A stretch of 64,000 bases of DNA. It comes from Candidatus Margulisiibacteriota bacterium. Its GTDB lineage: Bacteria > Margulisbacteria > Marinamargulisbacteria > JBFWNS01. Location: contig JBFWNS010000001.1 of assembly GCA_050250935.1 (NCBI GenBank), forward strand, positions 130,102-194,101. The letters are read 5' to 3'. The notes below the pieces were generated by a model. It did not search any database. It had not been told where the DNA came from and saw only the letters and a list, made by a program, of their open reading frames with translations. This document shows positions 1-64,000 of this stretch, one piece after another; within the stretch, counting starts at the first letter, position 1, and every line of letters begins with the position of its first letter. A program made the position numbers and the translations under genes.

Positions 1-2721
1 TACCCATACCCCTGTTCCAAACTGGAAGGTGCCATAATTTTCAAAGGTCAGAAATGGGGAGATGCTCCCATTGCTTAGATTGGACAACTCTAACAAGCTG
101 TTTGGCGAAACTGTGCCTATCCCCACAAACCCAGCTTTAGGCTGGTTGCCGATATTTCCAGAAGGAAAATAGATGTTAGGGGTTGTAGTCTCCCAATCCC
201 AAGGCTCAACCGAGGGGCTAGTCGACAGTTCTTCTCCAGTCGGCAAAATATAGCTATCGGCCAAAATATCACCACTGACCAACTGCAAGGCCCCAGCATC
301 CGATGTTCCAGGGACTTTACCAAGCCCCACGCTTCCGAAGGAGCTGATGTACATGGCAGGTGTAGCAACCCCATATTGACCATAAACCGTCATGAGTGTG
401 GGATAAAGGTTGGATGTCGAATTATTAAAGACATACATTGAGGCGTTGCTTGCTGTTGCACCCAGGGCTACGGAGCCAGAAACAAACAATCGGGCAGAAC
501 CTGCCGTGTCTGAAGCGATACCCACGTTGCCAGAGGTTGAAATTGAAAAATGAGTTCCCCCATTTCCGACAAAACGAAGGATGGATCCTGTAGGTGTGAT
601 TCCAGCAACCGTTAAGGCCCCTGCAGAAACCGTATTGGTGCCAATCCCCACACCGCCTCGGGACCGAATGATCAACTGATTTTCAACTTTAGAATCTAAG
701 GAAGCAACCGGTTGGCTGTCCCCAAAATAGGCAGCGCCCAAATGGGTCAAAGTTGCGCCTTTTCCCAAGGCCAAACTGAAGTCGTGTTGAACCGTTTTAT
801 CTGAGCCGCCAAACGCCGTCGAATAAGCGCCCCAAACGGCGTTGCTGGTCCCCCCCATGCTTGAAGCAAAGTTACCGGTTACATAGTTATTGAATCCCCC
901 AACCACAGAATATCGAGACAAATGACTATCGTCCCAATCGGCCCCAGAAAACGCAGACGGGGTCACCAAAGTCCCAAAAACCAAGGTTGATTTTGCAGGG
1001 TAGAAGAAGAACCGCGTTCCTGGGCCCGTTACCGGTAAATTGGCAGAAACCCCATAGGTACCGCTAAATAAAACCCCCGCGTTCCCACTGATGGTTAGGT
1101 TTGCAACCGGGTTGTAAACCCCGATCCCAAAACGGTCTTGTTGGGCCACAAATAGCGGCAAGCCCTGCCCAAGTTTATCTCCTTTTTCAACTCGGAAAGA
1201 CCCATTGGACCCCGTTAAAACCCCCATGGTGTATCGCTCGAGAGTGCCCCCGCTGTAATAGCTGAAGCTGATGGCAGGATCTTGGCTGGGCCGATTGGTG
1301 ATTTGAGAAATTTGGAGCAAATTAGCAGGATCTGGACGACCGATACCCACATTTCCCAACATATAGGAGATGCTGTTTCCGGTCGGATTGAGCTGCCAGA
1401 ATGTGGCATTTGAAATAATCAATCGCAAATCTTTACCCCCTAGCGTTATCCCTTTGGCATCCAAAGTTCCGGACACCTGCAAAGTGACGTTTGGGGTGAT
1501 GGTTCCTATCCCCACATTGCCCGTAGAACCCACAAACAAGACTGAATTGGCAGAACTTGAGGCGCTGTTAAACAAGGCGGCATTGGGCCCGCCCGTAATT
1601 TCCACTCTCGAGCTGGGGACGCTGGTTCCGATTCCCATTTTTTGGGTGGTGGGATCAACATAAAACAAATTGGATGTGGTTAACAAAGAGGTGGAAACAA
1701 ATTGGGTCGGAAACGTGGTTTTGGGGAAGACGACGGTCTTAATCCCTGTTAAAGAAACCCAGCCATCGGATGTCGACACATACCCTTGGAAATCGCTTCC
1801 ATTCCACCGAATGGTACCCGCGTTGGTGGAGCTGGTGTCTCCGACACGAAGACCTCCATTGATGTCCAAGGTTTCTAAAGGAGAAAATCGACCAATCCCA
1901 ATCTTTGTGGTGCTGGTCTCTCCCCAATAAATATCTTCGGTGTTACCTGTAATGGTTTTCCAATCAAAGGCCAAATTAATCCCTGTGTTGCTAACCAAAA
2001 GGGCGGTTGCATTCACTGTCCCGACCACATCTAGGGAAAACCTTGGGGTTGCGGTTCCAATCCCAACGTTACCCCGAACATAGGAAATGTTTTGGCTGAC
2101 ATCTTGTTGCCAGGGGAAAAGGTTCTCGAAGGATTGGCCTGCAATATAAAGTCCTTGGACATTGACTTTTCCATTGACATCAAGCAATTGGTTTGGGGTT
2201 GTTTTCCAAAGACCAATGTGCGAATTATCCGGATCAACATATAAAATGTTGCGGCTCACAGTAAATAATTTGCTGACATTAACGGTTGTTGTAAAGTTCC
2301 CATAGACCGTTGCTGCATCGGCACGACCCGCCGTATCGGCCAGGTTGGTTTTGACGGCATAAGGCAAAGACGTAACGGGCATGTAAATGGTTTCGCTTGT
2401 GGGCAACGTGATGCCCAGATAGGGGTTGGTGACATCCAGATCTGTAATGACCAGCGGAGAAACTTCCCCCAACTTAACCCCAAAATTCCCGTTGGTGAAT
2501 TTAACCAATTTACTTTCGGTCCATGCGCCAGAAGGCGCCGAGTAGGTGCTGTTAGCGGTACTGAAGCTATAAAATTTAAAGGCAACCGAAATATTGCCAC
2601 TTAGGGCTTGATTGGCAGCGTTGTAGGCCGTTCCTTGGAAATCCATGGTCAAGGCCAACACCACCAGCGGTGTGGCTAGCCAAGCAAGTCCCAAAACCAT
2701 TCCCCAAACGTACTTCTTCAT
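1..2721 (-). CDS. Large secreted repeat protein, N-terminal portion only (ORF is open to the window start; C-terminus lies outside)
   Basis: Manual translation from ATG at 2721: signal-peptide-like N-terminus (MKKYVWGMVLGLAWLATPLVVLALT), then at least 10 degenerate repeats built around G-x-[VF]-G-I-G-T-x-x-P...L-x-V-x-G. No long complete ORF is listed here in any frame, consistent with one frame open to the edge. Start supported; function unknown. Confidence 0.6.
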   Translation of the reverse strand, partial: MKKYVWGMVLGLAWLATPLVVLALTMDFQGTAYNAANQALSGNISVAFKFYSFSTANSTYSAPSGAWTESKLVKFTNGNFGVKLGEVSPLVITDLDVTNPYLGITLPTSETIYMPVTSLPYAVKTNLADTAGRADAATVYGNFTTTVNVSKLFTVSRNILYVDPDNSHIGLWKTTPNQLLDVNGKVNVQGLYIAGQSFENLFPWQQDVSQNISYVRGNVGIGTATPRFSLDVVGTVNATALLVSNTGINLAFDWKTITGNTEDIYWGETSTTKIGIGRFSPLETLDINGGLRVGDTSSTNAGTIRWNGSDFQGYVSTSDGWVSLTGIKTVVFPKTTFPTQFVSTSLLTTSNLFYVDPTTQKMGIGTSVPSSRVEITGGPNAALFNSASSSANSVLFVGSTGNVGIGTITPNVTLQVSGTLDAKGITLGGKDLRLIISNATFWQLNPTGNSISYMLGNVGIGRPDPANLLQISQITNRPSQDPAISFSYYSGGTLERYTMGVLTGSNGSFRVEKGDKLGQGLPLFVAQQDRFGIGVYNPVANLTISGNAGVLFSGTYGVSANLPVTGPGTRFFFYPAKSTLVFGTLVTPSAFSGADWDDSHLSRYSVVGGFNNYVTGNFASSMGGTSNAVWGAYSTAFGGSDKTVQHDFSLALGKGATLTHLGAAYFGDSQPVASLDSKVENQLIIRSRGGVGIGTNTVSAGALTVAGITPTGSILRFVGNGGTHFSISTSGNVGIASDTAGSARLFVSGSVALGATASNASMYVFNNSTSNLYPTLMTVYGQYGVATPAMYISSFGSVGLGKVPGTSDAGALQLVSGDILADSYILPTGEELSTSPSVEPWDWETTTPNIYFPSGNIGNQPKAGFVGIGTVSPNSLLELSNLSNGSISPFLTFENYGTFQFGTGVWV

Positions 2722-2734
2722 GCCCTACCCTTCA

Positions 2735-3682
2735 TCAGAGGTTCAACGAAACAGAAAAATAGTGATTGTTGTCATATTGGATATGATCGCTTTTTTGCAT
2801 GGCATAATCGAAATTAATGCCATTGACTTCCAATCCAATACCCAAAGCAAGTCCACTTTTAACATCGGTAATCACGTTAAACTCGCGGTATCCCCCCGAA
2901 ACTTGGAAAAAGGGAACAAAGGATGGCCGATAGTTCAAGCTTGCGGCCCGTAGCATTTTGTTGCTACCCACTGTCTTTATTTGACCGTGCAATTGGAAAT
3001 CGCCCATGGTATACCTTACCGCATAAATAGCTTGAAGTGGAAGCGTTTCTGATCCCCCATTGTTGTAGTTGACCTTTAAACCGGCTATCACGTTTTTCAG
3101 GGTAATCGACGTATTAAACGCCCCGGTATCCAACACCATCCCTGCATCCATGTTGAAGCCTGACCCTGTGTATTTTTCGATGCTATTGGAGTAATAAACC
3201 CCCGAAACCCCAAAATGCAAGTTCCGGGTTTGAGAAACGGAATAGGACACTTTGGCCACCAAACTGGAGTACCCGAAGGTTTCGCCGGTTTCGGAAATAT
3301 ACCAATCGCCACTGAGGTCCCCAATGACATTGCTCTCTACACCAATGGCCTGGGTCTTTTTGAGATCGCCAACATCGACACTCATCAACCCAAGACCAAT
3401 CACCCCATAGGGCATTCTCATGCTGACGGCCACGTTTTTGAAGTTGGCTTCGTCCATTAATTTAGAGGTAAACGCAGACACCGAAAACCGACGGATGCGG
3501 TACAAAGCCGCTGGATTTTCAAACACACTATTGGCATAGGGGCTAAACCCTTCCACCTGACCCAACCGAATGGCCCGTGCCGAAGACCCGATATCGGTGA
3601 TATCCAAATAGTTTCCACCGGCCACCGCAGGGGTCGCCAGCAAAAACAATCCGAGGATCATGGCCAGGCTTTTTTGAATCAT
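2735..3682 (-). CDS. Outer-membrane beta-barrel-like protein, possibly PorP/SprF-like (T9SS-associated)
   Basis: 315-aa ORF with signal peptide (MIQKSLAMILGLFLLATPAVA), alternating hydrophobic pattern, C-terminal ...FSVSLNL, and an N-terminal FSPY...FENPA motif reminiscent of the PorP/SprF NPA motif. Family assignment is tentative. Confidence 0.5.
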   Translation of the reverse strand: MIQKSLAMILGLFLLATPAVAGGNYLDITDIGSSARAIRLGQVEGFSPYANSVFENPAALYRIRRFSVSAFTSKLMDEANFKNVAVSMRMPYGVIGLGLMSVDVGDLKKTQAIGVESNVIGDLSGDWYISETGETFGYSSLVAKVSYSVSQTRNLHFGVSGVYYSNSIEKYTGSGFNMDAGMVLDTGAFNTSITLKNVIAGLKVNYNNGGSETLPLQAIYAVRYTMGDFQLHGQIKTVGSNKMLRAASLNYRPSFVPFFQVSGGYREFNVITDVKSGLALGIGLEVNGINFDYAMQKSDHIQYDNNHYFSVSLNL

Positions 3683-4287
3683 GGGATAACCGCCATTTTA
3701 CCTTTGGACAGGACTTTTCCGCCGCTTACAAGCACATAAAAATAGACTCCCGCAGAAAGTTGATAGCCCCCAAAACTGTCCAAATCGAGGCGAACCTTGT
3801 TGTAGCCGTATTTGGCACCTTCAGACCCTGCTGCAAAAGACCCATTAAAAATTCGATTGGAGAAAATGTCGTAGATTTGCAATTGAATATCCACGTTTTT
3901 GGACAACTGATACCCAATGATGCCGCCCTTGGCTTGTTGGAAGGGGTTGGGATAAACCAGTGCAGGTCCAATAACGGCCGCTTCGACATTCGAAAAATCT
4001 TGGACACCCACGCTTGTCGAACCTGTGGGAATGGTGGACTGCAAATTGGCAAACCCCATTTTAAGGACAGACAGTTGGTTCGCATTGACCGAACGGTTGA
4101 TGTTGGTTTCTTTTGAGAGTTCTGGATTGAGGGCTTTTACAAAAGCAGTGAAGTAGTTGGCAAAATAGAAGACTTGATTGAAGGAGACTGAAGAAGTTGT
4201 ATCGTCGATTGTATCGGCCTTCGCGGGAACACCCGTTAAGGAGAGGAAAAAGGCCAGTAGCAAAATGGTAAAACGTGTCTTAAACAT
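3679..4287 (-). CDS. Secreted protein with T9SS-type C-terminal sorting domain
   Basis: 202-aa ORF with signal peptide; last ~85 aa (ALVYPNPFQQ...LQIYDIFSNRIF...GVYFYVLVSGGKVLSKGKMAVIP) match the characteristic pattern of the Por-secretion CTD. Stop overlaps the start of the downstream barrel gene by 4 nt. Confidence 0.6.
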   Translation of the reverse strand: MFKTRFTILLLAFFLSLTGVPAKADTIDDTTSSVSFNQVFYFANYFTAFVKALNPELSKETNINRSVNANQLSVLKMGFANLQSTIPTGSTSVGVQDFSNVEAAVIGPALVYPNPFQQAKGGIIGYQLSKNVDIQLQIYDIFSNRIFNGSFAAGSEGAKYGYNKVRLDLDSFGGYQLSAGVYFYVLVSGGKVLSKGKMAVIP

Positions 4288-4395
4288 GGGTCTGTTCCAA
4301 TAGTGGTTTCGATCTGTTTTGTATACTTATCGTGTGAAGGGGTTGAAAACTTGTATAAATCATTTGATGGGTGTTGAGAACATGGGTTGGTCGGA

Positions 4396-5691
4396 TTAGC
4401 GGGTCAGGACACGGGCTTCGGTATCGTAGCCCTTGCTTCCGGTAATGGTTGCGGTATAGAACTGCCCGGGTTTTAGGGATTCGGGGTTGGCAATTAACAC
4501 CACCCCATCCACATCTGGGGCTTCTCGGAACGATCTGGCGATGCCATCGCCTTCGTAAAGCACTTGGATGGTTTCATTTTTTCGGCTGGCCAACTGCGCT
4601 TGGACACTCTTTTTTTGTGCAGACATCACGCGGTTGAGTCGTTTTTGTGCGATTTCGCGGGGCACTTTGTCGCCCAAGCGCGCCGAACGGGTTTCCCGTT
4701 CTTCGGAGTAAAGGAAGGCCCCCAATTGGGTGAAGGGATACTGTTCGATAAAGGCGATAAGCTCGTCGACGTGCGCTTCGGTTTCGCCAGGGAAACCGAT
4801 GATGAGGGTGGTTCGAAAAACCAATTCGGGAATTTCTTGCTTAAAGAGGGTATAGATGCGACGCAGATCGTCTTGGGTAGAGCCACGCCCCATGGCTTTG
4901 AGCAACTCGGAATTGACATGCTGAATGGGCATGTCCAAATAGCGGCAAATGGTCGGATTGTCTTTGATGACCTTAACCAAGGCCTCATCAACCCGAGGCG
5001 GGAAAATGTACATGGCCCGAATCCATTCGACACCCTCGACTTTGGCCAGGGCCTCGAGCAAGATTGGCAAGGAGGGTTTTCCATAGAGATCTTCACCCCA
5101 ACAGGTGGTATCTTCGGCAATTAAAATGAGTTCTTTGGCCCCAAACGAGACTTGCAATTTGGCCTCGGTGATTACCTCTTCGAGGGGTTTCGAGGTGTGT
5201 TTACCTCGAATTTTGGGAATGGTGCAAAACGAACACCAGTTGTCGCACCCTTCGGAAATTTTAATGTAAGCAAAATGAGACGGAGTCAGTTTAAGGTATT
5301 GCTTGGGCACCACCGGTGTAAACCGACGTTTAAACACCATAGCCGCCAATTTTTCTTGGATGGTGCCTTCTTCGTGGGTGGTTAACCACAGATCCACCAA
5401 GGGGTATTTGGCGGTTAATTCTTCTTTTTTGAAGCGGCTGGGGTAACAACCACTGACCACCACATATTTAAGGTCTCCGGCTTCTTTTTTGGCGATTAAG
5501 GCCTCGATATTGGCCTCGGTTTCGTCGATCGCAGATTGGATAAACGAACAGGTATTCAAAATGGTGATTTGTTCGCCGCTGCCTTCTGGGGTGATGGCAA
5601 AGCCCCCCCGGCGAAGTTGGTCTATCATTTTTTCGGAATCAACTAGCGTACGGGCACAACCCAAAGAAACCAAACTGAACTGATGCGACAT
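4396..5691 (-). CDS. rimO: Ribosomal protein S12 methylthiotransferase RimO (radical-SAM MTTase)
   Basis: 431 aa; MTTase N-domain, radical-SAM CxxxCxxC (CDNWCSFC), C-terminal TRAM-like region. Confidence 0.85.
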   Translation of the reverse strand: MSHQFSLVSLGCARTLVDSEKMIDQLRRGGFAITPEGSGEQITILNTCSFIQSAIDETEANIEALIAKKEAGDLKYVVVSGCYPSRFKKEELTAKYPLVDLWLTTHEEGTIQEKLAAMVFKRRFTPVVPKQYLKLTPSHFAYIKISEGCDNWCSFCTIPKIRGKHTSKPLEEVITEAKLQVSFGAKELILIAEDTTCWGEDLYGKPSLPILLEALAKVEGVEWIRAMYIFPPRVDEALVKVIKDNPTICRYLDMPIQHVNSELLKAMGRGSTQDDLRRIYTLFKQEIPELVFRTTLIIGFPGETEAHVDELIAFIEQYPFTQLGAFLYSEERETRSARLGDKVPREIAQKRLNRVMSAQKKSVQAQLASRKNETIQVLYEGDGIARSFREAPDVDGVVLIANPESLKPGQFYTATITGSKGYDTEARVLTR

Positions 5692-5807
5692 GCGATAAGA
5701 ATCTCCTAAAAATCAGCAATTCGGGGTATTATAGTCGTTCTTGGCGTTACCGACCAGAACACATCGCGACCCCAATATCACCCCAATTGTTACGAATAGG
5801 ACCCCCA

Positions 5808-7934
5808 ATGACTGCTACCCTTAACACCCAACAACAAGAAGCCATTGCCCACAGCGCGGGTCCCCTGCTGATTATTGCAGGCGCAGGCTCTGGCAAAACC
5901 ATGGTACTCACCCATAAAATTCGACATCTGATTCAAACCCAGGGGCTTTCCCCCAATGCCATTTTGGCCATCACCTTTACCAACAAAGCCGCCAAAGAAA
6001 TGAAAGAGCGAGTTCGAACCTTGTTGGGCGAAACCCAGCCCCAACCGTGGATTGCGACCTTTCATGCGTTTTGTGCCGAGGTATTGCGCAAGGAATTTCA
6101 TCATTTGGGGCGATCCCAGTCGTTTGTAATTTTGGACAGTGGGGACCAGCAACGTATTCTCAAAGACATTATTAAAAGCAACAATTTGGACGAAGACCTG
6201 TATTCGGCCGCTGTGGTTTCCGCCCGTATTAGTGGGCTTAAAAACAAGTTGGTGAGCCCCGAGGACTATCGCAACCCCAGTCGCCGGGACTACGATGGCA
6301 AATTGGCCGATGTGTATCAGGCCTATCAGTATCGGTTGCGGCAAAACAACGCCATGGATTTCGACGACCTGATTTTCGGAGTCACCACCCTTTTTGTTAC
6401 CCACCCTGCGGTGTTGGAACATTATCAAAACCGGTTTCGTTCCATTTTGGTGGACGAGTACCAAGACACCAATCATGCCCAATACATTTTGGTTCAATTG
6501 TTGGCCAAGCGTCACCAAAATCTTTGTGTGGTTGGGGATTTTGACCAAAACATTTATTCCTGGCGGGGGGCCAATATTCAAAACATTTTGAATTTTGAAC
6601 AAGACTATCCCACAGCTACCGTGATTCGACTGGAACAAAATTACCGCTCGACCCAAACCATTTTGGACGCCGCAAACGCCGTGATCGAAAACAATACCCA
6701 ACGGCAACCTAAAGTGCTGTGGACCGACAATAATCCCGGAACCCCCATTGTGGTTTATGGGGCCAAAAGCGATTTTGATGAAGCCGAATGGATTACCCAC
6801 ACCATCGAAGACCAATTGAAAACCCACGATGCCAACGATGTGGTGATTTTGTTTCGCACCAACGCCCAAAGCCGGGCTCTGGAAGAACAATTACAACGCA
6901 AAAGCATGGCCTATCGCCTGATTGGTGGGCTTAAATTTTTTGCCCGAGCTGAAATCAAAGATTTTATCGCCTATCTGCGGCTGATTGTGAATCCCCAAGA
7001 CCGCATTGCCTTTGCCCGAGTGGCCAACCGTCCCACCCGAGGTATGGGCGAGGTGACGGTACAAACCCTGTTGATGGCGTCTCAGGACCAGGGATTAACC
7101 TTTCAAGAACTGCTGGCCCAAGGCAACTTACCCCTACGAAACAAGGCCAATATCCAGACCTTTTTGGACTGGGTCGAAACCCAACATCAGCACTTAAAAG
7201 CTGGGGCTTTTGCCAATTTGGGGGATTTGCTCAAACAGATTCTAGACGACACCCAATATGCCACTTGGCTGGGCCAAGATCCCGCCACCAAAGACGAAAA
7301 ATTGGACAACCTCTACGAACTGATCGCCATGGGACACGCCGAAACCGATGCTGAAGCGTTTTTAAATCGCTTGGCTTTGGCCACAGATGGCGACCAAACC
7401 GAGTCGACCCACAGTGCCGTCACGTTAATGACCATTCACCATGCCAAAGGGTTGGAATTTCCCATCGTCTTTGTGTGCGGACTGGAAGAAAAAACCTTCC
7501 CCCATATTCGGTCTTTGCACAACGATTCCGAACTCGAAGAAGAACGCCGTCTCTGTTATGTGGCCCTGACCCGTGCCAAAGAAAAGCTGTTTTTAACCTA
7601 TTCAGGACGACGCCAGGTTTTTGGCGAAGTCAGTTTGCATGAACCCTCTCGGTTTTTGGCCGAAATTCCATCTAGATTGCTCCAAACGGCTGCTCCGAGA
7701 GTGGACCTGTCTGCCGCCAAAGTAAGCTTTTCCTTGGGGAAATTTACCCCTGTTACCCAGCCTGTACAGTCTTTTGATCGGGGTGAAACGGTTTATCACC
7801 GCGACTGGGGCCAGGGCCAGGTGATTCGTACCGAAGGGGAAGGCGAAAAAATGGTGATCCATGTGAATTTTTCGGGGTCGCTTAAAAGCTTAATTGCCAA
7901 ATATGCCCCGTTGACCAAAACCCCAGGAGGTTAG
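5808..7934 (+). CDS. pcrA: ATP-dependent DNA helicase PcrA/UvrD family
   Basis: Walker A AGAGSGKT, UvrD-family helicase motifs along the ORF; start placed at MTATLNTQQQEAI (ATG 5808) by alignment with typical PcrA N-termini. Confidence 0.85.
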   Translation: MTATLNTQQQEAIAHSAGPLLIIAGAGSGKTMVLTHKIRHLIQTQGLSPNAILAITFTNKAAKEMKERVRTLLGETQPQPWIATFHAFCAEVLRKEFHHLGRSQSFVILDSGDQQRILKDIIKSNNLDEDLYSAAVVSARISGLKNKLVSPEDYRNPSRRDYDGKLADVYQAYQYRLRQNNAMDFDDLIFGVTTLFVTHPAVLEHYQNRFRSILVDEYQDTNHAQYILVQLLAKRHQNLCVVGDFDQNIYSWRGANIQNILNFEQDYPTATVIRLEQNYRSTQTILDAANAVIENNTQRQPKVLWTDNNPGTPIVVYGAKSDFDEAEWITHTIEDQLKTHDANDVVILFRTNAQSRALEEQLQRKSMAYRLIGGLKFFARAEIKDFIAYLRLIVNPQDRIAFARVANRPTRGMGEVTVQTLLMASQDQGLTFQELLAQGNLPLRNKANIQTFLDWVETQHQHLKAGAFANLGDLLKQILDDTQYATWLGQDPATKDEKLDNLYELIAMGHAETDAEAFLNRLALATDGDQTESTHSAVTLMTIHHAKGLEFPIVFVCGLEEKTFPHIRSLHNDSELEEERRLCYVALTRAKEKLFLTYSGRRQVFGEVSLHEPSRFLAEIPSRLLQTAAPRVDLSAAKVSFSLGKFTPVTQPVQSFDRGETVYHRDWGQGQVIRTEGEGEKMVIHVNFSGSLKSLIAKYAPLTKTPGG

Positions 7935-7938
7935 TCTG

Positions 7939-8652
7939 ATGATCCGTTTGGGTGTCAATATCGACCACGTGGCCACCTTGCGCCAAGCCCGAAAAGAGGG
8001 AGATCCCGATCTGTGTGCCGCCGCCCGAGATGTCTTGGAGGCCGGTGCCGACAGCATTACGGTTCATTTGCGGGAAGACCGGCGTCACATTCAAGACGAG
8101 GATTTGGCCCAGCTGATGGCCTTTGTGCCCAAATTGAATTTGGAAATGGCTGCCACCGAATCGATGGTTCGGGTGGCTTTGGAAACCCGGCCCTGGGCCT
8201 GTTGTTTGGTTCCCGAAAAACGCGAAGAACTGACCACAGAAGGCGGGTTGGATGTGGCCGGGCATCAGGCCCACCTTGCCGCTGTTGTGGCACGCTTAAA
8301 GGCCAATGGGATTTTTGTCTCGGTGTTTATAGATCCAGATTCTGCTCAACTGGAGGCAGCCCAACAGGTCGGTGCCAACGCCGTTGAACTACACACGGGC
8401 ACCTACGCCCGACTCTCGCAACAAGGCACCCAAGAAACCGAACGGGAACGGCTGGTAAACGCCGCTGAATTGGGACACCAGCTGGGGTTGGCTATTCACG
8501 CAGGGCATGGGCTTAATCGCCGCAATGTGGGGCCTATTGTGCAGCTTCCCCATCTTCAAGAACTCAACATTGGCCATAGCATTGTGTCTCAGGCTCTATT
8601 TGTGGGGCTTCGCCAGGCTGTTAGAGAAATGAAAAGCCTGGTTGTGCTCTGA
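7939..8652 (+). CDS. pdxJ: Pyridoxine 5'-phosphate synthase
   Basis: 237 aa; N-terminus LGVNIDHVATLRQAR typical of PdxJ. Confidence 0.85.
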   Translation: MIRLGVNIDHVATLRQARKEGDPDLCAAARDVLEAGADSITVHLREDRRHIQDEDLAQLMAFVPKLNLEMAATESMVRVALETRPWACCLVPEKREELTTEGGLDVAGHQAHLAAVVARLKANGIFVSVFIDPDSAQLEAAQQVGANAVELHTGTYARLSQQGTQETERERLVNAAELGHQLGLAIHAGHGLNRRNVGPIVQLPHLQELNIGHSIVSQALFVGLRQAVREMKSLVVL

Positions 8653-8677
8653 TTTTGGGTAGGTTATTATTAGCCCG

Positions 8678-8959
8678 ATGTCGATGAATATTCAGCCTAA
8701 ATTTAATGCAGACCCCCTGAATTCCAACCCCAACTTGGCTGAAGCAGGCTCTGTTATTTTGGATGTTAACAACCGTAAAGTGGCCATTCGACGCTCTAAA
8801 ATTAAAGACATCGCAAAAGGGTTGGCCGAAATTGCGTTTTCCATGGGCGAAACCAACGACATGGACACCTACACCGCCATGATGGCCGAAGACATCTTCG
8901 AAGCCCTTCAAAAGGTTCGCAAACGGCAAAAAGAAAAAAAGAAAAAAGGGCATTCTTAA
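8678..8959 (+). CDS. Hypothetical small protein with Lys-rich C-terminus
   Basis: 93-aa ORF in an otherwise empty intergenic gap; no recognisable motif. Confidence 0.35.
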   Translation: MSMNIQPKFNADPLNSNPNLAEAGSVILDVNNRKVAIRRSKIKDIAKGLAEIAFSMGETNDMDTYTAMMAEDIFEALQKVRKRQKEKKKKGHS

Positions 8960-8981
8960 ACCCTATTCTTCAGTGTGATTT

Positions 8982-11096
8982 TTACCGCAATTGAGCCCTA
9001 ATTCCCTCGAACAAAATCTTCACCACCTCTGGCAGCTGTCCATAGCGGTCTTCGACTTCCCAAATTAAATCGTCCAGTTCGTCTTGTCGGGTTACGCCCA
9101 TCAAGCGCTGATAAATGGCCAACCGTTCGGATTCTGTATCGATGTAGTCGTCGGGGATATAGGTCTGAAGCACGTCTTCCAAATGAAGGGTTGGTTTTTG
9201 AGGCGGTCGTTGGCCTCGCGCTCGATAAACGGCATCTTCCAAAAGCTTACAATACAACTCGAAGCCCACAGCTGTGACATGGCCCGATTGCCGGTGCCCG
9301 AGCATGGTTCCGGCCCCCCTCAATTCGAGGTCTTTGAGGGCCAATTTGTATCCCGATCCCAAGGCCATATAGTCGCGAATGGCTTGGAGGCGCTTGATCC
9401 CTGCCCCGCTGAGGGTTTCTTCGCTGGTGTAAAACAAATGGGCATAGCCTTGTTTTTCGGTTCGTCCCACCCGACCCCGCAATTGGTGGATCTGAGACAA
9501 CCCAAAGTTTTCGGCTTTTTCGATGATGATGGTATTGGCGTTGGGAATGTCCAACCCGTTTTCGATGATGGTACTGCAAAGCAAGACCTGAATCTCGCCT
9601 GCCAGAAACCTTGCCATGGTTTTTTGAAGGGCCCCTTCTGGCATTTGGGCATGGGCCACCTCCAGGGTGACATTCCCCAAAATTTTTTGAAGCGCCGCCG
9701 CCCGTTGGGCGCTGTAGCGAACGTTGTTATAGATGTAAAACACCTGCCCACCCCGAGACAATTCGGTGGCTACAGCCTGATGAACAGCCTCGTCGCTGTA
9801 GGCTTGAACCGCCGTTAAAACCGGTTTTCGCTTCAAGGGCGGGGTACTGATGAGGGACAAATCTCGAGAGCCTGTCAACGACAAATAGAGGGTTCGGGGA
9901 ATGGGGGTTGCACTGACCGACAAAACATCCACCGTGGGATGGGCTTTTTTGAGGGCTTCTTTGTGGGTCACCCCAAAGCGTTGTTCTTCGTCCAAAATTA
10001 AGAGGCCTAAATTTGGAATACTCACATCTTTTTGAAGCAAACGGTGGGTGCCAATGACCACATCCACGCTGTTGCGTTTTAAGCCATCCAAAATGGCTTG
10101 CTGGTCTTTTTTAGACCGAAACCGAGACAACCCCTCAACCCGGATGGGAAAGGGCTCGAATCGCTTTTTAAACAGGGTCAAATGCTGTTCGGCCAACAGG
10201 GTGGTTGGGGCCACGATGGCCACTTGCTTGCCGTTGTCTGCCGCTTTAAAGGCAGCCCGGAGCATAACTTCGGTTTTGCCATAGCCCACTTCACCACAGA
10301 GCAACCGGTCCATGGGACGCTGGGATTCCATATCGGCTTTAATGGCGGCAATGGCCGACAGTTGATCCTGGGTTTCTTTATAGGGAAAGGTGGCCTCTTG
10401 CTCGAGTTGCCAGACGCTGTCTTCTTTGCAGGCAAACCCCACCACCAATTGACGTTGTTTGTACAGCTCGTAAATGTCCGAGGCCAATTCCAAAACGGCT
10501 TTTTGGGCCTTCTTTTTGGTGGTTTTCCAGCTGCCGTCATACAGGCCATTAATCACGGGCTCGGTTTCGGAGTCGCCATAGGGATGCACCCAATTCAACT
10601 GGTCCAAAGGCACAAACAACCGGTCTTCGCCCTTGTATTGAATCCACAAAAAGTCGCCTTCTTTTCCAGCAAAAGCCCGGCGAACCAGTCCTTTATAGCG
10701 CCCCACCCCATAGTGTTCGTGAACCAAAATATCGTCGATTTTGTAGGTCGACAGAACCGAATCGTCCAACACCGCCTCGCCCATGGGTTGGAAATAGGGG
10801 GATTTTTGAACCGTATTCGTGGCCGCAATGGTGGTTTTTTTGAGTTCGGACAAAGACCGTTGTGTTTGAACCAAAAACGAATTGAGCCGCTCGATGGACT
10901 CCCCAAAATAGTCGATGCGAATGGGATTGGTTTGATTCACCGCAAACACGTCGATGATGGAACCACGCACCGAAAACTCACCCGCTTCCAAAACCATGGG
11001 AACCCGGACATAGCCCAGATCCACCAAATTTTTGATTAGGTTTTCGTGACTGGGGTATCGCTTTTTGGTCAGGTCTAGGGTAAGGGTCATTGCCAA
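8982..11096 (-). CDS. mfd: Transcription-repair coupling factor Mfd, short form lacking the N-terminal UvrB-homology region
   Basis: 704 aa; CarD/TRCF RNAP-interaction motif (ILVHEHYGVGRYKGL...FVPLDQL), superfamily-2 helicase with DEEQRFGV, TRCF C-terminal region. Upstream sequence is occupied by the comF-like gene, so no N-terminal extension is possible. Confidence 0.8.
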   Translation of the reverse strand: MAMTLTLDLTKKRYPSHENLIKNLVDLGYVRVPMVLEAGEFSVRGSIIDVFAVNQTNPIRIDYFGESIERLNSFLVQTQRSLSELKKTTIAATNTVQKSPYFQPMGEAVLDDSVLSTYKIDDILVHEHYGVGRYKGLVRRAFAGKEGDFLWIQYKGEDRLFVPLDQLNWVHPYGDSETEPVINGLYDGSWKTTKKKAQKAVLELASDIYELYKQRQLVVGFACKEDSVWQLEQEATFPYKETQDQLSAIAAIKADMESQRPMDRLLCGEVGYGKTEVMLRAAFKAADNGKQVAIVAPTTLLAEQHLTLFKKRFEPFPIRVEGLSRFRSKKDQQAILDGLKRNSVDVVIGTHRLLQKDVSIPNLGLLILDEEQRFGVTHKEALKKAHPTVDVLSVSATPIPRTLYLSLTGSRDLSLISTPPLKRKPVLTAVQAYSDEAVHQAVATELSRGGQVFYIYNNVRYSAQRAAALQKILGNVTLEVAHAQMPEGALQKTMARFLAGEIQVLLCSTIIENGLDIPNANTIIIEKAENFGLSQIHQLRGRVGRTEKQGYAHLFYTSEETLSGAGIKRLQAIRDYMALGSGYKLALKDLELRGAGTMLGHRQSGHVTAVGFELYCKLLEDAVYRARGQRPPQKPTLHLEDVLQTYIPDDYIDTESERLAIYQRLMGVTRQDELDDLIWEVEDRYGQLPEVVKILFEGIRAQLR

Positions 11097-11746
11097 TCCG
11101 GGACATAGGCCAGGGTAAAGCCCACCATGTCGAGGTTTCTGTGGTGTTTGAGGGTTTTGGCCAGTTCGGTCAGGGTGGCCCCCGAGGTTAAAATGTCGTC
11201 TACCACGGCCACGCGCTGGTAAGGGGGAAAGCTGTCTTCCACCCTAAAACAATTCCTCAAAATGGTTTTGCGTTGTTCGGCAGTTTGGGCATGAAGGGGC
11301 GGCGTGTCGACGGTTCGATTCACCGGGGTTGTGTAGTGGGCTTGATGGGTTTCAAAATAGGGCGAAAAGACCAAATCGAGGTGATTATAGCCCCGTTTTC
11401 GAAGCCGATCGGGGTGACTGGGAACAGGAATCCAGGCGTCGATGCCATGGAAGGGCAACACCCCCATGTGTTTTTGAAGGGCGGCCACCAACAGGGGGGC
11501 AGCCTCAGGACACTGTTCAAATTTCAAGGCCCGTATCAGCGATTTAACCGGCCCCTCGTAGGGAAAAAGTCCAATTACAGAGACCATCCCTTCTATGTGG
11601 GTATTAAAATGAGGCTTCGGAACCACCTGTTTTCGACAGGGCTCGCACAAGATTCCCTCTCCCAAACTACCACAATGGCAGCAGACCCTGGGAAAAATAA
11701 GATCGAATAGTTTGACCAACCAGGACTTCATCATGCCCCAAATCAT
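11087..11746 (-). CDS. comF: ComF family protein (zinc-ribbon plus phosphoribosyltransferase domain)
   Basis: 219 aa; N-terminal CxxC...CxxC pairs, C-terminal PRTase motif VAVVDDILTSGATL; stop overlaps mfd start. Confidence 0.7.
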   Translation of the reverse strand: MIWGMMKSWLVKLFDLIFPRVCCHCGSLGEGILCEPCRKQVVPKPHFNTHIEGMVSVIGLFPYEGPVKSLIRALKFEQCPEAAPLLVAALQKHMGVLPFHGIDAWIPVPSHPDRLRKRGYNHLDLVFSPYFETHQAHYTTPVNRTVDTPPLHAQTAEQRKTILRNCFRVEDSFPPYQRVAVVDDILTSGATLTELAKTLKHHRNLDMVGFTLAYVPDWQ

Positions 11747-11800
11747 AGTCTGGATTGGCCTCTTGCCACAACGTTTGGGTGTGACCTACCATGAACCTCC

Positions 11801-12472
11801 ATGAAAACCTATCGCATTGCTCCCTCCATTTTGTCTGCCGATTTTGCCCGTTTGGGCGATGAAGTCAACGCCGTTTTGGCAGCCGGTGCCGATTGGGTTC
11901 ATTTTGATGTCATGGACAACCACTATGTCCCCAACCTGACCATTGGGCCTTTGGTGTGCGAAGCGTTGCGCAACCACGGCATTACAGCCCCCATCGATGT
12001 GCATTTGATGGTCAAACCTGTGGATCGCATTATTGGGGATTTTGTTAAAGCCGGTGCCTCGGCCATTACCTTTCATCCCGAAGCGTCTGAACACATCGAC
12101 CGATCTTTGTCGTTGATTAAAGACGCGGGTCTGATGGCCGGCTTGGTGTTTAACCCTGCAACGCCATTGGATTATTTGGACTATGTGATGGACAAAATTG
12201 ATATCGTACTGATTATGTCCGTTAATCCCGGTTTTGGGGGGCAATCTTTTATCGATGCTGTTATTCCCAAAATCAGAAAAGCCAAAGAAAAAATTCAGGC
12301 CAGTGGCCGCAATATTATTTTGGAAATTGATGGGGGCGTAAACCCTGGCAACATTCGCCGCATTGCCGAAGCGGGAATCGACACATTTGTGATTGGTTCT
12401 GCCCTTTTTAAAACCCCCAACTATGTGGACACCCTTGCCCAGTTTAGAAACGAGCTGGCACAAGCACGTTAG
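11801..12472 (+). CDS. rpe: Ribulose-phosphate 3-epimerase
   Basis: 223 aa; [36 protein letters not shown] motifs. Confidence 0.9.
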
Positions 12473-13121
12473 CATCCAAAAAATCCGGGGACGCAAGTCG
12501 CTGAGCCTTCGTGTGGAAGGCCCCGATCGGATTGTGGTGCGGTCGCCTTGGTTGGTGTCGCCGAAAACCATTTGGCAGTTTATCTATGAAAAATCCGACT
12601 GGATTCAAGACCGCTTGGACGATCACGCCGCCAGGCACCGTCCCCTGACAACCGGCCGGGAATTGCTGTATTTGGGCCAACCCAAAACCCTTCAGATTGT
12701 CCCTTCACCTAAAAAAAGACCGGTTGTAACCTTGGCACAAGACACCTTAAGGGTTGCAACCCAACACCCAGAAACTGTTAAAGCCGCTTTGGAAAAATGG
12801 TATCGGGCCAACGCTGCCGACATCATTTCGGACCGGGTCTCGATTTTTCAGCCCCAGGTCGGGAAACCGGTCAATGCCATTCGGTTTAAAACCCTCAAAA
12901 GCCGCTGGGGCAGTTGTTCGTCCAAAAATAATTTAAACTTTAACTGGACCCTGATGATGGCCCCTCTGGATGTGATCGATTATGTCGTGGTTCATGAACT
13001 CTGCCATTTGCTGGTCCCCAACCATTCGGCTGCCTTTTGGGAAACCGTCGCCAAGATCTTGCCCGACTACAAACAGCGGTGGGCCTGGCTTAAAAACAAC
13101 GGGGAAAAACTCCGCCTTTAG
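12393..13121 (+). CDS. YgjP-like metal-dependent hydrolase (DUF45 / WLM-type HExxH)
   Basis: [12 protein letters not shown] zinc-binding motif near the C-terminus; listed ATG overlaps rpe by 80 nt, so the true start may be a downstream alternative start codon. Start uncertain. Confidence 0.65.
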
Positions 13122-13124
13122 CCG

Positions 13125-13367
13125 CTAGGAGGCTTTGGACCTGCGGGGTTTTTGGAAATGGCTCAGGGTAAACAAAGCATGCTTTTTAGCCTCGGACAGC
13201 TTTCGAATCAACGGCACGGTGTCGATGGCCATATCGTAGTGGTGTTTGCGCAAGTCGGTATTGTGCAGGGCCTCGGTTTCCAGTTCGTAAATCAGGGATT
13301 GCAATTGATTGGCAACCTGGGCGATACGCTCCAAATGGTCTTTGCCCAACTGTTCTTCGGCGCTCAT
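13125..13367 (-). CDS. Hypothetical small protein
   Basis: 80-aa ORF whose start overlaps the stop of the upstream EVE-domain gene by 4 nt, suggesting translational coupling; no motif recognised. Confidence 0.35.
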   Translation of the reverse strand: MSAEEQLGKDHLERIAQVANQLQSLIYELETEALHNTDLRKHHYDMAIDTVPLIRKLSEAKKHALFTLSHFQKPRRSKAS

Positions 13368-13840
13368 GGTTTGGGTTTGCCCAGGGTTTCGATGAACTTA
13401 AATTCGGCTTCTGTGACGGGCTGAACCGACAGGCGAGACCCTTTTTGAAGCACCACCATGTTGGCCAATTCGGGGTATTGTCTTAAATCCGACAAGGACA
13501 CAAACTTGGAAAACGTGCTGACATAACCCACATCCACCATTTCCCAAATGGGTTTTTCGGGGGTGGATTTGGGATCAAAATGATCGTGATTGGGGTCTTC
13601 CCAAGCGGTAAAATCGGGGTGGGCTGCTTTCACCACTTTACAAATGCCAGCAATCCCCGAAGGCTCGGCGTTGGAGTGATAAAAAAAAGCCAAATCCCCA
13701 ACCGACATGGCATCGCGCATAAAATTTCGGGCTTGATAGTTTCGAATGCCATCCCAAAAGGTGGCTTTGTCTCGCTTGAGATCGGCAATGGAATAACAAC
13801 CGGGCTCTGTTTTTAATAGCCAGTACTTCATATTCGTCAT
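13364..13840 (-). CDS. EVE (PUA-like) domain protein
   Basis: MKYWLLKTEP...FFYHS pattern typical of EVE-domain proteins; start at 13840 or 13831. Confidence 0.7.
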   Translation of the reverse strand: MTNMKYWLLKTEPGCYSIADLKRDKATFWDGIRNYQARNFMRDAMSVGDLAFFYHSNAEPSGIAGICKVVKAAHPDFTAWEDPNHDHFDPKSTPEKPIWEMVDVGYVSTFSKFVSLSDLRQYPELANMVVLQKGSRLSVQPVTEAEFKFIETLGKPKP

Positions 13841-13861
13841 GATAAATTTTATACTGTCGGG

Positions 13862-14197
13862 ATGCAAGGCCACACCCATCACCAGTCCGAAGGCGCCCTC
13901 CAGGAGCTTGTCGCCGTTAAACCCCCACATTTTTATACCGTGGTGCTGTTAAACGACGATTTTACGCCCATGGAATTTGTCACTTGGATTTTGGAGACCG
14001 TGTTTTATAAAACCCCAGAAGAAAGTGTGAAGTTGATGCTCGATGTCCACCACCGAGGGCGTGGCGTTTGTGGGGTGTTCACCTATGACATTGCCCGCAG
14101 CAAAGCCAGCCAAGTCGAAGAGCTGGCCAGGCAACACCAACACCCGCTACACTGTGTGATTGAACCCGTTTCCCCCGAAGATAGCACCGCACCATGA
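13862..14197 (+). CDS. clpS: ATP-dependent Clp protease adaptor ClpS
   Basis: KPPHFYTVVLLNDDFTPMEFV...GVCGVFTYDIA matches the ClpS core. Confidence 0.85.
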   Translation: MQGHTHHQSEGALQELVAVKPPHFYTVVLLNDDFTPMEFVTWILETVFYKTPEESVKLMLDVHHRGRGVCGVFTYDIARSKASQVEELARQHQHPLHCVIEPVSPEDSTAP

Positions 14198-14204
14198 TAC
14201 TGCC

Positions 14205-16403
14205 ATGATACTAATTGAAGAACTCGAAAAAACCCTTACAGCCGCCTACGACGAAGCCAAAACCCGTCATCACGAATTTGTGACGCTTGAACACCTGCTG
14301 TTGGCTTTAACCTTCGATCGGATTTCGGCCACACTTTTGGAAGTGTGTGGGGCCAATTTAACCACCCTTCGCCAAGACCTTCGTAGCTTTTTGGATGAAA
14401 AAATCACCGCCCTGCCCCCCCATATTCAAAAAGACCCCGAATATTCGGTGGGCTTTCAGTTTGTGTTGCAACTGGCCATTGGGCATAGCGAATCGGCCGG
14501 TAAAAATCACATTGATGCCAGCAACCTGTTGGCGGCGTTGTTTCGCGAAGAGCAATCGGCTGCGGTGTATTTTTTGAGCCAACAAGGGATCTCGCGCTTG
14601 GATGTGCTTCGGGTGATGGCCCATGGCAGTGCCAAACCCGAGGTTGAACGCACCGAAACATCCGAAGAATCGGGTGGCGCAAAGGCCCTGGAAGGCTGTT
14701 GCCTGAACCTGAACGAGATGGCCAAAACCCAGGGCTTTGACCAGCTGATTGGCCGAGACATCGAGCTGGATCACATCATCCACTGTTTGGGCCGGCGCCG
14801 AAAAAACAATCCCATTTTGGTTGGGGATGCTGGGGTGGGGAAAACCGCCTTGGCCCAAGGTCTGGCCGCTAAAATCGTGGCCGGCGATGTTCCCGACTTT
14901 TTGAAAAATGCGGTTTTGTATAGCCTCGATATGGGGGCTTTATTGGCCGGAACCCGGTACCGGGGGGATTTTGAAGAACGCCTCAAAAAAGTCCTGACCC
15001 AACTCGAAAAAGAGCCGTTTAGCATTTTGTTTATCGACGAAATTCATACCCTGATCGGTGCTGGAACCTTGGGCAACGGCAATTTGGATGCGGCCAATTT
15101 ACTCAAACCGGTGTTGTCCAGCGGAGCTCTGCGCTGCATGGGGACCACCACCCACGAAGACTATCGCCGCATTTTCGACAAAGACCAAGCCTTGTCCCGC
15201 CGCTTTCAAAAGATCTCGGTTTCTGAACCTTCCGAAACCGAAACCACGGCCATTTTGCAAGGTCTTAAACCGAAATTCGAATTGTTTCATACCGTTCGCT
15301 ACGACGACGCTGTGATGTCCCATTTGGTACAAAGCGCAGGCCGCCTTTTCCACGATCGCCGATTCCCCGACAAAGCCATTGATTTGATGGACGAGGTTGG
15401 GGTGACCCTGAAGCTTCAAAATCGTACCGACAAACACATTACGGTTGCCGATGTGGATGCGGTGCTTAAAACCCGATACCCCCATCTTTTAACCACAGCA
15501 GAACCCGACAAAAAAGACCTTAAATCCAGTTTATCTGCTGTGTTGTTTGGCCAAGACTCGGCCATAGAAACGGTTGCCGATGCTGTGCAGATTGCCCAAG
15601 CGGGTTTGCACGATCCCCAGCGGCCCCTGGGCTGTTTTTTGTTTGCAGGCCCAACAGGGGTCGGTAAAACCGAATTGGCCAAACAAACCGCCGAACACCT
15701 GGGCATGACCTTTTTACGCTTCGACATGAGCGAATATATGGAAAAACACGCCGTTGCCCGACTGATTGGGGCGCCCCCAGGCTATGTTGGCTACGAACAA
15801 GGGGGCTTGCTGACCGAAGCCGTTCAAAAATCCCCCAAATCGGTGGTTTTGCTCGACGAAATTGAAAAAGCCCACGACGATATTGCCAATATCTTGCTCC
15901 AAGTGATGGACCACGGCACCCTGACCGACACCAATGGCCGCGCCGTCAGCTTCAAAAACACCCTCCTAATTTTAACCACGAACGCCGGGGCCAAAGAAAG
16001 CCAACAAAAACCGATTGGATTCGACAAGCCCGATTTCGAGGACCGCAGCAAAGAAGCCATTGAAAAACGGTTTTCCCCGGAGCTGCGGAACCGTCTGACC
16101 GCCATTGTGACTTTTGCCCCGCTTCAAAAGGCCGTCATGACCCAAATTTTGGACAAGGAATTGCAAGTGATTGTCGCCCGCTTGGCCGAAAAAAAGGTTA
16201 TCTTTTCTCTCGATGATGCCGCCAAAACGATTTTGTTGGACAAGGGCTTTGACCCCGCCATGGGCGCAAGACCGCTTAAACGCTGCCTGGAACGGGAAAT
16301 TTTGGTTCCCCTCTCCAAAGCCGTGCTGTTTGGCCAGCTCCAAAATGGTGGAAACGCCACCTTAATCGCCCAAGAAGGCCAGCTTCGGATGAGCTACACA
16401 TGA
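14205..16403 (+). CDS. clpA: ATP-dependent Clp protease ATP-binding subunit ClpA
   Basis: Two AAA+ modules (GDAGVGKT and GPTGVGKT Walker A), N-domain; start set at ATG 14205 just after clpS stop. Confidence 0.9.
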   Translation: MILIEELEKTLTAAYDEAKTRHHEFVTLEHLLLALTFDRISATLLEVCGANLTTLRQDLRSFLDEKITALPPHIQKDPEYSVGFQFVLQLAIGHSESAGKNHIDASNLLAALFREEQSAAVYFLSQQGISRLDVLRVMAHGSAKPEVERTETSEESGGAKALEGCCLNLNEMAKTQGFDQLIGRDIELDHIIHCLGRRRKNNPILVGDAGVGKTALAQGLAAKIVAGDVPDFLKNAVLYSLDMGALLAGTRYRGDFEERLKKVLTQLEKEPFSILFIDEIHTLIGAGTLGNGNLDAANLLKPVLSSGALRCMGTTTHEDYRRIFDKDQALSRRFQKISVSEPSETETTAILQGLKPKFELFHTVRYDDAVMSHLVQSAGRLFHDRRFPDKAIDLMDEVGVTLKLQNRTDKHITVADVDAVLKTRYPHLLTTAEPDKKDLKSSLSAVLFGQDSAIETVADAVQIAQAGLHDPQRPLGCFLFAGPTGVGKTELAKQTAEHLGMTFLRFDMSEYMEKHAVARLIGAPPGYVGYEQGGLLTEAVQKSPKSVVLLDEIEKAHDDIANILLQVMDHGTLTDTNGRAVSFKNTLLILTTNAGAKESQQKPIGFDKPDFEDRSKEAIEKRFSPELRNRLTAIVTFAPLQKAVMTQILDKELQVIVARLAEKKVIFSLDDAAKTILLDKGFDPAMGARPLKRCLEREILVPLSKAVLFGQLQNGGNATLIAQEGQLRMSYT

Positions 16404-17446
16404 AGTGGCTAGGGCTGTTGGTTCTTCTTGTTTTGGTCTTTATGCTTCTGATCCTGTACCTGGGCTACCATTTTTCTGCACCGGGTTATCAGGGTGCGGT
16501 AAGCTATCACTTCAACGGCAAAACCTTTGAAAATGCAACCCCCGTTCGTACCCGATTTCTGGATGTTTTGAAATGGAAATGGACCTCTTCCCCACAGGCT
16601 TGGCCCCAACATGTGCCATTGACCTTTAAGCCCGACATTCAATACCCCATTCCCAGCAAAGCCTTTCGTCTGACCTTCATCAACCACGATACGTTTTTAA
16701 TCGAAGCCGATCACCTTCGGATTTTAACCGACCCCATTTGGTCCAAGCGGGCCAGCCCATTTTCGATGCTAGGGCCCAAACGGGTACATGATCCCGGTCT
16801 TCCCTTTTCAGAACTCCCCCCCATCGACGTTGTTTTGATCAGCCACAACCATTACGATCATATGGACATCCAAACCCTTAAGGCCCTTCAAAAACGCTGT
16901 CGGCCCTTGTTTATTACCGGTCTTGGCAATAAGGCATTTTTGATACAGCAAGGCCTGCAAAACGTGGTTGAATTGGATTGGTGGGATTCGATTCAAGTGA
17001 AGGGCTGGACCCTGACCTTTACCCCCGCCAAACATTTTTCGAGCCGGGGTTTATTTGATCGGAATCAAACGCTTTGGGGTGGATTTGTCGCAAAATCGGC
17101 CACGGGGGCAACCCTCTATTTTGCAGGAGACACGGGATTCGATCCTTTTTTTAAGGCCATTGCAACACAATTGGGCCCCATTGATGTAGCCTTATTGCCC
17201 ATCGGTGCCTACGAACCCACTTGGTTTATGAAGCCCGTACATTGCAACCCAGCAGAGGCCGTCCAAGCCCATCAATTGTTGGGTGCCAAACAAAGTTTTG
17301 GGATGCATTGGGGCTGCTTTCAGCTCACCGACGAGGCCAGAGAACAACCTTTGGCCGAACTGGCATCTGCCCTGAATCAGGCGCACATTCCCACAGCCGC
17401 CTTTAAAGTGCTTCAACCGGGGCAAACCACGCTGGTTCCGTTTTAA
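16400..17446 (+). CDS. Membrane-anchored MBL-fold metallo-hydrolase
   Basis: N-terminal TM segment; HxHxDH-type motif ISHNHYDHMD; overall resemblance to NAPE-PLD-like Zn hydrolases. Confidence 0.7.
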   Translation: MKWLGLLVLLVLVFMLLILYLGYHFSAPGYQGAVSYHFNGKTFENATPVRTRFLDVLKWKWTSSPQAWPQHVPLTFKPDIQYPIPSKAFRLTFINHDTFLIEADHLRILTDPIWSKRASPFSMLGPKRVHDPGLPFSELPPIDVVLISHNHYDHMDIQTLKALQKRCRPLFITGLGNKAFLIQQGLQNVVELDWWDSIQVKGWTLTFTPAKHFSSRGLFDRNQTLWGGFVAKSATGATLYFAGDTGFDPFFKAIATQLGPIDVALLPIGAYEPTWFMKPVHCNPAEAVQAHQLLGAKQSFGMHWGCFQLTDEAREQPLAELASALNQAHIPTAAFKVLQPGQTTLVPF

Positions 17447-17976
17447 ACCCTTAAAGCCAAGGTCTTGTGTTTGCCTGCAATGGCCACATATTTTTGCGCC
17501 CATTTTTGGTTTACTGTAAATGCTTCGGGCCCCAGATTTCGGATTACTTTTCCGGGAACACCCACCACCAATGACCCCGATTCGATGGTTTGATTTTCCG
17601 TGACAATGGCCCCAGCCCCAATGACACATCCTTTTTTAAGAACAGCGCCGTTCAAAATGATGGCCCCCATGCCAATTAAGCAGCCATCTTCGATGGTGCA
17701 GCCATGCAAAACCGCCCGGTGCCCCACCGTCACATCTTCGCCAACGATACACGCGTTGTCATTTTCAACATGAATCACACAGCCATCTTGGATGTTGCTG
17801 CGTTTGCCAATGTGAATGCGGTTGATGTCCCCTCGCAGAACCGCCGAATAAAACACCGAGGCATCTTCTTCTAAAATCACATCCCCCACAACCGTGGCTG
17901 TATTGGCCACAAAAACGCTGGGATGAATGCTAGGCGCTTGGTCTAGAACCGAATCTGGCAAATCGTATTTGTGCAT
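17443..17976 (-). CDS. Gamma-class carbonic anhydrase family protein (left-handed beta-helix)
   Basis: 177 aa with hexapeptide repeats and conserved His residues in the gamma-CA/YrdA pattern. Confidence 0.8.
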   Translation of the reverse strand: MHKYDLPDSVLDQAPSIHPSVFVANTATVVGDVILEEDASVFYSAVLRGDINRIHIGKRSNIQDGCVIHVENDNACIVGEDVTVGHRAVLHGCTIEDGCLIGMGAIILNGAVLKKGCVIGAGAIVTENQTIESGSLVVGVPGKVIRNLGPEAFTVNQKWAQKYVAIAGKHKTLALRV

Positions 17977-17979
17977 GGG

Positions 17980-18153
17980 CTATCCTTTGGGTGTTGTTAA
18001 ATAGCGAATGAGCATCCCCACCCCAATTCCGATTGGTATGATGGGCCAAACCACCGACGCATCGGCAATTTGCAAATTATCCAATAAAAAGACCAACCCA
18101 ATACAGATTAATAGAATCCCAGAAACCAGACCCCGTTTTGGCAAAGCCGCCAT
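17980..18153 (-). CDS. Possible small membrane protein (57 aa)
   Basis: Not in the supplied track (below 60 aa). ATG preceded by GGAG; two hydrophobic segments; sits exactly between two minus-strand genes. Confidence 0.3.
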   Translation of the reverse strand: MAALPKRGLVSGILLICIGLVFLLDNLQIADASVVWPIIPIGIGVGMLIRYLTTPKG

Positions 18154-18157
18154 ATCG

Positions 18158-19039
18158 CTACTCCTTTGTATTAATGGTTAAAGAACCCGATTTTAAATTG
18201 ATGTGAATGCGCAATTCTGGCTTACCTGGGTGATAGTGTTCGCTGATGTATTCGTCTGAACGGGTCTTAAAAAAGCCCGTAATCGTGGTTTTAATCATGA
18301 GGGTATCTTGGAACACAATGCGAACGTTGGCCGAGGCTGGCAGGACCAATTTGGCCCGACCTACCCCACCTTTTAGCTCGACATTTCCACTGGGCGTTTT
18401 GTCGCCAGAAAAATCCAATACATAGTTTCCTGCCGAACTGGTAAAGGTTAAAGAGGCGATGTTCGCATTGGATAATCCATAAAAATGGCAGTCCGAAGCC
18501 CCAGAATCGATGTCCACGGTTAATCGCTCGGGGTTGGGCTCTAGGAACAAGACCGTCATTTTACTGGCCACGGTTTTAAGTTTAAGCGATTTTAAAGGGA
18601 TGCCTGTAAAATCCAAGTGCTGGGTCGAGGTTCTGTTTTCGATCTTAATGGATTGGGTTACGGTTTTGGGCAGGGCCAATTTCCAAGCAAAAGCCGAAGA
18701 CCCCAACCGTTTGGATCGCATTTTTTGGCGCAAATACAAGACCTGATGCCCATTTTCCATGAAGCTTTTCTCGAAGGTTGTCATGACCCGGGGATTCAAT
18801 TCAACTTGCGAGGTCACCGCTTCGTTTGAGGTTGCCGATTCTATGTCCAGTTTTCCGGTTCGAAATTGGATATCGGTAACCATGTCCTTGTCCCCAGCCA
18901 CGCGAAACACCCGCAACTGGCTGTGCCCCCGACGTTGCCACACCGGTTCGGGAGCATGTCTGGACACCACCACAAGTCCTGCGACAATCAAGGTGGTCAG
19001 CCCCATGCTGATCCACCGAAGTCTAGTTTTTGAGGGCAT
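18158..19039 (-). CDS. Hypothetical membrane-anchored protein
   Basis: 293 aa; N-terminal TM helix (LTTLIVAGLVVV), then beta-rich sequence; no confident family assignment. Confidence 0.5.
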   Translation of the reverse strand: MPSKTRLRWISMGLTTLIVAGLVVVSRHAPEPVWQRRGHSQLRVFRVAGDKDMVTDIQFRTGKLDIESATSNEAVTSQVELNPRVMTTFEKSFMENGHQVLYLRQKMRSKRLGSSAFAWKLALPKTVTQSIKIENRTSTQHLDFTGIPLKSLKLKTVASKMTVLFLEPNPERLTVDIDSGASDCHFYGLSNANIASLTFTSSAGNYVLDFSGDKTPSGNVELKGGVGRAKLVLPASANVRIVFQDTLMIKTTITGFFKTRSDEYISEHYHPGKPELRIHINLKSGSLTINTKE

Positions 19040-20471
19040 TGGATGCAGGGCCTGGCACTGGCTTTGCTGAAGACAAAATGGCCAATAACGCCTTCACTTT
19101 GGCGGCGTGAGCACTGTCCTTTTTCTCTGCAAAATAGGTTGCCATTTGGTTTAAAAAGATCGCATTGGTTTTGGACAACTCAATGGCTTTGTCATAGGCC
19201 GCACTGGCCTGGGCAGAATTCCCTTGTTTGATAAGAAGCTCGGCCTGCAACATGTGCAACTCCGAAAAATCCAATCCTGGATTCATTTCTCCTTTAATAA
19301 TGCCTTTTTCAAGCTCTTGTTGGGCTTGGGTGGGCTCTCCCATCAGCACGTAAACTTTGGCCAAAAAATAATGGGGCAAGGGCGAGGCTGGGTCCCGAGA
19401 CGCTAGGGTTTGATAGGCTGCAATGGCCGTGGCCGTATCCCCTTGGGTTTTGGCCCGAAACGCCCGTACACCGGGGTCGTTGATGACCAATTTATTGTGG
19501 GTCAGTTTGTCTTGGATAAACGCCTGGACCAGCTGGCTTTGTTTATAGCGCAATAATTCGTCTTGCTCTTTTGCAAAATCAAAAGGGGTGGGTCGTGGAA
19601 GACCCCGTTTACCCAACACCCGAATAATGTGATAGCCAAATGGGGTTCGAAATGGCTTCGATATGCCGCCTTCGGGGGTTGCATACAGGGCCGTTTCAAA
19701 CGTCGCCACGGTTTTACCAAGGCCCAACCATCCCAAATCGCCGCCTTTTGATCGGGTTTGAGAATCGTCGGAATACTGCTTCACCGCTTCGTCGAAAGGC
19801 ATCCCGGCTTTGATTTTCTGATACACCGCATCTGCCTTGGCCTTAAGTTCGTTTTCAGAAGGCGATTCCGGGCCAACACCAATCAACACATGGGCCACAT
19901 GGACTTCGGAATATTTATCCACCACGTCATCCACATTAACCGTTGCTGTTTTGGCAATTTCGGCGCTGACTTTTTGAACCAACACATCGTCTTTTAGGTT
20001 GTCGATGAATTGATCATAGGGATAATGGCTTTTTTCCAAAAGGGCTTTTAAGCCCTCTTCGCCACGGACATTGTATTGCCGATAAACATTGCCAAGGGCC
20101 ATATCCAATTCTGCACCCGACACGTCCAAGCCGCGGTCTTTGGCTTCTTGGGTCAGAAGGGTGTATTGCAGGGCTTGGTCGAAGGCATTGCCTTGAATAA
20201 TCTCAGCCAATTCGGGTCGAATTTTTTGGCCATTTAATTGTTGTTCAAGTTGGCTGAAATTAAAGTACAAAATTTCAGAATATTTTTTGCGATTAATGGG
20301 CAAAGACCCAATCATGGCCAATTGGTTGGGATCATTTTGTTGGGGAGTCGACGTGTTATGTAAACGGCCATAAAACCCTGTGATGGCCAACCCTGTAAAC
20401 AGGGTTCCACAAAACAACACCACAATCACCCAAGCAATAATTTTTGATTTTTCACGCATCGCAACTAGCAT
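19023..20471 (-). CDS. Membrane-anchored parvulin-type peptidyl-prolyl isomerase (PpiD/SurA-like) with C-terminal TPR-like region
   Basis: N-terminal TM anchor; parvulin motif GGDLGWLG...FGYHIIRV; C-terminal helical repeat region. Confidence 0.7.
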   Translation of the reverse strand: MLVAMREKSKIIAWVIVVLFCGTLFTGLAITGFYGRLHNTSTPQQNDPNQLAMIGSLPINRKKYSEILYFNFSQLEQQLNGQKIRPELAEIIQGNAFDQALQYTLLTQEAKDRGLDVSGAELDMALGNVYRQYNVRGEEGLKALLEKSHYPYDQFIDNLKDDVLVQKVSAEIAKTATVNVDDVVDKYSEVHVAHVLIGVGPESPSENELKAKADAVYQKIKAGMPFDEAVKQYSDDSQTRSKGGDLGWLGLGKTVATFETALYATPEGGISKPFRTPFGYHIIRVLGKRGLPRPTPFDFAKEQDELLRYKQSQLVQAFIQDKLTHNKLVINDPGVRAFRAKTQGDTATAIAAYQTLASRDPASPLPHYFLAKVYVLMGEPTQAQQELEKGIIKGEMNPGLDFSELHMLQAELLIKQGNSAQASAAYDKAIELSKTNAIFLNQMATYFAEKKDSAHAAKVKALLAILSSAKPVPGPASNALKN

Positions 20472-20488
20472 GACGACTCCTTACGTAT

Positions 20489-21376
20489 CTAGATTGTGGA
20501 TTTTAAGGTCTTTGAAATGGAAATATAAGCGCCCAACACGCCCAAAGTCGTGCCCACCAAGGCCACGCACAAATAGAGCATGTTCAACTTAAAGGCATCA
20601 AAAACCAGGGGAAAATAAGGCAAACTTTCTTGGAATTTTGCTGCAAAAAACAAATAGCTAAATTTCAAGAAAACAACAGCGATCACCGAACCGGCTACCC
20701 CCATCAGCAGCCCTTCAATAATAAATGGCCAGCGAATGAAAGCCTTGGTCGCCCCCACCAATTGCATAATGACAATCTCGTTTTCTCGGGCCAAAACCGT
20801 CAACCGAATGGTATTCACCACAATCAACAAGGTCGCAAAGGTTAGGAGCCCGACCAAGACAAATCCCACAATTTTGGTGTACCTCGAAAACAATTCAATC
20901 CGCTCGGCCATGGCTCCCATATAGCCCACATCGTCCACCAAATCTTTGAACTGTCCCAAATAACTCGCGATTTCGGGCAGATTGTTGTTGTCATACAAAA
21001 ATATCTGAAAGGAATTGGGCAAGGGGTTGTTTTCCACAAAATCTGAAAGATCCATGTTTTTGTAGTTTTGCTTGAATTTTGCCCAAGCGGTGTCTTTGTC
21101 GATGTAAACCACTTGGCTGATTTTATCCACTTTTTGGAGTTTGGCTTGAAAAGCCTCGGCCTGTTCTTGGGTGACAGAATCTTTTAAATAAACCCGAACT
21201 TCGAGCTTAGAAGAAATAAAATCCGCCAAATTGTGAATGTTGAGCATTAACAATAAAAATACCCCAAACATCACCAAGGACACGGTAATCGTGGCAATGG
21301 AAATGGCAGACATCAACCCGGAACGGCGCATGCCAATCATGGCTTCTGAAATAAAGAATCCCAAATCACGAAACAT
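20489..21376 (-). CDS. ftsX: Cell division permease-like protein FtsX
   Basis: 295 aa, 4 TM segments, periplasmic domain between TM1 and TM2; immediately downstream of ftsE. Confidence 0.8.
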   Translation of the reverse strand: MFRDLGFFISEAMIGMRRSGLMSAISIATITVSLVMFGVFLLLMLNIHNLADFISSKLEVRVYLKDSVTQEQAEAFQAKLQKVDKISQVVYIDKDTAWAKFKQNYKNMDLSDFVENNPLPNSFQIFLYDNNNLPEIASYLGQFKDLVDDVGYMGAMAERIELFSRYTKIVGFVLVGLLTFATLLIVVNTIRLTVLARENEIVIMQLVGATKAFIRWPFIIEGLLMGVAGSVIAVVFLKFSYLFFAAKFQESLPYFPLVFDAFKLNMLYLCVALVGTTLGVLGAYISISKTLKSTI

Positions 21377-21381
21377 GGTGT

Positions 21382-22062
21382 CTACCCTTCATACATGCCA
21401 AATTGTTGGTCTCGGACCACCTTGCCTCGGTCTAAAGCAATGACCCGTTTTCGAATATCGTCGACCACATTTTTATCGTGGGTGGCCACCAGAACGGTGG
21501 TTTGTCTGGCATTGATTTTACTGAGCAATTGCATGATTTCCCAAGTAGAATCCGGGTCCAAACTGCCGGTGGGCTCGTCGGCCAACAAAATGGGGGGGTT
21601 GTTCACAATGGCTCTGGCAATACAAATGCGTTGCTGCTCGCCACCCGACAATTCGCAAGGCAGGCTGTTCATTTTGTCTTGAAGACCCACCAGTTCCAAA
21701 ACCTGGCTGACTTGTCTGCGAATTCTGGATCGGGAATAGTGCATCACCCGCAGGGCAAAAGCGATGTTTTCGTACACCGTTCTTCGGGGAAGCAATTTAT
21801 AGTCTTGGAAAACCACCCCAATGCTGCGCCGCAACATGGGAATTTGGTCTTCGGCCATCGACGCTAGGGACATATTGCCAATAAAAATATCCCCCATCGT
21901 TGGGGTGTCGGCCCGAAACACCATATTCAGCAAGGTCGATTTTCCTGCACCCGAAGGGCCTACCAAATAGACAAACTCATTTTTTTCAATGTGCAAATCC
22001 ACCCCATCCAAGGCTCTAAACCCGTTGGGATGAATTTTTTTAAGGTTTTTGATTCGAATCAT
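21382..22062 (-). CDS. ftsE: Cell division ATP-binding protein FtsE
   Basis: ABC ATPase: Walker A GPSGAGKST, signature LSGGEQQR, Walker B ILLADEPTG. Confidence 0.9.
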   Translation of the reverse strand: MIRIKNLKKIHPNGFRALDGVDLHIEKNEFVYLVGPSGAGKSTLLNMVFRADTPTMGDIFIGNMSLASMAEDQIPMLRRSIGVVFQDYKLLPRRTVYENIAFALRVMHYSRSRIRRQVSQVLELVGLQDKMNSLPCELSGGEQQRICIARAIVNNPPILLADEPTGSLDPDSTWEIMQLLSKINARQTTVLVATHDKNVVDDIRKRVIALDRGKVVRDQQFGMYEG

Positions 22063-22065
22063 GCG

Positions 22066-24051
22066 TTAAGACAGCCTTTTTAAGATCGACTCTGAAATCG
22101 CCGACGCAGAAAAATGATAGTGTTCCACCAAGGCCTTCATGGGGGCGCTGTCGCCAAAATGATCGATGCCAAAGGTCAGACCTTCCGACCCCACATATTT
22201 GTGCCATCCAAAGGTGGATTGGGCTTCGATCGAACAGGTTAAGCGAGCACTGCCCAAAACCGACTTGCGATAGGCTTCTGGCTGGGCATCGAACAGTTCA
22301 AAAGAAGGCAAAGAGACCACACGAACCGATTGACCCGCCGCTTCCAAAGCCTCGGCAACCGCACAAGCCAAGCTGACTTCTGAACCTGTGGCCAGCAAAC
22401 AAACATCGAGGGTTTCTTTGGAAGATTCCGATTCTTTGCGAATCACATACCCGCCTTTTCGAACCCCATCGATGGAGGCGCCTGGTAACTCGGGCAGGGC
22501 TTGGCGGCTCAAAATTAGGGCCGTCGGCGCTGTCGCGTTTAAGGCCGACAACCAAGCCCCTTTGACTTCGGTGGAATCGGCTGGGCGAATCACCGTCAGC
22601 CCAGGCATGGCCCGCAGACCGGCCAAATGCTCGACCGGTTGATGGGTAGGTCCATCTTCGCCCAAAAACACAGAATCGTGGGTAAATTGATAAATGACCG
22701 GTAGCTTCATCAAAGCCGCCAAGCGTACCGCGTTTTTCATGTAGTCGGAAAAGGTTAAGAAGGTTCCGCAAAATGGGGTGTAATAGCCGCTTAAAGCCAA
22801 CCCAGAAGCAATGGCCCCCATGGCAAATTCGCGAACCCCGTATTTGATGTTTCGACCGGCGTAGTTGGCCGGAGAAACCACCCCACTGCCTTTAATGAAG
22901 GTGTTGTCCGAACAAGACAAATCGGCAGATCCACCCACCACAAAAGGAAGATGCGTGTTTACGGCCGCAATCACAGCACCCGAGGCTTGCCGAGTGGCAC
23001 CTGGCTTAATGGGCAGTGCCGCTAGTGTTGCTTCAAAATCGGGGGTAATGCTGTGGTTTTGAAGGGCTTCTAGTTTGGAATGAACCTCTGTGCCCAAGGC
23101 TGAAAACTGGGTTTTCCAAGCGTCGTAGTCTGCGATTTTTTCTTGGGTTTTGGTTTCAAAAAAGCTGCGAACAGCAGCCGAAACCGAAAAGGGCTCCGAA
23201 CCCAGACCCAGGGCAGCCTTTGTTTTGGCGGCCTCTTCAGCACCCAAGGCTTTGCCATGAACTTCAGAAGTGCCTTGGTACGTTGCAGACCCTTTTCCAA
23301 TAATGGTTTTGGCAATGATCAGAACCGGCTGACCTTTGTGGGCTTTTGCCGCTTGGAAGGTGGTTCGAATCTCGGCCAAATTGTGGCCATCGATGGTGAC
23401 AACATGCCAGCCATACGCTTGATAGCGCAGGGCCACGTTTTCATCAAAACACTCGGAAATGGGGCCATCCAAACAAATTTGGTTGGCATCGTAGATCACA
23501 ATTAAGTTGTCGAGCTTCATGTGGCCGGCAAAGGAACTGGCCTCTGCTCCCACCCCTTCCATTAAACAACCGTCACCGGCCAAGGCCACGATGTTTGGGT
23601 TTAAAAGGTCCTTGTCCGCGCCCGAAAGCCCCAAATCGGCCTGAAGCATTTTGTGGGCCAGGGCCAATCCCACGGCGTTGGCGATTCCTTGACCCAAAGG
23701 ACCTGTGGTGGTTTCTACCCCTGGGGTGTGGCGAAATTCGGGGTGACCTGGGGTTTTAGAACCCCATTGCCGGAAGGCTTTTAAATCGTCCAAAGACAGG
23801 TCGTATCCGGCTAAATGCAACCCGGCATACAACAGCATCGATCCATGGCCTGCAGACAAAATAAACCGATCTCGGGCCACCCAATGTGGGTCTTTGGGGT
23901 TAAAGCGTAGGCCTTCAGAAAACAAATAGGCCCCCAGTTCGGCGCAACCCAAGGGCAAGCCTGGGTGGCCAGAGTTGGCGGCTTCGATGGCATCAATGGC
24001 CAATCCACGAATGGTATTGGCAACGGAGAGAAGGTGTTGATCGTCTGACAT
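22066..24051 (-). CDS. tkt: Transketolase
   Basis: 661 aa; N-terminal ThDP-binding motif (GHPG...SAGHGS). Confidence 0.9.
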   Translation of the reverse strand: MSDDQHLLSVANTIRGLAIDAIEAANSGHPGLPLGCAELGAYLFSEGLRFNPKDPHWVARDRFILSAGHGSMLLYAGLHLAGYDLSLDDLKAFRQWGSKTPGHPEFRHTPGVETTTGPLGQGIANAVGLALAHKMLQADLGLSGADKDLLNPNIVALAGDGCLMEGVGAEASSFAGHMKLDNLIVIYDANQICLDGPISECFDENVALRYQAYGWHVVTIDGHNLAEIRTTFQAAKAHKGQPVLIIAKTIIGKGSATYQGTSEVHGKALGAEEAAKTKAALGLGSEPFSVSAAVRSFFETKTQEKIADYDAWKTQFSALGTEVHSKLEALQNHSITPDFEATLAALPIKPGATRQASGAVIAAVNTHLPFVVGGSADLSCSDNTFIKGSGVVSPANYAGRNIKYGVREFAMGAIASGLALSGYYTPFCGTFLTFSDYMKNAVRLAALMKLPVIYQFTHDSVFLGEDGPTHQPVEHLAGLRAMPGLTVIRPADSTEVKGAWLSALNATAPTALILSRQALPELPGASIDGVRKGGYVIRKESESSKETLDVCLLATGSEVSLACAVAEALEAAGQSVRVVSLPSFELFDAQPEAYRKSVLGSARLTCSIEAQSTFGWHKYVGSEGLTFGIDHFGDSAPMKALVEHYHFSASAISESILKRLS

Positions 24052-24063
24052 GTCGTTTCGTCC

Positions 24064-25122
24064 TTACAGTTTTTTCAAAAGTGCGATGCGCGAAGACCAG
24101 TTCACAACATCGTTAATCACAATCAGGGCCATCAGGGCCATGAGCACCACATAGGCCGCGGTGTTAATGCGGTTTTCCCAGAGCTTATTCAAGGGTTTTT
24201 TACGCAACGCTTCAATGATTAAAAACAAAATATGGCCGCCATCCAACACCGGAATGGGCAATAAATTCGCGACGCCCAAACTGATGCTAATCATGGCCAC
24301 CATCCCAAAAAAGGCTGCAATACTGCGCTGCAATTGGTAGGATGTAATTTGAACAATGCCAACGGGGCCTGCCAATTCTTTAAGTCCGGCTTTTCCGGTG
24401 ATCAGCATGGTCAAACTTTTAAAAACCAGCCCCACATTGTGTTCAGTGGCATCGATGCTGGCCGACAGTGCGGCCAGGGGACTCAACCGTTCCCATTGGG
24501 TTTCGAACACCACCCCTATCAGGCCTTGTTTCCCACCATCTAGGGCCTCGGGAATTACGGTAATGTTCAAGATATCTGCGCCTCGTTTCAGTTCAAACAC
24601 CAAGGGCAAATGGGTCGAATTATGAATGGCGGGAATCAAATCGTCTTCCACGCTGCGAACGGGAATTTCATTGACGGTTAAAATGCGGTCTCCAGGCAAC
24701 AAGCCACCTTTCATGGCCGGGGAATCTTGGGCAATTTTATGAAGTACAGGCTGGGTATGGGGAACGCCCATCAAGGTGTAGATGCCAACAAAAATAAAAA
24801 ATCCCAACAGAATATTGAACACGGGTCCTGCTGCAATCACCGAAAACCGACGCCCCCAACTTTTGTTGTAAAAATTCAGTTCTGCAGGGGGTGGAGAATC
24901 TGATTGCTCATCGTCCATCCCCGCTAGTTTTACAAACCCGCCCAGGGGTAATAAACGCAGGGTATACAACGTACCGCCGATGGTTTTTCCAAAAATTTTT
25001 GGACCCATGCCCAAACTAAACTCATAGACCCCGACTCCGGCGCGCTTGGCCACGATCATGTGCCCAAATTCATGAATTAAAATAACAAATGCCAACGCCA
25101 AAATGGTGATTAAAATACTCAT
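24064..25122 (-). CDS. rseP: RIP metalloprotease RseP (site-2 protease, M50)
   Basis: HEFGHM zinc motif in TM1, PDZ-like insert, C-terminal TM region. Confidence 0.85.
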   Translation of the reverse strand: MSILITILALAFVILIHEFGHMIVAKRAGVGVYEFSLGMGPKIFGKTIGGTLYTLRLLPLGGFVKLAGMDDEQSDSPPPAELNFYNKSWGRRFSVIAAGPVFNILLGFFIFVGIYTLMGVPHTQPVLHKIAQDSPAMKGGLLPGDRILTVNEIPVRSVEDDLIPAIHNSTHLPLVFELKRGADILNITVIPEALDGGKQGLIGVVFETQWERLSPLAALSASIDATEHNVGLVFKSLTMLITGKAGLKELAGPVGIVQITSYQLQRSIAAFFGMVAMISISLGVANLLPIPVLDGGHILFLIIEALRKKPLNKLWENRINTAAYVVLMALMALIVINDVVNWSSRIALLKKL

Positions 25123-25137
25123 GATGTTTTACCTCGG

Positions 25138-26346
25138 GTGGCTATGATACAGTATTCTCATCCGAATGGGCCAGAACTCTGGGGGATTTTTACCGTGTCT
25201 AAAAAAATTTTTATCAGTGCGATAGAGCCGTCCGCAGACCTGCATGGGTCCCATTTGGTCAAAGCCCTCCTTCGCCAAGACCCCGAGCTGATCTGCTACG
25301 GCTATGGTGGGCAGCACTTAAAGGCCACTGGCATTGCCATTTTAGATGACTTAACGGACCGCAGCACCATTGGATTTATCGAGCCTATTCGACATCTTTT
25401 TAGGTTTGCCATAGCCTATTTTCGTATTAAAAAAGAACTTCAAAAAACCAGGCCGGACTTGGTGGTGGTGATCGATGCGCAGGGATTTCACCTGCCTGTT
25501 TTAAAAGCCGCCAAAGCTCTGGGCCTAAAAACCGCCTATTTTATCACCCCCCAAGAATGGCATTGGGGCAGCGACGAAGGCGGCAAATCCGTGATTGCTG
25601 TAACCGATTTGTTGATTTGTATTTTTAAGCAAGAAGCCGAATTTTATTCGCGACTTGGGGGCCATGTAGCCTATGTGGGGCACCCGCTGGTGGATAGCGT
25701 GGTACCAAAGCTGTCCCCCGAAGCGTTGCGCAATACCCTAAACCTATCCCCTACCAAACCCATTCTGGCCATTTTTCCAGGGTCCCGAAAACAAGAGCTG
25801 GCCCTGACGGCTCCCGTGCTGCTGGAAGCCGCCAGTCTGATTTCCCGAAAAAAAGACATTCAACCTGTCATTTCGGTGGCCGCCCTGCATTTGGAACAAA
25901 AAATTCGTGCTTTGGCCATCGAGGCTCGACTGCCTTTTGCAACTTTTTATACCGGGGATTCGGCCAGCTTGATCCAAGCCGCGGATCTGTCTCTGACCAC
26001 TTCGGGCACCATTACCCTCGAGCATGCCATTTTAAAAAAACTAGCGGTGGTGGCCTATAAATTTTCGCCGCTGTCCTATCGAATCGCCAAATTTGTACTC
26101 CGTAAAAAACTAGAAAAACTTCGGTTTATGGCCCTGCCCAACATGCTGGCCGACGCCGAAATTTTTCCCGAATTTTTTCAAGACAAAGCCACAGCTTCGG
26201 CCCTAGCATCAACAGGATTGGCCCTTTTGGACGATGCAACCTTGCGCACCGAACGCCAATCCAAATTGGATGGACTACCGGCCCAACTGGGGGATCCTGG
26301 GGTTTTAGACCGGGCAGCAACAGCCTTGTTGACAACCCTTCACTAG
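25138..26346 (+). CDS. lpxB: Lipid-A-disaccharide synthase
   Basis: IFISAIEPSADLHG, ITPQEWHWG, PGSR and ALPNMLA motifs align with E. coli LpxB positions; exact start uncertain. Confidence 0.8.
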   Translation: MAMIQYSHPNGPELWGIFTVSKKIFISAIEPSADLHGSHLVKALLRQDPELICYGYGGQHLKATGIAILDDLTDRSTIGFIEPIRHLFRFAIAYFRIKKELQKTRPDLVVVIDAQGFHLPVLKAAKALGLKTAYFITPQEWHWGSDEGGKSVIAVTDLLICIFKQEAEFYSRLGGHVAYVGHPLVDSVVPKLSPEALRNTLNLSPTKPILAIFPGSRKQELALTAPVLLEAASLISRKKDIQPVISVAALHLEQKIRALAIEARLPFATFYTGDSASLIQAADLSLTTSGTITLEHAILKKLAVVAYKFSPLSYRIAKFVLRKKLEKLRFMALPNMLADAEIFPEFFQDKATASALASTGLALLDDATLRTERQSKLDGLPAQLGDPGVLDRAATALLTTLH

Positions 26347-26663
26347 CTTTTTTGAACGGCGTCTTCCAACCACGTGGCATAGTCGGGCAATGCTTCGGCT
26401 TGAATGGCCACAATTTGAGGCACATCGAAGGGATGATGGTCTTTGATGGCCTGCATGACAGTCGCTTGGGTTGAAGCAGGGACTTTGAACCAACACCGAA
26501 TTTCCGAAGCCGATTCCAACTGCCCTTTCCACCAATAGGTGCTGGTGATGGGGGCATCGATTTGCGCGCAGCCCGCCAGACGGTAGGCCATGATGGTATC
26601 AACCAGGGTTTGGGCCTGGGCTTCGGTACTGACAGTGGTAAGGATGAGGGTGACTGAATTCAT
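26343..26663 (-). CDS. cutA: Divalent-cation tolerance protein CutA
   Basis: 106 aa; CutA1 pattern including HPFDVPQIVAI. Confidence 0.75.
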   Translation of the reverse strand: MNSVTLILTTVSTEAQAQTLVDTIMAYRLAGCAQIDAPITSTYWWKGQLESASEIRCWFKVPASTQATVMQAIKDHHPFDVPQIVAIQAEALPDYATWLEDAVQKS

Positions 26664-26967
26664 GGGATCAATATTGTGATGATAAAATTCTTAAGTTATA
26701 CTGGAACTCAGCTTGTAGCTTACCAGGAAAACGGCGAAACCTGGCAAGCCTTACTGGTGGTCTTGACTAATGCTGGCGAGCAATTAACATCAAGACCACC
26801 AAAAGTGAAACAATAAGTTCGATAATCTCGCCTACTGTTAATTCAACTTTTAGTTTGATGTCAACACCTCCTCTCTTATAACTCGAGGGGTTGAGAGGTG
26901 CTCGTCGCACTAGCGCCGTTTCGATAAAGCTTACACGACGGCAGTTATTCTGGAAATATTTTTATTT
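26664..26967. other. AT-rich structured spacer between nudix and cutA (candidate ncRNA or regulatory region, family unknown)
   Basis: About 300 bp of markedly lower GC than neighbours; perfect 11-bp stem (ggtggtcttga/tcaagaccacc, 26756-26800) and a 9-bp stem (26719-26748); no motif of tmRNA, SRP RNA, 6S or RNase P recognised. Confidence 0.25.
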
Positions 26968-27378
26968 TTATATAAAAGATACTTGTTCTTCAAAAAAAGC
27001 CTTGTCTTTGGGATGACTTAGTTTGTCGGCAATGTCGGCTTTGTCCAGCCACAGGGCTTCGGGGTTTTCGGGATCGGTTGGGGCCAATTCGGTTTGGGTG
27101 GTGGTGAATAAAAAGAATTCGATGCGTTTAAGCTCTGAGTGGTCTTCCCCACCATTTTTGCCAATGCGATACCGTTCGTAAAACCCCAGGTAACGCACCA
27201 AGGTGAGGTCCGTCACACCGGTTTCTTCGGCAATTTCTCGCTTGGCTGCATCAAGCAGGGTTTCGCCAGGGTCCACGTGGCCTTTGGGCAAGGACCACGA
27301 GGTGCCATGTTGGCAGGTGATAAGCACCTGCCCATGGCGATTAAGGACAATGCCACCCGCGCTGATGGTTTTTTCCAT
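26968..27378 (-). CDS. NUDIX hydrolase
   Basis: Nudix box GHVDPGETLLDAAKREIAEETGV. Confidence 0.8.
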   Translation of the reverse strand: MEKTISAGGIVLNRHGQVLITCQHGTSWSLPKGHVDPGETLLDAAKREIAEETGVTDLTLVRYLGFYERYRIGKNGGEDHSELKRIEFFLFTTTQTELAPTDPENPEALWLDKADIADKLSHPKDKAFFEEQVSFI

Positions 27379-29069
27379 CAGAACAGGTTTTTGTCGGTGA
27401 CAGCGCCTTCGGAGGCTGAAGTCGTCAGTTTGGCAAATTTGGCCAAGACCCCACGGGTGTAACGGGGCGCTGGTTGCTTCCAGGCTGCCAACCGGGCTTG
27501 AAGTTCAGCATCGGGAACGTGAACATTGACCTCGTGTTTTTCGGCATCGATGGTGATGGTATCGCCGTTCTGAATCACGGCAATCACCCCACCGTCAAAG
27601 GCTTCTGGTGTGATGTGTCCCACCACAAAACCATGGGTTCCGCCTGAAAATCGGCCGTCGGTAATTAAGGCAACATCCTTGCCCAGGCCACGACCCATCA
27701 CCGCCGAGGTTGGGGACAACATTTCCCGCATCCCAGGTCCGCCTTTAGGACCTTCATAGCGAATGACGATCACGTCGCCTTTAACAATCCCGCCATCCAA
27801 AATGCTTTTGAGGGCTGCTTCTTCCGAATCAAACACCTTGGCCTTACCTTCAAATTTGAGGCCTTCTTTGCCAGAAATTTTGGCGACGCCGCCCTTAGAC
27901 GCCACGTTGCCGTAACACACCACCAAATGCCCTTGCGATTTGATGGGATTGGACAAGGGACGAACCACTTCTTGACCCGTGGGATAAGGCGCAACATCGG
28001 CCAAGTTTTCGGCAAGGGTTTTGCCCGTCACCGTCAGACAATCGCCATGCAGCAACCCAGCGTCCAATAAAATCTTCATCAAAGGGGTCACACCACCAAT
28101 TTCCACCAACTTGGACATGGTAAACCGGCCGCTGGGTTTTAAATCCGCCAACACCGGTACTTTTTGACCAATACGGGTAAAATCGTCCAAGGTTAGGGGA
28201 ATACCAGCCGTATGGGCAATGGCCAACAAATGCAGCACGGCGTTGGTGGATCCTCCCAAAGCCGTGACCACCACAATGGCATTTTCCAAGGACTTTTTGG
28301 TGACGATATCCAAGGGTTTTAAATTGGCTTGAAGCAAGGCATAAACGGCTTTTCCCGCGTTACGACAGTCTTCTTTTTTATGCTCGGAAACCGCCGCTTG
28401 GGCCGAACTATTTGGCAAACTCAGCCCCATGGCCTCGATGGCCGATGCCATGGTGTTGGCCGTGTACATACCCCCACAAGAACCAGGGCCTGGAATCGCA
28501 CATTTTTCGACTTCTGTCAGTTCGGCAGCATCGATTTTGTTGTTGGCAAATGCCCCGACGGCTTCGAAAACAGAGACCACATCTTGGTCTTTGTTTTTGT
28601 GGCATCCTGGCAAAATGGTCCCGCCATATACAAACACGGAGGGACGGTTCATCCGCAACATGGCCATGACACAGGCCGGCATGTTTTTGTCGCAGCCCCC
28701 AATGGCCACAAACCCATCCAAATTTTCGCAACCCACCACCGTTTCGATGGAATCGGCAATGACTTCTCGGGAAACCAGGGAATATTTCATGCCTTCTGTT
28801 CCCATGGAAATCCCATCAGAAATCGTGATGGTGTTAAAAATAATGGCTTTTCCACCCGCTTCGTTAGCCCCAGCTTCGGCTTCTCTGGCCAAGCCATCGA
28901 TGTGCATATTACACGGGGTTACCATACTCCAGGTCGAAGCAATCCCGATTTGGGGTTTGTTAAAATCCTCGTCGTTAAAGCCCACGGCCCGCAACATGGC
29001 GCGGGAAGGGGCTCGGTCGTAGCCGTCTGTCATCTGAGAAGAAAAATGTCGGGGGTTGTGTGAGCTCAT
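27378..29069 (-). CDS. ilvD: Dihydroxy-acid dehydratase
   Basis: 563 aa; IlvD/EDD family pattern including cysteine cluster region (CDKNMPA) and C-terminal [10 protein letters not shown]. Confidence 0.9.
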
Positions 29070-29149
29070 AACATCTCCAATGGGTAAAAGATTATCAACA
29101 GGGCATCGAAATAATGGGAAAGAATTCTAGCACTTTTTTGGGTTTAATG

Positions 29150-29380
29150 TTAGGCTCTTGCCTGGTTTTTATCAGGGAAATTGGGCGAAAAACCCAGCTG
29201 TCCCGCAACTGTGAAGCGACTTCATAGAGCCTATCCCGATTTGACAGATGCAAGGCAAAGACAAGTAAAAAAACCGGAATTTAGCTACCTAAATGAGGAT
29301 TTTTTTAGCTTGGCTTTAACGCAGCAGATACAAATGCGGATAGTCTCCAGTGGAAGTAGCCTAGTCAGAATGCCTGAAAT
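29150..29380 (+). promoter_or_regulatory. Cobalamin (B12) riboswitch in the leader of the TonB-dependent receptor gene
   Basis: Core CAGGGAAATTGGGCGAAAAACCCAGCTGTCCCGCAACTGTGAAG (29173-29216) follows the conserved GGGAA...GGTG..AA..CC..GCTG.CCCGC.ACTGT pattern; B12-box-like TAGTCAGAATGCCTG at 29362-29376; ends about 50 nt before the btuB-like start. Boundaries approximate. Confidence 0.7.
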
Positions 29381-29427
29381 CAACCCCAATTTACCCCATG
29401 CCCGTGGATAGGCATTAAGGAGTTTTT

Positions 29428-31299
29428 ATGCGCGTAGACGTTGTGTTTAAGCAAGTCTTGCTTGCTGTTGTGTGTATGTGTTGGTCGGGGCTAGTGATGG
29501 CCCAAACCGAGCCCAGTATAGCGCTTCCCGAAACTGTGGTCAGTGCAACCAAGTTTCCAAGACTCAGTTCGCAAGTCGCCGAAGATGTGTTTGTGATCAC
29601 CTCGAAAAATATGGAAGCAGCCGGGGTTAAAAACATCAAACAAGCCTTGATGTTGGTTCCTGGCTTAACCGTTTCGGATACGGGCGGGGCAACGCCAACA
29701 ACCCTTTTCTTACATGGGTTTCAATCTTACCAAATTTTGGTCCTCAAAGACGGCATGCCCATCAACGACACCATTTCTCCGCAGCCCATTGCCTATTTGG
29801 ATTCGCTTTCCATCGATGATATTGATCGGGTCGAGGTGATGTTCAATTCCAAAAGTGTGCTCTATGGTAGCCAAGCCATGGCTGGCGTTATTCAAATTTT
29901 TTCGAATACCGACGCCAATCAGGTTCATTATGTTCAGGGCTGGGACCACGGCAAAACCTCGGCTCAACTTAGCCGGCAATTTGGCAGTGCCAAAGTCTCG
30001 TTTTCGGGCAGTTACGAAAACGATTGGCGGCAGTCTTCTTACATCAATACCAGCGAACGCGATCGCAAAGAGAGGTCTACTTTTTCGGCTTATGTTGAAA
30101 ATGACTTTGGCTTTTTTAAGGGGGCTTTCCGCTACAACAAGAACAAAGCTACTCTGGGCTTAGATCGTGCCGACTATGTCTATGTTGGCCCTGGCTATGC
30201 CGAGGTTCGCATCGACGATACCAACGACAACCTACAAACCGAACAAAATTTAACCTCCTTAAGCTTGGAAACCTCGGTTATCCCCCTCACCACCACGGTG
30301 TTACAAGGGAGCATTTCCAACATCACCCGCTTGGAACTGAACCAAGCCGATGAGGCATTGAACAGTAACGTGGTGTCTCAATTTTGGGGAGTGACCCGGC
30401 GCTTGGAACTGCGTAACGAAACCCTACTGTCTTCGGAATGGGCAGCCACCTATGGGTTTGACCTTCAAATCGAGGAAGGATCTTCGGATTATTGGCATCC
30501 GCTGTATCCCAGCTCTTTTCCAGCCCAATCGCAGGAAAGCCAAGGCTATTTTGGGCAACTGCAATACACCACGCCAGGCTTTGGGGTTTCGGCCGGGCAT
30601 CGGGTTCATATGGATCACACCCAGCACATTTTAAAAGCCTATTCTTTGGGCAGTTACTACCGGGTTGAAGCCTTGGATCTGTTGGTCAAACCCAGCATTG
30701 GCACCAGTTTCCGAGAAGCCGGCTTATTTGAGCGCTTTGATAGCTATACCGGAAACCCCGATTTTCAACCCGAAACCACCCTCTCCAAGGACCTGCTGTT
30801 GGAAAAACCCCTGGGACCCGTTGTCTTAAGCTGGCGTTGGTTTGAAAACCAGACCTCCAACCTGATTACCTATGATGATTTGAATACCTTCAAATACATC
30901 CAAAACACCGGTACCGCTATAGCAACCGGTCAAGACTATGCCCTATCCATTCGAAATCTCGGCCCGCTTCAGTTTTTAAAAGCGTCTTACACCCGTCTTT
31001 CTGCCAAAGACAAAACCATTTTGAAAACCCCAGACTGGCAGGCCAACTTAAATGGGGGATTCGTTTTCGATGCCTGGCGTTACGGTTTCGACGCTGCTTG
31101 GGTAGGCTCGCGCTTGGATTCGGCCAGCAAACCGTTGGACGCCTATTTTCAGCTTAATTTGCGCGGGGCTTATCAATGGGGCCCTCAAACGCAATTGGAA
31201 GTCATTTTGTTTAATGCCTTGAATTCCCATCACCAAGAGGTGTACGGATTTAACTCCCACGAACGCAATGTCTACTTTGGCATCAAGCAACAGTTTTAA
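29428..31299 (+). CDS. btuB: TonB-dependent outer-membrane receptor, BtuB-like (putative cobalamin transporter)
   Basis: Signal peptide, TonB-box-like ETVVSAT, plug-domain motifs, C-terminal ...GIKQQF; size (623 aa) and upstream B12 riboswitch support a BtuB-type role. Confidence 0.8.
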   Translation: MRVDVVFKQVLLAVVCMCWSGLVMAQTEPSIALPETVVSATKFPRLSSQVAEDVFVITSKNMEAAGVKNIKQALMLVPGLTVSDTGGATPTTLFLHGFQSYQILVLKDGMPINDTISPQPIAYLDSLSIDDIDRVEVMFNSKSVLYGSQAMAGVIQIFSNTDANQVHYVQGWDHGKTSAQLSRQFGSAKVSFSGSYENDWRQSSYINTSERDRKERSTFSAYVENDFGFFKGAFRYNKNKATLGLDRADYVYVGPGYAEVRIDDTNDNLQTEQNLTSLSLETSVIPLTTTVLQGSISNITRLELNQADEALNSNVVSQFWGVTRRLELRNETLLSSEWAATYGFDLQIEEGSSDYWHPLYPSSFPAQSQESQGYFGQLQYTTPGFGVSAGHRVHMDHTQHILKAYSLGSYYRVEALDLLVKPSIGTSFREAGLFERFDSYTGNPDFQPETTLSKDLLLEKPLGPVVLSWRWFENQTSNLITYDDLNTFKYIQNTGTAIATGQDYALSIRNLGPLQFLKASYTRLSAKDKTILKTPDWQANLNGGFVFDAWRYGFDAAWVGSRLDSASKPLDAYFQLNLRGAYQWGPQTQLEVILFNALNSHHQEVYGFNSHERNVYFGIKQQF

Positions 31300-32587
31300 C
31301 ACAACGCTTGCTGAAGCGCTGAACAAAAAAATTGGCCTCTACGAACTGTTTCAAATCGTCGAGGCCCTACCCGCCTTACCGGCCAGATCCGAACACATCC
31401 TCTTGGCCACCTTGCCTGGGGATGTGCACCGGCTGGGCACCCGCATTACCCAAGCTTTGCTTGAAAAGGCAGGGTGTCGGGTAGACGTGCACTGGGAAAT
31501 GACGCCCCAGGCCTTGACCCTCTATTTGGCAAACAACAACCCCACCCATATTGTGATGACCTGTTTTTTAACCGCCCAACTGGATTTTTTCGGGGCCTTG
31601 GTCCCCCAGTTGGTCCAAACACAGACTTGTTTGGTTTTGGGTGGATTTGCGTTTTCTCCCCGGACCTTGTCGACGCGATTTAGCACCTTGGCCCCTAAAA
31701 CCGTGCATCCCAAAAACGGCGTCGAAGCTGCGGGGTTTATTTTACAAGCCTGGCCCTTGCCTTGGGTTTCCAGCCTGACGTTTTCGCCAGATCTCGACAC
31801 TGATCGAAGCAAAAAATGCGCCCCGGTCGCGGTTCAAACCCCTTGCCTGCCCCATTCTTTTTCGCCCATCACCCAAACCGATTTTAACCTGGAAACCCTG
31901 TGGGATGCCATTAATCCACGAACCCTCTACAATTTGCATTTGGGCTTCAAGGGCAACCCGCATCAAGCCCAGGGGAATCCCCTGTTTACCGCAATAACAG
32001 AGCGGTTTAATCGCCTAAAACCCCTGGCACATCGGCTCTTTGAACCCCAGGCATTGTGGCAACATTTTAAAGCCAAAAGCAACCACGATCAGATTTGGGT
32101 GTATCCCGAAGCTTCGGCCCCAGTAAGCTGGGATTTCCCCCGAAAAAATGGGATTTGCCTTGCCGATTATCTGCGTCACGACACCGACGATTTTATCACC
32201 CTCATGGCTGTGACCATTGGAAAAGTCGCGGGAGACCACACCGAAACCCTGTTTCAGCAAGGCCGCTTTACCGACATGCTGTGCTGGCATGCCCTGACCG
32301 TTCAAAGTGCCGAAGCTTTGGCCGAAACCGTTCATGCCCAGTTGCGGCGTATGCACGGTGACGAAGACAGCCCCCCCGATGCCCAATCCCTGTGGGATGC
32401 CCGCTACACCGGCAAACGCTACAGCTTTGGCTACGCGGCTTGCCCCGATTTACGAGGACAGGCCCTATTTTTTAAGTTGCTAAAACCCGAAACCATCGGG
32501 ATTCATCTTTCCGAATCGATGATGATGAACCCCGAAGCTTCGGTGAATGCTCTGGTGTTTTACCACCCCGCTGCTGCCTATTTTTGA
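31268..32587 (+). CDS. Stand-alone cobalamin-binding protein resembling the B12-binding and AdoMet reactivation domains of methionine synthase (no catalytic barrels)
   Basis: N-terminal half has the B12-binding DxHxxG motif (LPGDVHRLG); C-terminal half ends ...RYSFGYAACPDL...IGIHLSESMMMNPEASVNALVFYHPAAAYF, the hallmark of the MetH activation domain. Start overlaps the receptor gene by 32 nt; no signal peptide. Confidence 0.7.
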   Translation: MSTLASSNSFNTTLAEALNKKIGLYELFQIVEALPALPARSEHILLATLPGDVHRLGTRITQALLEKAGCRVDVHWEMTPQALTLYLANNNPTHIVMTCFLTAQLDFFGALVPQLVQTQTCLVLGGFAFSPRTLSTRFSTLAPKTVHPKNGVEAAGFILQAWPLPWVSSLTFSPDLDTDRSKKCAPVAVQTPCLPHSFSPITQTDFNLETLWDAINPRTLYNLHLGFKGNPHQAQGNPLFTAITERFNRLKPLAHRLFEPQALWQHFKAKSNHDQIWVYPEASAPVSWDFPRKNGICLADYLRHDTDDFITLMAVTIGKVAGDHTETLFQQGRFTDMLCWHALTVQSAEALAETVHAQLRRMHGDEDSPPDAQSLWDARYTGKRYSFGYAACPDLRGQALFFKLLKPETIGIHLSESMMMNPEASVNALVFYHPAAAYF

Positions 32588-32852
32588 ATGGGGCTTGCGT
32601 CGCCCCCTCAACCGAAGCAAGTTCGGTTGAGCCTCCCCCTCACGCTGGCGCTGGGCCTTCGGCCATGGTCTGTTTTTTTGTACAGAGTCCTTTAGGCCCC
32701 TGCGGGGAGGGAAGACAAACTTGCTTTGGCTTCCCGATTCAAAAACGCTTGCCGTTTTTGTTTATAATTATACTGCCCCTGCGGGGAGGAAAGACAAACT
32801 TGCTTTGGCTTCCCGATTCAAAAACGCTTGCCGTTTTTGTTTATAATTTAAA
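32588..32852. repeat. Mosaic intergenic repeat cluster: ~135-bp element shared with 57019-57154 plus a ~79-bp near-perfect tandem duplication
   Basis: 32591-32725 is near-identical to 57019-57154, including GC hairpins and a hairpin+T-run; 32696-32769 and 32775-32848 are tandem copies differing at about one position. Confidence 0.8.
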
Positions 32853-32854
32853 CC

Positions 32855-35716
32855 CTACCGCCAATAGCGCCCTACGGTGATGTTGATTGTCTGATGGTCG
32901 GTGTCGTCGTTGAGCATGTACGAGGCGTTGCTGCCAAAGCTGAAGAGGCGGACGCCCATCATGTCGGCCCAAATATCCCCATCCATGACTTCAAAAAACT
33001 CACCTGTGCCATCGAAGGCCACATCGATTTTGTCCGTTTGACCCGAGCTGACCAAATCGTACCAAACCACCAATCGATAGCTGGAATTCCGGGACAAAAT
33101 GCTGTCGGTTTTGGTAAACGTGGGTAAGGTATAGCTGGATTGACGATTGCCGGCCAATACCGACTCCATAGATCCAAGACTGTACACCATCGACTGACTG
33201 GATGGTCCCGTCACGGGGGTTTTGGCACCGGCAGAGAAGAAATAGTCCGACCAAACACCGGCATCGGATCCACCCATTTTAAACAAGCCCACTTTCCATG
33301 TACCGGTTTGACCTACGCCAACCCGAGAACTTAGCGTCGATGGGAAGGTTACAGTCCCGTTCAACCCAATGCTCCACGGTGTGGCAGCCCCAACTTTAAA
33401 GCTGGTTCGGCTTTCAGCGCCTTGCCAAACCACACGTCCAGACGATTGCTCCACCAAGACGGGCATGATGTTGAGTTCGTAGGTGGTTTCGTAGTTGTTC
33501 CCGATATCGCGAACCGTACGGGCCAACTGCTGTTTCAACTGGAAGGAATTCCCTTGGATAAAGCGATTGTCTTGCCAAGAGCTCCAAATAAATTTCCATT
33601 TGTAGTTATCACCACTGGAATCCCAGCTTCCGGAGGGATTAAAGGTATTGTTGTTCCAATCCACTTTAATGGCCGAGAGCCCCAGGTTGATGGCATAGGC
33701 CAAGAAATAGCCATCGGGTACCGTACCAGTCGGTGTATCCCATTGCAGGTTGGGTTGGGCTTTATCCGTATCAACATCCACATCCATGGTTTGCATTTCA
33801 AACGTGTCGTCCCAGCCTGTGGCTTGTACTCTGGCCATGTCCATGCCCCGTGGGTTCCGCCAATTAATCAGGCCAATGCTGGGTTTCAAAATTCTGACCG
33901 TTGTTGATGTCAACACATTGTTGTCGGCATCCAGCACCTTAATCGTGGCCGTTCCCGAAATGTAATCCGTCACAAAGGTGGGGGTAAAGTCTCCAGAAAA
34001 ACCTGTATTTTGATAAGGCGAGATGATCCAGGTGACATCGAAAGGATTATCCAAGGCCTTTTTGGATTGAGCAGCATTAAATGCCGAAATGGCAACCAGG
34101 GATTGAGACGATCTTAACGCTTGGGGATTCCCAATCGATTGGGGGTTATTGCCAGCAGAAACGCGTTGGTATTCCACCGTTTGCGTTCCGGTCGAGGTGG
34201 GGTATTCCAAAACCACACGGGCAGCCGCTGCAGAAGCGTTTTCTGCATAAAGAACCACGCGAGAATCCAAGGCATCGGTGGGTTGCCAGTTGTTGTCCGA
34301 TACTTGTCTATAGGCCCGAACAGGAACCAAAGAGGTTTCAACAATGTAATAGCGCCCGGTTTGAATGCTTACAAAATTAATGGCCTTAAGCAATACAAAC
34401 GGATCAAAAACGGGGCCATCGTGGGTAAAAAACTCATTTCGAACCATCAGCGGCAAAGAACTTCCATCCAATAATCCTGCTTGAATCATGACGGCAATGG
34501 CCTGAGGAACCGTCATGGTTTGGCTTTCGGTAATGGGCAATGTCCACCGGTTGTTTTTGGGGAAAATAACCCGCATGGCCGGCATCGTCGTGGTATCGGA
34601 CGTCGCGGTGGCATCGTAAAAGGCGTATAACTTTCTAAGTTGTGAATTATCTTGATTCATAACCCCCAACATTTCTGCCTTAACATTAGCAACCGACCAA
34701 TAGTCCGACTTTAACTCCCCTTCTGGCAAACTCTCGTTAAACGCCTGGGCAAACTCGGCAATGGTTACCGTTACACCATTCAAATAGCCCGTTGCAAATT
34801 GCTCAATAAAAAATTCTGGTGGCACGCCAACCGAAGATCCGTCTTTGGATCCGCCACCACTTTTACCCCCAAAAATGGACCGAATAATTTGTTTGGCACG
34901 ATCTAGGGTTAAGGTCGCATTAACCTGAGAATCCAAAGCGGCTTGTTGGGCCAATTTTCGTAAATCATCGTCGTTTTGCAACTGCTCGACGATTAGTTTT
35001 TGGGTATCGTCGGGCGCAGGAAACACGTCTTTATTCACCGTAGCATCGGTGGTTGGCTTGACCGGAGACACCCGCTGAATTTCCCCAGAGCTGAGTTTTG
35101 AATTGATGGTATCGGTGATTTTTTGTGTCAATTCGTCGGACAAATCCCCGCTGAATTTATTCCCGTTTCCTTTGGCTACTTTTTCGACCACATAATCCAC
35201 AATAGCCCGGGTCTTTTCAGAGACGTTGGCCGACACGGCCGTTTCTCCGCTTTTAACGTTCACATAGGTGTCCATGCGCAACACGTTTTGGGCTCCGGAA
35301 GAATCTGTCCCTGTTTTGACAATCCCGACCACATATTTTTTACCGTCTGCTATATTTTTGAATTCGTAAGCGCCATCCACCACATTGGCTGTAATGCCCG
35401 TGGGAATAACAGTGCCATCAGATCCAATTTCATATAAAATGGCTGTCCCATCCGACAAAGTCGAAATGTCCGACAAATGTTTTGTGAAGGCTTGAGACAA
35501 CCTTTTGGACGACGACAAACTGCTAATCGAAGACACCGGATTGGTAATCCCCACCTGGCTTTGATCTTGAGCCGATGCAATGACATAGCCACTTAAGGTG
35601 GTGGCCCCCGCATAACTGGTGGTCGAGGTTGTCGACGTGGTGGATTCCGATGCTTTTCCACAGCCCCCCAAAGCCAAAATGAATATCAGCGGAACCGCTG
35701 CAAACCACGTTTTCAT
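32855..35716 (-). CDS. Large predicted lipoprotein of unknown function
   Basis: Start set at MKTWF (ATG 35716, GGAGGG RBS 7 nt upstream); lipobox LALGGC followed by Ser/Thr-rich linker; ~950 aa with no recognised catalytic motif. Confidence 0.6.
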   Translation of the reverse strand: MKTWFAAVPLIFILALGGCGKASESTTSTTSTTSYAGATTLSGYVIASAQDQSQVGITNPVSSISSLSSSKRLSQAFTKHLSDISTLSDGTAILYEIGSDGTVIPTGITANVVDGAYEFKNIADGKKYVVGIVKTGTDSSGAQNVLRMDTYVNVKSGETAVSANVSEKTRAIVDYVVEKVAKGNGNKFSGDLSDELTQKITDTINSKLSSGEIQRVSPVKPTTDATVNKDVFPAPDDTQKLIVEQLQNDDDLRKLAQQAALDSQVNATLTLDRAKQIIRSIFGGKSGGGSKDGSSVGVPPEFFIEQFATGYLNGVTVTIAEFAQAFNESLPEGELKSDYWSVANVKAEMLGVMNQDNSQLRKLYAFYDATATSDTTTMPAMRVIFPKNNRWTLPITESQTMTVPQAIAVMIQAGLLDGSSLPLMVRNEFFTHDGPVFDPFVLLKAINFVSIQTGRYYIVETSLVPVRAYRQVSDNNWQPTDALDSRVVLYAENASAAAARVVLEYPTSTGTQTVEYQRVSAGNNPQSIGNPQALRSSQSLVAISAFNAAQSKKALDNPFDVTWIISPYQNTGFSGDFTPTFVTDYISGTATIKVLDADNNVLTSTTVRILKPSIGLINWRNPRGMDMARVQATGWDDTFEMQTMDVDVDTDKAQPNLQWDTPTGTVPDGYFLAYAINLGLSAIKVDWNNNTFNPSGSWDSSGDNYKWKFIWSSWQDNRFIQGNSFQLKQQLARTVRDIGNNYETTYELNIMPVLVEQSSGRVVWQGAESRTSFKVGAATPWSIGLNGTVTFPSTLSSRVGVGQTGTWKVGLFKMGGSDAGVWSDYFFSAGAKTPVTGPSSQSMVYSLGSMESVLAGNRQSSYTLPTFTKTDSILSRNSSYRLVVWYDLVSSGQTDKIDVAFDGTGEFFEVMDGDIWADMMGVRLFSFGSNASYMLNDDTDHQTINITVGRYWR

Positions 35717-35876
35717 CTCTGTCCCTCCATTTTTGAAACTGTTTCGTTCATTATACATACTTCTTGCCCCTTTCCCAAAATTTTGAGGTTTTAAACCTGT
35801 TTTTTTAATCGAAAATTAGTTTTCTATTTGTGAAGGGGGATTCAAAAATGGTATTCTGATCCTCACTTTTACCCCT

Positions 35877-37142
35877 ATGAACAAACGGTTTTTAGTGCTT
35901 TTAGAACAAGAAATTTCCCTTTGGGTTAACCGTGGCTTTATTCAAGCTGACCAAGGCGAAACCCTTCGTCAGCACTATGCCACCCAAAGCACACCCAAAC
36001 GGGTTTGGGCCCATCCTGGCACCAGCTTGTGGCTTGCCATTGGTGGCTGTTTGGTGGGATTTGGCCTGTTGCTGCTCTTAACTTACCAATGGTCTTTGTA
36101 TCCCATTTGGGTTAAGACCCTTTTCGCCGCCCTGCTTTTGGTGGCTTCTCAAGGTTGCTTTTGGTGGACGCCAAAACCCGCTTCTTCACCGATTTTAAAA
36201 GACCTTTTTTTACTGATGTTTGGACTGGGAACCGGCCTTTCGTTTTTTCTGCTGAATGCAACCTGGCAGTTTTGGTCATACCATGGTTGGCTGGGTCTTT
36301 GGGTGGGCTTTTTGGCCTTGGGGGCTTGGGTTTCGGGCCGAAATAGCCTGACCTATTTCATGATGATTTTGTGCCAACTCTGGTTTGTTCAACATTTTTC
36401 TTGGGTTGAAGGCGGGTTGTTGTTGGCTCTGGTAGGCTGGCAACTTGTCTCGAACAACTGGTTGTCTGCAACGCCCAAAACAGGTCTTTTGCCCGCCGCT
36501 TGGCTGCTTTTTACGGCGATGGGATTGATGCAGGTCTTTAACGGCGGCCCTTTTTCGCTCTATTTTTTGGGATTGGGGCTGTTTTTTTCCCTATTGATTG
36601 TCCGCCACACCCCCAAACTCCACTGGCCCCCAGATTCGGCCATTGGGGTGAGCTTTTTGGGGTTGATGGCTCTCTGTCTTTTTGGCACTTTTAAACTGCA
36701 GTGGCCCTCTTTAATTCAATCGGTTTTGCCAACAACCGTATACTTAGGTTGGGCCAGCACCGTTTTATTAATGGGGCTTGTGGGCCTCTGGGGACTGGCC
36801 TTGTGGCAAAATAAGGCGCGACGTTCGGCTGGGCTGGGGTTTGGGGCAGGGGTTCCAGGTCTGGTTCTGCTGGCTGGGCTCTGGCGTTTGGCCCCCACCC
36901 CCGTTTGGCCCATTCAAACTGCTTTTTTGGTATTGGGTTTATTTTGGTCTGTGTGGCTGGTTCGGGAAGGCCTTTCCAGGAATCAGCTGGCGTGGATCAA
37001 TGTCGGGGGCATCTATGGGACCTTGTTGGTGGCCACCTTCTTTTTCCACCAAGCCTTCGGGGCTGGCCTCCAAGGCTTAGCGTTGCTGATTTTGGGCTCG
37101 GCTATTATCGGTCTTAATTTATATGCAAGGCGAAAATCGTGA
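35877..37142 (+). CDS. Polytopic membrane protein, DUF2157-like N-terminus fused to a multi-TM body
   Basis: 421 aa; soluble N-terminal ~45 aa then at least 10 hydrophobic helices rich in Trp/Gly/Leu; family assignment tentative. Confidence 0.5.
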   Translation: MNKRFLVLLEQEISLWVNRGFIQADQGETLRQHYATQSTPKRVWAHPGTSLWLAIGGCLVGFGLLLLLTYQWSLYPIWVKTLFAALLLVASQGCFWWTPKPASSPILKDLFLLMFGLGTGLSFFLLNATWQFWSYHGWLGLWVGFLALGAWVSGRNSLTYFMMILCQLWFVQHFSWVEGGLLLALVGWQLVSNNWLSATPKTGLLPAAWLLFTAMGLMQVFNGGPFSLYFLGLGLFFSLLIVRHTPKLHWPPDSAIGVSFLGLMALCLFGTFKLQWPSLIQSVLPTTVYLGWASTVLLMGLVGLWGLALWQNKARRSAGLGFGAGVPGLVLLAGLWRLAPTPVWPIQTAFLVLGLFWSVWLVREGLSRNQLAWINVGGIYGTLLVATFFFHQAFGAGLQGLALLILGSAIIGLNLYARRKS

Positions 37143-37723
37143 AAAAACCCAGCTTTTCAACACCCTTGATCGCCCTTGTTCTGACGCAATGGCTTGTATT
37201 CGGTGGTTTTCTGGCCAACGAAGCTTTGATTCGAGCCTTTGGCACCCATCACCTGTTTCGTTTAGAAGAAAACCCGGTTTCTTTGTATTTGCAACAAACC
37301 CGTGTTCCCCTTCCGTTTAAAGACACCACCATCACCCTCAATGCTGCCCCGTTTAAATTGGGCGATCAGGGCTATGTGTTGCTGACGAAAGACAGCTATG
37401 GCTGCGAGGTTCCCTATAGTTTTAGGCCTTCAAAACCCAAGCAAGGTTTTTGTATTCAAGGCACCATTATCGGGTTAACCCCAACGTCCATTACGGTTCG
37501 CTTGGATTTGCCCTCGTTTTTACCCGAAACCCTTCGTGCCCCTCGAACCTCTTTTTCGTCTGCATCAGCCTGGCAAAAAGAGCCCGGACTGGTTACGGTG
37601 CAAATTTGGGGGTCTCAAAGCCGGATTCGCACCCTGTTCATCCGTCGAATGCCGCTTGAAATCTTTCTTAAAACCCCGGCACCTACCCCACAATTTCAGT
37701 TTTTAAAGGAGAAAAAGTCATGA
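37139..37723 (+). CDS. Hypothetical membrane-anchored protein (possibly GDYXXLXY-like)
   Basis: 194 aa; N-terminal TM helix; GDQGYVLL motif loosely resembling GDYxxLxY; start overlaps upstream gene by 4 nt. Confidence 0.4.
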   Translation: MKKPSFSTPLIALVLTQWLVFGGFLANEALIRAFGTHHLFRLEENPVSLYLQQTRVPLPFKDTTITLNAAPFKLGDQGYVLLTKDSYGCEVPYSFRPSKPKQGFCIQGTIIGLTPTSITVRLDLPSFLPETLRAPRTSFSSASAWQKEPGLVTVQIWGSQSRIRTLFIRRMPLEIFLKTPAPTPQFQFLKEKKS

Positions 37724-39063
37724 GCACACCCACCAACAAATTCTTTGTTTTGGATACCAACGTTTTAATCCACAACCCAGCGGCCTTGTACTCGTTTAGC
37801 GAACACACGGTTGTCTTGCCCATCACGGTGATTGAAGAACTCGACAAATTCAAAACCGCTTCCGATAAAAAAGGCATGCATGCCCGGCAAGTCATGCGCG
37901 AAATTGATGGCCTGGTTCGCAAAGGGGCTTTAAAAGAAGGGGCAAAAATCAAAACGGGTGGGAAATTACGCATTGCCCTATGTCCCGAAAAAAGTGTCCT
38001 TAGTTCTTTGGATCTGTCGGTGAATGACAATAAAATTTTAAACTGTGCCCTCTCGTTTTTGGCCCCAGGCAACACTGTTTTTTTTATCTCCAAAGATTTG
38101 AATTCCAGAATCAAGGCCGAGGCACTGGGCATTGTGGCCATGGACTACGAAAAAGAAAAAGTAGAATACACCTCGTTGTACCAGGGTTGGCGCGAGATAG
38201 CTCTGCCACAGGCCAGCATTGATGCGCTGTATAAAGACCATAAACTAGAGGTTAGCAAAACCAACTATTTGGACAACGAGTATTTTTGCATTAAATCTTT
38301 GGAAAACCCCAATACCTCCTGTCTGGCCAAATTTGATGCCCCTCACAATCAACTGGTGCCCATTCGGTCCCATTTCGAAGCCATGGGCGTTAAACCCGCC
38401 AACCTCGAACAACAATTTGCCTTCGATTTATTGCTCAACGACGCGGTGGTCTTGGTCAGTTTGGTGGGACAAGCAGGCACAGGGAAAACCCTGATTGCCC
38501 TGGCCTGCGGCCTTCAACAGGTGCTGGGCAAATCCCCCAAATACGAAAAATTACTGGTGGCCAGACCCATTATGCCCATGGGCAAAGACATTGGCTATTT
38601 ACCTGGTACCAAAGACCAAAAGCTTAATTATTGGATGCAGCCTATTTTCGACAACCTGAATTTTATTATGCACAAAGACGAAACCCCAGAAGACGAACAG
38701 CCCCGTTATAAAAAGGCCGAAAAGTTCGACAAAATCGACTACCTTCTGGAATCTCAGTTGCTTGAAATCGAAGCCCTCACCTATATTCGGGGTCGCAGTA
38801 TTCCCAACCAATTTATCATTATTGATGAGGCCCAAAATCTGACCCCTCACGAAATCAAAACCATCATTTCCCGAGCCGGCAAAGGCACCAAAATTGTCCT
38901 GACTGGCGATGCCGAACAAATCGACAACCCCTATTTGGATGCCAATTCCAACGGACTCAGCTACACCGCCGAACACCTCAAAGGCCAACACATTACCGGC
39001 CACATGTTTTTGTCCAAAAGCGAGCGCTCGCCTTTGGCAACCTTGGCGGCAGAGATGTTATAG
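37720..39063 (+). CDS. PhoH2-type protein (N-terminal PIN domain fused to PhoH-like ATPase)
   Basis: PIN start FVLDTNVLIH; Walker A GQAGTGKT; Walker B FIIIDEAQN; typical PhoH2/YlaK architecture. Confidence 0.8.
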   Translation: MSTPTNKFFVLDTNVLIHNPAALYSFSEHTVVLPITVIEELDKFKTASDKKGMHARQVMREIDGLVRKGALKEGAKIKTGGKLRIALCPEKSVLSSLDLSVNDNKILNCALSFLAPGNTVFFISKDLNSRIKAEALGIVAMDYEKEKVEYTSLYQGWREIALPQASIDALYKDHKLEVSKTNYLDNEYFCIKSLENPNTSCLAKFDAPHNQLVPIRSHFEAMGVKPANLEQQFAFDLLLNDAVVLVSLVGQAGTGKTLIALACGLQQVLGKSPKYEKLLVARPIMPMGKDIGYLPGTKDQKLNYWMQPIFDNLNFIMHKDETPEDEQPRYKKAEKFDKIDYLLESQLLEIEALTYIRGRSIPNQFIIIDEAQNLTPHEIKTIISRAGKGTKIVLTGDAEQIDNPYLDANSNGLSYTAEHLKGQHITGHMFLSKSERSPLATLAAEML

Positions 39064-41091
39064 GGCGTTAAAACTCTCCATCTTTTTTCGCATTGCGTTA
39101 GTCAGTCGAAATCCTGGCATCTGCAGACCTCGTTTAAGACAATCGGACAATGCCGTTTTGACACTGGGGGGATACTTTGCCAAAGGCGCCATCGCAACCT
39201 CAAAATGCATCAAATGAAATTCCCAATATTTCCCCACAATAGCCTTAATAAAAGGAGGGGCATCGGAGACCATAACCGCATTATAAATCTCTTTTAGATG
39301 ACCTTCCAAGTGGGCTAGATAAGCCTTTTGCTCTGGGGAAAGTTGCGTTGTATTTTTTCCAAACGTGGCTTTTAAATACTCCCCTGCATCAAAGATCAAT
39401 TGATGGACACAAAACAACAGACGATTAAAGAGTTCCTCAAGATACTGATAGGCCGTTTGAATCTGCACCTCTCTATCGGATGTGGGTTGTTCAGCACCCC
39501 ATTGTTTAAACTGATCCGAAACCATTGAAAAAGCCCGCTTTAAAGCAACTTTATAGGCCATCGTAAGATCCGGCACGAGGATTTGTTGGGAACCAACCTT
39601 ATACGAACGGTATTCATAGGCCACATTTTGGGTCCCATAAAGTGCAAAACACAGGGTCTTTAAACTAACGTTTGGGGATTGACTTAACCGATCCAAATAT
39701 CGTTCTGGACAAAAATCTCTGAGGGTTGTTGCCAAAGTTGCAAAAACACCTGCATAGACATACTCAAAACGTTGCCCAATTTCTGGAGGCAAGGAAACCA
39801 GTTCAGGTTCCCTTTGGTAGCAAGCTATAACCCGTACCCATCGACCCTGAGGTGTTTCTTGGACTGCCACAACCGCGCGATTGGTATAATCGCTGATACT
39901 ATTTCCCCGTTGATCGGTTTCTTCCACCCCAAATTTGGTTCGACCTGCAGATTGCATATGGTTTCTGGTAAGCGCAGGATTACGGGGGTGGCTTCGTTCC
40001 ACAAATTTTACATTCGACTGACAACTATCCTGGGGTTTTACCACCACAGTTGGACAGGCAAACTCCTGACCGGGGACCAAAAATTTGGAATCAGGGTTGG
40101 GAAAACCAGGAAAGTATCGTTTCGCTTCTACCCCATTGAAACACTGGGCCAAAACCGGGACATTGGGATACAGCATATGGGCAGGATCAAATTCTACAGG
40201 GTTCACGCCATAACGGGTCTGTGCCAACAGTAACCGTTGCATCCCTTTAGGCCACTGATATCCAAAAACCCGAACATCGCCATCTTCTGTGGCTCTAGGA
40301 GATGCAGTATAAACATACTCGAATCTGGGCGTCGTTGACTTGGGTAGCTGTTGCCGAAAATCAGTCTGGGTTGGGAAAAGGGCCCGAAACGATTCAGAAG
40401 TCGTACGCCTTGGGAGAGGCGCAGAAGTTGTCAGGCGGTGTTGGGGGTCCACCGATGGGGCCAGGCTTGCCAAAATACCCTCGTGGGCTCCAAAACGAAG
40501 TAAAGATTCTCCCAGATCTTGAACTTCACAGATCAATGGCCTTCCAGCTTGATCTTTATAATCAACCACCATCACAACCGTATCCCCAACCTGCCATGGC
40601 ACGGGCACAAAATCGGCATCCACCATGGCTTCTGGCCTTCGAGATCTCTCGATAAACGCCTGCAAAACGCTACTTTTCGCCAGATTGTCCGGATGAATCT
40701 CAAACCGAGATCCATCTCGCAGGGCTTGCAAAGGGTCAGCCCCTGCCCGAAGTAAGGCATCTTCGTAGTTAGAGCCTCGACACCCATACAGCACCTCATG
40801 TAAGGGTGTATGCCCTGCTTGATCTGATTGAAGATGAAACAAGGGCGTTCCATAGTATCGCTTTAACAGCAACACCAATTTCTGAAACCGTTCAGGGGCC
40901 AATCGTTCTCGTATGGCCTGAATCAGTAATAACAGTGGATTTAGTCTGGATTGTAGCGTTCTTAATACGAGATTAAGATCGCGGGGATTTTGGCTGTCTC
41001 GAGTCGCCTGTACCAATGCTAATTGGAATACCGTCAAAGCATCGGGTCCGCCTACTGCAGGTTGAATCGAGACATATTTGTAAACACCCAT
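39058..41091 (-). CDS. Hypothetical 677-aa protein with at least one ankyrin-repeat-like motif
   Basis: AGHTPLHEVLYGCRGSNYEDALLRAGADP matches the ankyrin consensus; no signal peptide; local composition looks more AT-rich than the flanking housekeeping genes; 3' end overlaps PhoH2 by 6 nt in convergent orientation. Confidence 0.5.
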   Translation of the reverse strand: MGVYKYVSIQPAVGGPDALTVFQLALVQATRDSQNPRDLNLVLRTLQSRLNPLLLLIQAIRERLAPERFQKLVLLLKRYYGTPLFHLQSDQAGHTPLHEVLYGCRGSNYEDALLRAGADPLQALRDGSRFEIHPDNLAKSSVLQAFIERSRRPEAMVDADFVPVPWQVGDTVVMVVDYKDQAGRPLICEVQDLGESLLRFGAHEGILASLAPSVDPQHRLTTSAPLPRRTTSESFRALFPTQTDFRQQLPKSTTPRFEYVYTASPRATEDGDVRVFGYQWPKGMQRLLLAQTRYGVNPVEFDPAHMLYPNVPVLAQCFNGVEAKRYFPGFPNPDSKFLVPGQEFACPTVVVKPQDSCQSNVKFVERSHPRNPALTRNHMQSAGRTKFGVEETDQRGNSISDYTNRAVVAVQETPQGRWVRVIACYQREPELVSLPPEIGQRFEYVYAGVFATLATTLRDFCPERYLDRLSQSPNVSLKTLCFALYGTQNVAYEYRSYKVGSQQILVPDLTMAYKVALKRAFSMVSDQFKQWGAEQPTSDREVQIQTAYQYLEELFNRLLFCVHQLIFDAGEYLKATFGKNTTQLSPEQKAYLAHLEGHLKEIYNAVMVSDAPPFIKAIVGKYWEFHLMHFEVAMAPLAKYPPSVKTALSDCLKRGLQMPGFRLTNAMRKKMESFNAL

Positions 41092-41188
41092 ACTCTGTGG
41101 ACACCCTTAGTCATTAAACTAAAGGATTATCGGATCCACTTGACCCCAAATGCATCTATTTTTCTCGATTTATTTGAATTTTATTGGG

Positions 41189-41614
41189 TTATCGTTGTTT
41201 CAAATACATCAACGCCAAAAGATAGCTATGCACCCCAAATCCTGCGATTTGACCTTGGCAAACGCCAGCCGTCACCGATTTGTGGCGGAATTCTTCTCGA
41301 GCGTGGATGTTGGACAAATGTACCTCGACTTTGGGCAAATCGATGGCTGCCAAGGCATCCCGAAGGGCATAGCTGTAGTGGGTAAACGCCCCACCATTCA
41401 GAACCAGGGCATCAAACTGGTTGGGCGCCGCTTGAATACGGTCTATCAGTTCACCTTCGTGATTGGATTGAAAAATGTCCAGGGTTAAGCCATTGTCTTG
41501 GCCAAACTTCATCAATGTTGCGTTGATGTCCTCTAGGGTGGTGCTGCCGTAAACGGCTGGTTCGCGCTTTCCAACCAAGTTCAAATTGGGGCCATGAATA
41601 ATTAAGATTCGCAT
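41189..41614 (-). CDS. aroQ: 3-dehydroquinate dehydratase, type II
   Basis: 141 aa; MRILIIHGPNLNLVGKREPAVYG...VEVHLSNIHAREEFR. Confidence 0.85.
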   Translation of the reverse strand: MRILIIHGPNLNLVGKREPAVYGSTTLEDINATLMKFGQDNGLTLDIFQSNHEGELIDRIQAAPNQFDALVLNGGAFTHYSYALRDALAAIDLPKVEVHLSNIHAREEFRHKSVTAGVCQGQIAGFGVHSYLLALMYLKQR

Positions 41615-42726
41615 ACAAGCTCCTTTATAACAGCTTCAATCAGGCTAAGCGGCACATCGGACCGGGTTTCGACCTTGCCCAGCTGGGTGGGCAACACAAA
41701 TCGCAACTTACCCTGACGCACTTTTTTGTCTTGAAACAGCGGCGTCATCAGGGCCTGTACGGCGATGGGTTTTAGGGTTAATTCAAAGCCCAATTCGGCC
41801 AACAAATTTTCCAACCTCACACAGGCGTCTTCTTCGATCAGATGCATGCGGTGGGCAATGCGCATGGCCGCTTTCATGCCAATGGCTATGGCCTCGCCGT
41901 GCAGATAGACTGAATACCCAAAAGCCGCTTCAATGGCATGGCCGATGGTGTGTCCAAAATTCAATATCTCGCGCAATCCTGCTTCTTTTTCATCCAAAGA
42001 CACCACATGGGCTTTAATTTGTGCCGATTGTTCGACAATGTGCTGCCAAACCTCGGGGTTTTGGTCAAAATTTGGGGTTCGAATCACCTCGGAATGGGCC
42101 TGAAGCCAGGCAAAAAAGTCGGCGTCAAAAATCACGCCATATTTCACCACTTCGGCCAATCCACACCGCCATTCTCGGCTGGGCAGGGTTTTTAAAACCT
42201 CTAAATCACAGACCGTCATGGTGGGTTGATAAAACGTGCCTACCAAATTTTTGCCGTGGGGAATGTTAATGCCTGTTTTGCCGCCGATGGCCGAATCCAC
42301 CTGGGCAAGCAGGGTTGTGGGAACTTGGAACAACCGAATGCCCCGCAAATAGACCGAGGCTGCAAATCCAGCCAAATCGCCAATCACGCCGCCGCCCAAG
42401 GCCACAACCGCATCGCCACGCTCGAACCGATGTTCGGCAAGCAAGCCCACAATGTGCTGAAGTTGCTCAAAACATTTGGCGGTTTCCCCACTGGGTATCA
42501 GGATGGGTAAACAGTCGAAACCAGCCTCCTGAAGGGATTGGATCAGTGGCGTTGCATGGACCTGAATATTGGGATTGGTCACCACAGCTATTTTTTTGGC
42601 CTTTGTTTGATCCCGAATCCAGTCTGGGATTTTCCCCAAAAGCCCTCGTCCGACATGAATGGGATAGGTGGTTGTTGCAGTGGTCACGGTAATCGGCATG
42701 GGGTCATTATACCTGAAATTTTTCAA
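41602..42726 (-). CDS. aroB: 3-dehydroquinate synthase
   Basis: GGGVIGDLAGFAASVYLRGIRLFQVPTTLLAQVDSAIGGKTGIN nucleotide-binding region; overlaps aroQ by 13 nt. Confidence 0.85.
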   Translation of the reverse strand: MKNFRYNDPMPITVTTATTTYPIHVGRGLLGKIPDWIRDQTKAKKIAVVTNPNIQVHATPLIQSLQEAGFDCLPILIPSGETAKCFEQLQHIVGLLAEHRFERGDAVVALGGGVIGDLAGFAASVYLRGIRLFQVPTTLLAQVDSAIGGKTGINIPHGKNLVGTFYQPTMTVCDLEVLKTLPSREWRCGLAEVVKYGVIFDADFFAWLQAHSEVIRTPNFDQNPEVWQHIVEQSAQIKAHVVSLDEKEAGLREILNFGHTIGHAIEAAFGYSVYLHGEAIAIGMKAAMRIAHRMHLIEEDACVRLENLLAELGFELTLKPIAVQALMTPLFQDKKVRQGKLRFVLPTQLGKVETRSDVPLSLIEAVIKELVCES

Positions 42727-42805
42727 TGTTTAAGTCTTCGTAAAAGTGGGAATATTCCCGCGCGGAGTAGCACCACTCCACAATTTTCGGTAAGGAGGAT
42801 GTTTT

Positions 42806-43282
42806 ATGCGTTACCTATCGTTATGTGTGGGTGTTTTGCTCTTAATTTCGTCCGGATTAACCGCAGCGCCACGATGGGGAGTCGAAGTTGTTCCCCACAC
42901 AACCAGCATTGGGTTGTTGTGCTATGACACGGGTTTTGGCGGTGGGATTTCGATTGGCAGTTCTGCGGACAATGCAGCGGCTAAAACGGCCCTAACTCGC
43001 ATCGGGTTTTTTGTCGAAAAGCGGGATTTGGTCTCGGACGATATGATGATGCTAACCTATGGGATTGATGCTTATACCCTATCCGGAACGGATGCCGGTG
43101 TGACCTTGGATAAAGGCTATGGTTATGGACCTTTTATTGGTTTCGAAAAACCCTTGGCCAACCGTATTTTACTGTCGGTTTGGACCCTGCCAATATCGTT
43201 TCATACTGTAGCAAAAGCAGGGGTTTCGGTGGATACCGTGAAGTATTTTGACAGCGGCTTGGGCGTTAGCTATTGGTTCTAG
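42806..43282 (+). CDS. Small secreted protein, probable small outer-membrane beta-barrel
   Basis: 158 aa; signal peptide; Gly/aromatic-rich alternating segments; C-terminal ...GVSYWF. Confidence 0.5.
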   Translation: MRYLSLCVGVLLLISSGLTAAPRWGVEVVPHTTSIGLLCYDTGFGGGISIGSSADNAAAKTALTRIGFFVEKRDLVSDDMMMLTYGIDAYTLSGTDAGVTLDKGYGYGPFIGFEKPLANRILLSVWTLPISFHTVAKAGVSVDTVKYFDSGLGVSYWF

Positions 43283-43433
43283 TCATAACACTGCGCTGAA
43301 TAACTGAGTCTGAAGGCCTTGGGAATTTAAGGTCGACTTTCCCAAGGCCCCTACAAAACACGGCCTGAATACAGTAAACTACCCCTACCGGCGCTACACC
43401 ACAAAATCCCTTGGCCACGGTAGGAGTTGCATC

Positions 43434-44693
43434 ATGTTGTTGTCTTCGATTGCCCATGTTCAGAAAATTGATCCTGAAGTTACCGAATCCCTGCTTAAAG
43501 AACTCCGCCGCCAACGCAATAATATTGAATTGATCGCTTCTGAAAACTTCACCTCTTTGGCTGTTATGGAAGCCCAAGGCACCTGGCTGACCAATAAATA
43601 CGCCGAAGGGTTGCCTGATAAACGCTATTACGGCGGCTGCGACTATGTCGACGAAGTGGAAAAATTGGCCATCGCAAGGGCCAAACAGGTGTTTGGTGCC
43701 GACCATGCCAACGTTCAGCCCCATTCTGGCGCGCAGGCCAACACAGCCGTCATGTTTGCCACCCTCAAACCTGGGGACACGATTATGGGCATGAACTTGG
43801 CCCACGGTGGACATTTAACCCATGGGTCGCCCGTCAGCTTGTCTGGGTCTTATTTTAATGTGATTCCCTACGGTGTGGATCCCACCACCTTCCGCATCGA
43901 CTACAACGAACTCGAAACCATCGCCAAACGCGAAAAACCCAAAATGATTATTGCGGGTGCATCAGCCTATCCCCGCATCATCGATTTTGAACGCATCGGC
44001 AAAATTGCCAAAGAAATCGGCGCGATTTTCTTTGTGGATATGGCCCACATTGCCGGTTTGGTCGCAGCCGGTTTGCATCCCAGCCCTGTTCCCCATGCCG
44101 ACATTGTCACCACCACCACCCACAAAACCCTTCGCGGACCCCGAGGCGGCATGATTTTGTGCACCGAAGCCTATCAAAAACAAATCGACAAAGCGGTTTT
44201 CCCCGGCATTCAAGGCGGGCCACTCATGCACGTGATTGCCGCCAAAGCTGTGGCCTTCAAAGAAGCCTTGTCCCCTGAATTTAAAACCTACCAGTCTCAG
44301 GTTATCAAGAATTCCCAACAACTGGCCCAAACCCTAATCAGTCGCGGATTTACCCTGCTTTCAGGCGGCACCGACAACCACCTCATGCTGGTGGATCTTC
44401 GCCCTCAACAATTAACAGGCAAAGTAGTGGAACACAAACTCGACGAGATTGGCATTACCGTCAACAAAAACGCCATTCCGTTTGACACGGAAAGCCCCTT
44501 CATCACCTCTGGGATTCGCATCGGAACGCCTGCTGCCACTGCACGAGGTATGAAAGAAGATGCCATGACCGCTATCGGAAACCTGATTGCCGATCTGGTG
44601 GCCAATATCGACAACGAGGCCAAAATTGCCGAACTTCGGACCCAGGTCTCGGCACTCACCGACCGTTACCCGCTCTATCCCGAACTCCAATAA
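43434..44693 (+). CDS. glyA: Serine hydroxymethyltransferase
   Basis: 419 aa; PLP-lysine region [14 protein letters not shown] and N-terminal LIASENFTS. Confidence 0.9.
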
Positions 44694-45541
44694 TGCTTAA
44701 AATTGGCTATTTGGGGCCAGCCGGAACGTTTACCGAAAAGGCCATGCAGGTGTACACCCGCACCCTGTCTGTCCCCTTTGAAACCCAGGCTGGCGAATCC
44801 TTTTTTGAACTGTTTGAGGGCCTCAAAAACAACACCCTCACCCATGCCGTGATTGCCATTGAAAACTCCATCGAAGGGGCCGTTGCCCCGAACTTGGACA
44901 TGTTGGTTCAAAACGAAACCTTAAAAATTTGTGCGGATTTAAAGCTGCCCATTTCGCAGGCGTTGATTACCGCAGAGCCCTTGGCCCTGGATCGGATCAC
45001 CGATATCTATTCCCATCCCCAAGGTTTTGCCCAATGCCAAACTTTTTTGCTTTCCCAATTGCCCAAGGTCCGGGTCCATCCCCTGGCTTCAACCGCCGAA
45101 GGGGTGGCCCATCTTAAACCCGGTAGCACCCATGCGGTGATAGGCGCTGCTATTCTAGCCGAGTTGTATCACTTGCATTGCCACACCCCCAACATCCAAG
45201 ATTCCAAAACCAACACCACCCGTTTTGTGGTGATTGCCCACGATTTCCCGCCCCCTTCCGGGCAAGACAAAACCTCGATTGTGTTTTCCACTTTAAAAGA
45301 CAAACCCGGCGGCCTTTATGAGGTGCTTGGGGCTTTTGCCAAACGCACCATTAACTTGACCCGCATTGAATCTCGCCCCACCAAACAAGGGTTGGGCGAT
45401 TATGTATTTTTTATCGATTTGGAAGGCCATGCTGCCGATGCCAATGTGGCCGAAGCCTTGGATGAATTGCAACACAAAACCTCGTTTTACCGACTTTTGG
45501 GATCTTACCCCACACTACCCTTGCCAAAGGAGCCGTCATGA
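44693..45541 (+). CDS. pheA: Prephenate dehydratase
   Basis: [14 protein letters not shown] start, PDT domain and C-terminal ACT-like domain (TRFVVIA...ESRP). Confidence 0.8.
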
Positions 45542-46791
45542 TCGATCCGAAGCGCATCCGCGATGAATTGGACACTGTTCGCCAAGCCCTGCAAAACCGA
45601 CACTTTCCCGCCGAAGCCCTGGACCAAGTGGCTCAACTGGATGCCCAGTGGCTGGAAGCCAGACACAAACTCGAACAGCTCCAAACCGAACGGAACCAAC
45701 AAACCCCCAAGGGCAAACCCACGGACGAACAACGCCAAGCCCTGGGGCAACTCTCTGCAGCGGTTAAAGCCCAACAAGAAACGGTGGACGCCTTGGCCAC
45801 CGACCTTCAAAAAGCCTGTCTAATGCTCCCCAGCATTCCCGATGCCACGGTGCCCATTGGTGCCTCTGAAGATGACAATGTCGAAGTCAAAACCTGGGGA
45901 ACCCCACCCACCTTAGATTTTGAACCCAAAAGCCACGATGTTTTGGCCGAAAAATTGGGGATTTTGGATTTCGAAAGCTCGGCCAAAACCTCGGGAGCTC
46001 GGTTTGTGTGTTATCGGGGATTGGGCGCGAAATTGGAACGTGCCCTGATCAACTTTATGCTGGATGTTCAAACCCAAGACAACGGCTACGAAGAAATGAT
46101 TCCCCCTGTTTTAATCAATTCTCAAAGCATGGTGGGAACCGGTCAGTTGCCCAAATTCGCCGAAGAAAGTTTCAAGATCGAAAACACCGATTTTTGGTTG
46201 GCCCCCACCGCCGAGGTTCCCCTGACGAACCTATACCGGGACCATATTTTTGACGAGGCCGAGCTTCCAAAAGCCATCACCGCCTATACCCCTTGTTTTC
46301 GCAAAGAAGCAGGCTCTTATGGCAAAGACATGAAAGGTATTATCCGTCTTCATCAATTTAACAAGGTCGAGTTGGTCCGGTTTTGCAGCCCGGAACACTC
46401 TGCAGCCGAACACGAAAAGCTGTTGGGCCATGCCGAAACCATTTTGCAAAAACTGGGGCTTGCCTACCGGGTCATTACCCTGTGCACCGGCGACTTGGGC
46501 TTCTCTGCCGGCAAAACCTATGACATCGAAGTTTGGCTTCCCTCTCAAAATAAATACCGAGAAATTTCGTCCTGTTCGAACTTTTTTGATTTTCAAGCCC
46601 GCCGTGCCATGATACGATACAGAGAGTCTGGGACGGGGAAAGTACGCTATTTACATACCCTGAACGGATCTGGATTGGCTGTTGGCCGCACCTTTGCTGC
46701 CCTGTTGGAAAATGGTCAGCAAGCGGATGGCAGTATTCTGATTCCAGAAGTTCTGGTTCCATATCTGGGGGTGAAACAACTTCATGGCTGA
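45538..46791 (+). CDS. serS: Seryl-tRNA synthetase
   Basis: N-terminal coiled-coil arm, class II core motifs ([18 protein letters not shown]...[18 protein letters not shown]). Confidence 0.9.
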
Positions 46792-47065
46792 AAAAAACAC
46801 CAAATTCATTAAATTTTTCAAAGCCCTTGCCAACGAAGAACGGCTTGAAATCCTAAAACTCCTCAAAAAAAATACCGAAATGTTTGCTCAAGATGTTGAA
46901 AAACACTTCTTTTTAGAGCAATCCACGACGTCGCATCACCTGAACATGCTCAAACGGGCCGGGATTACCAAGTCTCGAAAAGAAGGTCGCAAAATTTTTT
47001 ATTCCATCGATTACGATCAATTGAATGCTGCCTTGCAAGAATTTTCTGGGCTCATCAACGGGTAA
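46784..47065 (+). CDS. ArsR/SmtB-family HTH transcriptional regulator
   Basis: 93 aa; [16 protein letters not shown]...[14 protein letters not shown] helix-turn-helix pattern. Confidence 0.7.
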
Positions 47066-47142
47066 AATCCGGGTAATATTCAGAATTATCCATACATGTA
47101 TCCCTTAAAACCTGTCGATAAACCAGCCAAAGGGCAACGATT

Positions 47143-47457
47143 ATGACAGCACATTCCCAAAATCTTCCAACCCAAACGACACCTGATTCTCGCAGAGGCG
47201 GGGTTTTTATGGTGTCTTCAAAGGAAAAACAGTCGAAATTTGAAGCTGTTTTGAAAAGCATTTTACCCCATTTGGGCACCCACGAAGGTCGTATTATTTT
47301 GGCTGAAGTCATGATTGCTTTAAAACTCGAAGGGATCATTGGTAAACAATTGTCCGAACACGACGCCAAAATGGTTGGGGTGATTAACCAATCCATTGTG
47401 GGCACGCCCTATCGAAAACTCGAGGCCTTGCGTCTGGCCCAAAGACTGTTGGAATAA
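47143..47457 (+). CDS. Hypothetical small protein
   Basis: 104-aa ORF, first of three tightly packed small ORFs; no motif recognised. Confidence 0.4.
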   Translation: MTAHSQNLPTQTTPDSRRGGVFMVSSKEKQSKFEAVLKSILPHLGTHEGRIILAEVMIALKLEGIIGKQLSEHDAKMVGVINQSIVGTPYRKLEALRLAQRLLE

Positions 47458-47476
47458 AGGGCTTAGGGGATTTTCT

Positions 47477-47656
47477 ATGGTGGATAGCTTTTTTAGCCAA
47501 CGCCCCTCGGAACTGCTGTTTAACAAGGCCAAGGATGTTTTAATGGACATGAATGTGAGTCCTGAAATCATCAAAGATTTGGCCAGCAGCTTGGATTCGC
47601 CTACTAAACATCCAGACCCGCCCATCGACACGGGTAAGGGTGGGACTGTGGTGTAA
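47477..47656 (+). CDS. Hypothetical small protein (59 aa)
   Basis: Start chosen at MVDSFF (ATG 47477, AGGGGA 8 nt upstream) rather than the upstream ATG of the listed ORF. Confidence 0.3.
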   Translation: MVDSFFSQRPSELLFNKAKDVLMDMNVSPEIIKDLASSLDSPTKHPDPPIDTGKGGTVV

Positions 47657-47967
47657 TGAACATCAATCCTTCTTCCCGATTTGAGCCCGATCCTGGCTTA
47701 AAGGCCCAACAGGCTGCTGCACAACCCGACCCAAATAACCCTTTTTTAGCCCATTTAAAACAGGCTTCAACCAACCCCAACTTGACCCCATTGATTCCCA
47801 ACGAGCAAGCTCAAAAACAGTCTTTGGAGCGGGAAAAACAAAAAATTGGGGAAGAGTTTTATGTGGAAGAATCTGAAGATGGGGAAAGCATTGCCAAAAC
47901 CGTCAGCGAGATCAAAAAAAAGCTCAAAGCCATTTCCGATCTAGAACGACGGCATTTGGGGTTATAA
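47656..47967 (+). CDS. Hypothetical small protein, Pro/Gln-rich N-terminus and acidic C-terminus
   Basis: Start ATG overlaps the previous stop (taATGa); no motif recognised. Confidence 0.4.
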   Translation: MNINPSSRFEPDPGLKAQQAAAQPDPNNPFLAHLKQASTNPNLTPLIPNEQAQKQSLEREKQKIGEEFYVEESEDGESIAKTVSEIKKKLKAISDLERRHLGL

Positions 47968-47968
47968 G

Positions 47969-48223
47969 TTACCGATAGACATCTTTTCGATGTCTTACAC
48001 GCAATACAGTAATTGTGGCTTCCTCAACGGTATAAACCAACCTGTAATCGCCTTCTCGAAGGCGGTAGGTATGCAGAGAACCGCTGAGTTTTTTACTGTC
48101 CGTTGGGAAAGGGTTATCGATTAATTCTAAAAGACGCTTATCAAATCGCCTCAGCATCAAAGCAGGCAACTCTTCAAGCTCTTTTTGGGCCTTTTTGCTA
48201 ATAAAAAGACTAAATTTTTCCAT
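47969..48223 (-). CDS. Type II toxin, RelE/ParE family
   Basis: C-terminal YRLREGDYRLVY...VLRVRHRKDVYR is a classic RelE/ParE signature; start set at MEKFSL (ATG 48223, AAGG upstream), overlapping the antitoxin stop. Confidence 0.75.
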   Translation of the reverse strand: MEKFSLFISKKAQKELEELPALMLRRFDKRLLELIDNPFPTDSKKLSGSLHTYRLREGDYRLVYTVEEATITVLRVRHRKDVYR

Positions 48224-48419
48224 GCGCCTTAAGCTGTTCTCGAAATTTGTCGTAAGAGATTTTCTCATCCTCTCTACGCTCTGCAACAACAGCCAAGTCT
48301 TCTAAATCCTCCATGAGGGTTTCATAGCTTTCAATGGGCAACACCACAAAGGCCCGATTACCATCGGCATCCAATACAAACTGGGGGGCTGTTTTAGACG
48401 ACTCTTTTTTCTTTTTCAT
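48210..48419 (-). CDS. Type II antitoxin, Phd/YefM-like
   Basis: 69 aa; FVVLPIESYETLMEDLEDLAVVAERRED pattern; immediately upstream of and overlapping the toxin. Confidence 0.65.
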   Translation of the reverse strand: MKKKKESSKTAPQFVLDADGNRAFVVLPIESYETLMEDLEDLAVVAERREDEKISYDKFREQLKAHGKI

Positions 48420-48424
48420 GAGCC

Positions 48425-49240
48425 TTATTTTACATGGATTGAATTCAAAAACAACACCCCTTTGGCGTTGAGTGCGTGCCCGGATCCGATGCCCACAACA
48501 TGGCCGCGGATGCGTCGGCCCAAAATCGCAAAATCGCCGATCATGTCCAAGACTTTGTGGCGGGCCAGTTCGTCTGGAAACCGCAACGGGTTTAGGTAGC
48601 CGTCGTCTTTGATGATGACTGCGTTGTCCAAGCTGCCGCCTTGGGCCAGGCCTTTTTCCAGCAAATGGGCCACTTCGTGGTAAAAGCCATAGGTGCGGGC
48701 TGGGGCAATGTCTTGGATAAACGATTCTGGGCTGTCCAACACCGAGGCCACTTGGGTGCCAATAAAGGTGTCGGGATAGGACAAGACATAGGTGAAACGG
48801 GGTTCTGAACTGGGAATAAACAGGATTTTCTTATCCCCATCTTCGATAAAACCAGGGGTTGTAATCACCTGTTCTGGCCAAGGGGTTTCTTGATTTTTAA
48901 GTCCGGCCTTTACAAAGGCCTCCACAAACGCGTTTGCACTGCCATCCACAACGGGTACTTCGGGATGGTCCAATTCGACCCGAAGATTGGCTATACACAA
49001 CCCATAACAGGCCGCCAAAAAATGTTCTGGGGTTTGGACCCTGGCCCCTGCTTTTTCGAGCAAGGTTGCCCGGGCCGTATGAGCCAAAGCATCGGGACGC
49101 ACCGGAACCGCTTGCCCGGCAACCTCGAACACAAGTCCTGTCCCCACTGGGGCTGGATGGACCCTACACGTGTTGGCTTTTCCGCTGTGAATGCCGATCC
49201 CATGGATGGCGAAGGACTCGGCTACGGTGTGCTGTTTCAC
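48425..49240 (-). CDS. lpxC: UDP-3-O-acyl-N-acetylglucosamine deacetylase
   Basis: ARTYGF, HKVLDMIGDF and SGHALN motifs at LpxC-typical positions. Confidence 0.85.
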   Translation of the reverse strand: MKQHTVAESFAIHGIGIHSGKANTCRVHPAPVGTGLVFEVAGQAVPVRPDALAHTARATLLEKAGARVQTPEHFLAACYGLCIANLRVELDHPEVPVVDGSANAFVEAFVKAGLKNQETPWPEQVITTPGFIEDGDKKILFIPSSEPRFTYVLSYPDTFIGTQVASVLDSPESFIQDIAPARTYGFYHEVAHLLEKGLAQGGSLDNAVIIKDDGYLNPLRFPDELARHKVLDMIGDFAILGRRIRGHVVGIGSGHALNAKGVLFLNSIHVK

Positions 49241-50421
49241 TAGGCGTCCTGGGAAAGTTCTGGCGAGGTTGGCTTTAGCAAGAGCACAAAACCCACCGTA
49301 GCCAGCACCAAAACCAATCCAAAGGCAAAATAACTGAGGCGGGTATAGAGCAAGACAAATCCAAAGGCCCCCAGAGGGCCAATAATGCGACTCAGGCTAC
49401 CCAATCCTTCGTAAAGACCCATGAGTGCGCCCCGGCTATCAGCGTGGGCAAATCCAGACAATAACGAGGGCATATAGGCATTGACCAACCCGACGCCCAG
49501 GGCCAGGGCCGCCAAGGAAACCAACAACATCCCCAACCCATGGGCCATGGACAATCCAAAAACGCTTAGGGCCGTAATGCTTAAGCCTACCCCCACCATG
49601 CGCTTCAGGTTGCGGGTTGCGCGTCGGGTGATACCCCCTTGAACCACCAACATCATCAGCCCCACAAACACAAACAGCCAGCTGTTTTGCTGGGTGGTAT
49701 AGCCAAAAACCCGGTGGGTAAAGGCCGAAAACGAGGTCTCGAAACCGGAAAACAAAATCATATACACCATTTGGGTTAGGCAAATAATGCGAACCGGGCG
49801 GCTGGTTAACCGGGTAGGCAAGGCTTTAAGACTTTCCAAAGCCGATTCTGATTTTTTTCGAGACTCCGGCTCTTTTAAAAACAGGACCGTTATGAGGGTC
49901 GCCACCGCCGAAAATCCACCCGCCACCCAGGCCGGCAAGGCATGACCGTTGCTGATTCCAAACAAAATGCCACCCAGGGCTGGCCCTAAAATAAAGCCCG
50001 TTCCAAAGGCAATCCCAATCACAGCCATGCCTTTGGGGCGGTCTTCGGGGCTGGTGATATCCCCCACATAGGCCCTGGCAACCGAAATATTGCCGCCAGT
50101 GAAGCCGTCTAGAAGCCTGGAAATCAAAAACAAGGCATAGGTGTGGGCATTGGCCAAGAGCACATAGGCCAAAACCGATCCCACTTTGCTGATAACCAAC
50201 AAAGGTTTTCGGCCAAATTTATCAGAAAGCGCCCCCAAAACCGGGGCTGCCACAAACTGGGCCAGGGAATACGAGGCCAATAAAAACCCGATCAAGAAGG
50301 GGCTCACCTGAAACTGGCTGGCGATTTGCGGCAAAATGGGGATGAGCAGACCAAACCCAATCAGTTCGGTGGCCACCACCAAAAACAAGATGAACAAACT
50401 TTTTTTATGGGGTGAATTCAT
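49240..50421 (-). CDS. MFS transporter (DHA1/tetracycline-efflux-like)
   Basis: 12 predicted TM helices; MFS motif GALSDKFGRKP between TM2 and TM3. Confidence 0.8.
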   Translation of the reverse strand: MNSPHKKSLFILFLVVATELIGFGLLIPILPQIASQFQVSPFLIGFLLASYSLAQFVAAPVLGALSDKFGRKPLLVISKVGSVLAYVLLANAHTYALFLISRLLDGFTGGNISVARAYVGDITSPEDRPKGMAVIGIAFGTGFILGPALGGILFGISNGHALPAWVAGGFSAVATLITVLFLKEPESRKKSESALESLKALPTRLTSRPVRIICLTQMVYMILFSGFETSFSAFTHRVFGYTTQQNSWLFVFVGLMMLVVQGGITRRATRNLKRMVGVGLSITALSVFGLSMAHGLGMLLVSLAALALGVGLVNAYMPSLLSGFAHADSRGALMGLYEGLGSLSRIIGPLGAFGFVLLYTRLSYFAFGLVLVLATVGFVLLLKPTSPELSQDA

Positions 50422-50923
50422 AGTGATCTTTCAAAAATTGGAATAGTTGCTGGGCCCAGGCATCGGGATCGAAATCCCCTTCCAGACGAAACACATGGTC
50501 CGCATATTTTTCGTACAGCGGCTGTCGTTCGGCAAAAACGGCTTCGAATCCTTTTTCTTTAAGTCCTACAATGCCGCGCTTGGCTGCATCGGTAACCCGG
50601 CGTTGAATGTTCTCGAAACTGTCTTGCAAATAGACAATAATGGATTGTTTTTTAAGGTGGCGCATGGCCTTTTGGGAATAGACCACACTACCCCCTGGGG
50701 CCAAGACCATTCTGGCCAAATGGGTCAGATTCAAGATGGTCTCTTCTTCGATGCGCATCATGGCATCGGTGCCGGATCGGTCGATGATGTCGATTAAATC
50801 TTGGTGGGTCCGCTGACGAATCAGCTGATCGGGGTCGATAAACCCATAGTCCATCAGCTTTGCCAGCCGCTTGCCCAATTCTGTTTTGCCCACGCCGGGC
50901 ATGCCAATGAGTGTGATTACCAT
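50405..50923 (-). CDS. aroK: Shikimate kinase-like P-loop kinase
   Basis: Walker A GMPGVGKT, D-x-D after it, overall size and pattern consistent with shikimate kinase; assignment moderate. Confidence 0.55.
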   Translation of the reverse strand: MVITLIGMPGVGKTELGKRLAKLMDYGFIDPDQLIRQRTHQDLIDIIDRSGTDAMMRIEEETILNLTHLARMVLAPGGSVVYSQKAMRHLKKQSIIVYLQDSFENIQRRVTDAAKRGIVGLKEKGFEAVFAERQPLYEKYADHVFRLEGDFDPDAWAQQLFQFLKDHYEFTP

Positions 50924-50981
50924 ATTGTTTTTCAGATGATATAATAAAGTCTTTTGTAAATCCCTTCTAGGAGTATTCAGA

Positions 50982-51365
50982 ATGATGGAAACCGTTTTAA
51001 CCCAAAAATCCCCTGTTCCCCTTGGCCACTACAGCCAAGCGGTGATCCACAACGGCCTGGTATATGTTGCCGGCCAATTGCCCATTGATCCCCAACACGA
51101 AAACCAACCCCTTCAATCGTTGGAAGACCAAACCCGCCAAGTCCTTCAAAACCTCGACGAGATTTTATTGGCCTCTGGCAGCGACCGAAACCACGTTCTT
51201 AAAGTCACCATTTACCTGACCGACTTGGCCCACTGGGCAACCGTGAACGATATTTACGGTCGGTTTTTTGGCAAACACAAACCCGCCCGATCTGCCGTCC
51301 CCGTTAAAACCCTTCCCAAGGGCTATTTTTTAGAAATCGACGTCATCGCCGCTCAGGTGAAATAA
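50982..51365 (+). CDS. ridA: RidA/YjgF family protein
   Basis: 127 aa; PLGHYSQAV...VYVAGQLP...IYLTDL...ARSAV...LPKG...EIDVIA pattern. Confidence 0.8.
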   Translation: MMETVLTQKSPVPLGHYSQAVIHNGLVYVAGQLPIDPQHENQPLQSLEDQTRQVLQNLDEILLASGSDRNHVLKVTIYLTDLAHWATVNDIYGRFFGKHKPARSAVPVKTLPKGYFLEIDVIAAQVK

Positions 51366-51366
51366 A

Positions 51367-51735
51367 ATGAAACCAGAACGCGTAGCGGTGATTGGCGCCT
51401 CTGACAAACCCGACCGCTATTCCTACATGGCCATCGAGCGCCTCCGCAACCATGGCCATGTGGCGTTGCCCGTACACCCCAAGTTAAAAACCGTTCAAGG
51501 CCTGGCCGTATATCCCAGCCTTGCCCAAGTCCCCCACCCCATCGATACCATCACCCTGTACGTTAACGCCGAGAAATCCGCCGCGATGGCCGCAGACCTC
51601 ATCGCCGCAAACCCCCGCCGCGTAATCTTTAACCCCGGTACCGAAAGCCCTGCTCTAGAAGCCACTCTCCAAAACGCCGGCATCCAAACGATGGAAGCCT
51701 GCACGCTGGTCCTGCTTTCTACGAAGCAATTTTAA
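51367..51735 (+). CDS. CoA-binding domain protein (YccU-like)
   Basis: 122 aa; VAVIGASDKPDRYSY...VHPK...G...YPSL pattern of CoA_binding_2 proteins. Confidence 0.65.
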   Translation: MKPERVAVIGASDKPDRYSYMAIERLRNHGHVALPVHPKLKTVQGLAVYPSLAQVPHPIDTITLYVNAEKSAAMAADLIAANPRRVIFNPGTESPALEATLQNAGIQTMEACTLVLLSTKQF

Positions 51736-52321
51736 TCACAAACGCACAGCGTTTGTGATGGATTGTATACACAAACGACAAGCGTTTGTGGGTCGCAGCG
51801 TTGAAGTAAATTCAACGCCGCTCCCGCTGCGCGGCCTCCGTTCCAGCCTTTTCCAGAGAAACGGATACTCCGTTACAGGGATAATGGGGCTAAAAAAATG
51901 GATTATAAGCTCGATTGCCAGCGAAGCGAAGCAGTTTCAGATTGTATTCACAAACGCACAGCGTTTGTGGGTCGGAACATTGAAGCAAGTTCAATCTTCC
52001 TCCCGCTGCGCGGCTTCTGTTCCAGCTTTTTCCAGCGAAACTGTTCCTCCGTTCCAGAGATAAGGGGGCTAAAAAAATGGATTATAAACCGATTGCCAGC
52101 GAAGCGAAGCAATCCCAAACCGCGCTAAGCGTTAAGTGTTGGTCTTACCCCCTCCAATCGGGAGGGGGCAGGGGGTGGGGAACCTTATTAGCGAAATGTC
52201 CGAAACCCCATCCAGCCGAAGGCTGCGTGGGTGAGTTTTGAGCGTAAAAGCACAGGTGGGGGGTCCTAGGGGGGCACCTCGCGCAGCGTGGTTCCCCCCT
52301 AGGCGTTAAGCGACGCTTACC
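51736..52321. repeat. Convergent-intergenic repeat cluster: two ~179-bp tandem units with CACAAACG-N5-CGTTTGTG palindromes, followed by GC-rich hairpins
   Basis: Units at ~51761-51939 and ~51940-52118; each has a palindrome, a TTGAA-N5-TTCAA hairpin whose loop varies between copies, and GGGGCTAAAAAAATGGATTATAA; then hairpins ccccctcc/ggagggggg (52147-52170) and cctagggggg...cccccctagg (52264-52303). Confidence 0.8.
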
Positions 52322-53380
52322 CTACCACTCCAAAGTCCCAGTCTGATACTCCTTCACCCGTCCTTCAAAGAAGTTCACTTCAATCATATTCCCTTGGGTC
52401 AATTCATCGATCCAAGGATACGGATTCGTCGCATTCCAAACCTTAGGCAAGCCAATGGCCGCCAAGCGTTGGTCCCCAATAAATTGGAGATACTCTTTCA
52501 TGTTATCGCCAGTAATCCCCAAAATGCCATCACCAATGCAAGACAATCCCCATTCATATTCCATTTGAACGGCATCTTTAACGTTTTGGATAATGAGATC
52601 TTGGAGCTCTTGGGTCCACAACTCGGGCTGCTCTTCTCGAATGCCGTTAATGATGTTCACAAACAAAGCCACGTGCAAATCTTCGTCGCGGTTGATGAAC
52701 TGGATCATCTCTTTGCTGCCGGGCATTTTGTTATTTCGGCCAAAATTGTAGAAAATTAAGAAGGCGCTAAAGAAAAACACCCCTTCCAAAATCAGGTTGG
52801 TGGTGCAGGCTTCTAGGAACAACTTGTCGTTATCCAAAGTGCCCGTTTTGAAGCCAGGAAAGGCAATTTTAGAGACTGATCTTAAAACCGTTTTGTTTTT
52901 GTAGAACAACCCTTTGTCTTTACGGTACAGCCCGTACACTTCTTCAGCATCAAAGCCCAAGGCTTCGATCATACAAGAATAGGAATCAACGTGAAGCGCC
53001 TCTTCGTAGATTTGCCTGGCCAAAGCCAAACAAACCTCTGGGCTGGTGATTTGGGGTTTGATCAATTCAGACAAGGTCTTGGTGAGCAATCCATCCAAAT
53101 TGGAGGCAAAGGCCAAGGCGCGCATGAAAGCATTCTTTTCGGTTTCGGTGAGCTTGTTGTTGTACCATTGCTCGTAGTCGGTTTGGAAAGGAATTTCTTC
53201 GGCAACCCAGTTGTTCCGTTGCATTTTTTTGAAAATGTCCCGGGCCCAAGGGTGTTTGAGGGGGCTGGCTTGCATCAATCCATCGTCAAACCCGTTGATG
53301 ATGCGGCGTTTGTTGATGATGTCGGCGTTGCTCATGGGGGAGTCTGTAAATTCGCCTTGAAAAAGTTCACTAATAGACAT
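52322..53380 (-). CDS. nrdB: Ribonucleoside-diphosphate reductase beta subunit (class I)
   Basis: 352 aa; diiron ligand pattern (E...EALH...E...EGVFFF...EDLH). Confidence 0.9.
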   Translation of the reverse strand: MSISELFQGEFTDSPMSNADIINKRRIINGFDDGLMQASPLKHPWARDIFKKMQRNNWVAEEIPFQTDYEQWYNNKLTETEKNAFMRALAFASNLDGLLTKTLSELIKPQITSPEVCLALARQIYEEALHVDSYSCMIEALGFDAEEVYGLYRKDKGLFYKNKTVLRSVSKIAFPGFKTGTLDNDKLFLEACTTNLILEGVFFFSAFLIFYNFGRNNKMPGSKEMIQFINRDEDLHVALFVNIINGIREEQPELWTQELQDLIIQNVKDAVQMEYEWGLSCIGDGILGITGDNMKEYLQFIGDQRLAAIGLPKVWNATNPYPWIDELTQGNMIEVNFFEGRVKEYQTGTLEW

Positions 53381-53398
53381 GGTTTACCTCGCTTTTTT

Positions 53399-56134
53399 TT
53401 ATTGACAGGCTTCGCAATCGGGATCGTTGATCAAACAGGCTTTGGGCATTTCGGCAGGAACCGGTTGTTCTACCGCAGGCTTTTCGGCGACCACGGCATC
53501 TGTCACCGACATTTTGGTGATCTGAGACGCCCCCAAGGTTCGGAGGTAGTAGGTGGTTTTAAGACCTTGTTCCCAAGCGGCCATGTAAATGTCGCTGAGG
53601 GCTTTCCCGCTGGTGGTGTTGCTGAATACGTTGGTAGAGGCCGCTTGATCGATCCATTTGGACCGTCTTGCGGCTGCCCCAATAATCCATTTCCCATCGA
53701 TTTCGAAGGTTTCTTTGTACTTGGCTTTGATGGCCACGGGAATCTCTTCAATGTCTTGAATAGACCCATTGTAGAGCTTGATTTTGGCCACCATGTCGGG
53801 ATTCCACAATCCCAGTTTTTCCAATTCGTCGATCAGATAGCGGTTGATCACGATGAAGTTTCCAGACAAATTTTCTTTCATGTAGATGTTTTTATAAACC
53901 GGTTCTGTGCAGGGATAAACACCGGAAATATTGGCAATGGTGGCGGTGGGGGCGATGGCCATGGTGTTGGAGTTTCTCATGCCGTGTTGGGCAACCTGAG
54001 CTTTCAAAGCAGCCCAATCCAAGCGTTGAGCTTTATTCACTTGGATGGCTTGTCCCCGTTGCTCTTCCAAAACCATTAAGGTGTCGAGCGGGAAAAGCCC
54101 ACGGGACCATTTGCTGCCGTCATAGGAAGGATAAGTGCCCCGTTCTTGGGCCAACAAGGCACTGGCCTTAATGGCATAATAAGAAATCATTTCCATGGAT
54201 TGATCGGCAAACTCAAGGTTGGCTTCAGAATCAAAGGCAATGCCCACTTGGAACAAGGCATCTTGATAGCCCATCAAACCCAACCCGACCGCACGGTGAC
54301 GGAAGTTGGCTTTTTCGGCTTCTGGAATGGGGTAAAAATTGTTATCGATGACGTTGTCGAGCATGCGAATGCCCACTTCCACAGTCTTGGCGATTTTGGC
54401 TTCATCCAGGGCCCCATCTTTGATCATTCTGGCCAAGTTTAGGCTAGCCAAGTTACAAACCGCTGTTTCGTCTTTCGAGGTGTTCAAGGTGATTTCGGTA
54501 CACAGGTTGGACGAGTGAATCACCCCACAATGGTCTTGGGGATTACGAACGTTGGCCGCGTCTTTGAAGGTCATCCAGGGATGGCCTGTTTCGTAGAGCA
54601 TGGTCAACATTTTTCGCCACAGATCCAAGGCTTTCACTTTTTTGGCTCGGGGCAAATTTGCAGCTTCGTATTCCACATATTTGGCTTCGAAGGCCTTGCC
54701 GTACAGATCGTGCAATTCGGGAACATCGGCTGGGCAGAAGAAGGTCCAGTCTTGATCTTGTTGAACACGTTTCATGAACAAATCTGGAATCCAGCTGGCC
54801 GTATTAACATCGTGGGCGCGGCGGCGTTCGTCGCCGGTATTCTTTTTCAGTTCTAAAAATTGTTCGTAATCCAAGTGCCACATTTCCATGTAGGCGCACA
54901 TGGCCCCTTTGCGTTTACCCCCTTGGTTCACGGCCAGGGCGACATCGTTGAAAATTTTGATAAACGGAATGACCCCTTGGGACATGCCGTTGGTGCCTTT
55001 GATTTTAGACCCTGTTGCCCGAACATAGGTAAAGTCGGATCCAATCCCTCCGGCCCATTTGCTGAGGTTGGCGTTGTCGGCATAGAGTTTAAAGATGCTG
55101 TTGAGCGAATCGCCGGCCAAATTGAGGTAGCAAGAGCTCATTTGGCTGTGGGTGGTACCGCTGTTGAATAAGGTTGGGGTTGAAGAAACCAAGTCCATTT
55201 GAGACAACACGTTGTAGAACTCGATGGCGCGGGCTTCTTTATCGGCTTCTTTAAGCGCCAAGCCCATGGCCACACGCATCCAGAACCATTGAGGCAATTC
55301 GTAGATATTTTTTTCCAGGGATCGATCGCGAAGGAAATAACGGTCGATTAAAATCTGAACCCCCAAATAATAAAACAACTTGTCTCGTTCTGGGTTCAAG
55401 GCTGCCGCCAATTTTTCCAAATCGAAGCCAGCTAGCTCGGGATTCAGCATTTCGTAAGAAATCCCTTTGGCCACATAATCCGCAAATTTTTCTTTATACA
55501 ACTCGGCCAAGCGCGGACTATTCATGGGCTCGCCCAAAATTTTGCCGTACAACTCGTTGCTGATGGCGATGCGGGAGGCCAGGTGGGCATAATCGTAGTG
55601 CAATTCGATGCGTTCTCTGGCGGCGGTTAGTACCAAGAGGTCGATTTCGTGCTTAGGGATGTTGTCGTAGACCTGCTTGGTGACCGCTTCGACCATTTCG
55701 GTGATGGACACGCGCATGAGGTCTGGGGCCAATTGGCGCAGCTGCTCTTCGATGGATTTGGAATCGAAGATAACGGTTTCGGTTTCGCTGACTTTGACCT
55801 GAAGTTGCTTCTCGCGGATTTTGTCCAACACCTTTTGTTGGCGAACCTGTTTGTGCATCTCCCGATACACAATGTAGTTGCGGGCAATTTTGTGGTAGCC
55901 CGCTTTCATGAGCATTTCTTCAACCACGTCTTGAACCGATTCCACGATGGTGGTGTCGTTGTTCCCAGACCTGGCGATCATCGCATAGACCACTTCTTCG
56001 GTTAGTTTGGCCACAGCCGCTGTATCCACTTTGTTTTCGGACAAAAAGGCCTTCTCGATGGCACTGAAAATTCGAGCTTTATCGAAAGGAACTTTTTGAC
56101 CGTTGCGTTTGATGATGTAGTGGATTAGGGCCAT
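53399..56134 (-). CDS. nrdA: Ribonucleoside-diphosphate reductase alpha subunit (class I, with ATP-cone)
   Basis: 911 aa; N-terminal ATP-cone (IIKRNGQKVPFDKARI), active-site region, C-terminal Cys pair (CEAC). Confidence 0.9.
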   Translation of the reverse strand: MALIHYIIKRNGQKVPFDKARIFSAIEKAFLSENKVDTAAVAKLTEEVVYAMIARSGNNDTTIVESVQDVVEEMLMKAGYHKIARNYIVYREMHKQVRQQKVLDKIREKQLQVKVSETETVIFDSKSIEEQLRQLAPDLMRVSITEMVEAVTKQVYDNIPKHEIDLLVLTAARERIELHYDYAHLASRIAISNELYGKILGEPMNSPRLAELYKEKFADYVAKGISYEMLNPELAGFDLEKLAAALNPERDKLFYYLGVQILIDRYFLRDRSLEKNIYELPQWFWMRVAMGLALKEADKEARAIEFYNVLSQMDLVSSTPTLFNSGTTHSQMSSCYLNLAGDSLNSIFKLYADNANLSKWAGGIGSDFTYVRATGSKIKGTNGMSQGVIPFIKIFNDVALAVNQGGKRKGAMCAYMEMWHLDYEQFLELKKNTGDERRRAHDVNTASWIPDLFMKRVQQDQDWTFFCPADVPELHDLYGKAFEAKYVEYEAANLPRAKKVKALDLWRKMLTMLYETGHPWMTFKDAANVRNPQDHCGVIHSSNLCTEITLNTSKDETAVCNLASLNLARMIKDGALDEAKIAKTVEVGIRMLDNVIDNNFYPIPEAEKANFRHRAVGLGLMGYQDALFQVGIAFDSEANLEFADQSMEMISYYAIKASALLAQERGTYPSYDGSKWSRGLFPLDTLMVLEEQRGQAIQVNKAQRLDWAALKAQVAQHGMRNSNTMAIAPTATIANISGVYPCTEPVYKNIYMKENLSGNFIVINRYLIDELEKLGLWNPDMVAKIKLYNGSIQDIEEIPVAIKAKYKETFEIDGKWIIGAAARRSKWIDQAASTNVFSNTTSGKALSDIYMAAWEQGLKTTYYLRTLGASQITKMSVTDAVVAEKPAVEQPVPAEMPKACLINDPDCEACQ

Positions 56135-56340
56135 AACTAACTCTCCTTAAAAAATAAAAAATGGATACGAGAAAATGGATACAAGAAAACCCAAAATGGG
56201 CTCTGCCATCTGTACTAAAAAACAATAAAATCAACTTGTAAGTTTGCGAGTTTTCCCTAAGTAGTAGGGGTGACTAACTCAACCTGAAAATTAGGTTTTT
56301 TTGAAGAAGATTTGGGTACCCTGAAAATGGGGTGAAATGC

Positions 56341-56372
56341 ATTATACACCCACGCTTCTTCGGTCCGTCAAC
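56341..56372 (-). promoter_or_regulatory. Candidate sigma-70-type promoter for nrdA (extended -10 TGTATAAT with TTGACG -35)
   Basis: On the nrdA sense strand: TTGACG, about 19 nt spacer, TGTATAAT; about 200 nt upstream of the nrdA start. Spacer is longer than optimal, so speculative. Confidence 0.3.
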
Positions 56373-56508
56373 AGAAGATTTCATGGATTGTTTATGGTCT
56401 ATTTTTGAGACTTGATCTCAATAAAAATCAGGATTCTTGCTTGATCAAAACCCTCGACTTGGGTTAGGGTTAAACCCGAACGTTATCCCCCGCAAAAAAG
56501 GACATTTT

Positions 56509-57003
56509 ATGGCTGACCCCTCGTTTGATATCGCCTCTAAAATTGACTGGCAAGAAATCGTCAACGCCGTTAACCAAACCGAGCGAGACATCGCCAATCG
56601 CTACGACCTTAAAGACAGCGGCGCCACCATCGAGCAAAAGCAAGCGGACTCTAAAATTTTTATTGAAGCCCCAGACGACTATAAAGTAAACGCCATCTAT
56701 GAACTCTTTGTTCAAAAGCTCATCAAGCGTGGGATTTCAGCCAAAGCCGTTAAAGCCGGCGAAATCAAATCCGCCTTGGGTGGCCGAGCTAAAATGGAAA
56801 TAACGGTTCAACAAGGCATTTCCAAAGAAAAAGCCAAAGAAATCACAAAAGACGTCAAGGACAGCGGCTTGAAAGTTCAAACCCAAATTCAGGACGATCA
56901 GATTCGGGTATCTGGCAAAAAGATCGACGATCTACAGGCCGTTATGAAGGTCTTAAAAGCCAAAGACTACGACATTCATATTGATTTTATTAATTATAGA
57001 TAG
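56509..57003 (+). CDS. yajQ: YajQ-family nucleotide-binding protein
   Basis: Start set at MADPSFDIASKIDWQEIVNAV (ATG 56509, AAGGA upstream), the typical YajQ N-terminus. Confidence 0.8.
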   Translation: MADPSFDIASKIDWQEIVNAVNQTERDIANRYDLKDSGATIEQKQADSKIFIEAPDDYKVNAIYELFVQKLIKRGISAKAVKAGEIKSALGGRAKMEITVQQGISKEKAKEITKDVKDSGLKVQTQIQDDQIRVSGKKIDDLQAVMKVLKAKDYDIHIDFINYR

Positions 57004-57310
57004 GGGCATCTATAGATGGGGGCTTGCGTCGCCCCCTCAACCGAAGCAAGTTCGGTTGAGCCTCCCCCTCACGCTGGCGCTGGGCCTTCGGCCTGGCTTG
57101 TCTTTTTTGTACAGGGTCCTTTAGGCCCCTGCGGGGAGGAAAGTCGAACTTGCTCCAAGTGCGGGCGAGGAGGTTGAATTTAGTTCAACCTCCTCCCCAC
57201 AAAACCTGTGGTTTTGTGATTATAATAAGCCCGTTTTTTAGTACAGGGCCTTTTAGGCCCCTGCAGGCGAACAGCTTTGGATTTACTCCAAAGCTGCGAC
57301 ACACAAACGC
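57004..57310. repeat. Convergent-intergenic repeat cluster sharing a ~135-bp element with 32591-32725 and palindrome modules with 51736-52118
   Basis: 57019-57154 near-identical to 32591-32725; further GTACAGGG...TTTAGGCCCCTGC module and a CACAAACG...GTTTGTG palindrome at ~57299-57325. Confidence 0.8.
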
Positions 57311-58677
57311 TATGTGTTTGTGTTTACAATCGGCGTAAACTCGCCTTCCCATTTGGCAACGACAACGGTTGCCAAGCAGTTCCCTAAAACGTTAACCGCT
57401 GTACGACCCATGTCCATCAAGGCATCGATACCTAAAATCAAGAAAATGGGTTCAACTGGCAGATTGAATTGGGCGGCAGTACCCAAAAGAATCACCAAGG
57501 AAGCTCGGGCAACGCCGGCCACGCCTTTGCTGGTCAACATCAGGGTAAACCCAATCAAAAGCTGATGCATAATCGACAAATGAATCCCGGCCGCCTGTGC
57601 CACAAAAACAGTGGCCAAAGACAAATACAAGGTTGTTCCATCCAAATTGAAGCTATACCCCGTTGGAATTACAAAAGACACGATTTTTCGGGGAACCCCA
57701 ATCGATTCCATCCCTTCCATGGCCTTGGGCAATGCAGACTCTGAACTGGCGGTACCAAAGGCAATCACAACAGGCTCTGCAACCGCTTTTAAAAAGGCTT
57801 TGATCGGAACACGAACGATTAAGGCAATCGGTAAAAGCACACACAACACAAAGACGATAAGCGCCACATAAAGGGTTAACAACAGCTGGAACAAATTCAC
57901 CAAAACGCCAAGACCCATGTTCCCAACCGTATAGGCAATGGCACCCCCTACCCCAATTGGGGCAAAGAGCATCACCACATCGGTGAACTTGAACATAACC
58001 TCGGACAATCCTTCAAAAAACGACACCATGGGGGCTTTGTACTTTTCTTTAACCATGGCCAACCCAATGGCAAAAAAGATGCTGAACACCACAATTTGAA
58101 GAATTTCCCCATTGGCAACAGACTTGGCAATGTTTTCTGGGAAAATGTGCAACACAATGTCATGAAAAGATTGTTTTTGAACTTGAACCACTTCAGCATG
58201 CAGGTTGGCTGGCATGTGAATCCCAACCCCGGCTTTGCTGACGTTAATGGCAAATAACCCAACCACCAAAGCAATGGTGGTGACCAACTCGAAGTAAATG
58301 ATGGATTTTAAACCCATACGTCCAACTTGTTTAAGGTTGGAATGTCCGGCAATCCCAACCACCAAAGTTGCAAACAACAGTGGGGCAATGATTGTTTTGA
58401 TCAAATGCAAGAAAATTTCGCTTAAAATTTTCAGATTAACCGCAACAGCTGGCAAATCGTGGCCAACCAAAATACCAATCACCATGCTGATAAAAATAAA
58501 AACCGTTAAAGACCGTTTTTGAAACCCATAAGCCAAAAGCCCAAGACTGGCCACCAAATGCCCCCCGTACAATAAAGGCTGGGACACCGGTGCAAGATCA
58601 TACAGATGTAAGACCTGTAAAATAGCCGCTACTGTCACCGACAGAATAGCCGCCCAAACGGAAACGGATTTACTCAT
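57310..58677 (-). CDS. Dicarboxylate/amino acid:cation symporter (DAACS family)
   Basis: 455 aa polytopic; re-entrant loop motifs typical of GltP/DctA-type symporters. Confidence 0.8.
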   Translation of the reverse strand: MSKSVSVWAAILSVTVAAILQVLHLYDLAPVSQPLLYGGHLVASLGLLAYGFQKRSLTVFIFISMVIGILVGHDLPAVAVNLKILSEIFLHLIKTIIAPLLFATLVVGIAGHSNLKQVGRMGLKSIIYFELVTTIALVVGLFAINVSKAGVGIHMPANLHAEVVQVQKQSFHDIVLHIFPENIAKSVANGEILQIVVFSIFFAIGLAMVKEKYKAPMVSFFEGLSEVMFKFTDVVMLFAPIGVGGAIAYTVGNMGLGVLVNLFQLLLTLYVALIVFVLCVLLPIALIVRVPIKAFLKAVAEPVVIAFGTASSESALPKAMEGMESIGVPRKIVSFVIPTGYSFNLDGTTLYLSLATVFVAQAAGIHLSIMHQLLIGFTLMLTSKGVAGVARASLVILLGTAAQFNLPVEPIFLILGIDALMDMGRTAVNVLGNCLATVVVAKWEGEFTPIVNTNT

Positions 58678-58771
58678 GCAATACTCCTTTTGAAATCAAA
58701 AATAAGGCTAAAAAAATTGGGATGAAGGCAGTATGATTGCAGAATCGGCAAGATTTAGTCAAGGAAAGTGA

Positions 58772-59260
58772 ATGTCTAACCTAACCATCAGAAGTGTGCT
58801 TGGTCTCGTTTTTTGGGTTCTTTTTTGCCCGATGGCGATGGCCCATGTGTTTTCTGGGCGGGTGGTTCATGTTAGCGATGGGGACACGATTGTGGTTTTG
58901 CAGGACAATCGCCACAGCACAAAAATTCGGCTGGCCGCCATTGATTGTCCAGAAAAATCCCAACCCTTTGGACGCCAAGCCCAACGGTTTACCCAAGCGT
59001 TTTGCGACGGCCAACGCGTGACAGTTACCACCACCAAAAAAGACCGATACGGCCGAACCATTGGCACGGTTCAAGTGGGATCAAAACGGTTGGATATCGC
59101 CCTATTGGAAGCCGGCCTGGCCTGGCATTACCGCTATTTTGACCACGATCCGGCCTTGGATGCTCTTGAACAACAGGCCAGGGCCGAGCGCAAGGGGCTG
59201 TGGTCCGAGGCCAATCCCACCCCACCCTGGGACTATCGCAAAGCGCGTCGGCGGCGGTAA
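58772..59260 (+). CDS. Secreted thermonuclease (SNase-like)
   Basis: Signal peptide; VSDGDTIVV...IRLAAIDCPEK...DRYGRTIG...GLAWHYRYF pattern. Confidence 0.75.
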   Translation: MSNLTIRSVLGLVFWVLFCPMAMAHVFSGRVVHVSDGDTIVVLQDNRHSTKIRLAAIDCPEKSQPFGRQAQRFTQAFCDGQRVTVTTTKKDRYGRTIGTVQVGSKRLDIALLEAGLAWHYRYFDHDPALDALEQQARAERKGLWSEANPTPPWDYRKARRRR

Positions 59261-60243
59261 GTGGTTTTTTCCAGCCACAAATAGTCGGCTTTGAGAACCA
59301 CTCGCCAGAGCCCTGGCAGGTCCAAGCCAATGGATTGATCGGTTTGAATCAGCTGCATCAACGTGTCGATATGGCCGGCGCTGACCACTTGTTCTGCCCC
59401 CAGTTCCGCCCGCTGTTGAGCTTGGGATAAAAAGCGCCACAACACATGGCTTAAAATGGGTTTTGGAAGGGGTTTTAGTAGGGCAAAGGGCACCGAAAAG
59501 CCCGTCTCGCAGGTCATGAATCTGGCCAAAATTGGAGCGGCTTGTTCTTCCCAGTACTGGGCCTTTTCTTGGGCTGTTGCCGCGGCCTTCAACAGTGTCT
59601 CTTCGAAAGTCGGGTTGATGCTGGACAGTAGGGGCAGAACTTGATGTCGGATTTTGTTGCGCAAAAAAGTTGGCTCGAGATTGGTTGTATCGGTTACAAA
59701 GCCCATTTTTTGTTTTGCCAAAAACCCCAGAATCTCGGCTTTTCTGAGGCCTAAAAGGGGTCGGTGCAGAGTCAGGCCATCGCCCAAATCGGAAGCCGGG
59801 GTGATGCCGGCCCAGCCGCTGCCCGTCCCCCGAATCCATTGCAGCAAGAGGGTTTCGATGTGGTCATCGCGGTGATGGCCAGTCAAAACATGGGCAATGC
59901 CCTGGGATTTTGCCAGGGTTTTTAGGGCTTTTCTTCGTAAATGATGTCCTGCCTCTTCCACAGACATTCCGGTTTCGGCTGCGGTTTGTTGGATAGGCAA
60001 AGACTGTTGGACCAAAACAACATCCAGCGCTTGGGCACAGGCTGTTACGATCGCTTTTTCTGCTGCCAAAACCTCGGGGGCTCGCAGACCATGGTCGAAA
60101 TACACGGCCCTCTTTGTTCCAGTAAAAAAAGTGGCAACTTGGTGAAGTAAAAATGTACTGTCCGGCCCGCCTGAAAATGCGACCAAAACGGCGTCGGTTG
60201 ACGACAGGCTTTCAAACCGAACCTTGGGGTGGAGGGGACTCAC
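59233..60243 (-). CDS. tilS: tRNA(Ile)-lysidine synthetase
   Basis: PP-loop SGGPDS near the N-terminus; size and pattern fit TilS; overlaps argS. Confidence 0.8.
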   Translation of the reverse strand: MSPLHPKVRFESLSSTDAVLVAFSGGPDSTFLLHQVATFFTGTKRAVYFDHGLRAPEVLAAEKAIVTACAQALDVVLVQQSLPIQQTAAETGMSVEEAGHHLRRKALKTLAKSQGIAHVLTGHHRDDHIETLLLQWIRGTGSGWAGITPASDLGDGLTLHRPLLGLRKAEILGFLAKQKMGFVTDTTNLEPTFLRNKIRHQVLPLLSSINPTFEETLLKAAATAQEKAQYWEEQAAPILARFMTCETGFSVPFALLKPLPKPILSHVLWRFLSQAQQRAELGAEQVVSAGHIDTLMQLIQTDQSIGLDLPGLWRVVLKADYLWLEKTTYRRRRALR

Positions 60244-61790
60244 ATTTCTTGGGGTGCAGTTATGCCCAGAATATGCAAAAGCTGGGCCAACATGGTTTGG
60301 GTTTTTTCCAAAATCACCAGGCGGGGGGCTTGTTGTTCGGGAGGGGCTTTTAGCAAGGGGCAGGTTTCATAAAAGGCATGAAACAGTTTTGCGGTTTCCA
60401 AGGCCGCTTGGGCCACCCGATGCGGGGCCATTTGATGGGCAAAATCCCAGAGATCGTTGGGCAGTTGAATCCAGTTTAAGAGCAGGGCCCTTTCGGCTTT
60501 TTCCAAGGTGGTTGGGGCTTCTGCTTTGGGCAAGGTAGCCGACACTTCGGCCAATTTTTTAAGAATGCCACAGAGTCTGGCGTGGGCATATTGAATGGTA
60601 AAAACTGGGTTTTCGTTGGTTTTTTTGGCGGCCAGTTCCACATCAAAATCCATGTGGGTATCAGGGCTTTTTTGAATCAAGAAATAGCGGATGGCATCGG
60701 AACCCACTTCTTCGATTACCTCGTCAAAGGTCACCATTTCGCCAGTTCGTTTGGACATGCGAAACGGCTCTCCGCCCCGCACCAGGCTGACCAATTGGCC
60801 AATTAAAACCACCAATTCTTGGGGTTTTTCGGCTTCGGAAACGGCCTCGACGGCGGCTTTGACCCGGGCCACATAGCCATGGTGGTCGGCGCCCCAGATG
60901 TTGATAAGACGATCATAGCCCCGGGACAATTTGTCTCGGTGATAGGCAATGTCCACCAAGAAATAGGTGTAGGCACCATCGGCTTTAACCAAGACCCGGT
61001 CTTTTTCGTCGCCAAAGGCTGTGGATTTAAACCATAACGCCCCGTCTTGGGTATAGCTGAGGTCTTTTTGAGCCAAGAGCCTTAACACCCCATCGATGGC
61101 TTGGTTTTGATATAAAGTTTTTTCGGAGAACCACCGATCGAACGCCACCCCCACCGAGGCCAGGGTTCGGCGATGGGCTTCGAGATTGGCTTGGAGCGGG
61201 TCGGCATCCGAAGCGGCTAAATCGTGGATATAAGCGCCTTGATAGCCCCCTTCTGGAACGGGCTTTCCTTCGCGAACTGCAGCCACACTCTCATAAAATT
61301 TTTGAATCTGATTACCGGCATCGTTGATGTAAAACTCGGTGGACACCGGTTGGCCCACAAAGCGCAATAACTGGGCCAAAGCACTGCCCAAAACCGCCCA
61401 CCGGCCATGCCCAATGTGCAAAGGACCTGTGGGGTTGGCCGATACATATTCAAGCAAGGTGGTCGCCGTTGTTTTGGGAAAGGTTAGGGTGACTTGGTCT
61501 GCGGCTTTCCATATCCAAGCATCGCTCAGTTTGAGATTCAAAAACCCATTCAAGGCTTCAAACCGAAGGCCTTGGGATTCCCATTCAGCATTCAAAATGC
61601 CAGCAAAGTCTTCGGCAATTTGTTTGGGAGCTTTGCGCAGGGTTTTGGCCAATTGAAACGCGACATTGGTGGCAAAATCCCCATGGTCACTGTGGGCTGG
61701 GACATCCATCACAATGGGAACCGGCAACACGATATTTGCTTGGGCCAAGGTTGTTTTAATTTGATCGGCCAATACCTGTCTAATGAGCAT
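60240..61790 (-). CDS. argS: Arginyl-tRNA synthetase
   Basis: 516 aa; class I HIGH-type motif (PTGPLHIGHGR), anticodon-binding C-terminal domain. Confidence 0.9.
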   Translation of the reverse strand: MLIRQVLADQIKTTLAQANIVLPVPIVMDVPAHSDHGDFATNVAFQLAKTLRKAPKQIAEDFAGILNAEWESQGLRFEALNGFLNLKLSDAWIWKAADQVTLTFPKTTATTLLEYVSANPTGPLHIGHGRWAVLGSALAQLLRFVGQPVSTEFYINDAGNQIQKFYESVAAVREGKPVPEGGYQGAYIHDLAASDADPLQANLEAHRRTLASVGVAFDRWFSEKTLYQNQAIDGVLRLLAQKDLSYTQDGALWFKSTAFGDEKDRVLVKADGAYTYFLVDIAYHRDKLSRGYDRLINIWGADHHGYVARVKAAVEAVSEAEKPQELVVLIGQLVSLVRGGEPFRMSKRTGEMVTFDEVIEEVGSDAIRYFLIQKSPDTHMDFDVELAAKKTNENPVFTIQYAHARLCGILKKLAEVSATLPKAEAPTTLEKAERALLLNWIQLPNDLWDFAHQMAPHRVAQAALETAKLFHAFYETCPLLKAPPEQQAPRLVILEKTQTMLAQLLHILGITAPQEM

Positions 61791-61792
61791 GG

Positions 61793-63484
61793 TTATTCTT
61801 TTACCCCATCCATCATTTTTTTCACAGGGGGGGTTTTGGACAAGAGGGCCAAAAACTCGGCCCGGGTAATGGGGGTTTTGGGGTTAAACACAGGACCAGG
61901 CGCAATAAGACCGGCATTGAGTGCGGCTTGTAAATAGGGTCTAGACCAATGGTGACGGGGAACATCTCGGTAGGGTAAGCGAATTTTTGGAGCATCGGGA
62001 AGGGGAAGGCCCAACCATTTCACCACAGCGGCAACCGCTTCTGCTCGGGCAACCGGTAAAACGGCTTCCCACTCTTGAAGGGGTTGCAAGGGCACTGGAC
62101 CCGTTTGGGTATATTGCCCCAAAGCCTGCATCCACGCCATTAAATCGCGCTTTAACACCAGCGATTTGGGCTCGAAGTGTGCTTGATCGGGAACAATGCC
62201 CACACCACGGAACAATACCGCCACCGATTCGACCCAGTGTCCTTTCATATCCTCGAAAGGAACCAGCCGGACTACGTTGACAGTAACAACCCCACCCTCT
62301 GCTGCCAGCCAAAGGGTGTTGGGGCCTGTTTCAAGCGGGACTGAAGTGGTTAGCTGAGCGTTAAACGTCGCCACCCAAGCACCCAAAGACGCCGTCCCCT
62401 GGCTTCCTTTTGGAACCCGAAAGGTCACGGAAACGGTTGGGGATAGGGTATAGGCAGGGGCTTCGATTCGGCTTCCTTTTTTTGAGGGGGCTAGGGCGGC
62501 AACATAGGCAAAGGCTGCTTCGTTAACCGATGCTACCGAATCCGTTGGCAATATCATTAAGGGCTTGGCCAGGGCCACAAAGGTCGGTTGCTTGGACAGA
62601 GCCAACACCAGATCCGCAACGGTGATGGTGTCGGTAGGGGCCTTCATGGCCGATTCAGAAATGACCCCTTGCTTGTAGGCCCAGACCATCAGACGCTGAT
62701 ACCAAGCCCCACTTGCTTTTGGCAAAGACTGCTGGTCTGGGGGGGCTTTTCGCCACAGGGCTATGACCATATCCAACCGTGTCGCGGGTTGTTTTTCTCC
62801 AAAATCTCCTTGGGTATTGTTCCCCATCCACCCCTGTTTTTGAACGTAGCGCACAGCATCTTTGGGGTCTGGGCGATGACGGTTATCTGGCACATTTTCC
62901 AATTGATAAAACGCATAGGCCAACATTTCTCGGGTAATGGGCGTGGTCAGATCGGTTACCCCAGGATGAAACAGCGGCAATTTAAGCAAAGCAATAAGGG
63001 CATCTCGGTTCGCCGTTGGGTAGGCCGCAATGGACAATCCCGGAACCAACTGGTACACCCGAAGCACGGTGTGCCACAACCGGTTTTCACCAACGACTGC
63101 ACTCACCCAAATGGTGTTCATGCCCGGCGCTGACAAGGGCATATCCAGCACAAACCGTCCGTCGTTTCGAACCGATACGGATTGATTATTCACAAAAACA
63201 GGTCGCACAAACGGGTTGGTTCCTTTTAATAAGAAAGTAGGTTTGGTCGTTAAAAAAACGGTAGAGGGACTGTGCAGCAAAATCCCCTCTTGGGTTGTCG
63301 TGGTCCGGGGTTTCGCTGCTTCAGGTTGAACCAAAATAGGGACTTCGACGGCCTCGGCTTCAGCCTCTGTGGCCACCTGAACCTCTTGCTGGGGCGGACG
63401 TTGACCAAAGGCCATCACCAAGGGATGCCCGCCAACAAGTCCCAGTCCAACCAACATCGCTATTAGCAATTTTTTGTGTCTCAA
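61793..63484 (-). CDS. Secreted protein with SLH (S-layer homology)-like modules
   Basis: Signal peptide; C-terminal YRDVPRHHWSRPYLQAALNAGLIAPGPVFNPKTPITRAEFLALL matches the SLH pattern; weaker SLH-like segments internally. Confidence 0.6.
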   Translation of the reverse strand: MRHKKLLIAMLVGLGLVGGHPLVMAFGQRPPQQEVQVATEAEAEAVEVPILVQPEAAKPRTTTTQEGILLHSPSTVFLTTKPTFLLKGTNPFVRPVFVNNQSVSVRNDGRFVLDMPLSAPGMNTIWVSAVVGENRLWHTVLRVYQLVPGLSIAAYPTANRDALIALLKLPLFHPGVTDLTTPITREMLAYAFYQLENVPDNRHRPDPKDAVRYVQKQGWMGNNTQGDFGEKQPATRLDMVIALWRKAPPDQQSLPKASGAWYQRLMVWAYKQGVISESAMKAPTDTITVADLVLALSKQPTFVALAKPLMILPTDSVASVNEAAFAYVAALAPSKKGSRIEAPAYTLSPTVSVTFRVPKGSQGTASLGAWVATFNAQLTTSVPLETGPNTLWLAAEGGVVTVNVVRLVPFEDMKGHWVESVAVLFRGVGIVPDQAHFEPKSLVLKRDLMAWMQALGQYTQTGPVPLQPLQEWEAVLPVARAEAVAAVVKWLGLPLPDAPKIRLPYRDVPRHHWSRPYLQAALNAGLIAPGPVFNPKTPITRAEFLALLSKTPPVKKMMDGVKE

Positions 63485-63495
63485 TGGATTACCCT

Positions 63496-63571
<76 letters not shown>

Positions 63572-63686
63572 CGTTTTTTGTCTATATTTGCAAGAAAGGG
63601 TAGTTTATTATACGCGCAGTTCATGGTCAAATTGCGGTAAATCTTGTGGAACAAAGTCCCATACTTCTCGGTCTTCTAGGAAAGCT

Positions 63687-64000
63687 ATGAAATATCTCAG
63701 TCTCTTTTTATGCCTTTTAGTGGGATGGACCTCGACCTCTTGTGCGGTTGGATTGGAAGACTGTGTTCAATTGGGTTTTACCAAAAATCCCAGCGTATTG
63801 GCCCAGAAAGAATCGTTGGAATCCGCAGCCCTGCAAGTCAAATTGGCCCAGGCCGATTATGGCCCTAGCTTGGGGCTTGGGGGATCTGTTTCTCAAGGGT
63901 TTTCACCCAATACCAACACCAGCTACGATGCAGGGCTTTCCCTGTCCCAAAAATTGCTGCCTATGGTGGTTAGCCAACCCGAAGTCAAGCAAGCCCAAGC
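63687..64000 (+). CDS. TolC-family outer-membrane efflux protein, N-terminal fragment (continues beyond window end)
   Basis: ATG 63687; signal peptide; LEDCVQLGFTKNPSVLAQKESLESAALQVKLAQADYGPSL matches the TolC/OEP N-terminal repeat pattern; ORF open to the edge. Confidence 0.6.
   Translation, partial: MKYLSLFLCLLVGWTSTSCAVGLEDCVQLGFTKNPSVLAQKESLESAALQVKLAQADYGPSLGLGGSVSQGFSPNTNTSYDAGLSLSQKLLPMVVSQPEVKQAQ

Follow-up and report, generated by a model that had tools for sequence, protein, structure and literature searches.

An orphan gene with deviant codon usage and a single ankyrin-like repeat in a Candidatus Margulisiibacteriota genome

The 677-residue open reading frame (ORF) on the minus strand at positions 39058-41091 is a genuine coding gene, and we regard it as an ordinary orphan of probably foreign origin; the idea that its product is an effector directed at a host is unsupported. 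Two features set it apart: its synonymous codon usage is the most deviant among the 43 genes of the window (the whole 64-kb stretch of DNA analyzed), and its product bears one real but isolated ankyrin-type repeat close to the N-terminus. Taken as a whole, the explanation that we favor, to which we give about an even chance of being right, is that of a lineage-restricted orphan gene that arrived as a single foreign insertion and codes for a soluble protein, whose N-terminal ankyrin (ANK)-like module would bind a partner.

Coding status and genomic context

The gene has an ATG start, and the length and boundaries of the preliminary description are borne out by the ORF list. In NCBI, the protein is entered as MGE4169243.1 ('hypothetical protein AB7F28_00800'), carried by a 576-kb contig of a Candidatus Margulisiibacteriota MAG. 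At the local composition, 677 open codons would be expected by chance with P ~1.8e-16. The annotated frame outscores the other five in every 100-codon window over the whole length of the ORF, and its GC1 exceeds its GC2, a pattern typical of real genes. Moreover, a second, independent assembly (Logan contig SRR27751816_22129) carries the same DNA, with both junctions of the ORF identical. We also rejected the idea that the ORF merely shadows a gene of the opposite strand, since plus-strand ORFs reach at most 153 and 117 aa, and the antisense frames have lower scores. We consider it very improbable that there is no functional gene here and that the frame arose by chance, is decaying or stems from an assembly chimera. 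Such a reading could appeal to the low coding score of the ORF under the genome's own codon model (0.08 versus a mean of 0.29, z = -1.9) and to the lack of a confident AF2 fold. However, a low AF2 confidence obtained from a single sequence is expected of any protein that has no alignment, and chance is countered by the length of the open frame (P ~2e-16) and its first rank among the six in each window, just as a chimera is by the agreement of the two assemblies across both junctions.

Both neighbors are housekeeping genes. At 37720-39063 on the plus strand lies the convergent phoH2, which codes for a PIN domain plus a PhoH ATPase. As described previously, the 3' ends of the two genes overlap by 6 nt (TTATAG, 39058-39063), with the TAG stop codon of phoH2 at 39061-39063 and the TAA of the ORF, read from TTA, at 39058-39060. 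Upstream, on the same strand as the ORF, are aroB and aroQ (41189-42726), separated from it by a spacer of 97 nt (41092-41188, minus strand). This spacer offers a possible Shine-Dalgarno sequence, AAGGGTG, at 41102-41108, 10 nt 5' of the ATG; no promoter or terminator signal above the shuffle expectation was found in it. Transcripts of the ORF would arise by read-through of aroBQ or at a weak promoter belonging to the ORF within the spacer. The gene content of the window is otherwise housekeeping and biosynthetic, with shikimate-pathway enzymes, IlvD, transketolase, PdxJ, ribonucleotide reductase and a TonB-dependent receptor, and it looks metabolically self-sufficient. A RelB/ParE pair and several small ORFs without a Pfam match lie ~6 kb from the ORF.

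Codon usage, orphan status and the origin of the gene

The preliminary description had suspected horizontal acquisition, since the gene and its upstream spacer appeared by eye more AT-rich than their neighbors. When composition was computed against the 43 genes of the window, this impression proved weak in bulk: the ORF, with a GC content of 0.471 where the genes average 0.497, ranks 8 of 43 (z = -1.0), and the spacer, at 0.36, falls inside the range of the other spacers (0.34-0.55; pooled 0.45). The true anomaly is found at synonymous sites. The GC3 of the ORF is 0.417 versus 0.553, the lowest of all 43 genes (z = -3.6 among the genes; z = -7.8 relative to simulated sequences with an unchanged translation), and C-ending codons are halved (C3 0.162 versus 0.315). 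Likewise, the codon-usage χ-squared value of 180 (df 41, p 2e-19) and the Karlin B of 0.402 are the largest in the window. The low GC3 is even along the whole ORF, with GC1 and GC2 both above average, and it gives way on either side to genes with native codon usage (GC3 0.562 in phoH2, 0.549 in aroQ and 0.56 in aroB). Thus, of the marks by which genomic islets are recognized, the ORF shows deviant codon usage with sharp boundaries, being the most extreme of the 43 genes in χ-squared, Karlin B and GC3 alike. The mobility signatures, namely an integrase or transposase, a tRNA target and flanking direct repeats, are not seen: no integrase, transposase or other mobility domain occurs among the neighbors, the only tRNA of the window lies at 63.5 kb, and a search for flanking repeats or insertion scars returned nothing credible beyond short two-copy matches of the kind that arise by chance.

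Because its codon usage is unlike that of its neighbors, the gene was probably acquired from elsewhere. The suspicion of horizontal acquisition is accordingly supported by codon usage and not by bulk AT content, and it falls short of proof, there being no syntenic relative in which the presence or absence of the gene could be compared. Most likely, phoH2 and the aroB-aroQ pair were parted by the insertion of this one foreign gene. Weighing against such an origin are that no donor or homolog is known, that an insertion is not marked by any integrase, tRNA or flanking direct repeat, and that no syntenic relative with an empty site was found among 160 PhoH2 loci and the one contig that encodes a homolog of a nearby 967-aa protein. 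As a probable long single-gene insertion, marked by synonymous-site composition alone and free of mobility scars, the ORF is of modest use as a clear illustration of its kind.

The 160 PhoH2 loci, the nearest of which are 62-67% identical without shared synteny, have no neighboring genes in common with the window and encode no relative of the ORF. The sole homolog of the 967-aa protein is encoded at the end of a contig, in an unrelated context, and that contig stops before the region of the ORF. At the level of the protein, phmmer run exhaustively against 1.84 billion representatives found no full-length homolog; its five weak matches are all ankyrin-rich proteins (E 1e-5 to 6e-4) that align through the ANK motif over residues 78-171. 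A word-indexed search of 5.8 billion clusters yielded no relative, but it also failed to return the query itself, the 90% cluster of which is represented by an unrelated 45-aa peptide, a clustering artifact. Back-translated pattern scans of GTDB species genomes, JGI metagenomes and IMG/VR, tblastn against plasmids and phages, and searches of PHROGs and PADLOC gave no match, and there is no paralog within the window. Orphan status alone is unsurprising in so sparsely sampled a lineage, where such genes are frequent: searches with the adjacent 194-aa protein recover nothing but that protein, those with the 967-aa protein yield one homolog (40% identity), and about 8 of the 43 proteins of the window lack a Pfam match.

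This commonness of orphans also lends weight to a native origin, to which we accord a lesser but real chance. On that account, the ORF is a fast-evolving, weakly expressed gene of the lineage, and its low GC3 reflects a lack of selection for the C-ending codons preferred by the genome, with drift to mutational equilibrium. Its GC3 is indeed near the pooled intergenic GC of 0.45, and therefore a native gene that is poorly expressed and under little codon selection could mimic the signal of foreign origin. In the opposite direction, ribonucleotide reductase stands out most (C3 0.387), a hint that C3 follows the level of expression, and the missing mobility signatures fit a native gene as well. 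However, the other Pfam-less and presumably lowly expressed genes are near normal in GC3 (0.54 in the 967-aa ORF and 0.49-0.50 in the 194-aa and 158-aa ORFs), whereas the ORF combines the lowest GC3 of all with above-average GC1 and GC2, an unusual mix for a native gene. Furthermore, the exhaustive search found no homolog although its library includes proteins from the ENA assembly that encodes the one homolog of the 967-aa neighbor.

Returning to a foreign origin, the gene could alternatively have come as cargo with a mobile element or phage that later decayed, and be, for example, an uncharacterized defense, anti-defense or toxin gene left as a single-gene islet. We hold this to be unlikely. 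The atypical codon usage, the orphan status and the RelB/ParE pair with its small Pfam-less companions would accord with it, but nothing in PHROGs, PADLOC, phages or plasmids matches the protein, the locus has no integrase, transposase, tRNA or flanking repeat, and the housekeeping genes on both sides have native codon usage.

A lone repeat in a protein of otherwise unclassified architecture

The ankyrin motif, previously called 'textbook', is real but single. It occupies residues 90-120 (DQAGHTPLHEVLYGCRGSNYEDALLRAGADP; 40732-40824, minus strand) and fits the core repeat signature, with G-x-TPLH in helix 1 and LL-x-x-GA-D/N in the loop after helix 2. An ad hoc ANK-repeat HMM, made from 35 repeats of 5 ankyrin proteins, scores it at 23.8 bits; none of 5000 shuffles reaches this value (maximum 12.0), and no other protein of the window exceeds 2.5 bits. 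The Pfam model PF00023, when run on a 61-aa fragment, gives 12.8 bits (E 0.17), below its cutoff of 21.1 bits. AF2 places helices at residues 97-102 and 108-115 in agreement with the ankyrin pattern, in models that are themselves unreliable (pLDDT 36). No second repeat was detected by the repeat HMM with all filters off, the next-best stretch scoring -3.2 bits, and self-BLASTP found no internal repeats in the protein. The preliminary description had held that a failure of profile methods to detect any ankyrin repeat would count against it; the outcome lies halfway, with one repeat that is sub-threshold in Pfam and no array. The label of ankyrin-motif protein is therefore valid at the level of the motif only, and one such repeat is too little to speak of an ankyrin protein or a host-targeting effector. 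More generally, a motif that looks canonical by eye can prove to be an isolated repeat under the family threshold.

Against the explanation that we favor, a lone ankyrin repeat is not known to be capable of folding by itself. The N-terminal region could be a degenerate ANK-like module of three repeats, although the repeat HMM gives no profile support for repeats flanking residues 90-120. This region (residues 1-155; 40627-41091, minus strand) is predicted to be mostly α-helical in low-confidence AF2 models (pLDDT 28-46). It is followed by a Pro/Arg/Gln-rich middle region (residues 156-435; 39787-40626) with predicted short strands and coil, and by a C-terminal region (residues 436-677; 39061-39786) with predicted long α-helices, at an AF2 pLDDT of ~45-53 that is not reliable; Pfam recognizes no domain in either.

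That the protein has no other recognizable domain agrees with the preliminary description: Pfam and NCBIfam are empty for the full-length sequence, without an Ank family even at E<=10, and Pfam searches of five fragments gave only sub-threshold noise besides the Ank match. The C-terminal region has no Pfam match better than E 0.1, and a regular-expression scan of the protein for P-loop, HExxH, GxSxG, CxxC and other motifs was negative. Structure prediction, proposed earlier for counting repeats and finding an effector domain, gave nothing usable, AF2 without an alignment reaching a pLDDT of 36 for the full-length protein and likewise for residues 1-215. The N-terminus, MGVYKYVSIQPAVGGPDALTVFQLALVQATRD, is not signal-peptide-like by a hydropathy check, which confirms the earlier statement, and the highest Kyte-Doolittle mean over 19 residues is 1.13, so that no segment would span a membrane. 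The protein, of ~76 kDa, is accordingly soluble, without a signal peptide or membrane segment, and its location is predicted to be cytoplasmic. Its C-terminus, …NAMRKKMESFNAL, is basic.

Possible roles and parallels with known systems

We favor the possibility that the N-terminal helical and ANK-like module provides a protein-binding surface, and that it tethers the following ~520 residues, which contain no recognizable domain, to an intracellular partner in the bacterium. This role is a conjecture, because the structure predictions are unusable (pLDDT 36).

A different role was implied by the earlier suggestion of a host-interaction effector, namely that of a secreted ankyrin-repeat protein with which the bacterium would manipulate a eukaryotic host or a partner cell, in the manner of the Ank proteins known from Legionella, Coxiella, Anaplasma and Wolbachia. 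Some Margulisbacteria ('Termititenax') are attached to gut protists, which would provide a setting for such a protein, and the ANK-type repeat, the foreign-like codon usage and the basic C-terminus could be taken in its favor. Nevertheless, we think the chances of this slim: the repeat is single and under the Pfam threshold, the protein has no signal peptide by hydropathy, Pfam, PDB phmmer and exhaustive phmmer detect no effector-type catalytic or C-terminal domain, and the 43 genes of the 64-kb window, with their metabolically self-sufficient profile, include no T3SS, T4SS or T6SS genes and no mobility genes. A literature search linking Margulisbacteria with ankyrin also returned nothing relevant. 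A more far-reaching version, which we deem quite improbable, is that the ORF founds a new protein family with new folds, was taken up from a donor not yet sampled, be it a eukaryote, a giant virus or an unknown bacterium, and binds a protein of a partner cell via a minimal ANK-like module. If true, the phylum would thereby gain its first eukaryote-like interaction factor; and should the protein prove to be exported and to have a eukaryotic binding target, it would be informative about the ways in which these non-photosynthetic relatives of Cyanobacteria interact with protists. As matters stand, the significance of the gene is small, that of another 'hypothetical protein' from a candidate phylum that is sparsely sampled and in which orphans are common.

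These assessments can be placed against known systems. First, the sole PDB match by phmmer, chain 8zq3_B of Oxysterol-binding protein-related protein 1, is weakly similar between residues 39-120 of the ORF and 130-202 of the chain, but it is not significant (E = 0.25, 12.7 bits) and nothing in it indicates homology beyond the repeat motif. Second, with the ankyrin repeat proteins of the Pfam clan Ank (PF00023 Ank, PF12796 Ank_2) the ORF shares the hallmark G-x-TPLH … LL-x-x-GADP in residues 90-120, and its only significant library matches are ankyrin-rich proteins, several repeats of each of which align there. However, those proteins have a tandem array of at least three repeats as opposed to one; the ORF stays at 12.8 bits against the 21.1-bit cutoff, with the full-length protein unreported by Pfam; and ~95% of it is without similarity to any ankyrin protein. 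Third, like the type IV-secreted Ank effectors (Legionella AnkB/AnkX, the Coxiella Ank proteins and Anaplasma AnkA), it combines, in a bacterial protein, a eukaryote-like repeat motif with a foreign-looking composition and with long stretches that have no assigned function outside the repeat. Those effectors have several clear repeats, belong to host-dependent bacteria with Dot/Icm or VirB systems and often carry an F-box or FIC domain; clear repeats, a Dot/Icm or VirB system and a second effector domain are not seen for the ORF or in its 64-kb window. Finally, in comparison with taxonomically restricted (orphan) genes of atypical codon usage, the ORF is far longer at 677 aa than is typical and has no mobile-element genes nearby, but it resembles them in being without a homolog in very large databases, in having synonymous sites more AT-rich than those of its host genome, and in standing as an isolated single gene flanked by conserved housekeeping genes.

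Coding status and genomic setting

At the local base composition, the chance that the 677-codon ORF (39058-41091, minus strand, ATG start) would stay open is about 1.8e-16. When the window's 42 remaining genes were used to train a codon model, its annotated frame ranked first of the six, both across the full gene and in each 100-codon window, with a low coding score (0.08, where the mean is 0.29; z = -1.9). It is not a shadow of an opposite-strand gene, since the longest plus-strand ORFs inside it reach only 153 and 117 aa; nor is it an assembly chimera, because an independent Logan assembly (SRR27751816_22129) is identical over 16.2 kb, both junctions of the ORF included. Given its length, the frame test and this second assembly, a non-functional ORF or an artefact is barely credible. 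An exact look-up found the protein already in NCBI as MGE4169243.1 ('MAG: hypothetical protein AB7F28_00800 [Candidatus Margulisiibacteriota bacterium]'), carried on a 576-kb contig. Elsewhere, a 261-aa ORF (11786-12571, minus strand) was rejected as a shadow: the codon model favors the plus-strand frame, where the real gene codes for a ribulose-phosphate 3-epimerase (11801-12472, plus strand; Pfam 289 bits).

A 97-nt spacer sits between the ORF and aroQ (41189-41614), the nearest upstream gene; aroB (41602-42726) lies beyond it, and all three share one strand. A candidate ribosome-binding site, AAGGGTG, occurs 10 nt 5' of the ATG. Downstream and convergent is a run of overlapping genes (35877-39063, plus strand) coding for a DUF2157 membrane protein, a 194-aa protein and PhoH2 (37720-39063), which probably form one operon because of the 4-nt start/stop overlaps at 37139-37142 and 37720-37723. 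As previously described, the ORF and phoH2 have 6 nt in common at their 3' ends, counting the stop codons, which abut each other (TAA 39058-39060 and TAG 39061-39063), in both. Within the last codons of phoH2, 21 nt past the opposite-strand stop of the ORF, is a near-perfect 24-nt palindrome (CCAAAAGCGAGCGCTCGCCTTTGG; 39014-39037); neither strand has a T-run after it, so it bears little resemblance to an intrinsic terminator. Around the ORF, promoter-like and terminator-like sites are no commoner than in shuffles, and repeats are just short two-copy matches at chance level.

The rest of the window is occupied by housekeeping genes, namely those for UvrD, Mfd, Clp ATPase, transketolase, IlvD, PdxJ, Rpe, LpxB, LpxC, FtsEX, RseP, a SurA-like chaperone, a TonB-dependent receptor, both ribonucleotide reductase subunits and SHMT, along with those for prephenate dehydratase, SerRS, ArgRS and an SLH-domain protein. 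The sole tRNA lies at 63.5 kb, and the 64 kb hold no secretion-system, integrase, transposase or phage genes. That the ORF is cargo of a mobile element or a defence system is improbable: neither PHROG nor PADLOC returned a match, and there is no insertion scar. Between serS and lpxC (about 46784-48430; L081 2673-4308), an HTH_20/HTH_5 regulator, a RelB-like/ParE toxin-antitoxin pair and three small Pfam-less ORFs (104, 59 and 103 aa) could constitute a small accessory islet. A 158-aa Pfam-less protein (42806-43282, plus strand) with mildly atypical codon use (GC3 0.50) looks like a small outer-membrane beta-barrel protein, because it has a clear signal peptide (MRYLSLCVGVLLLISSGLTAAP) and a C-terminal end …YWF. 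SLH-anchored outer-membrane proteins are a usual feature of diderms related to Cyanobacteria; a 563-aa protein with a C-terminal SLH domain (61793-63484, minus strand) occurs here alongside LpxB, LpxC and a TonB-dependent receptor, which fits the assignment to Margulisbacteria.

Codon usage and orphan status

The preliminary description took the gene and its spacer to be more AT-rich than their neighbors, hinting at horizontal acquisition. At the bulk level this is weak: the ORF has a GC content of 0.471 where the genes average 0.497 (z = -1.0, rank 8 of 43), and that of the spacer, 0.36, is inside the 0.34-0.55 range of the other spacers (pooled 0.45). Synonymous sites, however, do deviate: the GC at third codon positions (GC3) is 0.417, the lowest among the 43 genes (mean 0.553, z = -3.6). 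Redrawing the codons from genome usage with the amino-acid sequence fixed gave a GC3 of 0.555 ± 0.018 and a minimum of 0.483 in 20,000 draws, placing the observed value at z = -7.8. The shares of the C-ending codons GCC, ACC, CCC, GGC and CGC are 36%, 25%, 33%, 11% and 6% as opposed to 60%, 67%, 52%, 38% and 31% in the genome, and the C fraction at third positions (C3) is 0.162 versus 0.315 (codon-usage chi2 = 180, df 41, p = 2e-19). The ORF tops the 43 genes in both codon chi2 and Karlin codon-bias distance (0.402). The deviation is even along its length and ends at its borders (GC3 0.562 in phoH2 and 0.549 in aroQ). Moreover, its GC1 (0.586) and GC2 (0.410) are slightly higher than typical in the window and its product is rich in Arg, Pro and Gln and poor in Ile, Lys and Asn, which together with the low GC3 is an odd combination for a native gene. 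The second-strongest codon outlier, the ribonucleotide reductase large subunit (53399-56134, minus strand), deviates in the opposite direction (C3 0.387, chi2 127), which suggests that high expression goes with C-ending codons in this genome.

No relative of the ORF was recovered in a search of 5.8 billion clusters or in GTDB species genomes, JGI metagenomes, IMG/VR, plasmids and phages, and the window holds no paralogue. The cluster search missed even the query, because the query falls in a 90% cluster whose representative is an unrelated JGI peptide of 45 aa (11/33 identities in the best local match, E 0.024), apparently a database clustering artefact. Such a lack of relatives is ordinary for this genome, whose lineage is poorly sampled: a 967-aa ORF (32855-35758, minus strand; NCBI AB7F28_00780) devoid of Pfam, NCBIfam, PHROG and PADLOC matches has one homologue in the 5.8 billion clusters (990 aa, 40% identity, ENA ERZ27280300), the 194-aa protein matches itself alone, and the best relatives of PhoH2 are 62-67% identical. 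None of the 160 fetched PhoH2 loci shares a conserved neighboring gene with the window; the contig with the homologue of the 967-aa protein stops short of the relevant side, its gene order being otherwise unrelated. The 967-aa ORF, a second large lineage-specific protein 3.3 kb away, has native codon usage (GC3 0.54). Thus, codon usage rather than orphan status sets the 677-aa gene apart, as the other orphans use near-native codons. It might alternatively be a native, weakly expressed and fast-evolving gene with synonymous sites at mutational equilibrium; its GC3 is indeed near intergenic GC, but the other orphans in the window do not show a low GC3, leaving this a real if rather unlikely possibility.

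The ankyrin-type repeat and the nature of the product

The 'textbook' ankyrin (ANK) motif formerly noted in the protein is real, but it is a single repeat, below threshold in Pfam, and not part of an array. On the full-length protein, Pfam and NCBIfam gave no match even at E<=10; on a 61-aa fragment, Pfam Ank (PF00023) picked up residues 92-120, but at 12.8 bits (E 0.17) the match fell short of the gathering score of 21.1. An exhaustive phmmer search of 1.84 billion representatives yielded just five matches (E 1.4e-5 to 5.7e-4), all multi-repeat ankyrin proteins aligned via residues 78-171. An ad hoc HMM of 35 repeats from these five proteins, run with all filters off, detected exactly one repeat, at residues 90-120 (DQAGHTPLHEVLYGCRGSNYEDALLRAGADP; 23.8 bits), the next-best stretch scoring -3.2 bits, and no stacked array across the ORF. 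The motif is evidently not a chance match, as none of 5000 shuffles reached this score (maximum 12.0 bits) and no other window protein exceeded 2.5 bits. On visual inspection, the stretches on either side of it (residues 57-89, …LVLLLKRYYGTPLFHLQSD, and residues 123-155) might be degenerate repeats, which helix pairs at 50-80, 97-115 and 134-150 would fit in AlphaFold2 models at pLDDT below 50 (36 for both the full length and residues 1-215, without an alignment). Of the family's four defining traits (profile score, core signature, tandem array and fold), the ORF has the core signature and lacks two, a score above the profile threshold and a tandem array; it does not belong among the ankyrin-repeat proteins.

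The protein was rightly said to bear no signal peptide or other recognizable domain: its N-terminus is not signal-peptide-like, hydropathy reveals no membrane segment (maximum 19-residue mean 1.13), and it has no internal repeats, common catalytic motifs or significant relative in the PDB. The proposal that it is a secreted Ank effector acting on a host is quite unlikely in light of the single sub-threshold repeat, the missing signal peptide, the absence of secretion genes in the window and the self-sufficient metabolic context. We instead favor, at roughly even odds, a genuine gene restricted to this lineage that probably entered the genome singly from a foreign source; of the earlier hint at acquisition, the atypical codon usage speaks for it, while bulk AT-richness is weak and the window has no mobility genes. 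Its product would be soluble, with an N-terminal helical region containing one ANK-type repeat that would most plausibly act as a protein-binding module; the remaining ~520 residues have no recognizable domain. It is decidedly improbable that the ORF encodes a captured eukaryote-like interaction factor, the founder of a new protein family in Margulisbacteria. The label that suits the gene best is that of an orphan with atypical codon usage, a well-known class; at most, it would act like a minimal ANK-containing adaptor.

Follow-up and report, generated by a model that had tools for sequence, protein, structure and literature searches.

Modular hairpin repeats between convergent genes in a Candidatus Margulisiibacteriota genome

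The BIMEs of E. coli are mosaics of a few hairpin modules and linker motifs. Their copy number varies, they are situated between convergent genes and downstream of stop codons, they alternate the orientation of their REP sequences (Y and Z types), and they are reported to affect mRNA stability and termination. REPs carry a conserved GTAG 5' of the palindrome, and both protection of mRNA 3' ends and hindered ribosome release have been reported for them. The BOX elements of Streptococcus pneumoniae follow the scheme boxA-boxB(n)-boxC, with a middle module that varies in copy number; they are intergenic and species-specific, have a stable predicted structure and possess no transposase of their own. 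REPINs in Pseudomonas fluorescens SBW25 form ordered tandem arrays of up to five, and the sequence between their conserved palindromes is unconserved except for its capacity to form a hairpin (PMC3337134).

The locus described here, a 586-bp spacer (51736-52321) flanked by convergent housekeeping genes in the genome of an uncultivated member of the Margulisbacteria, was analysed within a 64-kb stretch of DNA (the window). It holds a real, well-organised repeat with compensatory variation in one of its helices. The first-pass annotation had placed two ~179-bp tandem units after the stop codon of a CoA-binding gene, with a convergent gene on the far side, and both descriptions hold: Pfam recognizes a CoA_binding_2 gene and a ribonucleotide reductase small chain gene facing each other across the spacer (Table 1), and TRF reports an array at 51761-52111 (period 179 bp, 2.0 copies, 86% matches, score 528), with agreement from a second repeat search (51761-51908 versus 51940-52087, 84%). 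Each unit comprises a 74-nt structured core followed by ~105 nt of unstructured spacer, X. The core opens with an 8-nt lead, ATT(G/A/T)TA(A/T)(A/T) (ATTRTAWW), and palindrome A (8-bp stem, 5-nt loop), continues through a 4-nt linker (GGTC, AATC or TGTC across the family) into hairpin B (11-bp stem, 5-nt loop mostly GYAAR) and ends in a small GC hairpin C, TCCCGCTGCGCGGC. On either strand, the predicted folds of the cores are much more stable than those of their shuffled counterparts (z=-2.9 to -6.7), with z about 0 for the X spacers; as single-stranded DNA, unit 1 core together with the partial unit A0 (51729-51835) scores z=-6.3 (+ strand) and -6.75 (- strand), and unit 2 core scores -4.3 and -5.6. 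RNA folds of the whole spacer reach z about -6 on either strand.

Table 1 Repeat units and neighbouring features in the 64-kb window
Feature	Position	Strand	Evidence
CoA-binding protein gene, left flank	51367-51735	+	Pfam CoA_binding_2, E=7e-31
Partial unit A0: lead ATTTTAAT (contains stop codon) and palindrome A	51729-51759	+	CM 27.4 bits, E=3e-5
Unit 1 core: lead ATTGTATA, A1 51770-51790, GGTC, B1 51795-51821 (loop GTAAA), C1 51822-51835	51762-51835	+	CM 94.8 bits; inverted repeats I4, I7
Unit 1 spacer X1, unstructured	51836-51940	+	Fold z=0.06
Unit 2 core: lead ATTGTATT, A2 51949-51969, GGTC, B2 51974-52000 (loop GCAAG), C2 52001-52014	51941-52014	+	CM 90.8 bits; inverted repeats I5, I6
Unit 2 spacer X2, ends with CGAAGCAAT	52015-52113	+	Local alignments; fold z=0.37
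Non-repeated tail, GC-rich hairpins next to nrdB stop codon	52114-52321	.	Inverted repeats I2, I9
Ribonucleotide reductase small subunit gene (nrdB), right flank, convergent with CoA-binding gene	52322-53380	-	Pfam Ribonuc_red_sm, E=1e-68
M-type unit: GC hairpin, B-type hairpin CTCAACCGAA-GCAAG-TTCGGTTGAG, C-like motif, GGCC hairpin and T-run	32590-32725	+	R1 matches to B part
Two tandem 79-bp A''-B''-C units, 32775-32847 and 32696-32768	32696-32847	-	TRF period 79, 98%; CM 88.3, 89.9 bits
M-type unit, second copy, after yajQ-like (DUF520) + gene	57019-57154	+	92-94% identical to 32590-32725
Diverged A-B-C unit	57152-57226	-	CM 46.3 bits
A-B-C unit	57257-57330	-	CM 84.6 bits; blastn 51761-51837 versus 57331-57255, 82%

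We consider it probable, though far from certain, that the units belong to a genome-specific family of modular hairpin repeats of REP, BIME or BOX character, tolerated at convergent gene ends and locally amplified in this spacer. As with REPs and REPINs, the palindromes are short and imperfect, occur only extragenically, favour gene 3' ends and stand in ordered tandem arrays (PMC3337134, PMC3116915). Palindrome A (21 nt) and hairpin B (27 nt) fall within the ~20-40 nt of such imperfect, extragenic palindromes, and SBW25 REP cores such as GGGGGCTTGCCCCC are centred on GCAAG/CTTGC, which is also the B loop motif here. The units lie in direct orientation and A, B and C each fold on themselves, with no inverted doublets forming one long hairpin, and the 5' flank reads ATT(G/A/T)TA(A/T)(A/T) where REPs have GTAG; both features count against the favoured reading. 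So does the gene content of the window, which includes no RAYT/IS200-like or other mobility gene: no Y1_Tnp or other transposase domain occurs among the genes of these 64 kb, part of a contig of at least 576 kb, and Pfam finds housekeeping genes only, with no transposase or integrase (long ORFs at 1370-41091 and 49240-63484; Pfam table for 41367-51788). REPs and REPINs number tens to hundreds of dispersed copies per genome, and their systems include a single-copy RAYT (HUH/Y1 transposase) gene that the repeats flank; here, seven A-type copies at three loci were counted in 64 kb. REP/REPIN-RAYT systems share no sequence similarity with the repeats described here, and membership in REP/RAYT proper is not established.

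The layout also recalls BIMEs, with mosaic hairpin modules after stop codons and conserved linkers between A and B, but the modules of one array here all point the same way, and each side of a spacer follows its own gene. BOX elements share the modular A-B-C order, the intergenic position, the stable predicted structure and the absence of a transposase, an analogy of organisation only: BOX belongs to another phylum, and no sequence relationship to it is expected for these units, in which it is the stem sequence of the middle module that varies and the unit as a whole that is repeated. Hairpins just past stop codons resemble intrinsic terminators, and some modules have a T-rich tail and pass a terminator scan, namely the GGCC hairpin (57079-57097) and, when read on the strand opposite to the element, the A'' hairpins; unlike terminators, three to seven hairpins stand in a row and the 179-bp units have no sense U-tract. 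With respect to integrons, CACAAAC/GTTTGTG lies outside the RYYYAAC/GTTRRRY core of attC, the window has no integrase, and the flanking genes are housekeeping genes (nrdB, yajQ-like, methionine-synthase-like). Readings of the array as tRNA-like, attC-like, CRISPR-like or retron-like were rejected for want of core motifs, unique spacers, and RT or integrase genes.

Palindrome A, CACAAACG-N5-CGTTTGTG, had been noted three times in the spacer and is present in exact form at 51737-51757 and as A1 and A2. A fourth occurrence, annotated at ~57299, does exist, at 57302-57322, although with one deviation (CACAAACG...TGTTTGTG). The pattern of lead plus A, TTRTANNCAMAAACNNNNNNCGTTTKTG, has six matches in the window and none in 100 shuffles. 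In the partial unit A0, palindrome A extends to an 11-bp stem (51735-51745/51749-51759; inverted repeat I3, 100% complementary) that starts at the last base of the CoA-binding TAA, and A0 shares 22 identical nt with 51948-51969. Beyond the second unit, the non-repeated tail folds into a hairpin CCCCCTCC/GGAGGGGG at 52148-52168 and a larger one, CCTAGGGGGG.../...CCCCCCTAGG, at 52265-52303, which encloses a C-like motif CACGCTGCGCGAGG on the - strand.

The left border of the array bears on how it arose. The stop codon of the CoA-binding gene (TAA, 51733-51735) and its C-terminus, LLSTKQF, both coincide with the beginning of the repeat. A repeat origin of this C-terminus was rejected, since LLSTKQF is conserved across 11 homologs; judged from these, it is the native end of the protein. 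The repeat period nevertheless reaches left of the TRF limits and into the gene: an alignment of 51722-51757 with 51927-51969 has 34 identities in 36 positions and a single 7-nt gap, and the 9-mer CGAAGCAAT at the end of X2 is identical to the 9-mer at the end of the ORF (51722-51730). Because the C-terminus is native and the period extends into the ORF, the duplicated segment would have begun within the last codons of the CoA-binding gene, and such a start favours in situ amplification over two independent insertions. An identical CoA-binding protein at NCBI (MGE4169260.1) comes from a Candidatus Margulisiibacteriota MAG. The closest other homolog is only 66% identical, and at its locus, consulted as an empty-site comparison, the neighbour is different and the convergent gene overlaps, which makes the comparison uninformative.

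A covariance model (R1), built from the five complete cores and run over the 64-kb window with filters off, returned seven A-type copies, all of them at three loci, and no other noteworthy match. Apart from the two tandem units, these include five further complete or partial A-B-C cores, and the family is confined to three convergent spacers (32588-32854, 51736-52321 and 57004-57309). The tandem units are members of one modular, dispersed A-B-C family. The X segment is absent from the members at the other two loci. The lead of the A''-B''-C array begins 8 nt past the stop codon of a 967-aa gene on the - strand, and the stop codon of a dicarboxylate symporter gene (TAG, 57310-57312) falls within a palindrome A loop of the - strand units spanning 57152-57330. 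On its left side, each of the spacers near 32.6 kb and 57 kb has a unit of a second, analogously laid out type of 136 nt (M-type), of which the copy at 32590-32725 begins 2 nt past the stop codon of a methionine-synthase-like gene on the + strand.

Hairpin B had been described as keeping its stem TTGAA/TTCAA between units while the loop changes from GTAAA to GCAAG. The description is accurate but understates the structure, for the stems of B1 and B2 actually extend to 11 bp and the changes in their outer parts compensate too. Both related hairpins that had been pointed out elsewhere were recovered, one near 32611 (32607-32631, CTCAACCGAA GCAAG TTCGGTTGAG) and one near 57166 (57164-57192, GAGGAGGTTGAA TTTAG TTCAACCTCCTC). 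Covariation was assessed by counting the stated structure on an alignment of the five complete cores from the window. Standard pairs fill 94.7% of stem cells, a share that drops to 30-50% if the 3' partners are shifted by 1-3 columns, and the observed covariation score was reached in 0 of 500 shuffles; both sides have changed in 10 of 23 pairs. The copies are few and related, so that these counts are not independent events, and seven related copies are a thin basis for covariation. Most of the signal comes from helix B, in which 8 of 11 pairs have changed on both sides (one position, for instance, has G-C, A-U and U-A). In helix A the sequence itself is conserved, with six of its eight pairs invariant and one switching from C-G to A-U. 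The proposal that structure rather than sequence is conserved therefore stands for helix B and fails for palindrome A and for the ~105-nt remainder of the unit, which folds with z about 0. Mismatches comprise three G-T and two A-C and favour neither strand, so that choosing a strand by wobble asymmetry was uninformative.

The constancy of palindrome A, which recurs 6-7 times where ~0.24 occurrences are expected, would also suit operator sites, that is, 8-N5-8 palindromes bound as double-stranded DNA by a dimeric regulator. We regard such sites as very improbable. All copies lie at gene 3' ends between convergent genes and not in promoter regions, each is always coupled to hairpins B and C, and in the variants the two half-sites change in concert (CAAAAACG/CGTTTTTG; CACAAAACC/GGTTTTGTG), so that complementarity is preserved and a fixed recognition sequence is not. 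The joint change of both half-sites in CAAAAACG/CGTTTTTG likewise makes the palindrome-binding regulator suggested in the first-pass annotation unlikely.

Divergence between the tandem units is concentrated in B, which differs at 10 of 27 positions compared with 16 of 145 in the rest of the unit (Fisher p=0.0018) and yet stays paired. Hairpin C and the A stems are identical in the two units, and X1 and X2 differ at 12 of 98 positions. Moreover, B1 is nearer to the B hairpin at 57277-57309 than to B2, and the 3' half of B2 resembles 57134-57158. Because B is more diverged than its flanks and still paired, we infer that replacement or conversion of hairpin modules, or arm-to-arm templated repair, fits better than slow compensatory drift.

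If the units do form a genome-specific hairpin-repeat family, 74-nt three-hairpin modules would have accumulated only between convergent genes, where insertions harm least, and one core with its ~105 nt of spacer would have been amplified in place to two copies, likely by slippage or unequal exchange, from a start within the last CoA-binding codons. Helix B would then have diverged, probably by conversion from other family members or by hairpin-templated repair, with both arms changing together. The modules may spread at the DNA level, perhaps in the form of single-stranded hairpins that an enzyme encoded elsewhere recognises. Once transcribed, hairpins at or just past the stop codon could protect the 3' end or impede ribosome release.

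The three mosaic spacers (267, 586 and 306 nt) all lie between convergent genes, and no family copy was found by R1 in tandem or divergent spacers of the 64-kb window. Among the other convergent junctions read directly, five overlap and one has a 1-nt gap; two more tight convergent junctions are known solely from the Logan gene table converted to window coordinates. Hairpins begin <20 nt from all six stop codons of the mosaic spacers, two overlapping the stop codon itself and the remaining four starting 2-18 nt after it. As to orientation, 5/5 arrays are on the strand of the gene whose stop codon adjoins. GC skew is negative or near zero over the mosaic span while the arrays point both ways, a weak indication that orientation follows genes and not replication. 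A strict 5/5 gene orientation is what RNA-level function would predict and is no obvious result of selfish DNA spread, and it therefore counts against the favoured reading, as do the mismatches that single out neither strand.

The sense orientation and the position at the stop codon favour functional 3' UTR RNA modules, selected at the RNA level within the transcript of the upstream gene, which would act as 3'-exonuclease barriers, U-tract-less terminators or ribosome-release modulators and would have spread by local duplication and not by transposition. All five arrays are sense to the abutting gene, with hairpins that begin no more than 18 nt past the stop codon and in some cases within it, and pairing is kept through double-sided changes. 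Read on the sense strand, B loops conform to GYAAR in 6/7 copies, and the M-type unit ends in a GC hairpin and T-run that is terminator-like. We hold this to be the main alternative, though a doubtful one. At the mosaic-free convergent junctions that were checked, the genes overlap or almost abut and thus do without modules of this kind; no sense U-tract follows A, B or C, and terminator-like sites are as numerous as in shuffles; a canonical hairpin with a T-run does exist elsewhere in the window; mismatches show no G-U versus A-C strand asymmetry, and folding is equally good on both strands. The near-identical 136-nt modules at two unrelated loci, moreover, point to recent copying and not to old function. 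Under a narrower version, which we rate as unlikely, the A-B-C core would be no selfish DNA; it would serve as a functional RNA module at mRNA 3' ends in the lineage, locked in orientation to the upstream gene and starting at its stop codon, with a constant lead, A and C and a fast-diverging paired middle helix. If it were, the middle helix could be a locus-specific determinant of recognition or stability for an RNA-binding protein or RNase. The orientation rule, together with the rapid divergence of a helix B that remains paired, makes the locus a small test case for separating RNA-level function from DNA-level hairpin mechanics.

No intrinsic terminator was found on the sense strand of the 179-bp units, where A, B and C are without a U-tract, and the number of terminator-like sites overall equals the shuffle expectation. 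The GGCC hairpin and T-run of the second M-type copy has a terminator-like score on the + strand, and the A'' hairpins at 32740-32760 and 32819-32839 are terminator-like when read on the + strand, opposite to the element. A canonical hairpin with a T-run is located at 8964-8947. Rfam, in both gathering and E-value modes, identified only a tRNA in the window, the best sub-threshold match in the spacer scoring 21 bits against a threshold of 98, and ARAGORN likewise found a single tRNA, elsewhere in the window, and nothing tRNA-like in the spacer.

The two tandem units might instead be small RNA genes on the - strand, each with a promoter TTCGCT-17-TATAAT in X and an RNA of ~140 nt that ends at B' and A' followed by UAUACAAU. 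Within X lies the most strongly conserved part of the unit, GGGGCTAAAAAAATGGATTATAA...GATTGCCAGCGAAGCGAAGCA (48 nt, two differences between units), which includes a perfect TATAAT on the - strand in both copies (51903-51908 and 52082-52087); an A/U-rich tail follows A on that strand, and the related A'' hairpins are terminator-like on the strand opposite the element. However, the -35 element matches at only 3/6 positions, no site passes a promoter consensus scan, the TATAAT region of X included, the tail is without a U run, and Rfam has no match. X is also unstructured and absent at the other two loci, which places it outside the conserved module. We consider small RNA genes improbable.

Coding potential was likewise sought in vain. 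The ORFs listed within the array had been explained as repeat read-throughs, and this was borne out: they have no Pfam match, and a 1-nt indel between the units breaks the frame, shifting it after MDYK. A six-frame translation of the spacer retrieved nothing at E<=10 among 5.8 billion proteins. These searches show a repeat with neither coding potential nor any known homolog.

The lead plus A pattern was also sought in wider collections, which do not contain the source genome. It has 14 single matches in GTDB genomes, 11 in JGI metagenomes and none in viral contigs; the matches are in unrelated taxa and show no likeness beyond the pattern itself and no B or C part. A distant blastn search of plasmids gave no match either. 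The hairpin family appears to be species-specific, and the lack of further copies from the GTDB, JGI and viral scans, which leaves seven related copies only, counts against the hairpin-repeat family that we favour. Were that reading correct, this would be the first hairpin-repeat family described from a genome of Candidatus Margulisiibacteriota, the sister group of Cyanobacteria, and a very compact genome with overlapping convergent genes would be seen to tolerate REP/BIME-like mosaics at a few convergent junctions. The feature is of an ordinary kind, real and tidy, and would leave present views of bacterial intergenic repeats unchanged.

An independent short-read assembly (Logan, SRR27751816) yields contigs that match the window at 100% but break at the repeats. 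Their ends fall at 32819, 51788, 52273 (within the spacer's last hairpin) and 57047 and, by arithmetic, also at ~32620, which is to say at every mosaic boundary tested. The flanks of the array are matched at 100%, and its interior (51789-52272) is without cover by independent short-read contigs, a further point against the favoured reading. The same gap in cover is what could be said for an origin by chance similarity or assembly artefact, which is scarcely credible in view of the TRF score of 528, the six pattern matches against none in shuffles, the full identity of the flanks in the second assembly and the 14% divergence between units, which argues against an artefact of collapsed or duplicated reads. 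Although no 25-mer of the spacer (51736-52321) recurs within the window, contigs break at 51788 and 52273, which suggests further copies elsewhere in the genome or strain-level variation. Dispersed hairpin repeats of this kind would explain the fragmentation of short-read assemblies at these points and would provide a ready marker for strain typing. We note that the protein at the right edge of the window has no database record and that to the left of the window the Logan extension consists of one giant gene.

The four-hairpin module, whose two copies lie 24 kb apart and begin just 3' of a stop codon at both loci, provides the clearest indication of recent copying from one locus to another. 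A tandem duplication of a 79-bp unit at 32696-32848 (98-99% identity) is much younger than the 86% array of 179-bp units at 51761-52111. These 79-bp units are members of the A-B-C family, named for palindrome A, hairpin B and GC hairpin C of its 74-nt core, and within them the hairpin of A'', the variant of A at this locus, is followed by TTTATAATT and has a terminator-like score on the + strand. A canonical hairpin with a long T-run lies 3' of the Mfd-like gene, and therefore classical intrinsic-terminator-like sites exist in this genome; that site fits the classical form, whereas the hairpins of the repeat units do not.

The direct repeat at 56148-56189 is located 14 nt 5' of the start codon of nrdA. 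Inspection by eye shows the 11-mer AAAAAATGGAT both in this repeat and in the conserved portion (51890-51900 and 52069-52079) of the X spacer, the ~105-nt unstructured remainder of each 179-bp unit; the match may reflect a protein-binding motif common to the two places or may be due to chance.

Repeats, terminator-like site and genes in the window (L029, a locus in our numbering; Logan, independent short-read assembly SRR27751816)
Feature	Positions	Strand	Remarks
Direct repeat AAAATGGATAC(G/A)AG	56148-56189		2.3 copies, period 14 nt
Four-hairpin module, 136 nt	32590-32725 and 57019-57154		92-94% identity between copies
Canonical hairpin + long T-run	hairpin 8947-8964, T-run 8928-8946	-	3' of Mfd-like gene
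2965-aa gene, its start at the window's left end	1-2721, runs past left edge; L029:10962-19859	-	no Pfam domain on record
Three domain-less ORFs	2735-3682, 3679-4287, 2256-2600		adjoin 2965-aa gene
967-aa protein	32855-35758	-	adjoins repeat mosaic at 32.7 kb
677-aa protein	39058-41091	-	
ParE toxin / RelB-like antitoxin pair	47969-48419	-	Logan gene table
PIN-domain + PhoH-like ATPase fusion protein	37720-39063	+	PIN_4 plus PhoH
439-aa protein	31268-32587	+	methionine synthase B12-binding + activation domains only
TonB-dependent receptor (Plug domain)	29428-31299	+	358-nt spacer upstream

Neither the 967-aa nor the 677-aa protein had any Pfam match. The 439-aa B12-binding/activation protein is encoded downstream of the TonB-dependent receptor gene, and an Rfam search found no cobalamin riboswitch at this locus. 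Next to the ParE/RelB-like pair are three small ORFs that carry no domain, together with a gene for an ArsR-type HTH protein (46784-47065).

Follow-up and report, generated by a model that had tools for sequence, protein, structure and literature searches.

The spacer between yajQ and the converging gene of a sodium:dicarboxylate symporter is probably an array of lineage-specific, mosaic, hairpin-forming intergenic repeats, similar in kind to REP/BIME, NIME and BOX elements, that acts at convergent 3' ends. Judged by alignment, all three repeat loci in the window (the whole stretch of DNA that was analysed, 64 kb) hold one hairpin-repeat family. The DNA read consisted of this window and an extension of ~7 kb, and all window-wide counts refer to the 64 kb. 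The family is a lineage-specific, REP/BIME-like mosaic repeat family, that is, an ordinary kind of element and no new kind of system, and it is a clear and structurally constrained one in a candidate phylum known only from metagenomes.

yajQ (DUF520) is encoded on the + strand and ends with the stop codon 57001-57003, and the symporter gene (SDF family, 57310-58677, stop codon 57310-57312) runs toward it on the - strand. According to Pfam, the genes flanking the three repeat loci are unrelated housekeeping genes; the 32-kb locus lies between a MetH-like (MetH-activation/B12-binding) gene upstream and a converging 967-aa gene downstream. Each look-up of exact proteins, done with several proteins of the window, led to a single public sample, SRR27751816, and the symporter protein is identical to NCBI MGE4169264.1, encoded on a 576-kb contig of a metagenome-assembled genome of Candidatus Margulisiibacteriota. 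The large subunit of ribonucleotide reductase (RNR), encoded next to the symporter, reaches no more than 74% identity with GTDB species representatives, and its best matches are Marinamargulisbacteria. The nearest symporter homologue is 73% identical, and the closest homologues (~67-73%) are unnamed metagenome proteins and proteins of Bacteroidota (Daejeonella, Rhodocytophaga, Sphingobacteriaceae, Saprospiraceae); with an RNR neighbour that is Marinamargulisbacteria-like, the symporter gene may be a horizontal acquisition. In the public gene call, yajQ starts at an upstream TTG (56437-57003, 188 aa), and the Pfam DUF520 domain starts at the ATG at 56506 (165 aa), so that the annotated start is probably too far upstream; YajQ with the start codon chosen here had no exact match in the protein look-up, and the 188-aa TTG-start form is the public call. 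The 967-aa protein that adjoins the 32.7-kb repeat locus (32855-35758, - strand) has no Pfam match. An open reading frame that is cut by the left edge of the window (1-2721, - strand) belongs to a 2965-aa gene that continues in locus L084 (10962-19859), and no Pfam matches are on record for this gene.

Units and hairpins of the repeat family

Six core units align over ~75-80 nt once the repeats at 51.8 kb are reverse-complemented, with a mean column identity of 71-74%. Each unit reads, in this order, GCCCCTGC-GGGGAGG, hairpin X, YCCGAC, hairpin F and WWTAYAAT. Hairpin X spans 25-29 nt, with a stem of 10-12 bp and a 5-nt loop (CTTGC, TTTAC or TTTAG), and hairpin F (CACAAACG..CGTTTGTG, 8-10 bp) spans 21-25 nt. 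Accessory modules connect the units, namely the D hairpin, with a T-run in front of it, and a GC-rich terminator hairpin. The six core units were used to build a covariance model (R1), which scores 73-91 bits on each of them and found no other full unit in the 64 kb. The inventory of the window thus comprises six full units, two inverted diverged units and one lone F hairpin, at three loci within 25 kb.

The 32.7-kb locus holds two tandem units on the + strand (32692-32770 and 32771-32849; 89.1 and 87.0 bits) that are 99% identical and have a period of 79 nt. At 51.8 kb, two units on the - strand (51760-51838 and 51939-52017; 91.2 and 90.3 bits) lie inside a 179-nt tandem repeat of 84-85% identity, next to a lone F hairpin (51735-51759, - strand) that touches the stop codon of a CoA-binding gene. 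The yajQ-symporter spacer contributes two units on the + strand. Unit U57a2 (57151-57228, 73.2 bits, fold z = -6.4) has a 12-bp X hairpin with the loop TTTAG, a 9-bp F hairpin (CACAAAACC-TGT-GGTTTTGTG) and ATTATAAT. Unit U57b (57254-57332, 84.9 bits) consists of an X hairpin (CAGCTTTGGA-TTTAC-TCCAAAGCTG), CGAC, an F hairpin (ACACAAACG-CTATG-TGTTTGTGT) and TTACAAT.

The first-pass annotation of this spacer had listed several of these modules, and they are indeed present. The GGTTGAA-N5-TTCAACC hairpin it named (57172-57190) is the X hairpin of U57a2; it has a counterpart at 51800-51816 and is larger than described, forming a perfect 12-bp stem GAGGAGGTTGAA/TTCAACCTCCTC over 57167-57195. The second module, GTACAGGGYCYTTTAGGCCCCTGC, is the D module (GTACAGGG..CCCCTGC); it has copies at 57109 and 57241 and a third at 32680 that differs at one position, giving three matches in the window against 0 expected from shuffles. 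The CACAAACG..GTTTGTG palindrome (57302-57322) is the F hairpin of U57b and has one mismatch, a G.T wobble, to the 51.8-kb consensus. The pattern CACAAACG-N5-CGTTTGTG has six matches in the window against 0.04 expected: the one at 57302, with its single mismatch, three at 51.7-52.0 kb and two, in the CAAAAACG variant, at 32.7 kb. The proposed link to 51.8 kb is therefore real, and it goes further than the palindrome to which it had been limited: 55 nt (57277-57331) match the reverse complement of 51761-51815 with 87% identity (E 8e-10), second hairpin included. The repeat locus had been delimited as 57004-57310, and its right end must be moved, since the repeat enters the coding sequence of the symporter by 22 nt. 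The similarity among the loci extends beyond short low-complexity GC stretches, and the description of the modules as building blocks shared by three loci, rather than as unrelated elements, holds for all six alignable units with their 73-91 bits.

Both hairpins, X and F, are kept by compensatory substitutions. In the six-unit alignment, 87.5% of the cells are paired, compared with 35-47% after shifting the 3' partners by 1-3 columns. Changes on both sides occurred at 11 of the 20 pairs overall and at 8 of the 11 pairs of hairpin X, and the pattern is evident in arm pairs such as GCGTTGAA/TTCAACGC, CAGCTTTGGA/TCCAAAGCTG and GGAAGACAAA/TTTGGCTTCC. None of 500 column shuffles reached the observed covariation score or paired percentage, a result that comes from six related sequences and is not to be read as a formal probability. 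Compared with shuffled sequence, the yajQ-symporter spacer as a whole reaches fold z-scores of -8.0 (+ strand) and -8.1 (- strand), and the counts of G.U versus A.C pairs (about 2-4 versus 1-2) favour the unit orientation, but not decisively. The covariation is no proof of an RNA function, because palindromes can be preserved as features of the DNA, too.

The compensatory changes bear directly on the idea that the repeats are neutral junk, produced from old terminators by local duplication and gene conversion and free of any selected role. The 99% identical tandem duplication at 32.7 kb, the toleration of degenerate and chimeric units, and the clustering of the three loci within 25 kb would agree with such an origin. 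However, substitutions on both arms keep both hairpins at ~70% identity, which drift alone would not do, and we give this explanation only a slight chance. The loci are also not local duplications of one another, as they are 5 to 19 kb apart with unrelated genes between them.

That the spacers encode small proteins is exceedingly improbable. Open reading frames of 53-102 aa do span the repeats (for example 98, 102 and 62 aa), and a GGAGG-like motif is located 5' of hairpin X. However, the one repeat-spanning frame that was scanned, of 98 aa, has no Pfam match, a six-frame pseudo-protein found no match among 5.8 billion proteins, and the units vary by paired changes in the arms and not synonymously. 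Furthermore, a 1-nt indel within the would-be frame distinguishes the two tandem copies at 51.8 kb. Both of these copies (51898-51932 and 52077-52110) keep AAAAAAATGGATTATAA, which resembles a start codon with an upstream G-run; the indel, directly behind AAAAAAATGGATTATAA, shifts the frame of the conserved GATTGCCAGCGAAGCGAAGCA, and this is therefore not a conserved open reading frame. The absence of Pfam and protein matches, the indel and the paired arm changes led us to reject a protein-coding region in general.

Duplication and recombination of modules

The first-pass annotation had recognised a 135-bp element of 32591-32725 in the yajQ-symporter spacer, and the alignment bears this out: 57019-57154 and 32590-32725 are 92% identical without gaps and 94% identical with gaps (E 1.5e-55). 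The first 75 nt of this 136-nt pair are identical, a divergent patch of 9 nt follows, and the match ends at 57154/32725. The composite block as a whole has 136-138 nt (57017-57154, + strand, 94% identity to 32588-32725). Its 57-kb copy begins 14 nt past the yajQ stop codon, and the second copy (32588-32725, + strand) lies immediately 3' of the stop codon of the MetH-activation/B12-binding gene.

From left to right, the block is composed of the hairpins M1 and M2, a CCTCCCCC stretch, a GC-rich hairpin with TTGTCTTTTTT, a D module and the first half of a core unit. M1 is GGGGGC-N7-GCCCCC (57018-57036, + strand). M2, CTCAACCGAA-GCAAG-TTCGGTTGAG (57036-57060, + strand), is an X-type hairpin in inverted orientation, with a loop, GCAAG, that is the reverse complement of CTTGC. 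The terminator-like hairpin GCTGGGCC-TTC-GGCCTGGC, followed by TTGTCTTTTTT, occupies 57079-57108 (+ strand, -14.3 kcal/mol). The first copy of the D module, GTACAGGGTCCTTTAGGCCCCTGC, is an imperfect hairpin at 57109-57132 (+ strand), and the second copy, GTACAGGGCCTTTTAGGCCCCTGC, is found at 57241-57264 (+ strand). The half unit at the right end of the block is a truncated, chimeric core unit (57125-57156, + strand), in the loop of which the block homology ends.

The left half of the block can be read as a diverged core unit on the - strand (56991-57078), composed of GGGGGAGG, an X hairpin, M1 replacing F, and TCTATAAT. The covariance model R1 gives this stretch 22.1 bits (E 6e-5 across the window) and its 32-kb counterpart (32578-32649) 16.7 bits, and in both cases M1 substitutes for F, and a TATAAT-like end reaches into the final codons of the upstream gene (yajQ at 57 kb). 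A simple local alignment of the reverse-complemented left half with the units recovered only an 11-nt loop match of marginal significance. An inverted diverged unit inside the block is thus likely and moderately supported, but not proven. It faces the direct units at 57 and 32 kb, and the clear units are arranged in direct tandem.

The alignments show that blocks were duplicated and, by all appearances, recombined at a hairpin loop. The block homology stops at 57154/32725 within the loop of hairpin X, and the unit in which it stops combines a 5' arm and loop of the 32-kb type (GGAAAGTCGAA-CTTGC) with a 3' arm of the U57b type (TCCAAG-TGCG), so that its arms are unpaired. The end of the block in a hairpin loop and the chimeric unit support recombination between modules. 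The identical chimeric junction is present in an independently assembled Logan contig (L001), and it is therefore not a product of the present assembly. At both loci, Logan contigs break off after the first 30 nt of the shared block (57048 and 32620), and another one begins exactly at 57125. The Logan graph has k = 31, and stops at the block edges are the behaviour expected of such a graph at a true genomic repeat.

The modules had been proposed to be mobile or recombining, and of these two options, recombination and duplication are borne out by the shared block, the tandem copies and the chimeric unit; transposition is not, as neither terminal inverted repeats nor, among the 20 window proteins scanned, a transposase were found. 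In 56980-57345, there are no terminal inverted repeats, only internal hairpins and the internal pairing of M2 with a unit, and a classic MITE was rejected on this ground. The left flanks of the block copies differ (TTTTTGA versus CTATAG), and at the right end the block passes into further units. The Pfam scan took in the products of 20 of the ~60 open reading frames of the window, and none of these proteins has a transposase domain.

A more general version of this idea would regard the units as non-autonomous mobile elements, either REP/REPIN elements moved by a RAYT or IS200-like transposase or MITEs, and the position at gene ends as tolerated insertion. We consider this unlikely, but several features fit it. 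Short conserved sequences flank the hairpins, CCGAC 5' and TAYAAT 3' of them, and HUH Y1 transposases (IS200/IS605, RAYT) read such hairpin-flank signals. The inverted unit faces direct units, and M2 pairs with the chimeric unit over 13 bp in a REPIN-like manner. The three spacers consist almost entirely of repeats while other convergent pairs abut, as insertions would produce it, and at one gene the 3' end appears to be replaced by the repeat. Against this, the block ends without terminal inverted repeats, a target duplication is not recognisable, the GTAG motif is absent, and neither a Y1 nor any other transposase domain was found in the 20 scanned proteins; moreover, the mostly direct tandem arrangement of the units points to slippage or unequal exchange rather than to repeated insertion.

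Convergent gene ends and a proposed role in transcription termination

The three loci are spacers of 267, 586 and 306 nt between convergent genes and consist almost wholly of repeat modules. At the seven other convergent junctions of the open reading frame map, the gaps range from -32 to +1 nt, some of the small frames at these junctions possibly not being genes, and Logan gene calls confirm two of the overlaps (-4 and -28 nt). Examples of such compact junctions are 17443-17446, 26343-26346, 39058-39063 and 59233-59260. The genome is very compact, and its convergent genes either overlap or abut, or they have arrays between them. This distribution suggests that the arrays insulate transcription units that would otherwise collide. 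Since the flanking genes are unrelated housekeeping genes, the arrays are unlikely to regulate particular genes.

At each locus, the F end of the array meets the converging gene: at 32.8 kb it comes within 5 nt of the stop codon, at 51.7 kb it coincides with the stop codon, and at 57.3 kb the symporter stop codon lies within the loop of the F hairpin. The last 22 nt of U57b (57310-57331) are the stop codon and the final six codons (IVNTNT) of the symporter. Up to ..AKWEGEF the sequence is conserved among symporter homologues, which then continue with variable tails of 8-22 residues; the present protein has the shortest one. This fits, without proving it, a replacement of the native symporter tail by the repeat.

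The first-pass annotation had set the modules against terminators, as if they had to be one or the other. This is a false choice, as the shared block itself holds a canonical terminator: the hairpin at 57079-57097 with its T-run is a predicted canonical intrinsic terminator for yajQ, ~75 nt past the stop codon, and by a stricter rule 57079-57108 is the only intergenic canonical intrinsic terminator in the 64 kb. The two G.U pairs of the hairpin (-14.3 kcal/mol) form solely on the + strand. The 32-kb copy of this terminator is degraded (-9.8 kcal/mol, z = -0.65). Hairpin F with TTTATAAT passes a lenient terminator scan, and no canonical terminator facing the - strand genes was found. Most likely, the elements are both repeated and terminator or 3'-UTR structures.

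In the proposed mechanism, the arrays would form part of the 3' UTRs of the two converging transcripts. The GC-rich hairpin and the U-tract would stop the + strand transcript, and the stacked hairpins would block read-through and shield the RNA 3' ends from exonucleases. Recombination or gene conversion could have carried the arrays from one gene end to another, and, more speculatively, they may also be moved by a single-strand transposase of the HUH/RAYT type that recognises hairpins. A role in termination and 3'-end protection has been proposed for REP/BIME and SPRITE elements (PMC3184786).

A role as terminator or stabiliser does not account for the invariant TA.AAT that follows hairpin F, which could be a -10 box or a recognition or cleavage signal. 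If it were a -10 box, each unit could be a small RNA gene or an outward promoter, with TAYAAT driving structured or antisense RNAs. TA.AAT is shared without variation by the six units, the lone F hairpin and the inverted unit are each followed by a similar box, the motif is more specific than a U-tract needs to be, and the last box at every locus points into the converging gene; Correia and REP2 repeat families have been reported to carry promoters (PMC3184786). However, a consensus scan found no sigma-70-like promoter in the three spacers, with the reservation that the consensus may not be that of this phylum, the -35 position is inside hairpin F and reads CACAAA, and an Rfam match is lacking. 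We therefore regard small RNA genes or promoters as very unlikely. A more far-reaching and quite unlikely idea comes in two versions: hairpin F with CCGAC/TAYAAT would be read by an undescribed Margulisbacteria transposase of the Y1/HUH type, or another single-strand transposase, that targets convergent gene ends, or the TAYAAT boxes would be promoters that direct batteries of antisense small RNAs onto the neighbouring 3' ends.

Comparison with known repeat systems and database searches

A close parallel is provided by the REP sequences and BIMEs (bacterial interspersed mosaic elements) of enterobacteria and pseudomonads, REPIN doublets among them. Like these, the present repeats are short imperfect palindromes (about 20-40 nt in REP elements) outside of genes, with one F hairpin here overlapping a stop codon; palindromes and conserved motifs form mosaic clusters, which in our case occur in varied combinations at three loci; and the position at gene 3' ends, the presumed effects on termination and mRNA stability and the association with recombination are shared. 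A bias of REP elements for convergent genes has been reported in Pseudomonas syringae (PMC3184786). However, the sequences are unrelated, and the GTAG beside the palindrome is missing here, its place being taken by the flanks GGGGAGG, CCGAC and TAYAAT, with only the D module starting with GTAC. The stems are AT-richer than those of classical REPs, the clear units are in direct tandem and not in alternating orientation, with a likely inverted unit facing them at 57 and 32 kb, and the invariant TAYAAT box after hairpin F is a feature of the present family. REP/BIME elements have tens to hundreds of dispersed copies per genome, and the present count covers 64 kb; they also have a cognate RAYT (Y1 transposase) gene flanked by REPs, and the 20 window proteins scanned against Pfam include no transposase. 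The family may be small or clustered, as the left-hand Logan contig of 69 kb is unbroken by any repeat and window positions 1-32,500 are without a unit.

BOX and SPRITE elements of Streptococcus pneumoniae and the neisserial intergenic mosaic elements (NIME) also use a few reusable boxes in variable number and have a strong predicted RNA structure, but their sequences are unrelated and they belong to unrelated phyla. BOX elements, furthermore, have defined A-B(n)-C ends and are thought to be mobilised by an IS transposase, and comparable ends or a mobilising gene were not seen here. With intrinsic terminators, the family shares the GC-rich hairpin with T-run of 57079-57108, on the same strand as the upstream gene, but intrinsic terminators do not have 94% identity over 136 nt between unrelated genes, they do not form arrays of 8-10 hairpins, and most of the present hairpins are without a U-tract. 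In the case of the Rickettsia palindromic elements (RPEs), insertion is in frame within genes, and translation turns the elements into internal protein segments. The present repeat likewise overlaps a gene end, where it makes up the symporter stop codon and the six codons before it, but its effect is confined to the variable C-terminal tail. Most descriptions of small intergenic repeat families come from cultured Proteobacteria, Firmicutes, Neisseria and Cyanobacteria, and a literature search that combined the phylum with REP elements found no report.

Several other identities were considered and rejected. With Rfam 15, only a tRNA-Thr passes the gathering threshold in the window, and permissive Rfam scans of the three spacers gave chance-level scores (17-22 bits versus thresholds of 45-100), which speaks against a known RNA or riboswitch. 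A CRISPR array does not agree with units that abut or are joined by repeated modules, with periods of 79, 179 and ~105 nt and without unique spacers. No viral origin was detected, as two patterns had no match in viral contigs.

Beyond the window, R1 found no unit in 0.66 Mb of Margulisbacteria-type loci, blastn likewise found no modules in relatives, and yajQ and the symporter gene were neighbours in none of 78 loci with relatives of the RNR large subunit. A search for more copies via mis-called open reading frames, using a six-frame pseudo-protein, found none. The exact pattern of the D module has 0 matches in GTDB species genomes, which do not include the host genome. In JGI metagenomes, from which the host genome is also absent, it has two matches of 22-23 nt in unrelated contexts (L002 and L003), about the chance number for 19 specified bases by a rough estimate of the collection size, and we did not accept them as family members. 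The match in L002 (1785-1807, Ga0180433_10067706), TACAGGGACCTTTAGGCCCCTGC, agrees with the D module at 22 of 23 positions and is located in an intergenic, hairpin-rich stretch; it was judged to be due to chance.

For the annotation of this metagenome-assembled genome, the repeats matter in several ways: they break short-read assemblies at their exact edges, they create spurious open reading frames of 53-102 aa, and they reshape the C-terminus of a gene. A Logan contig also breaks at 52273/52274, in the right part of the 51.8-kb spacer (52140-52300). This part contains further hairpins with G/C-runs, among them CCCCCTCC-AATCG-GGAGGGGG at 52148-52168 and GGGGGCACCTCGCGCAGCGTGGTTCCCCC near 52270-52298, and these G/C-run hairpins may represent a second repeat family with copies outside the window.
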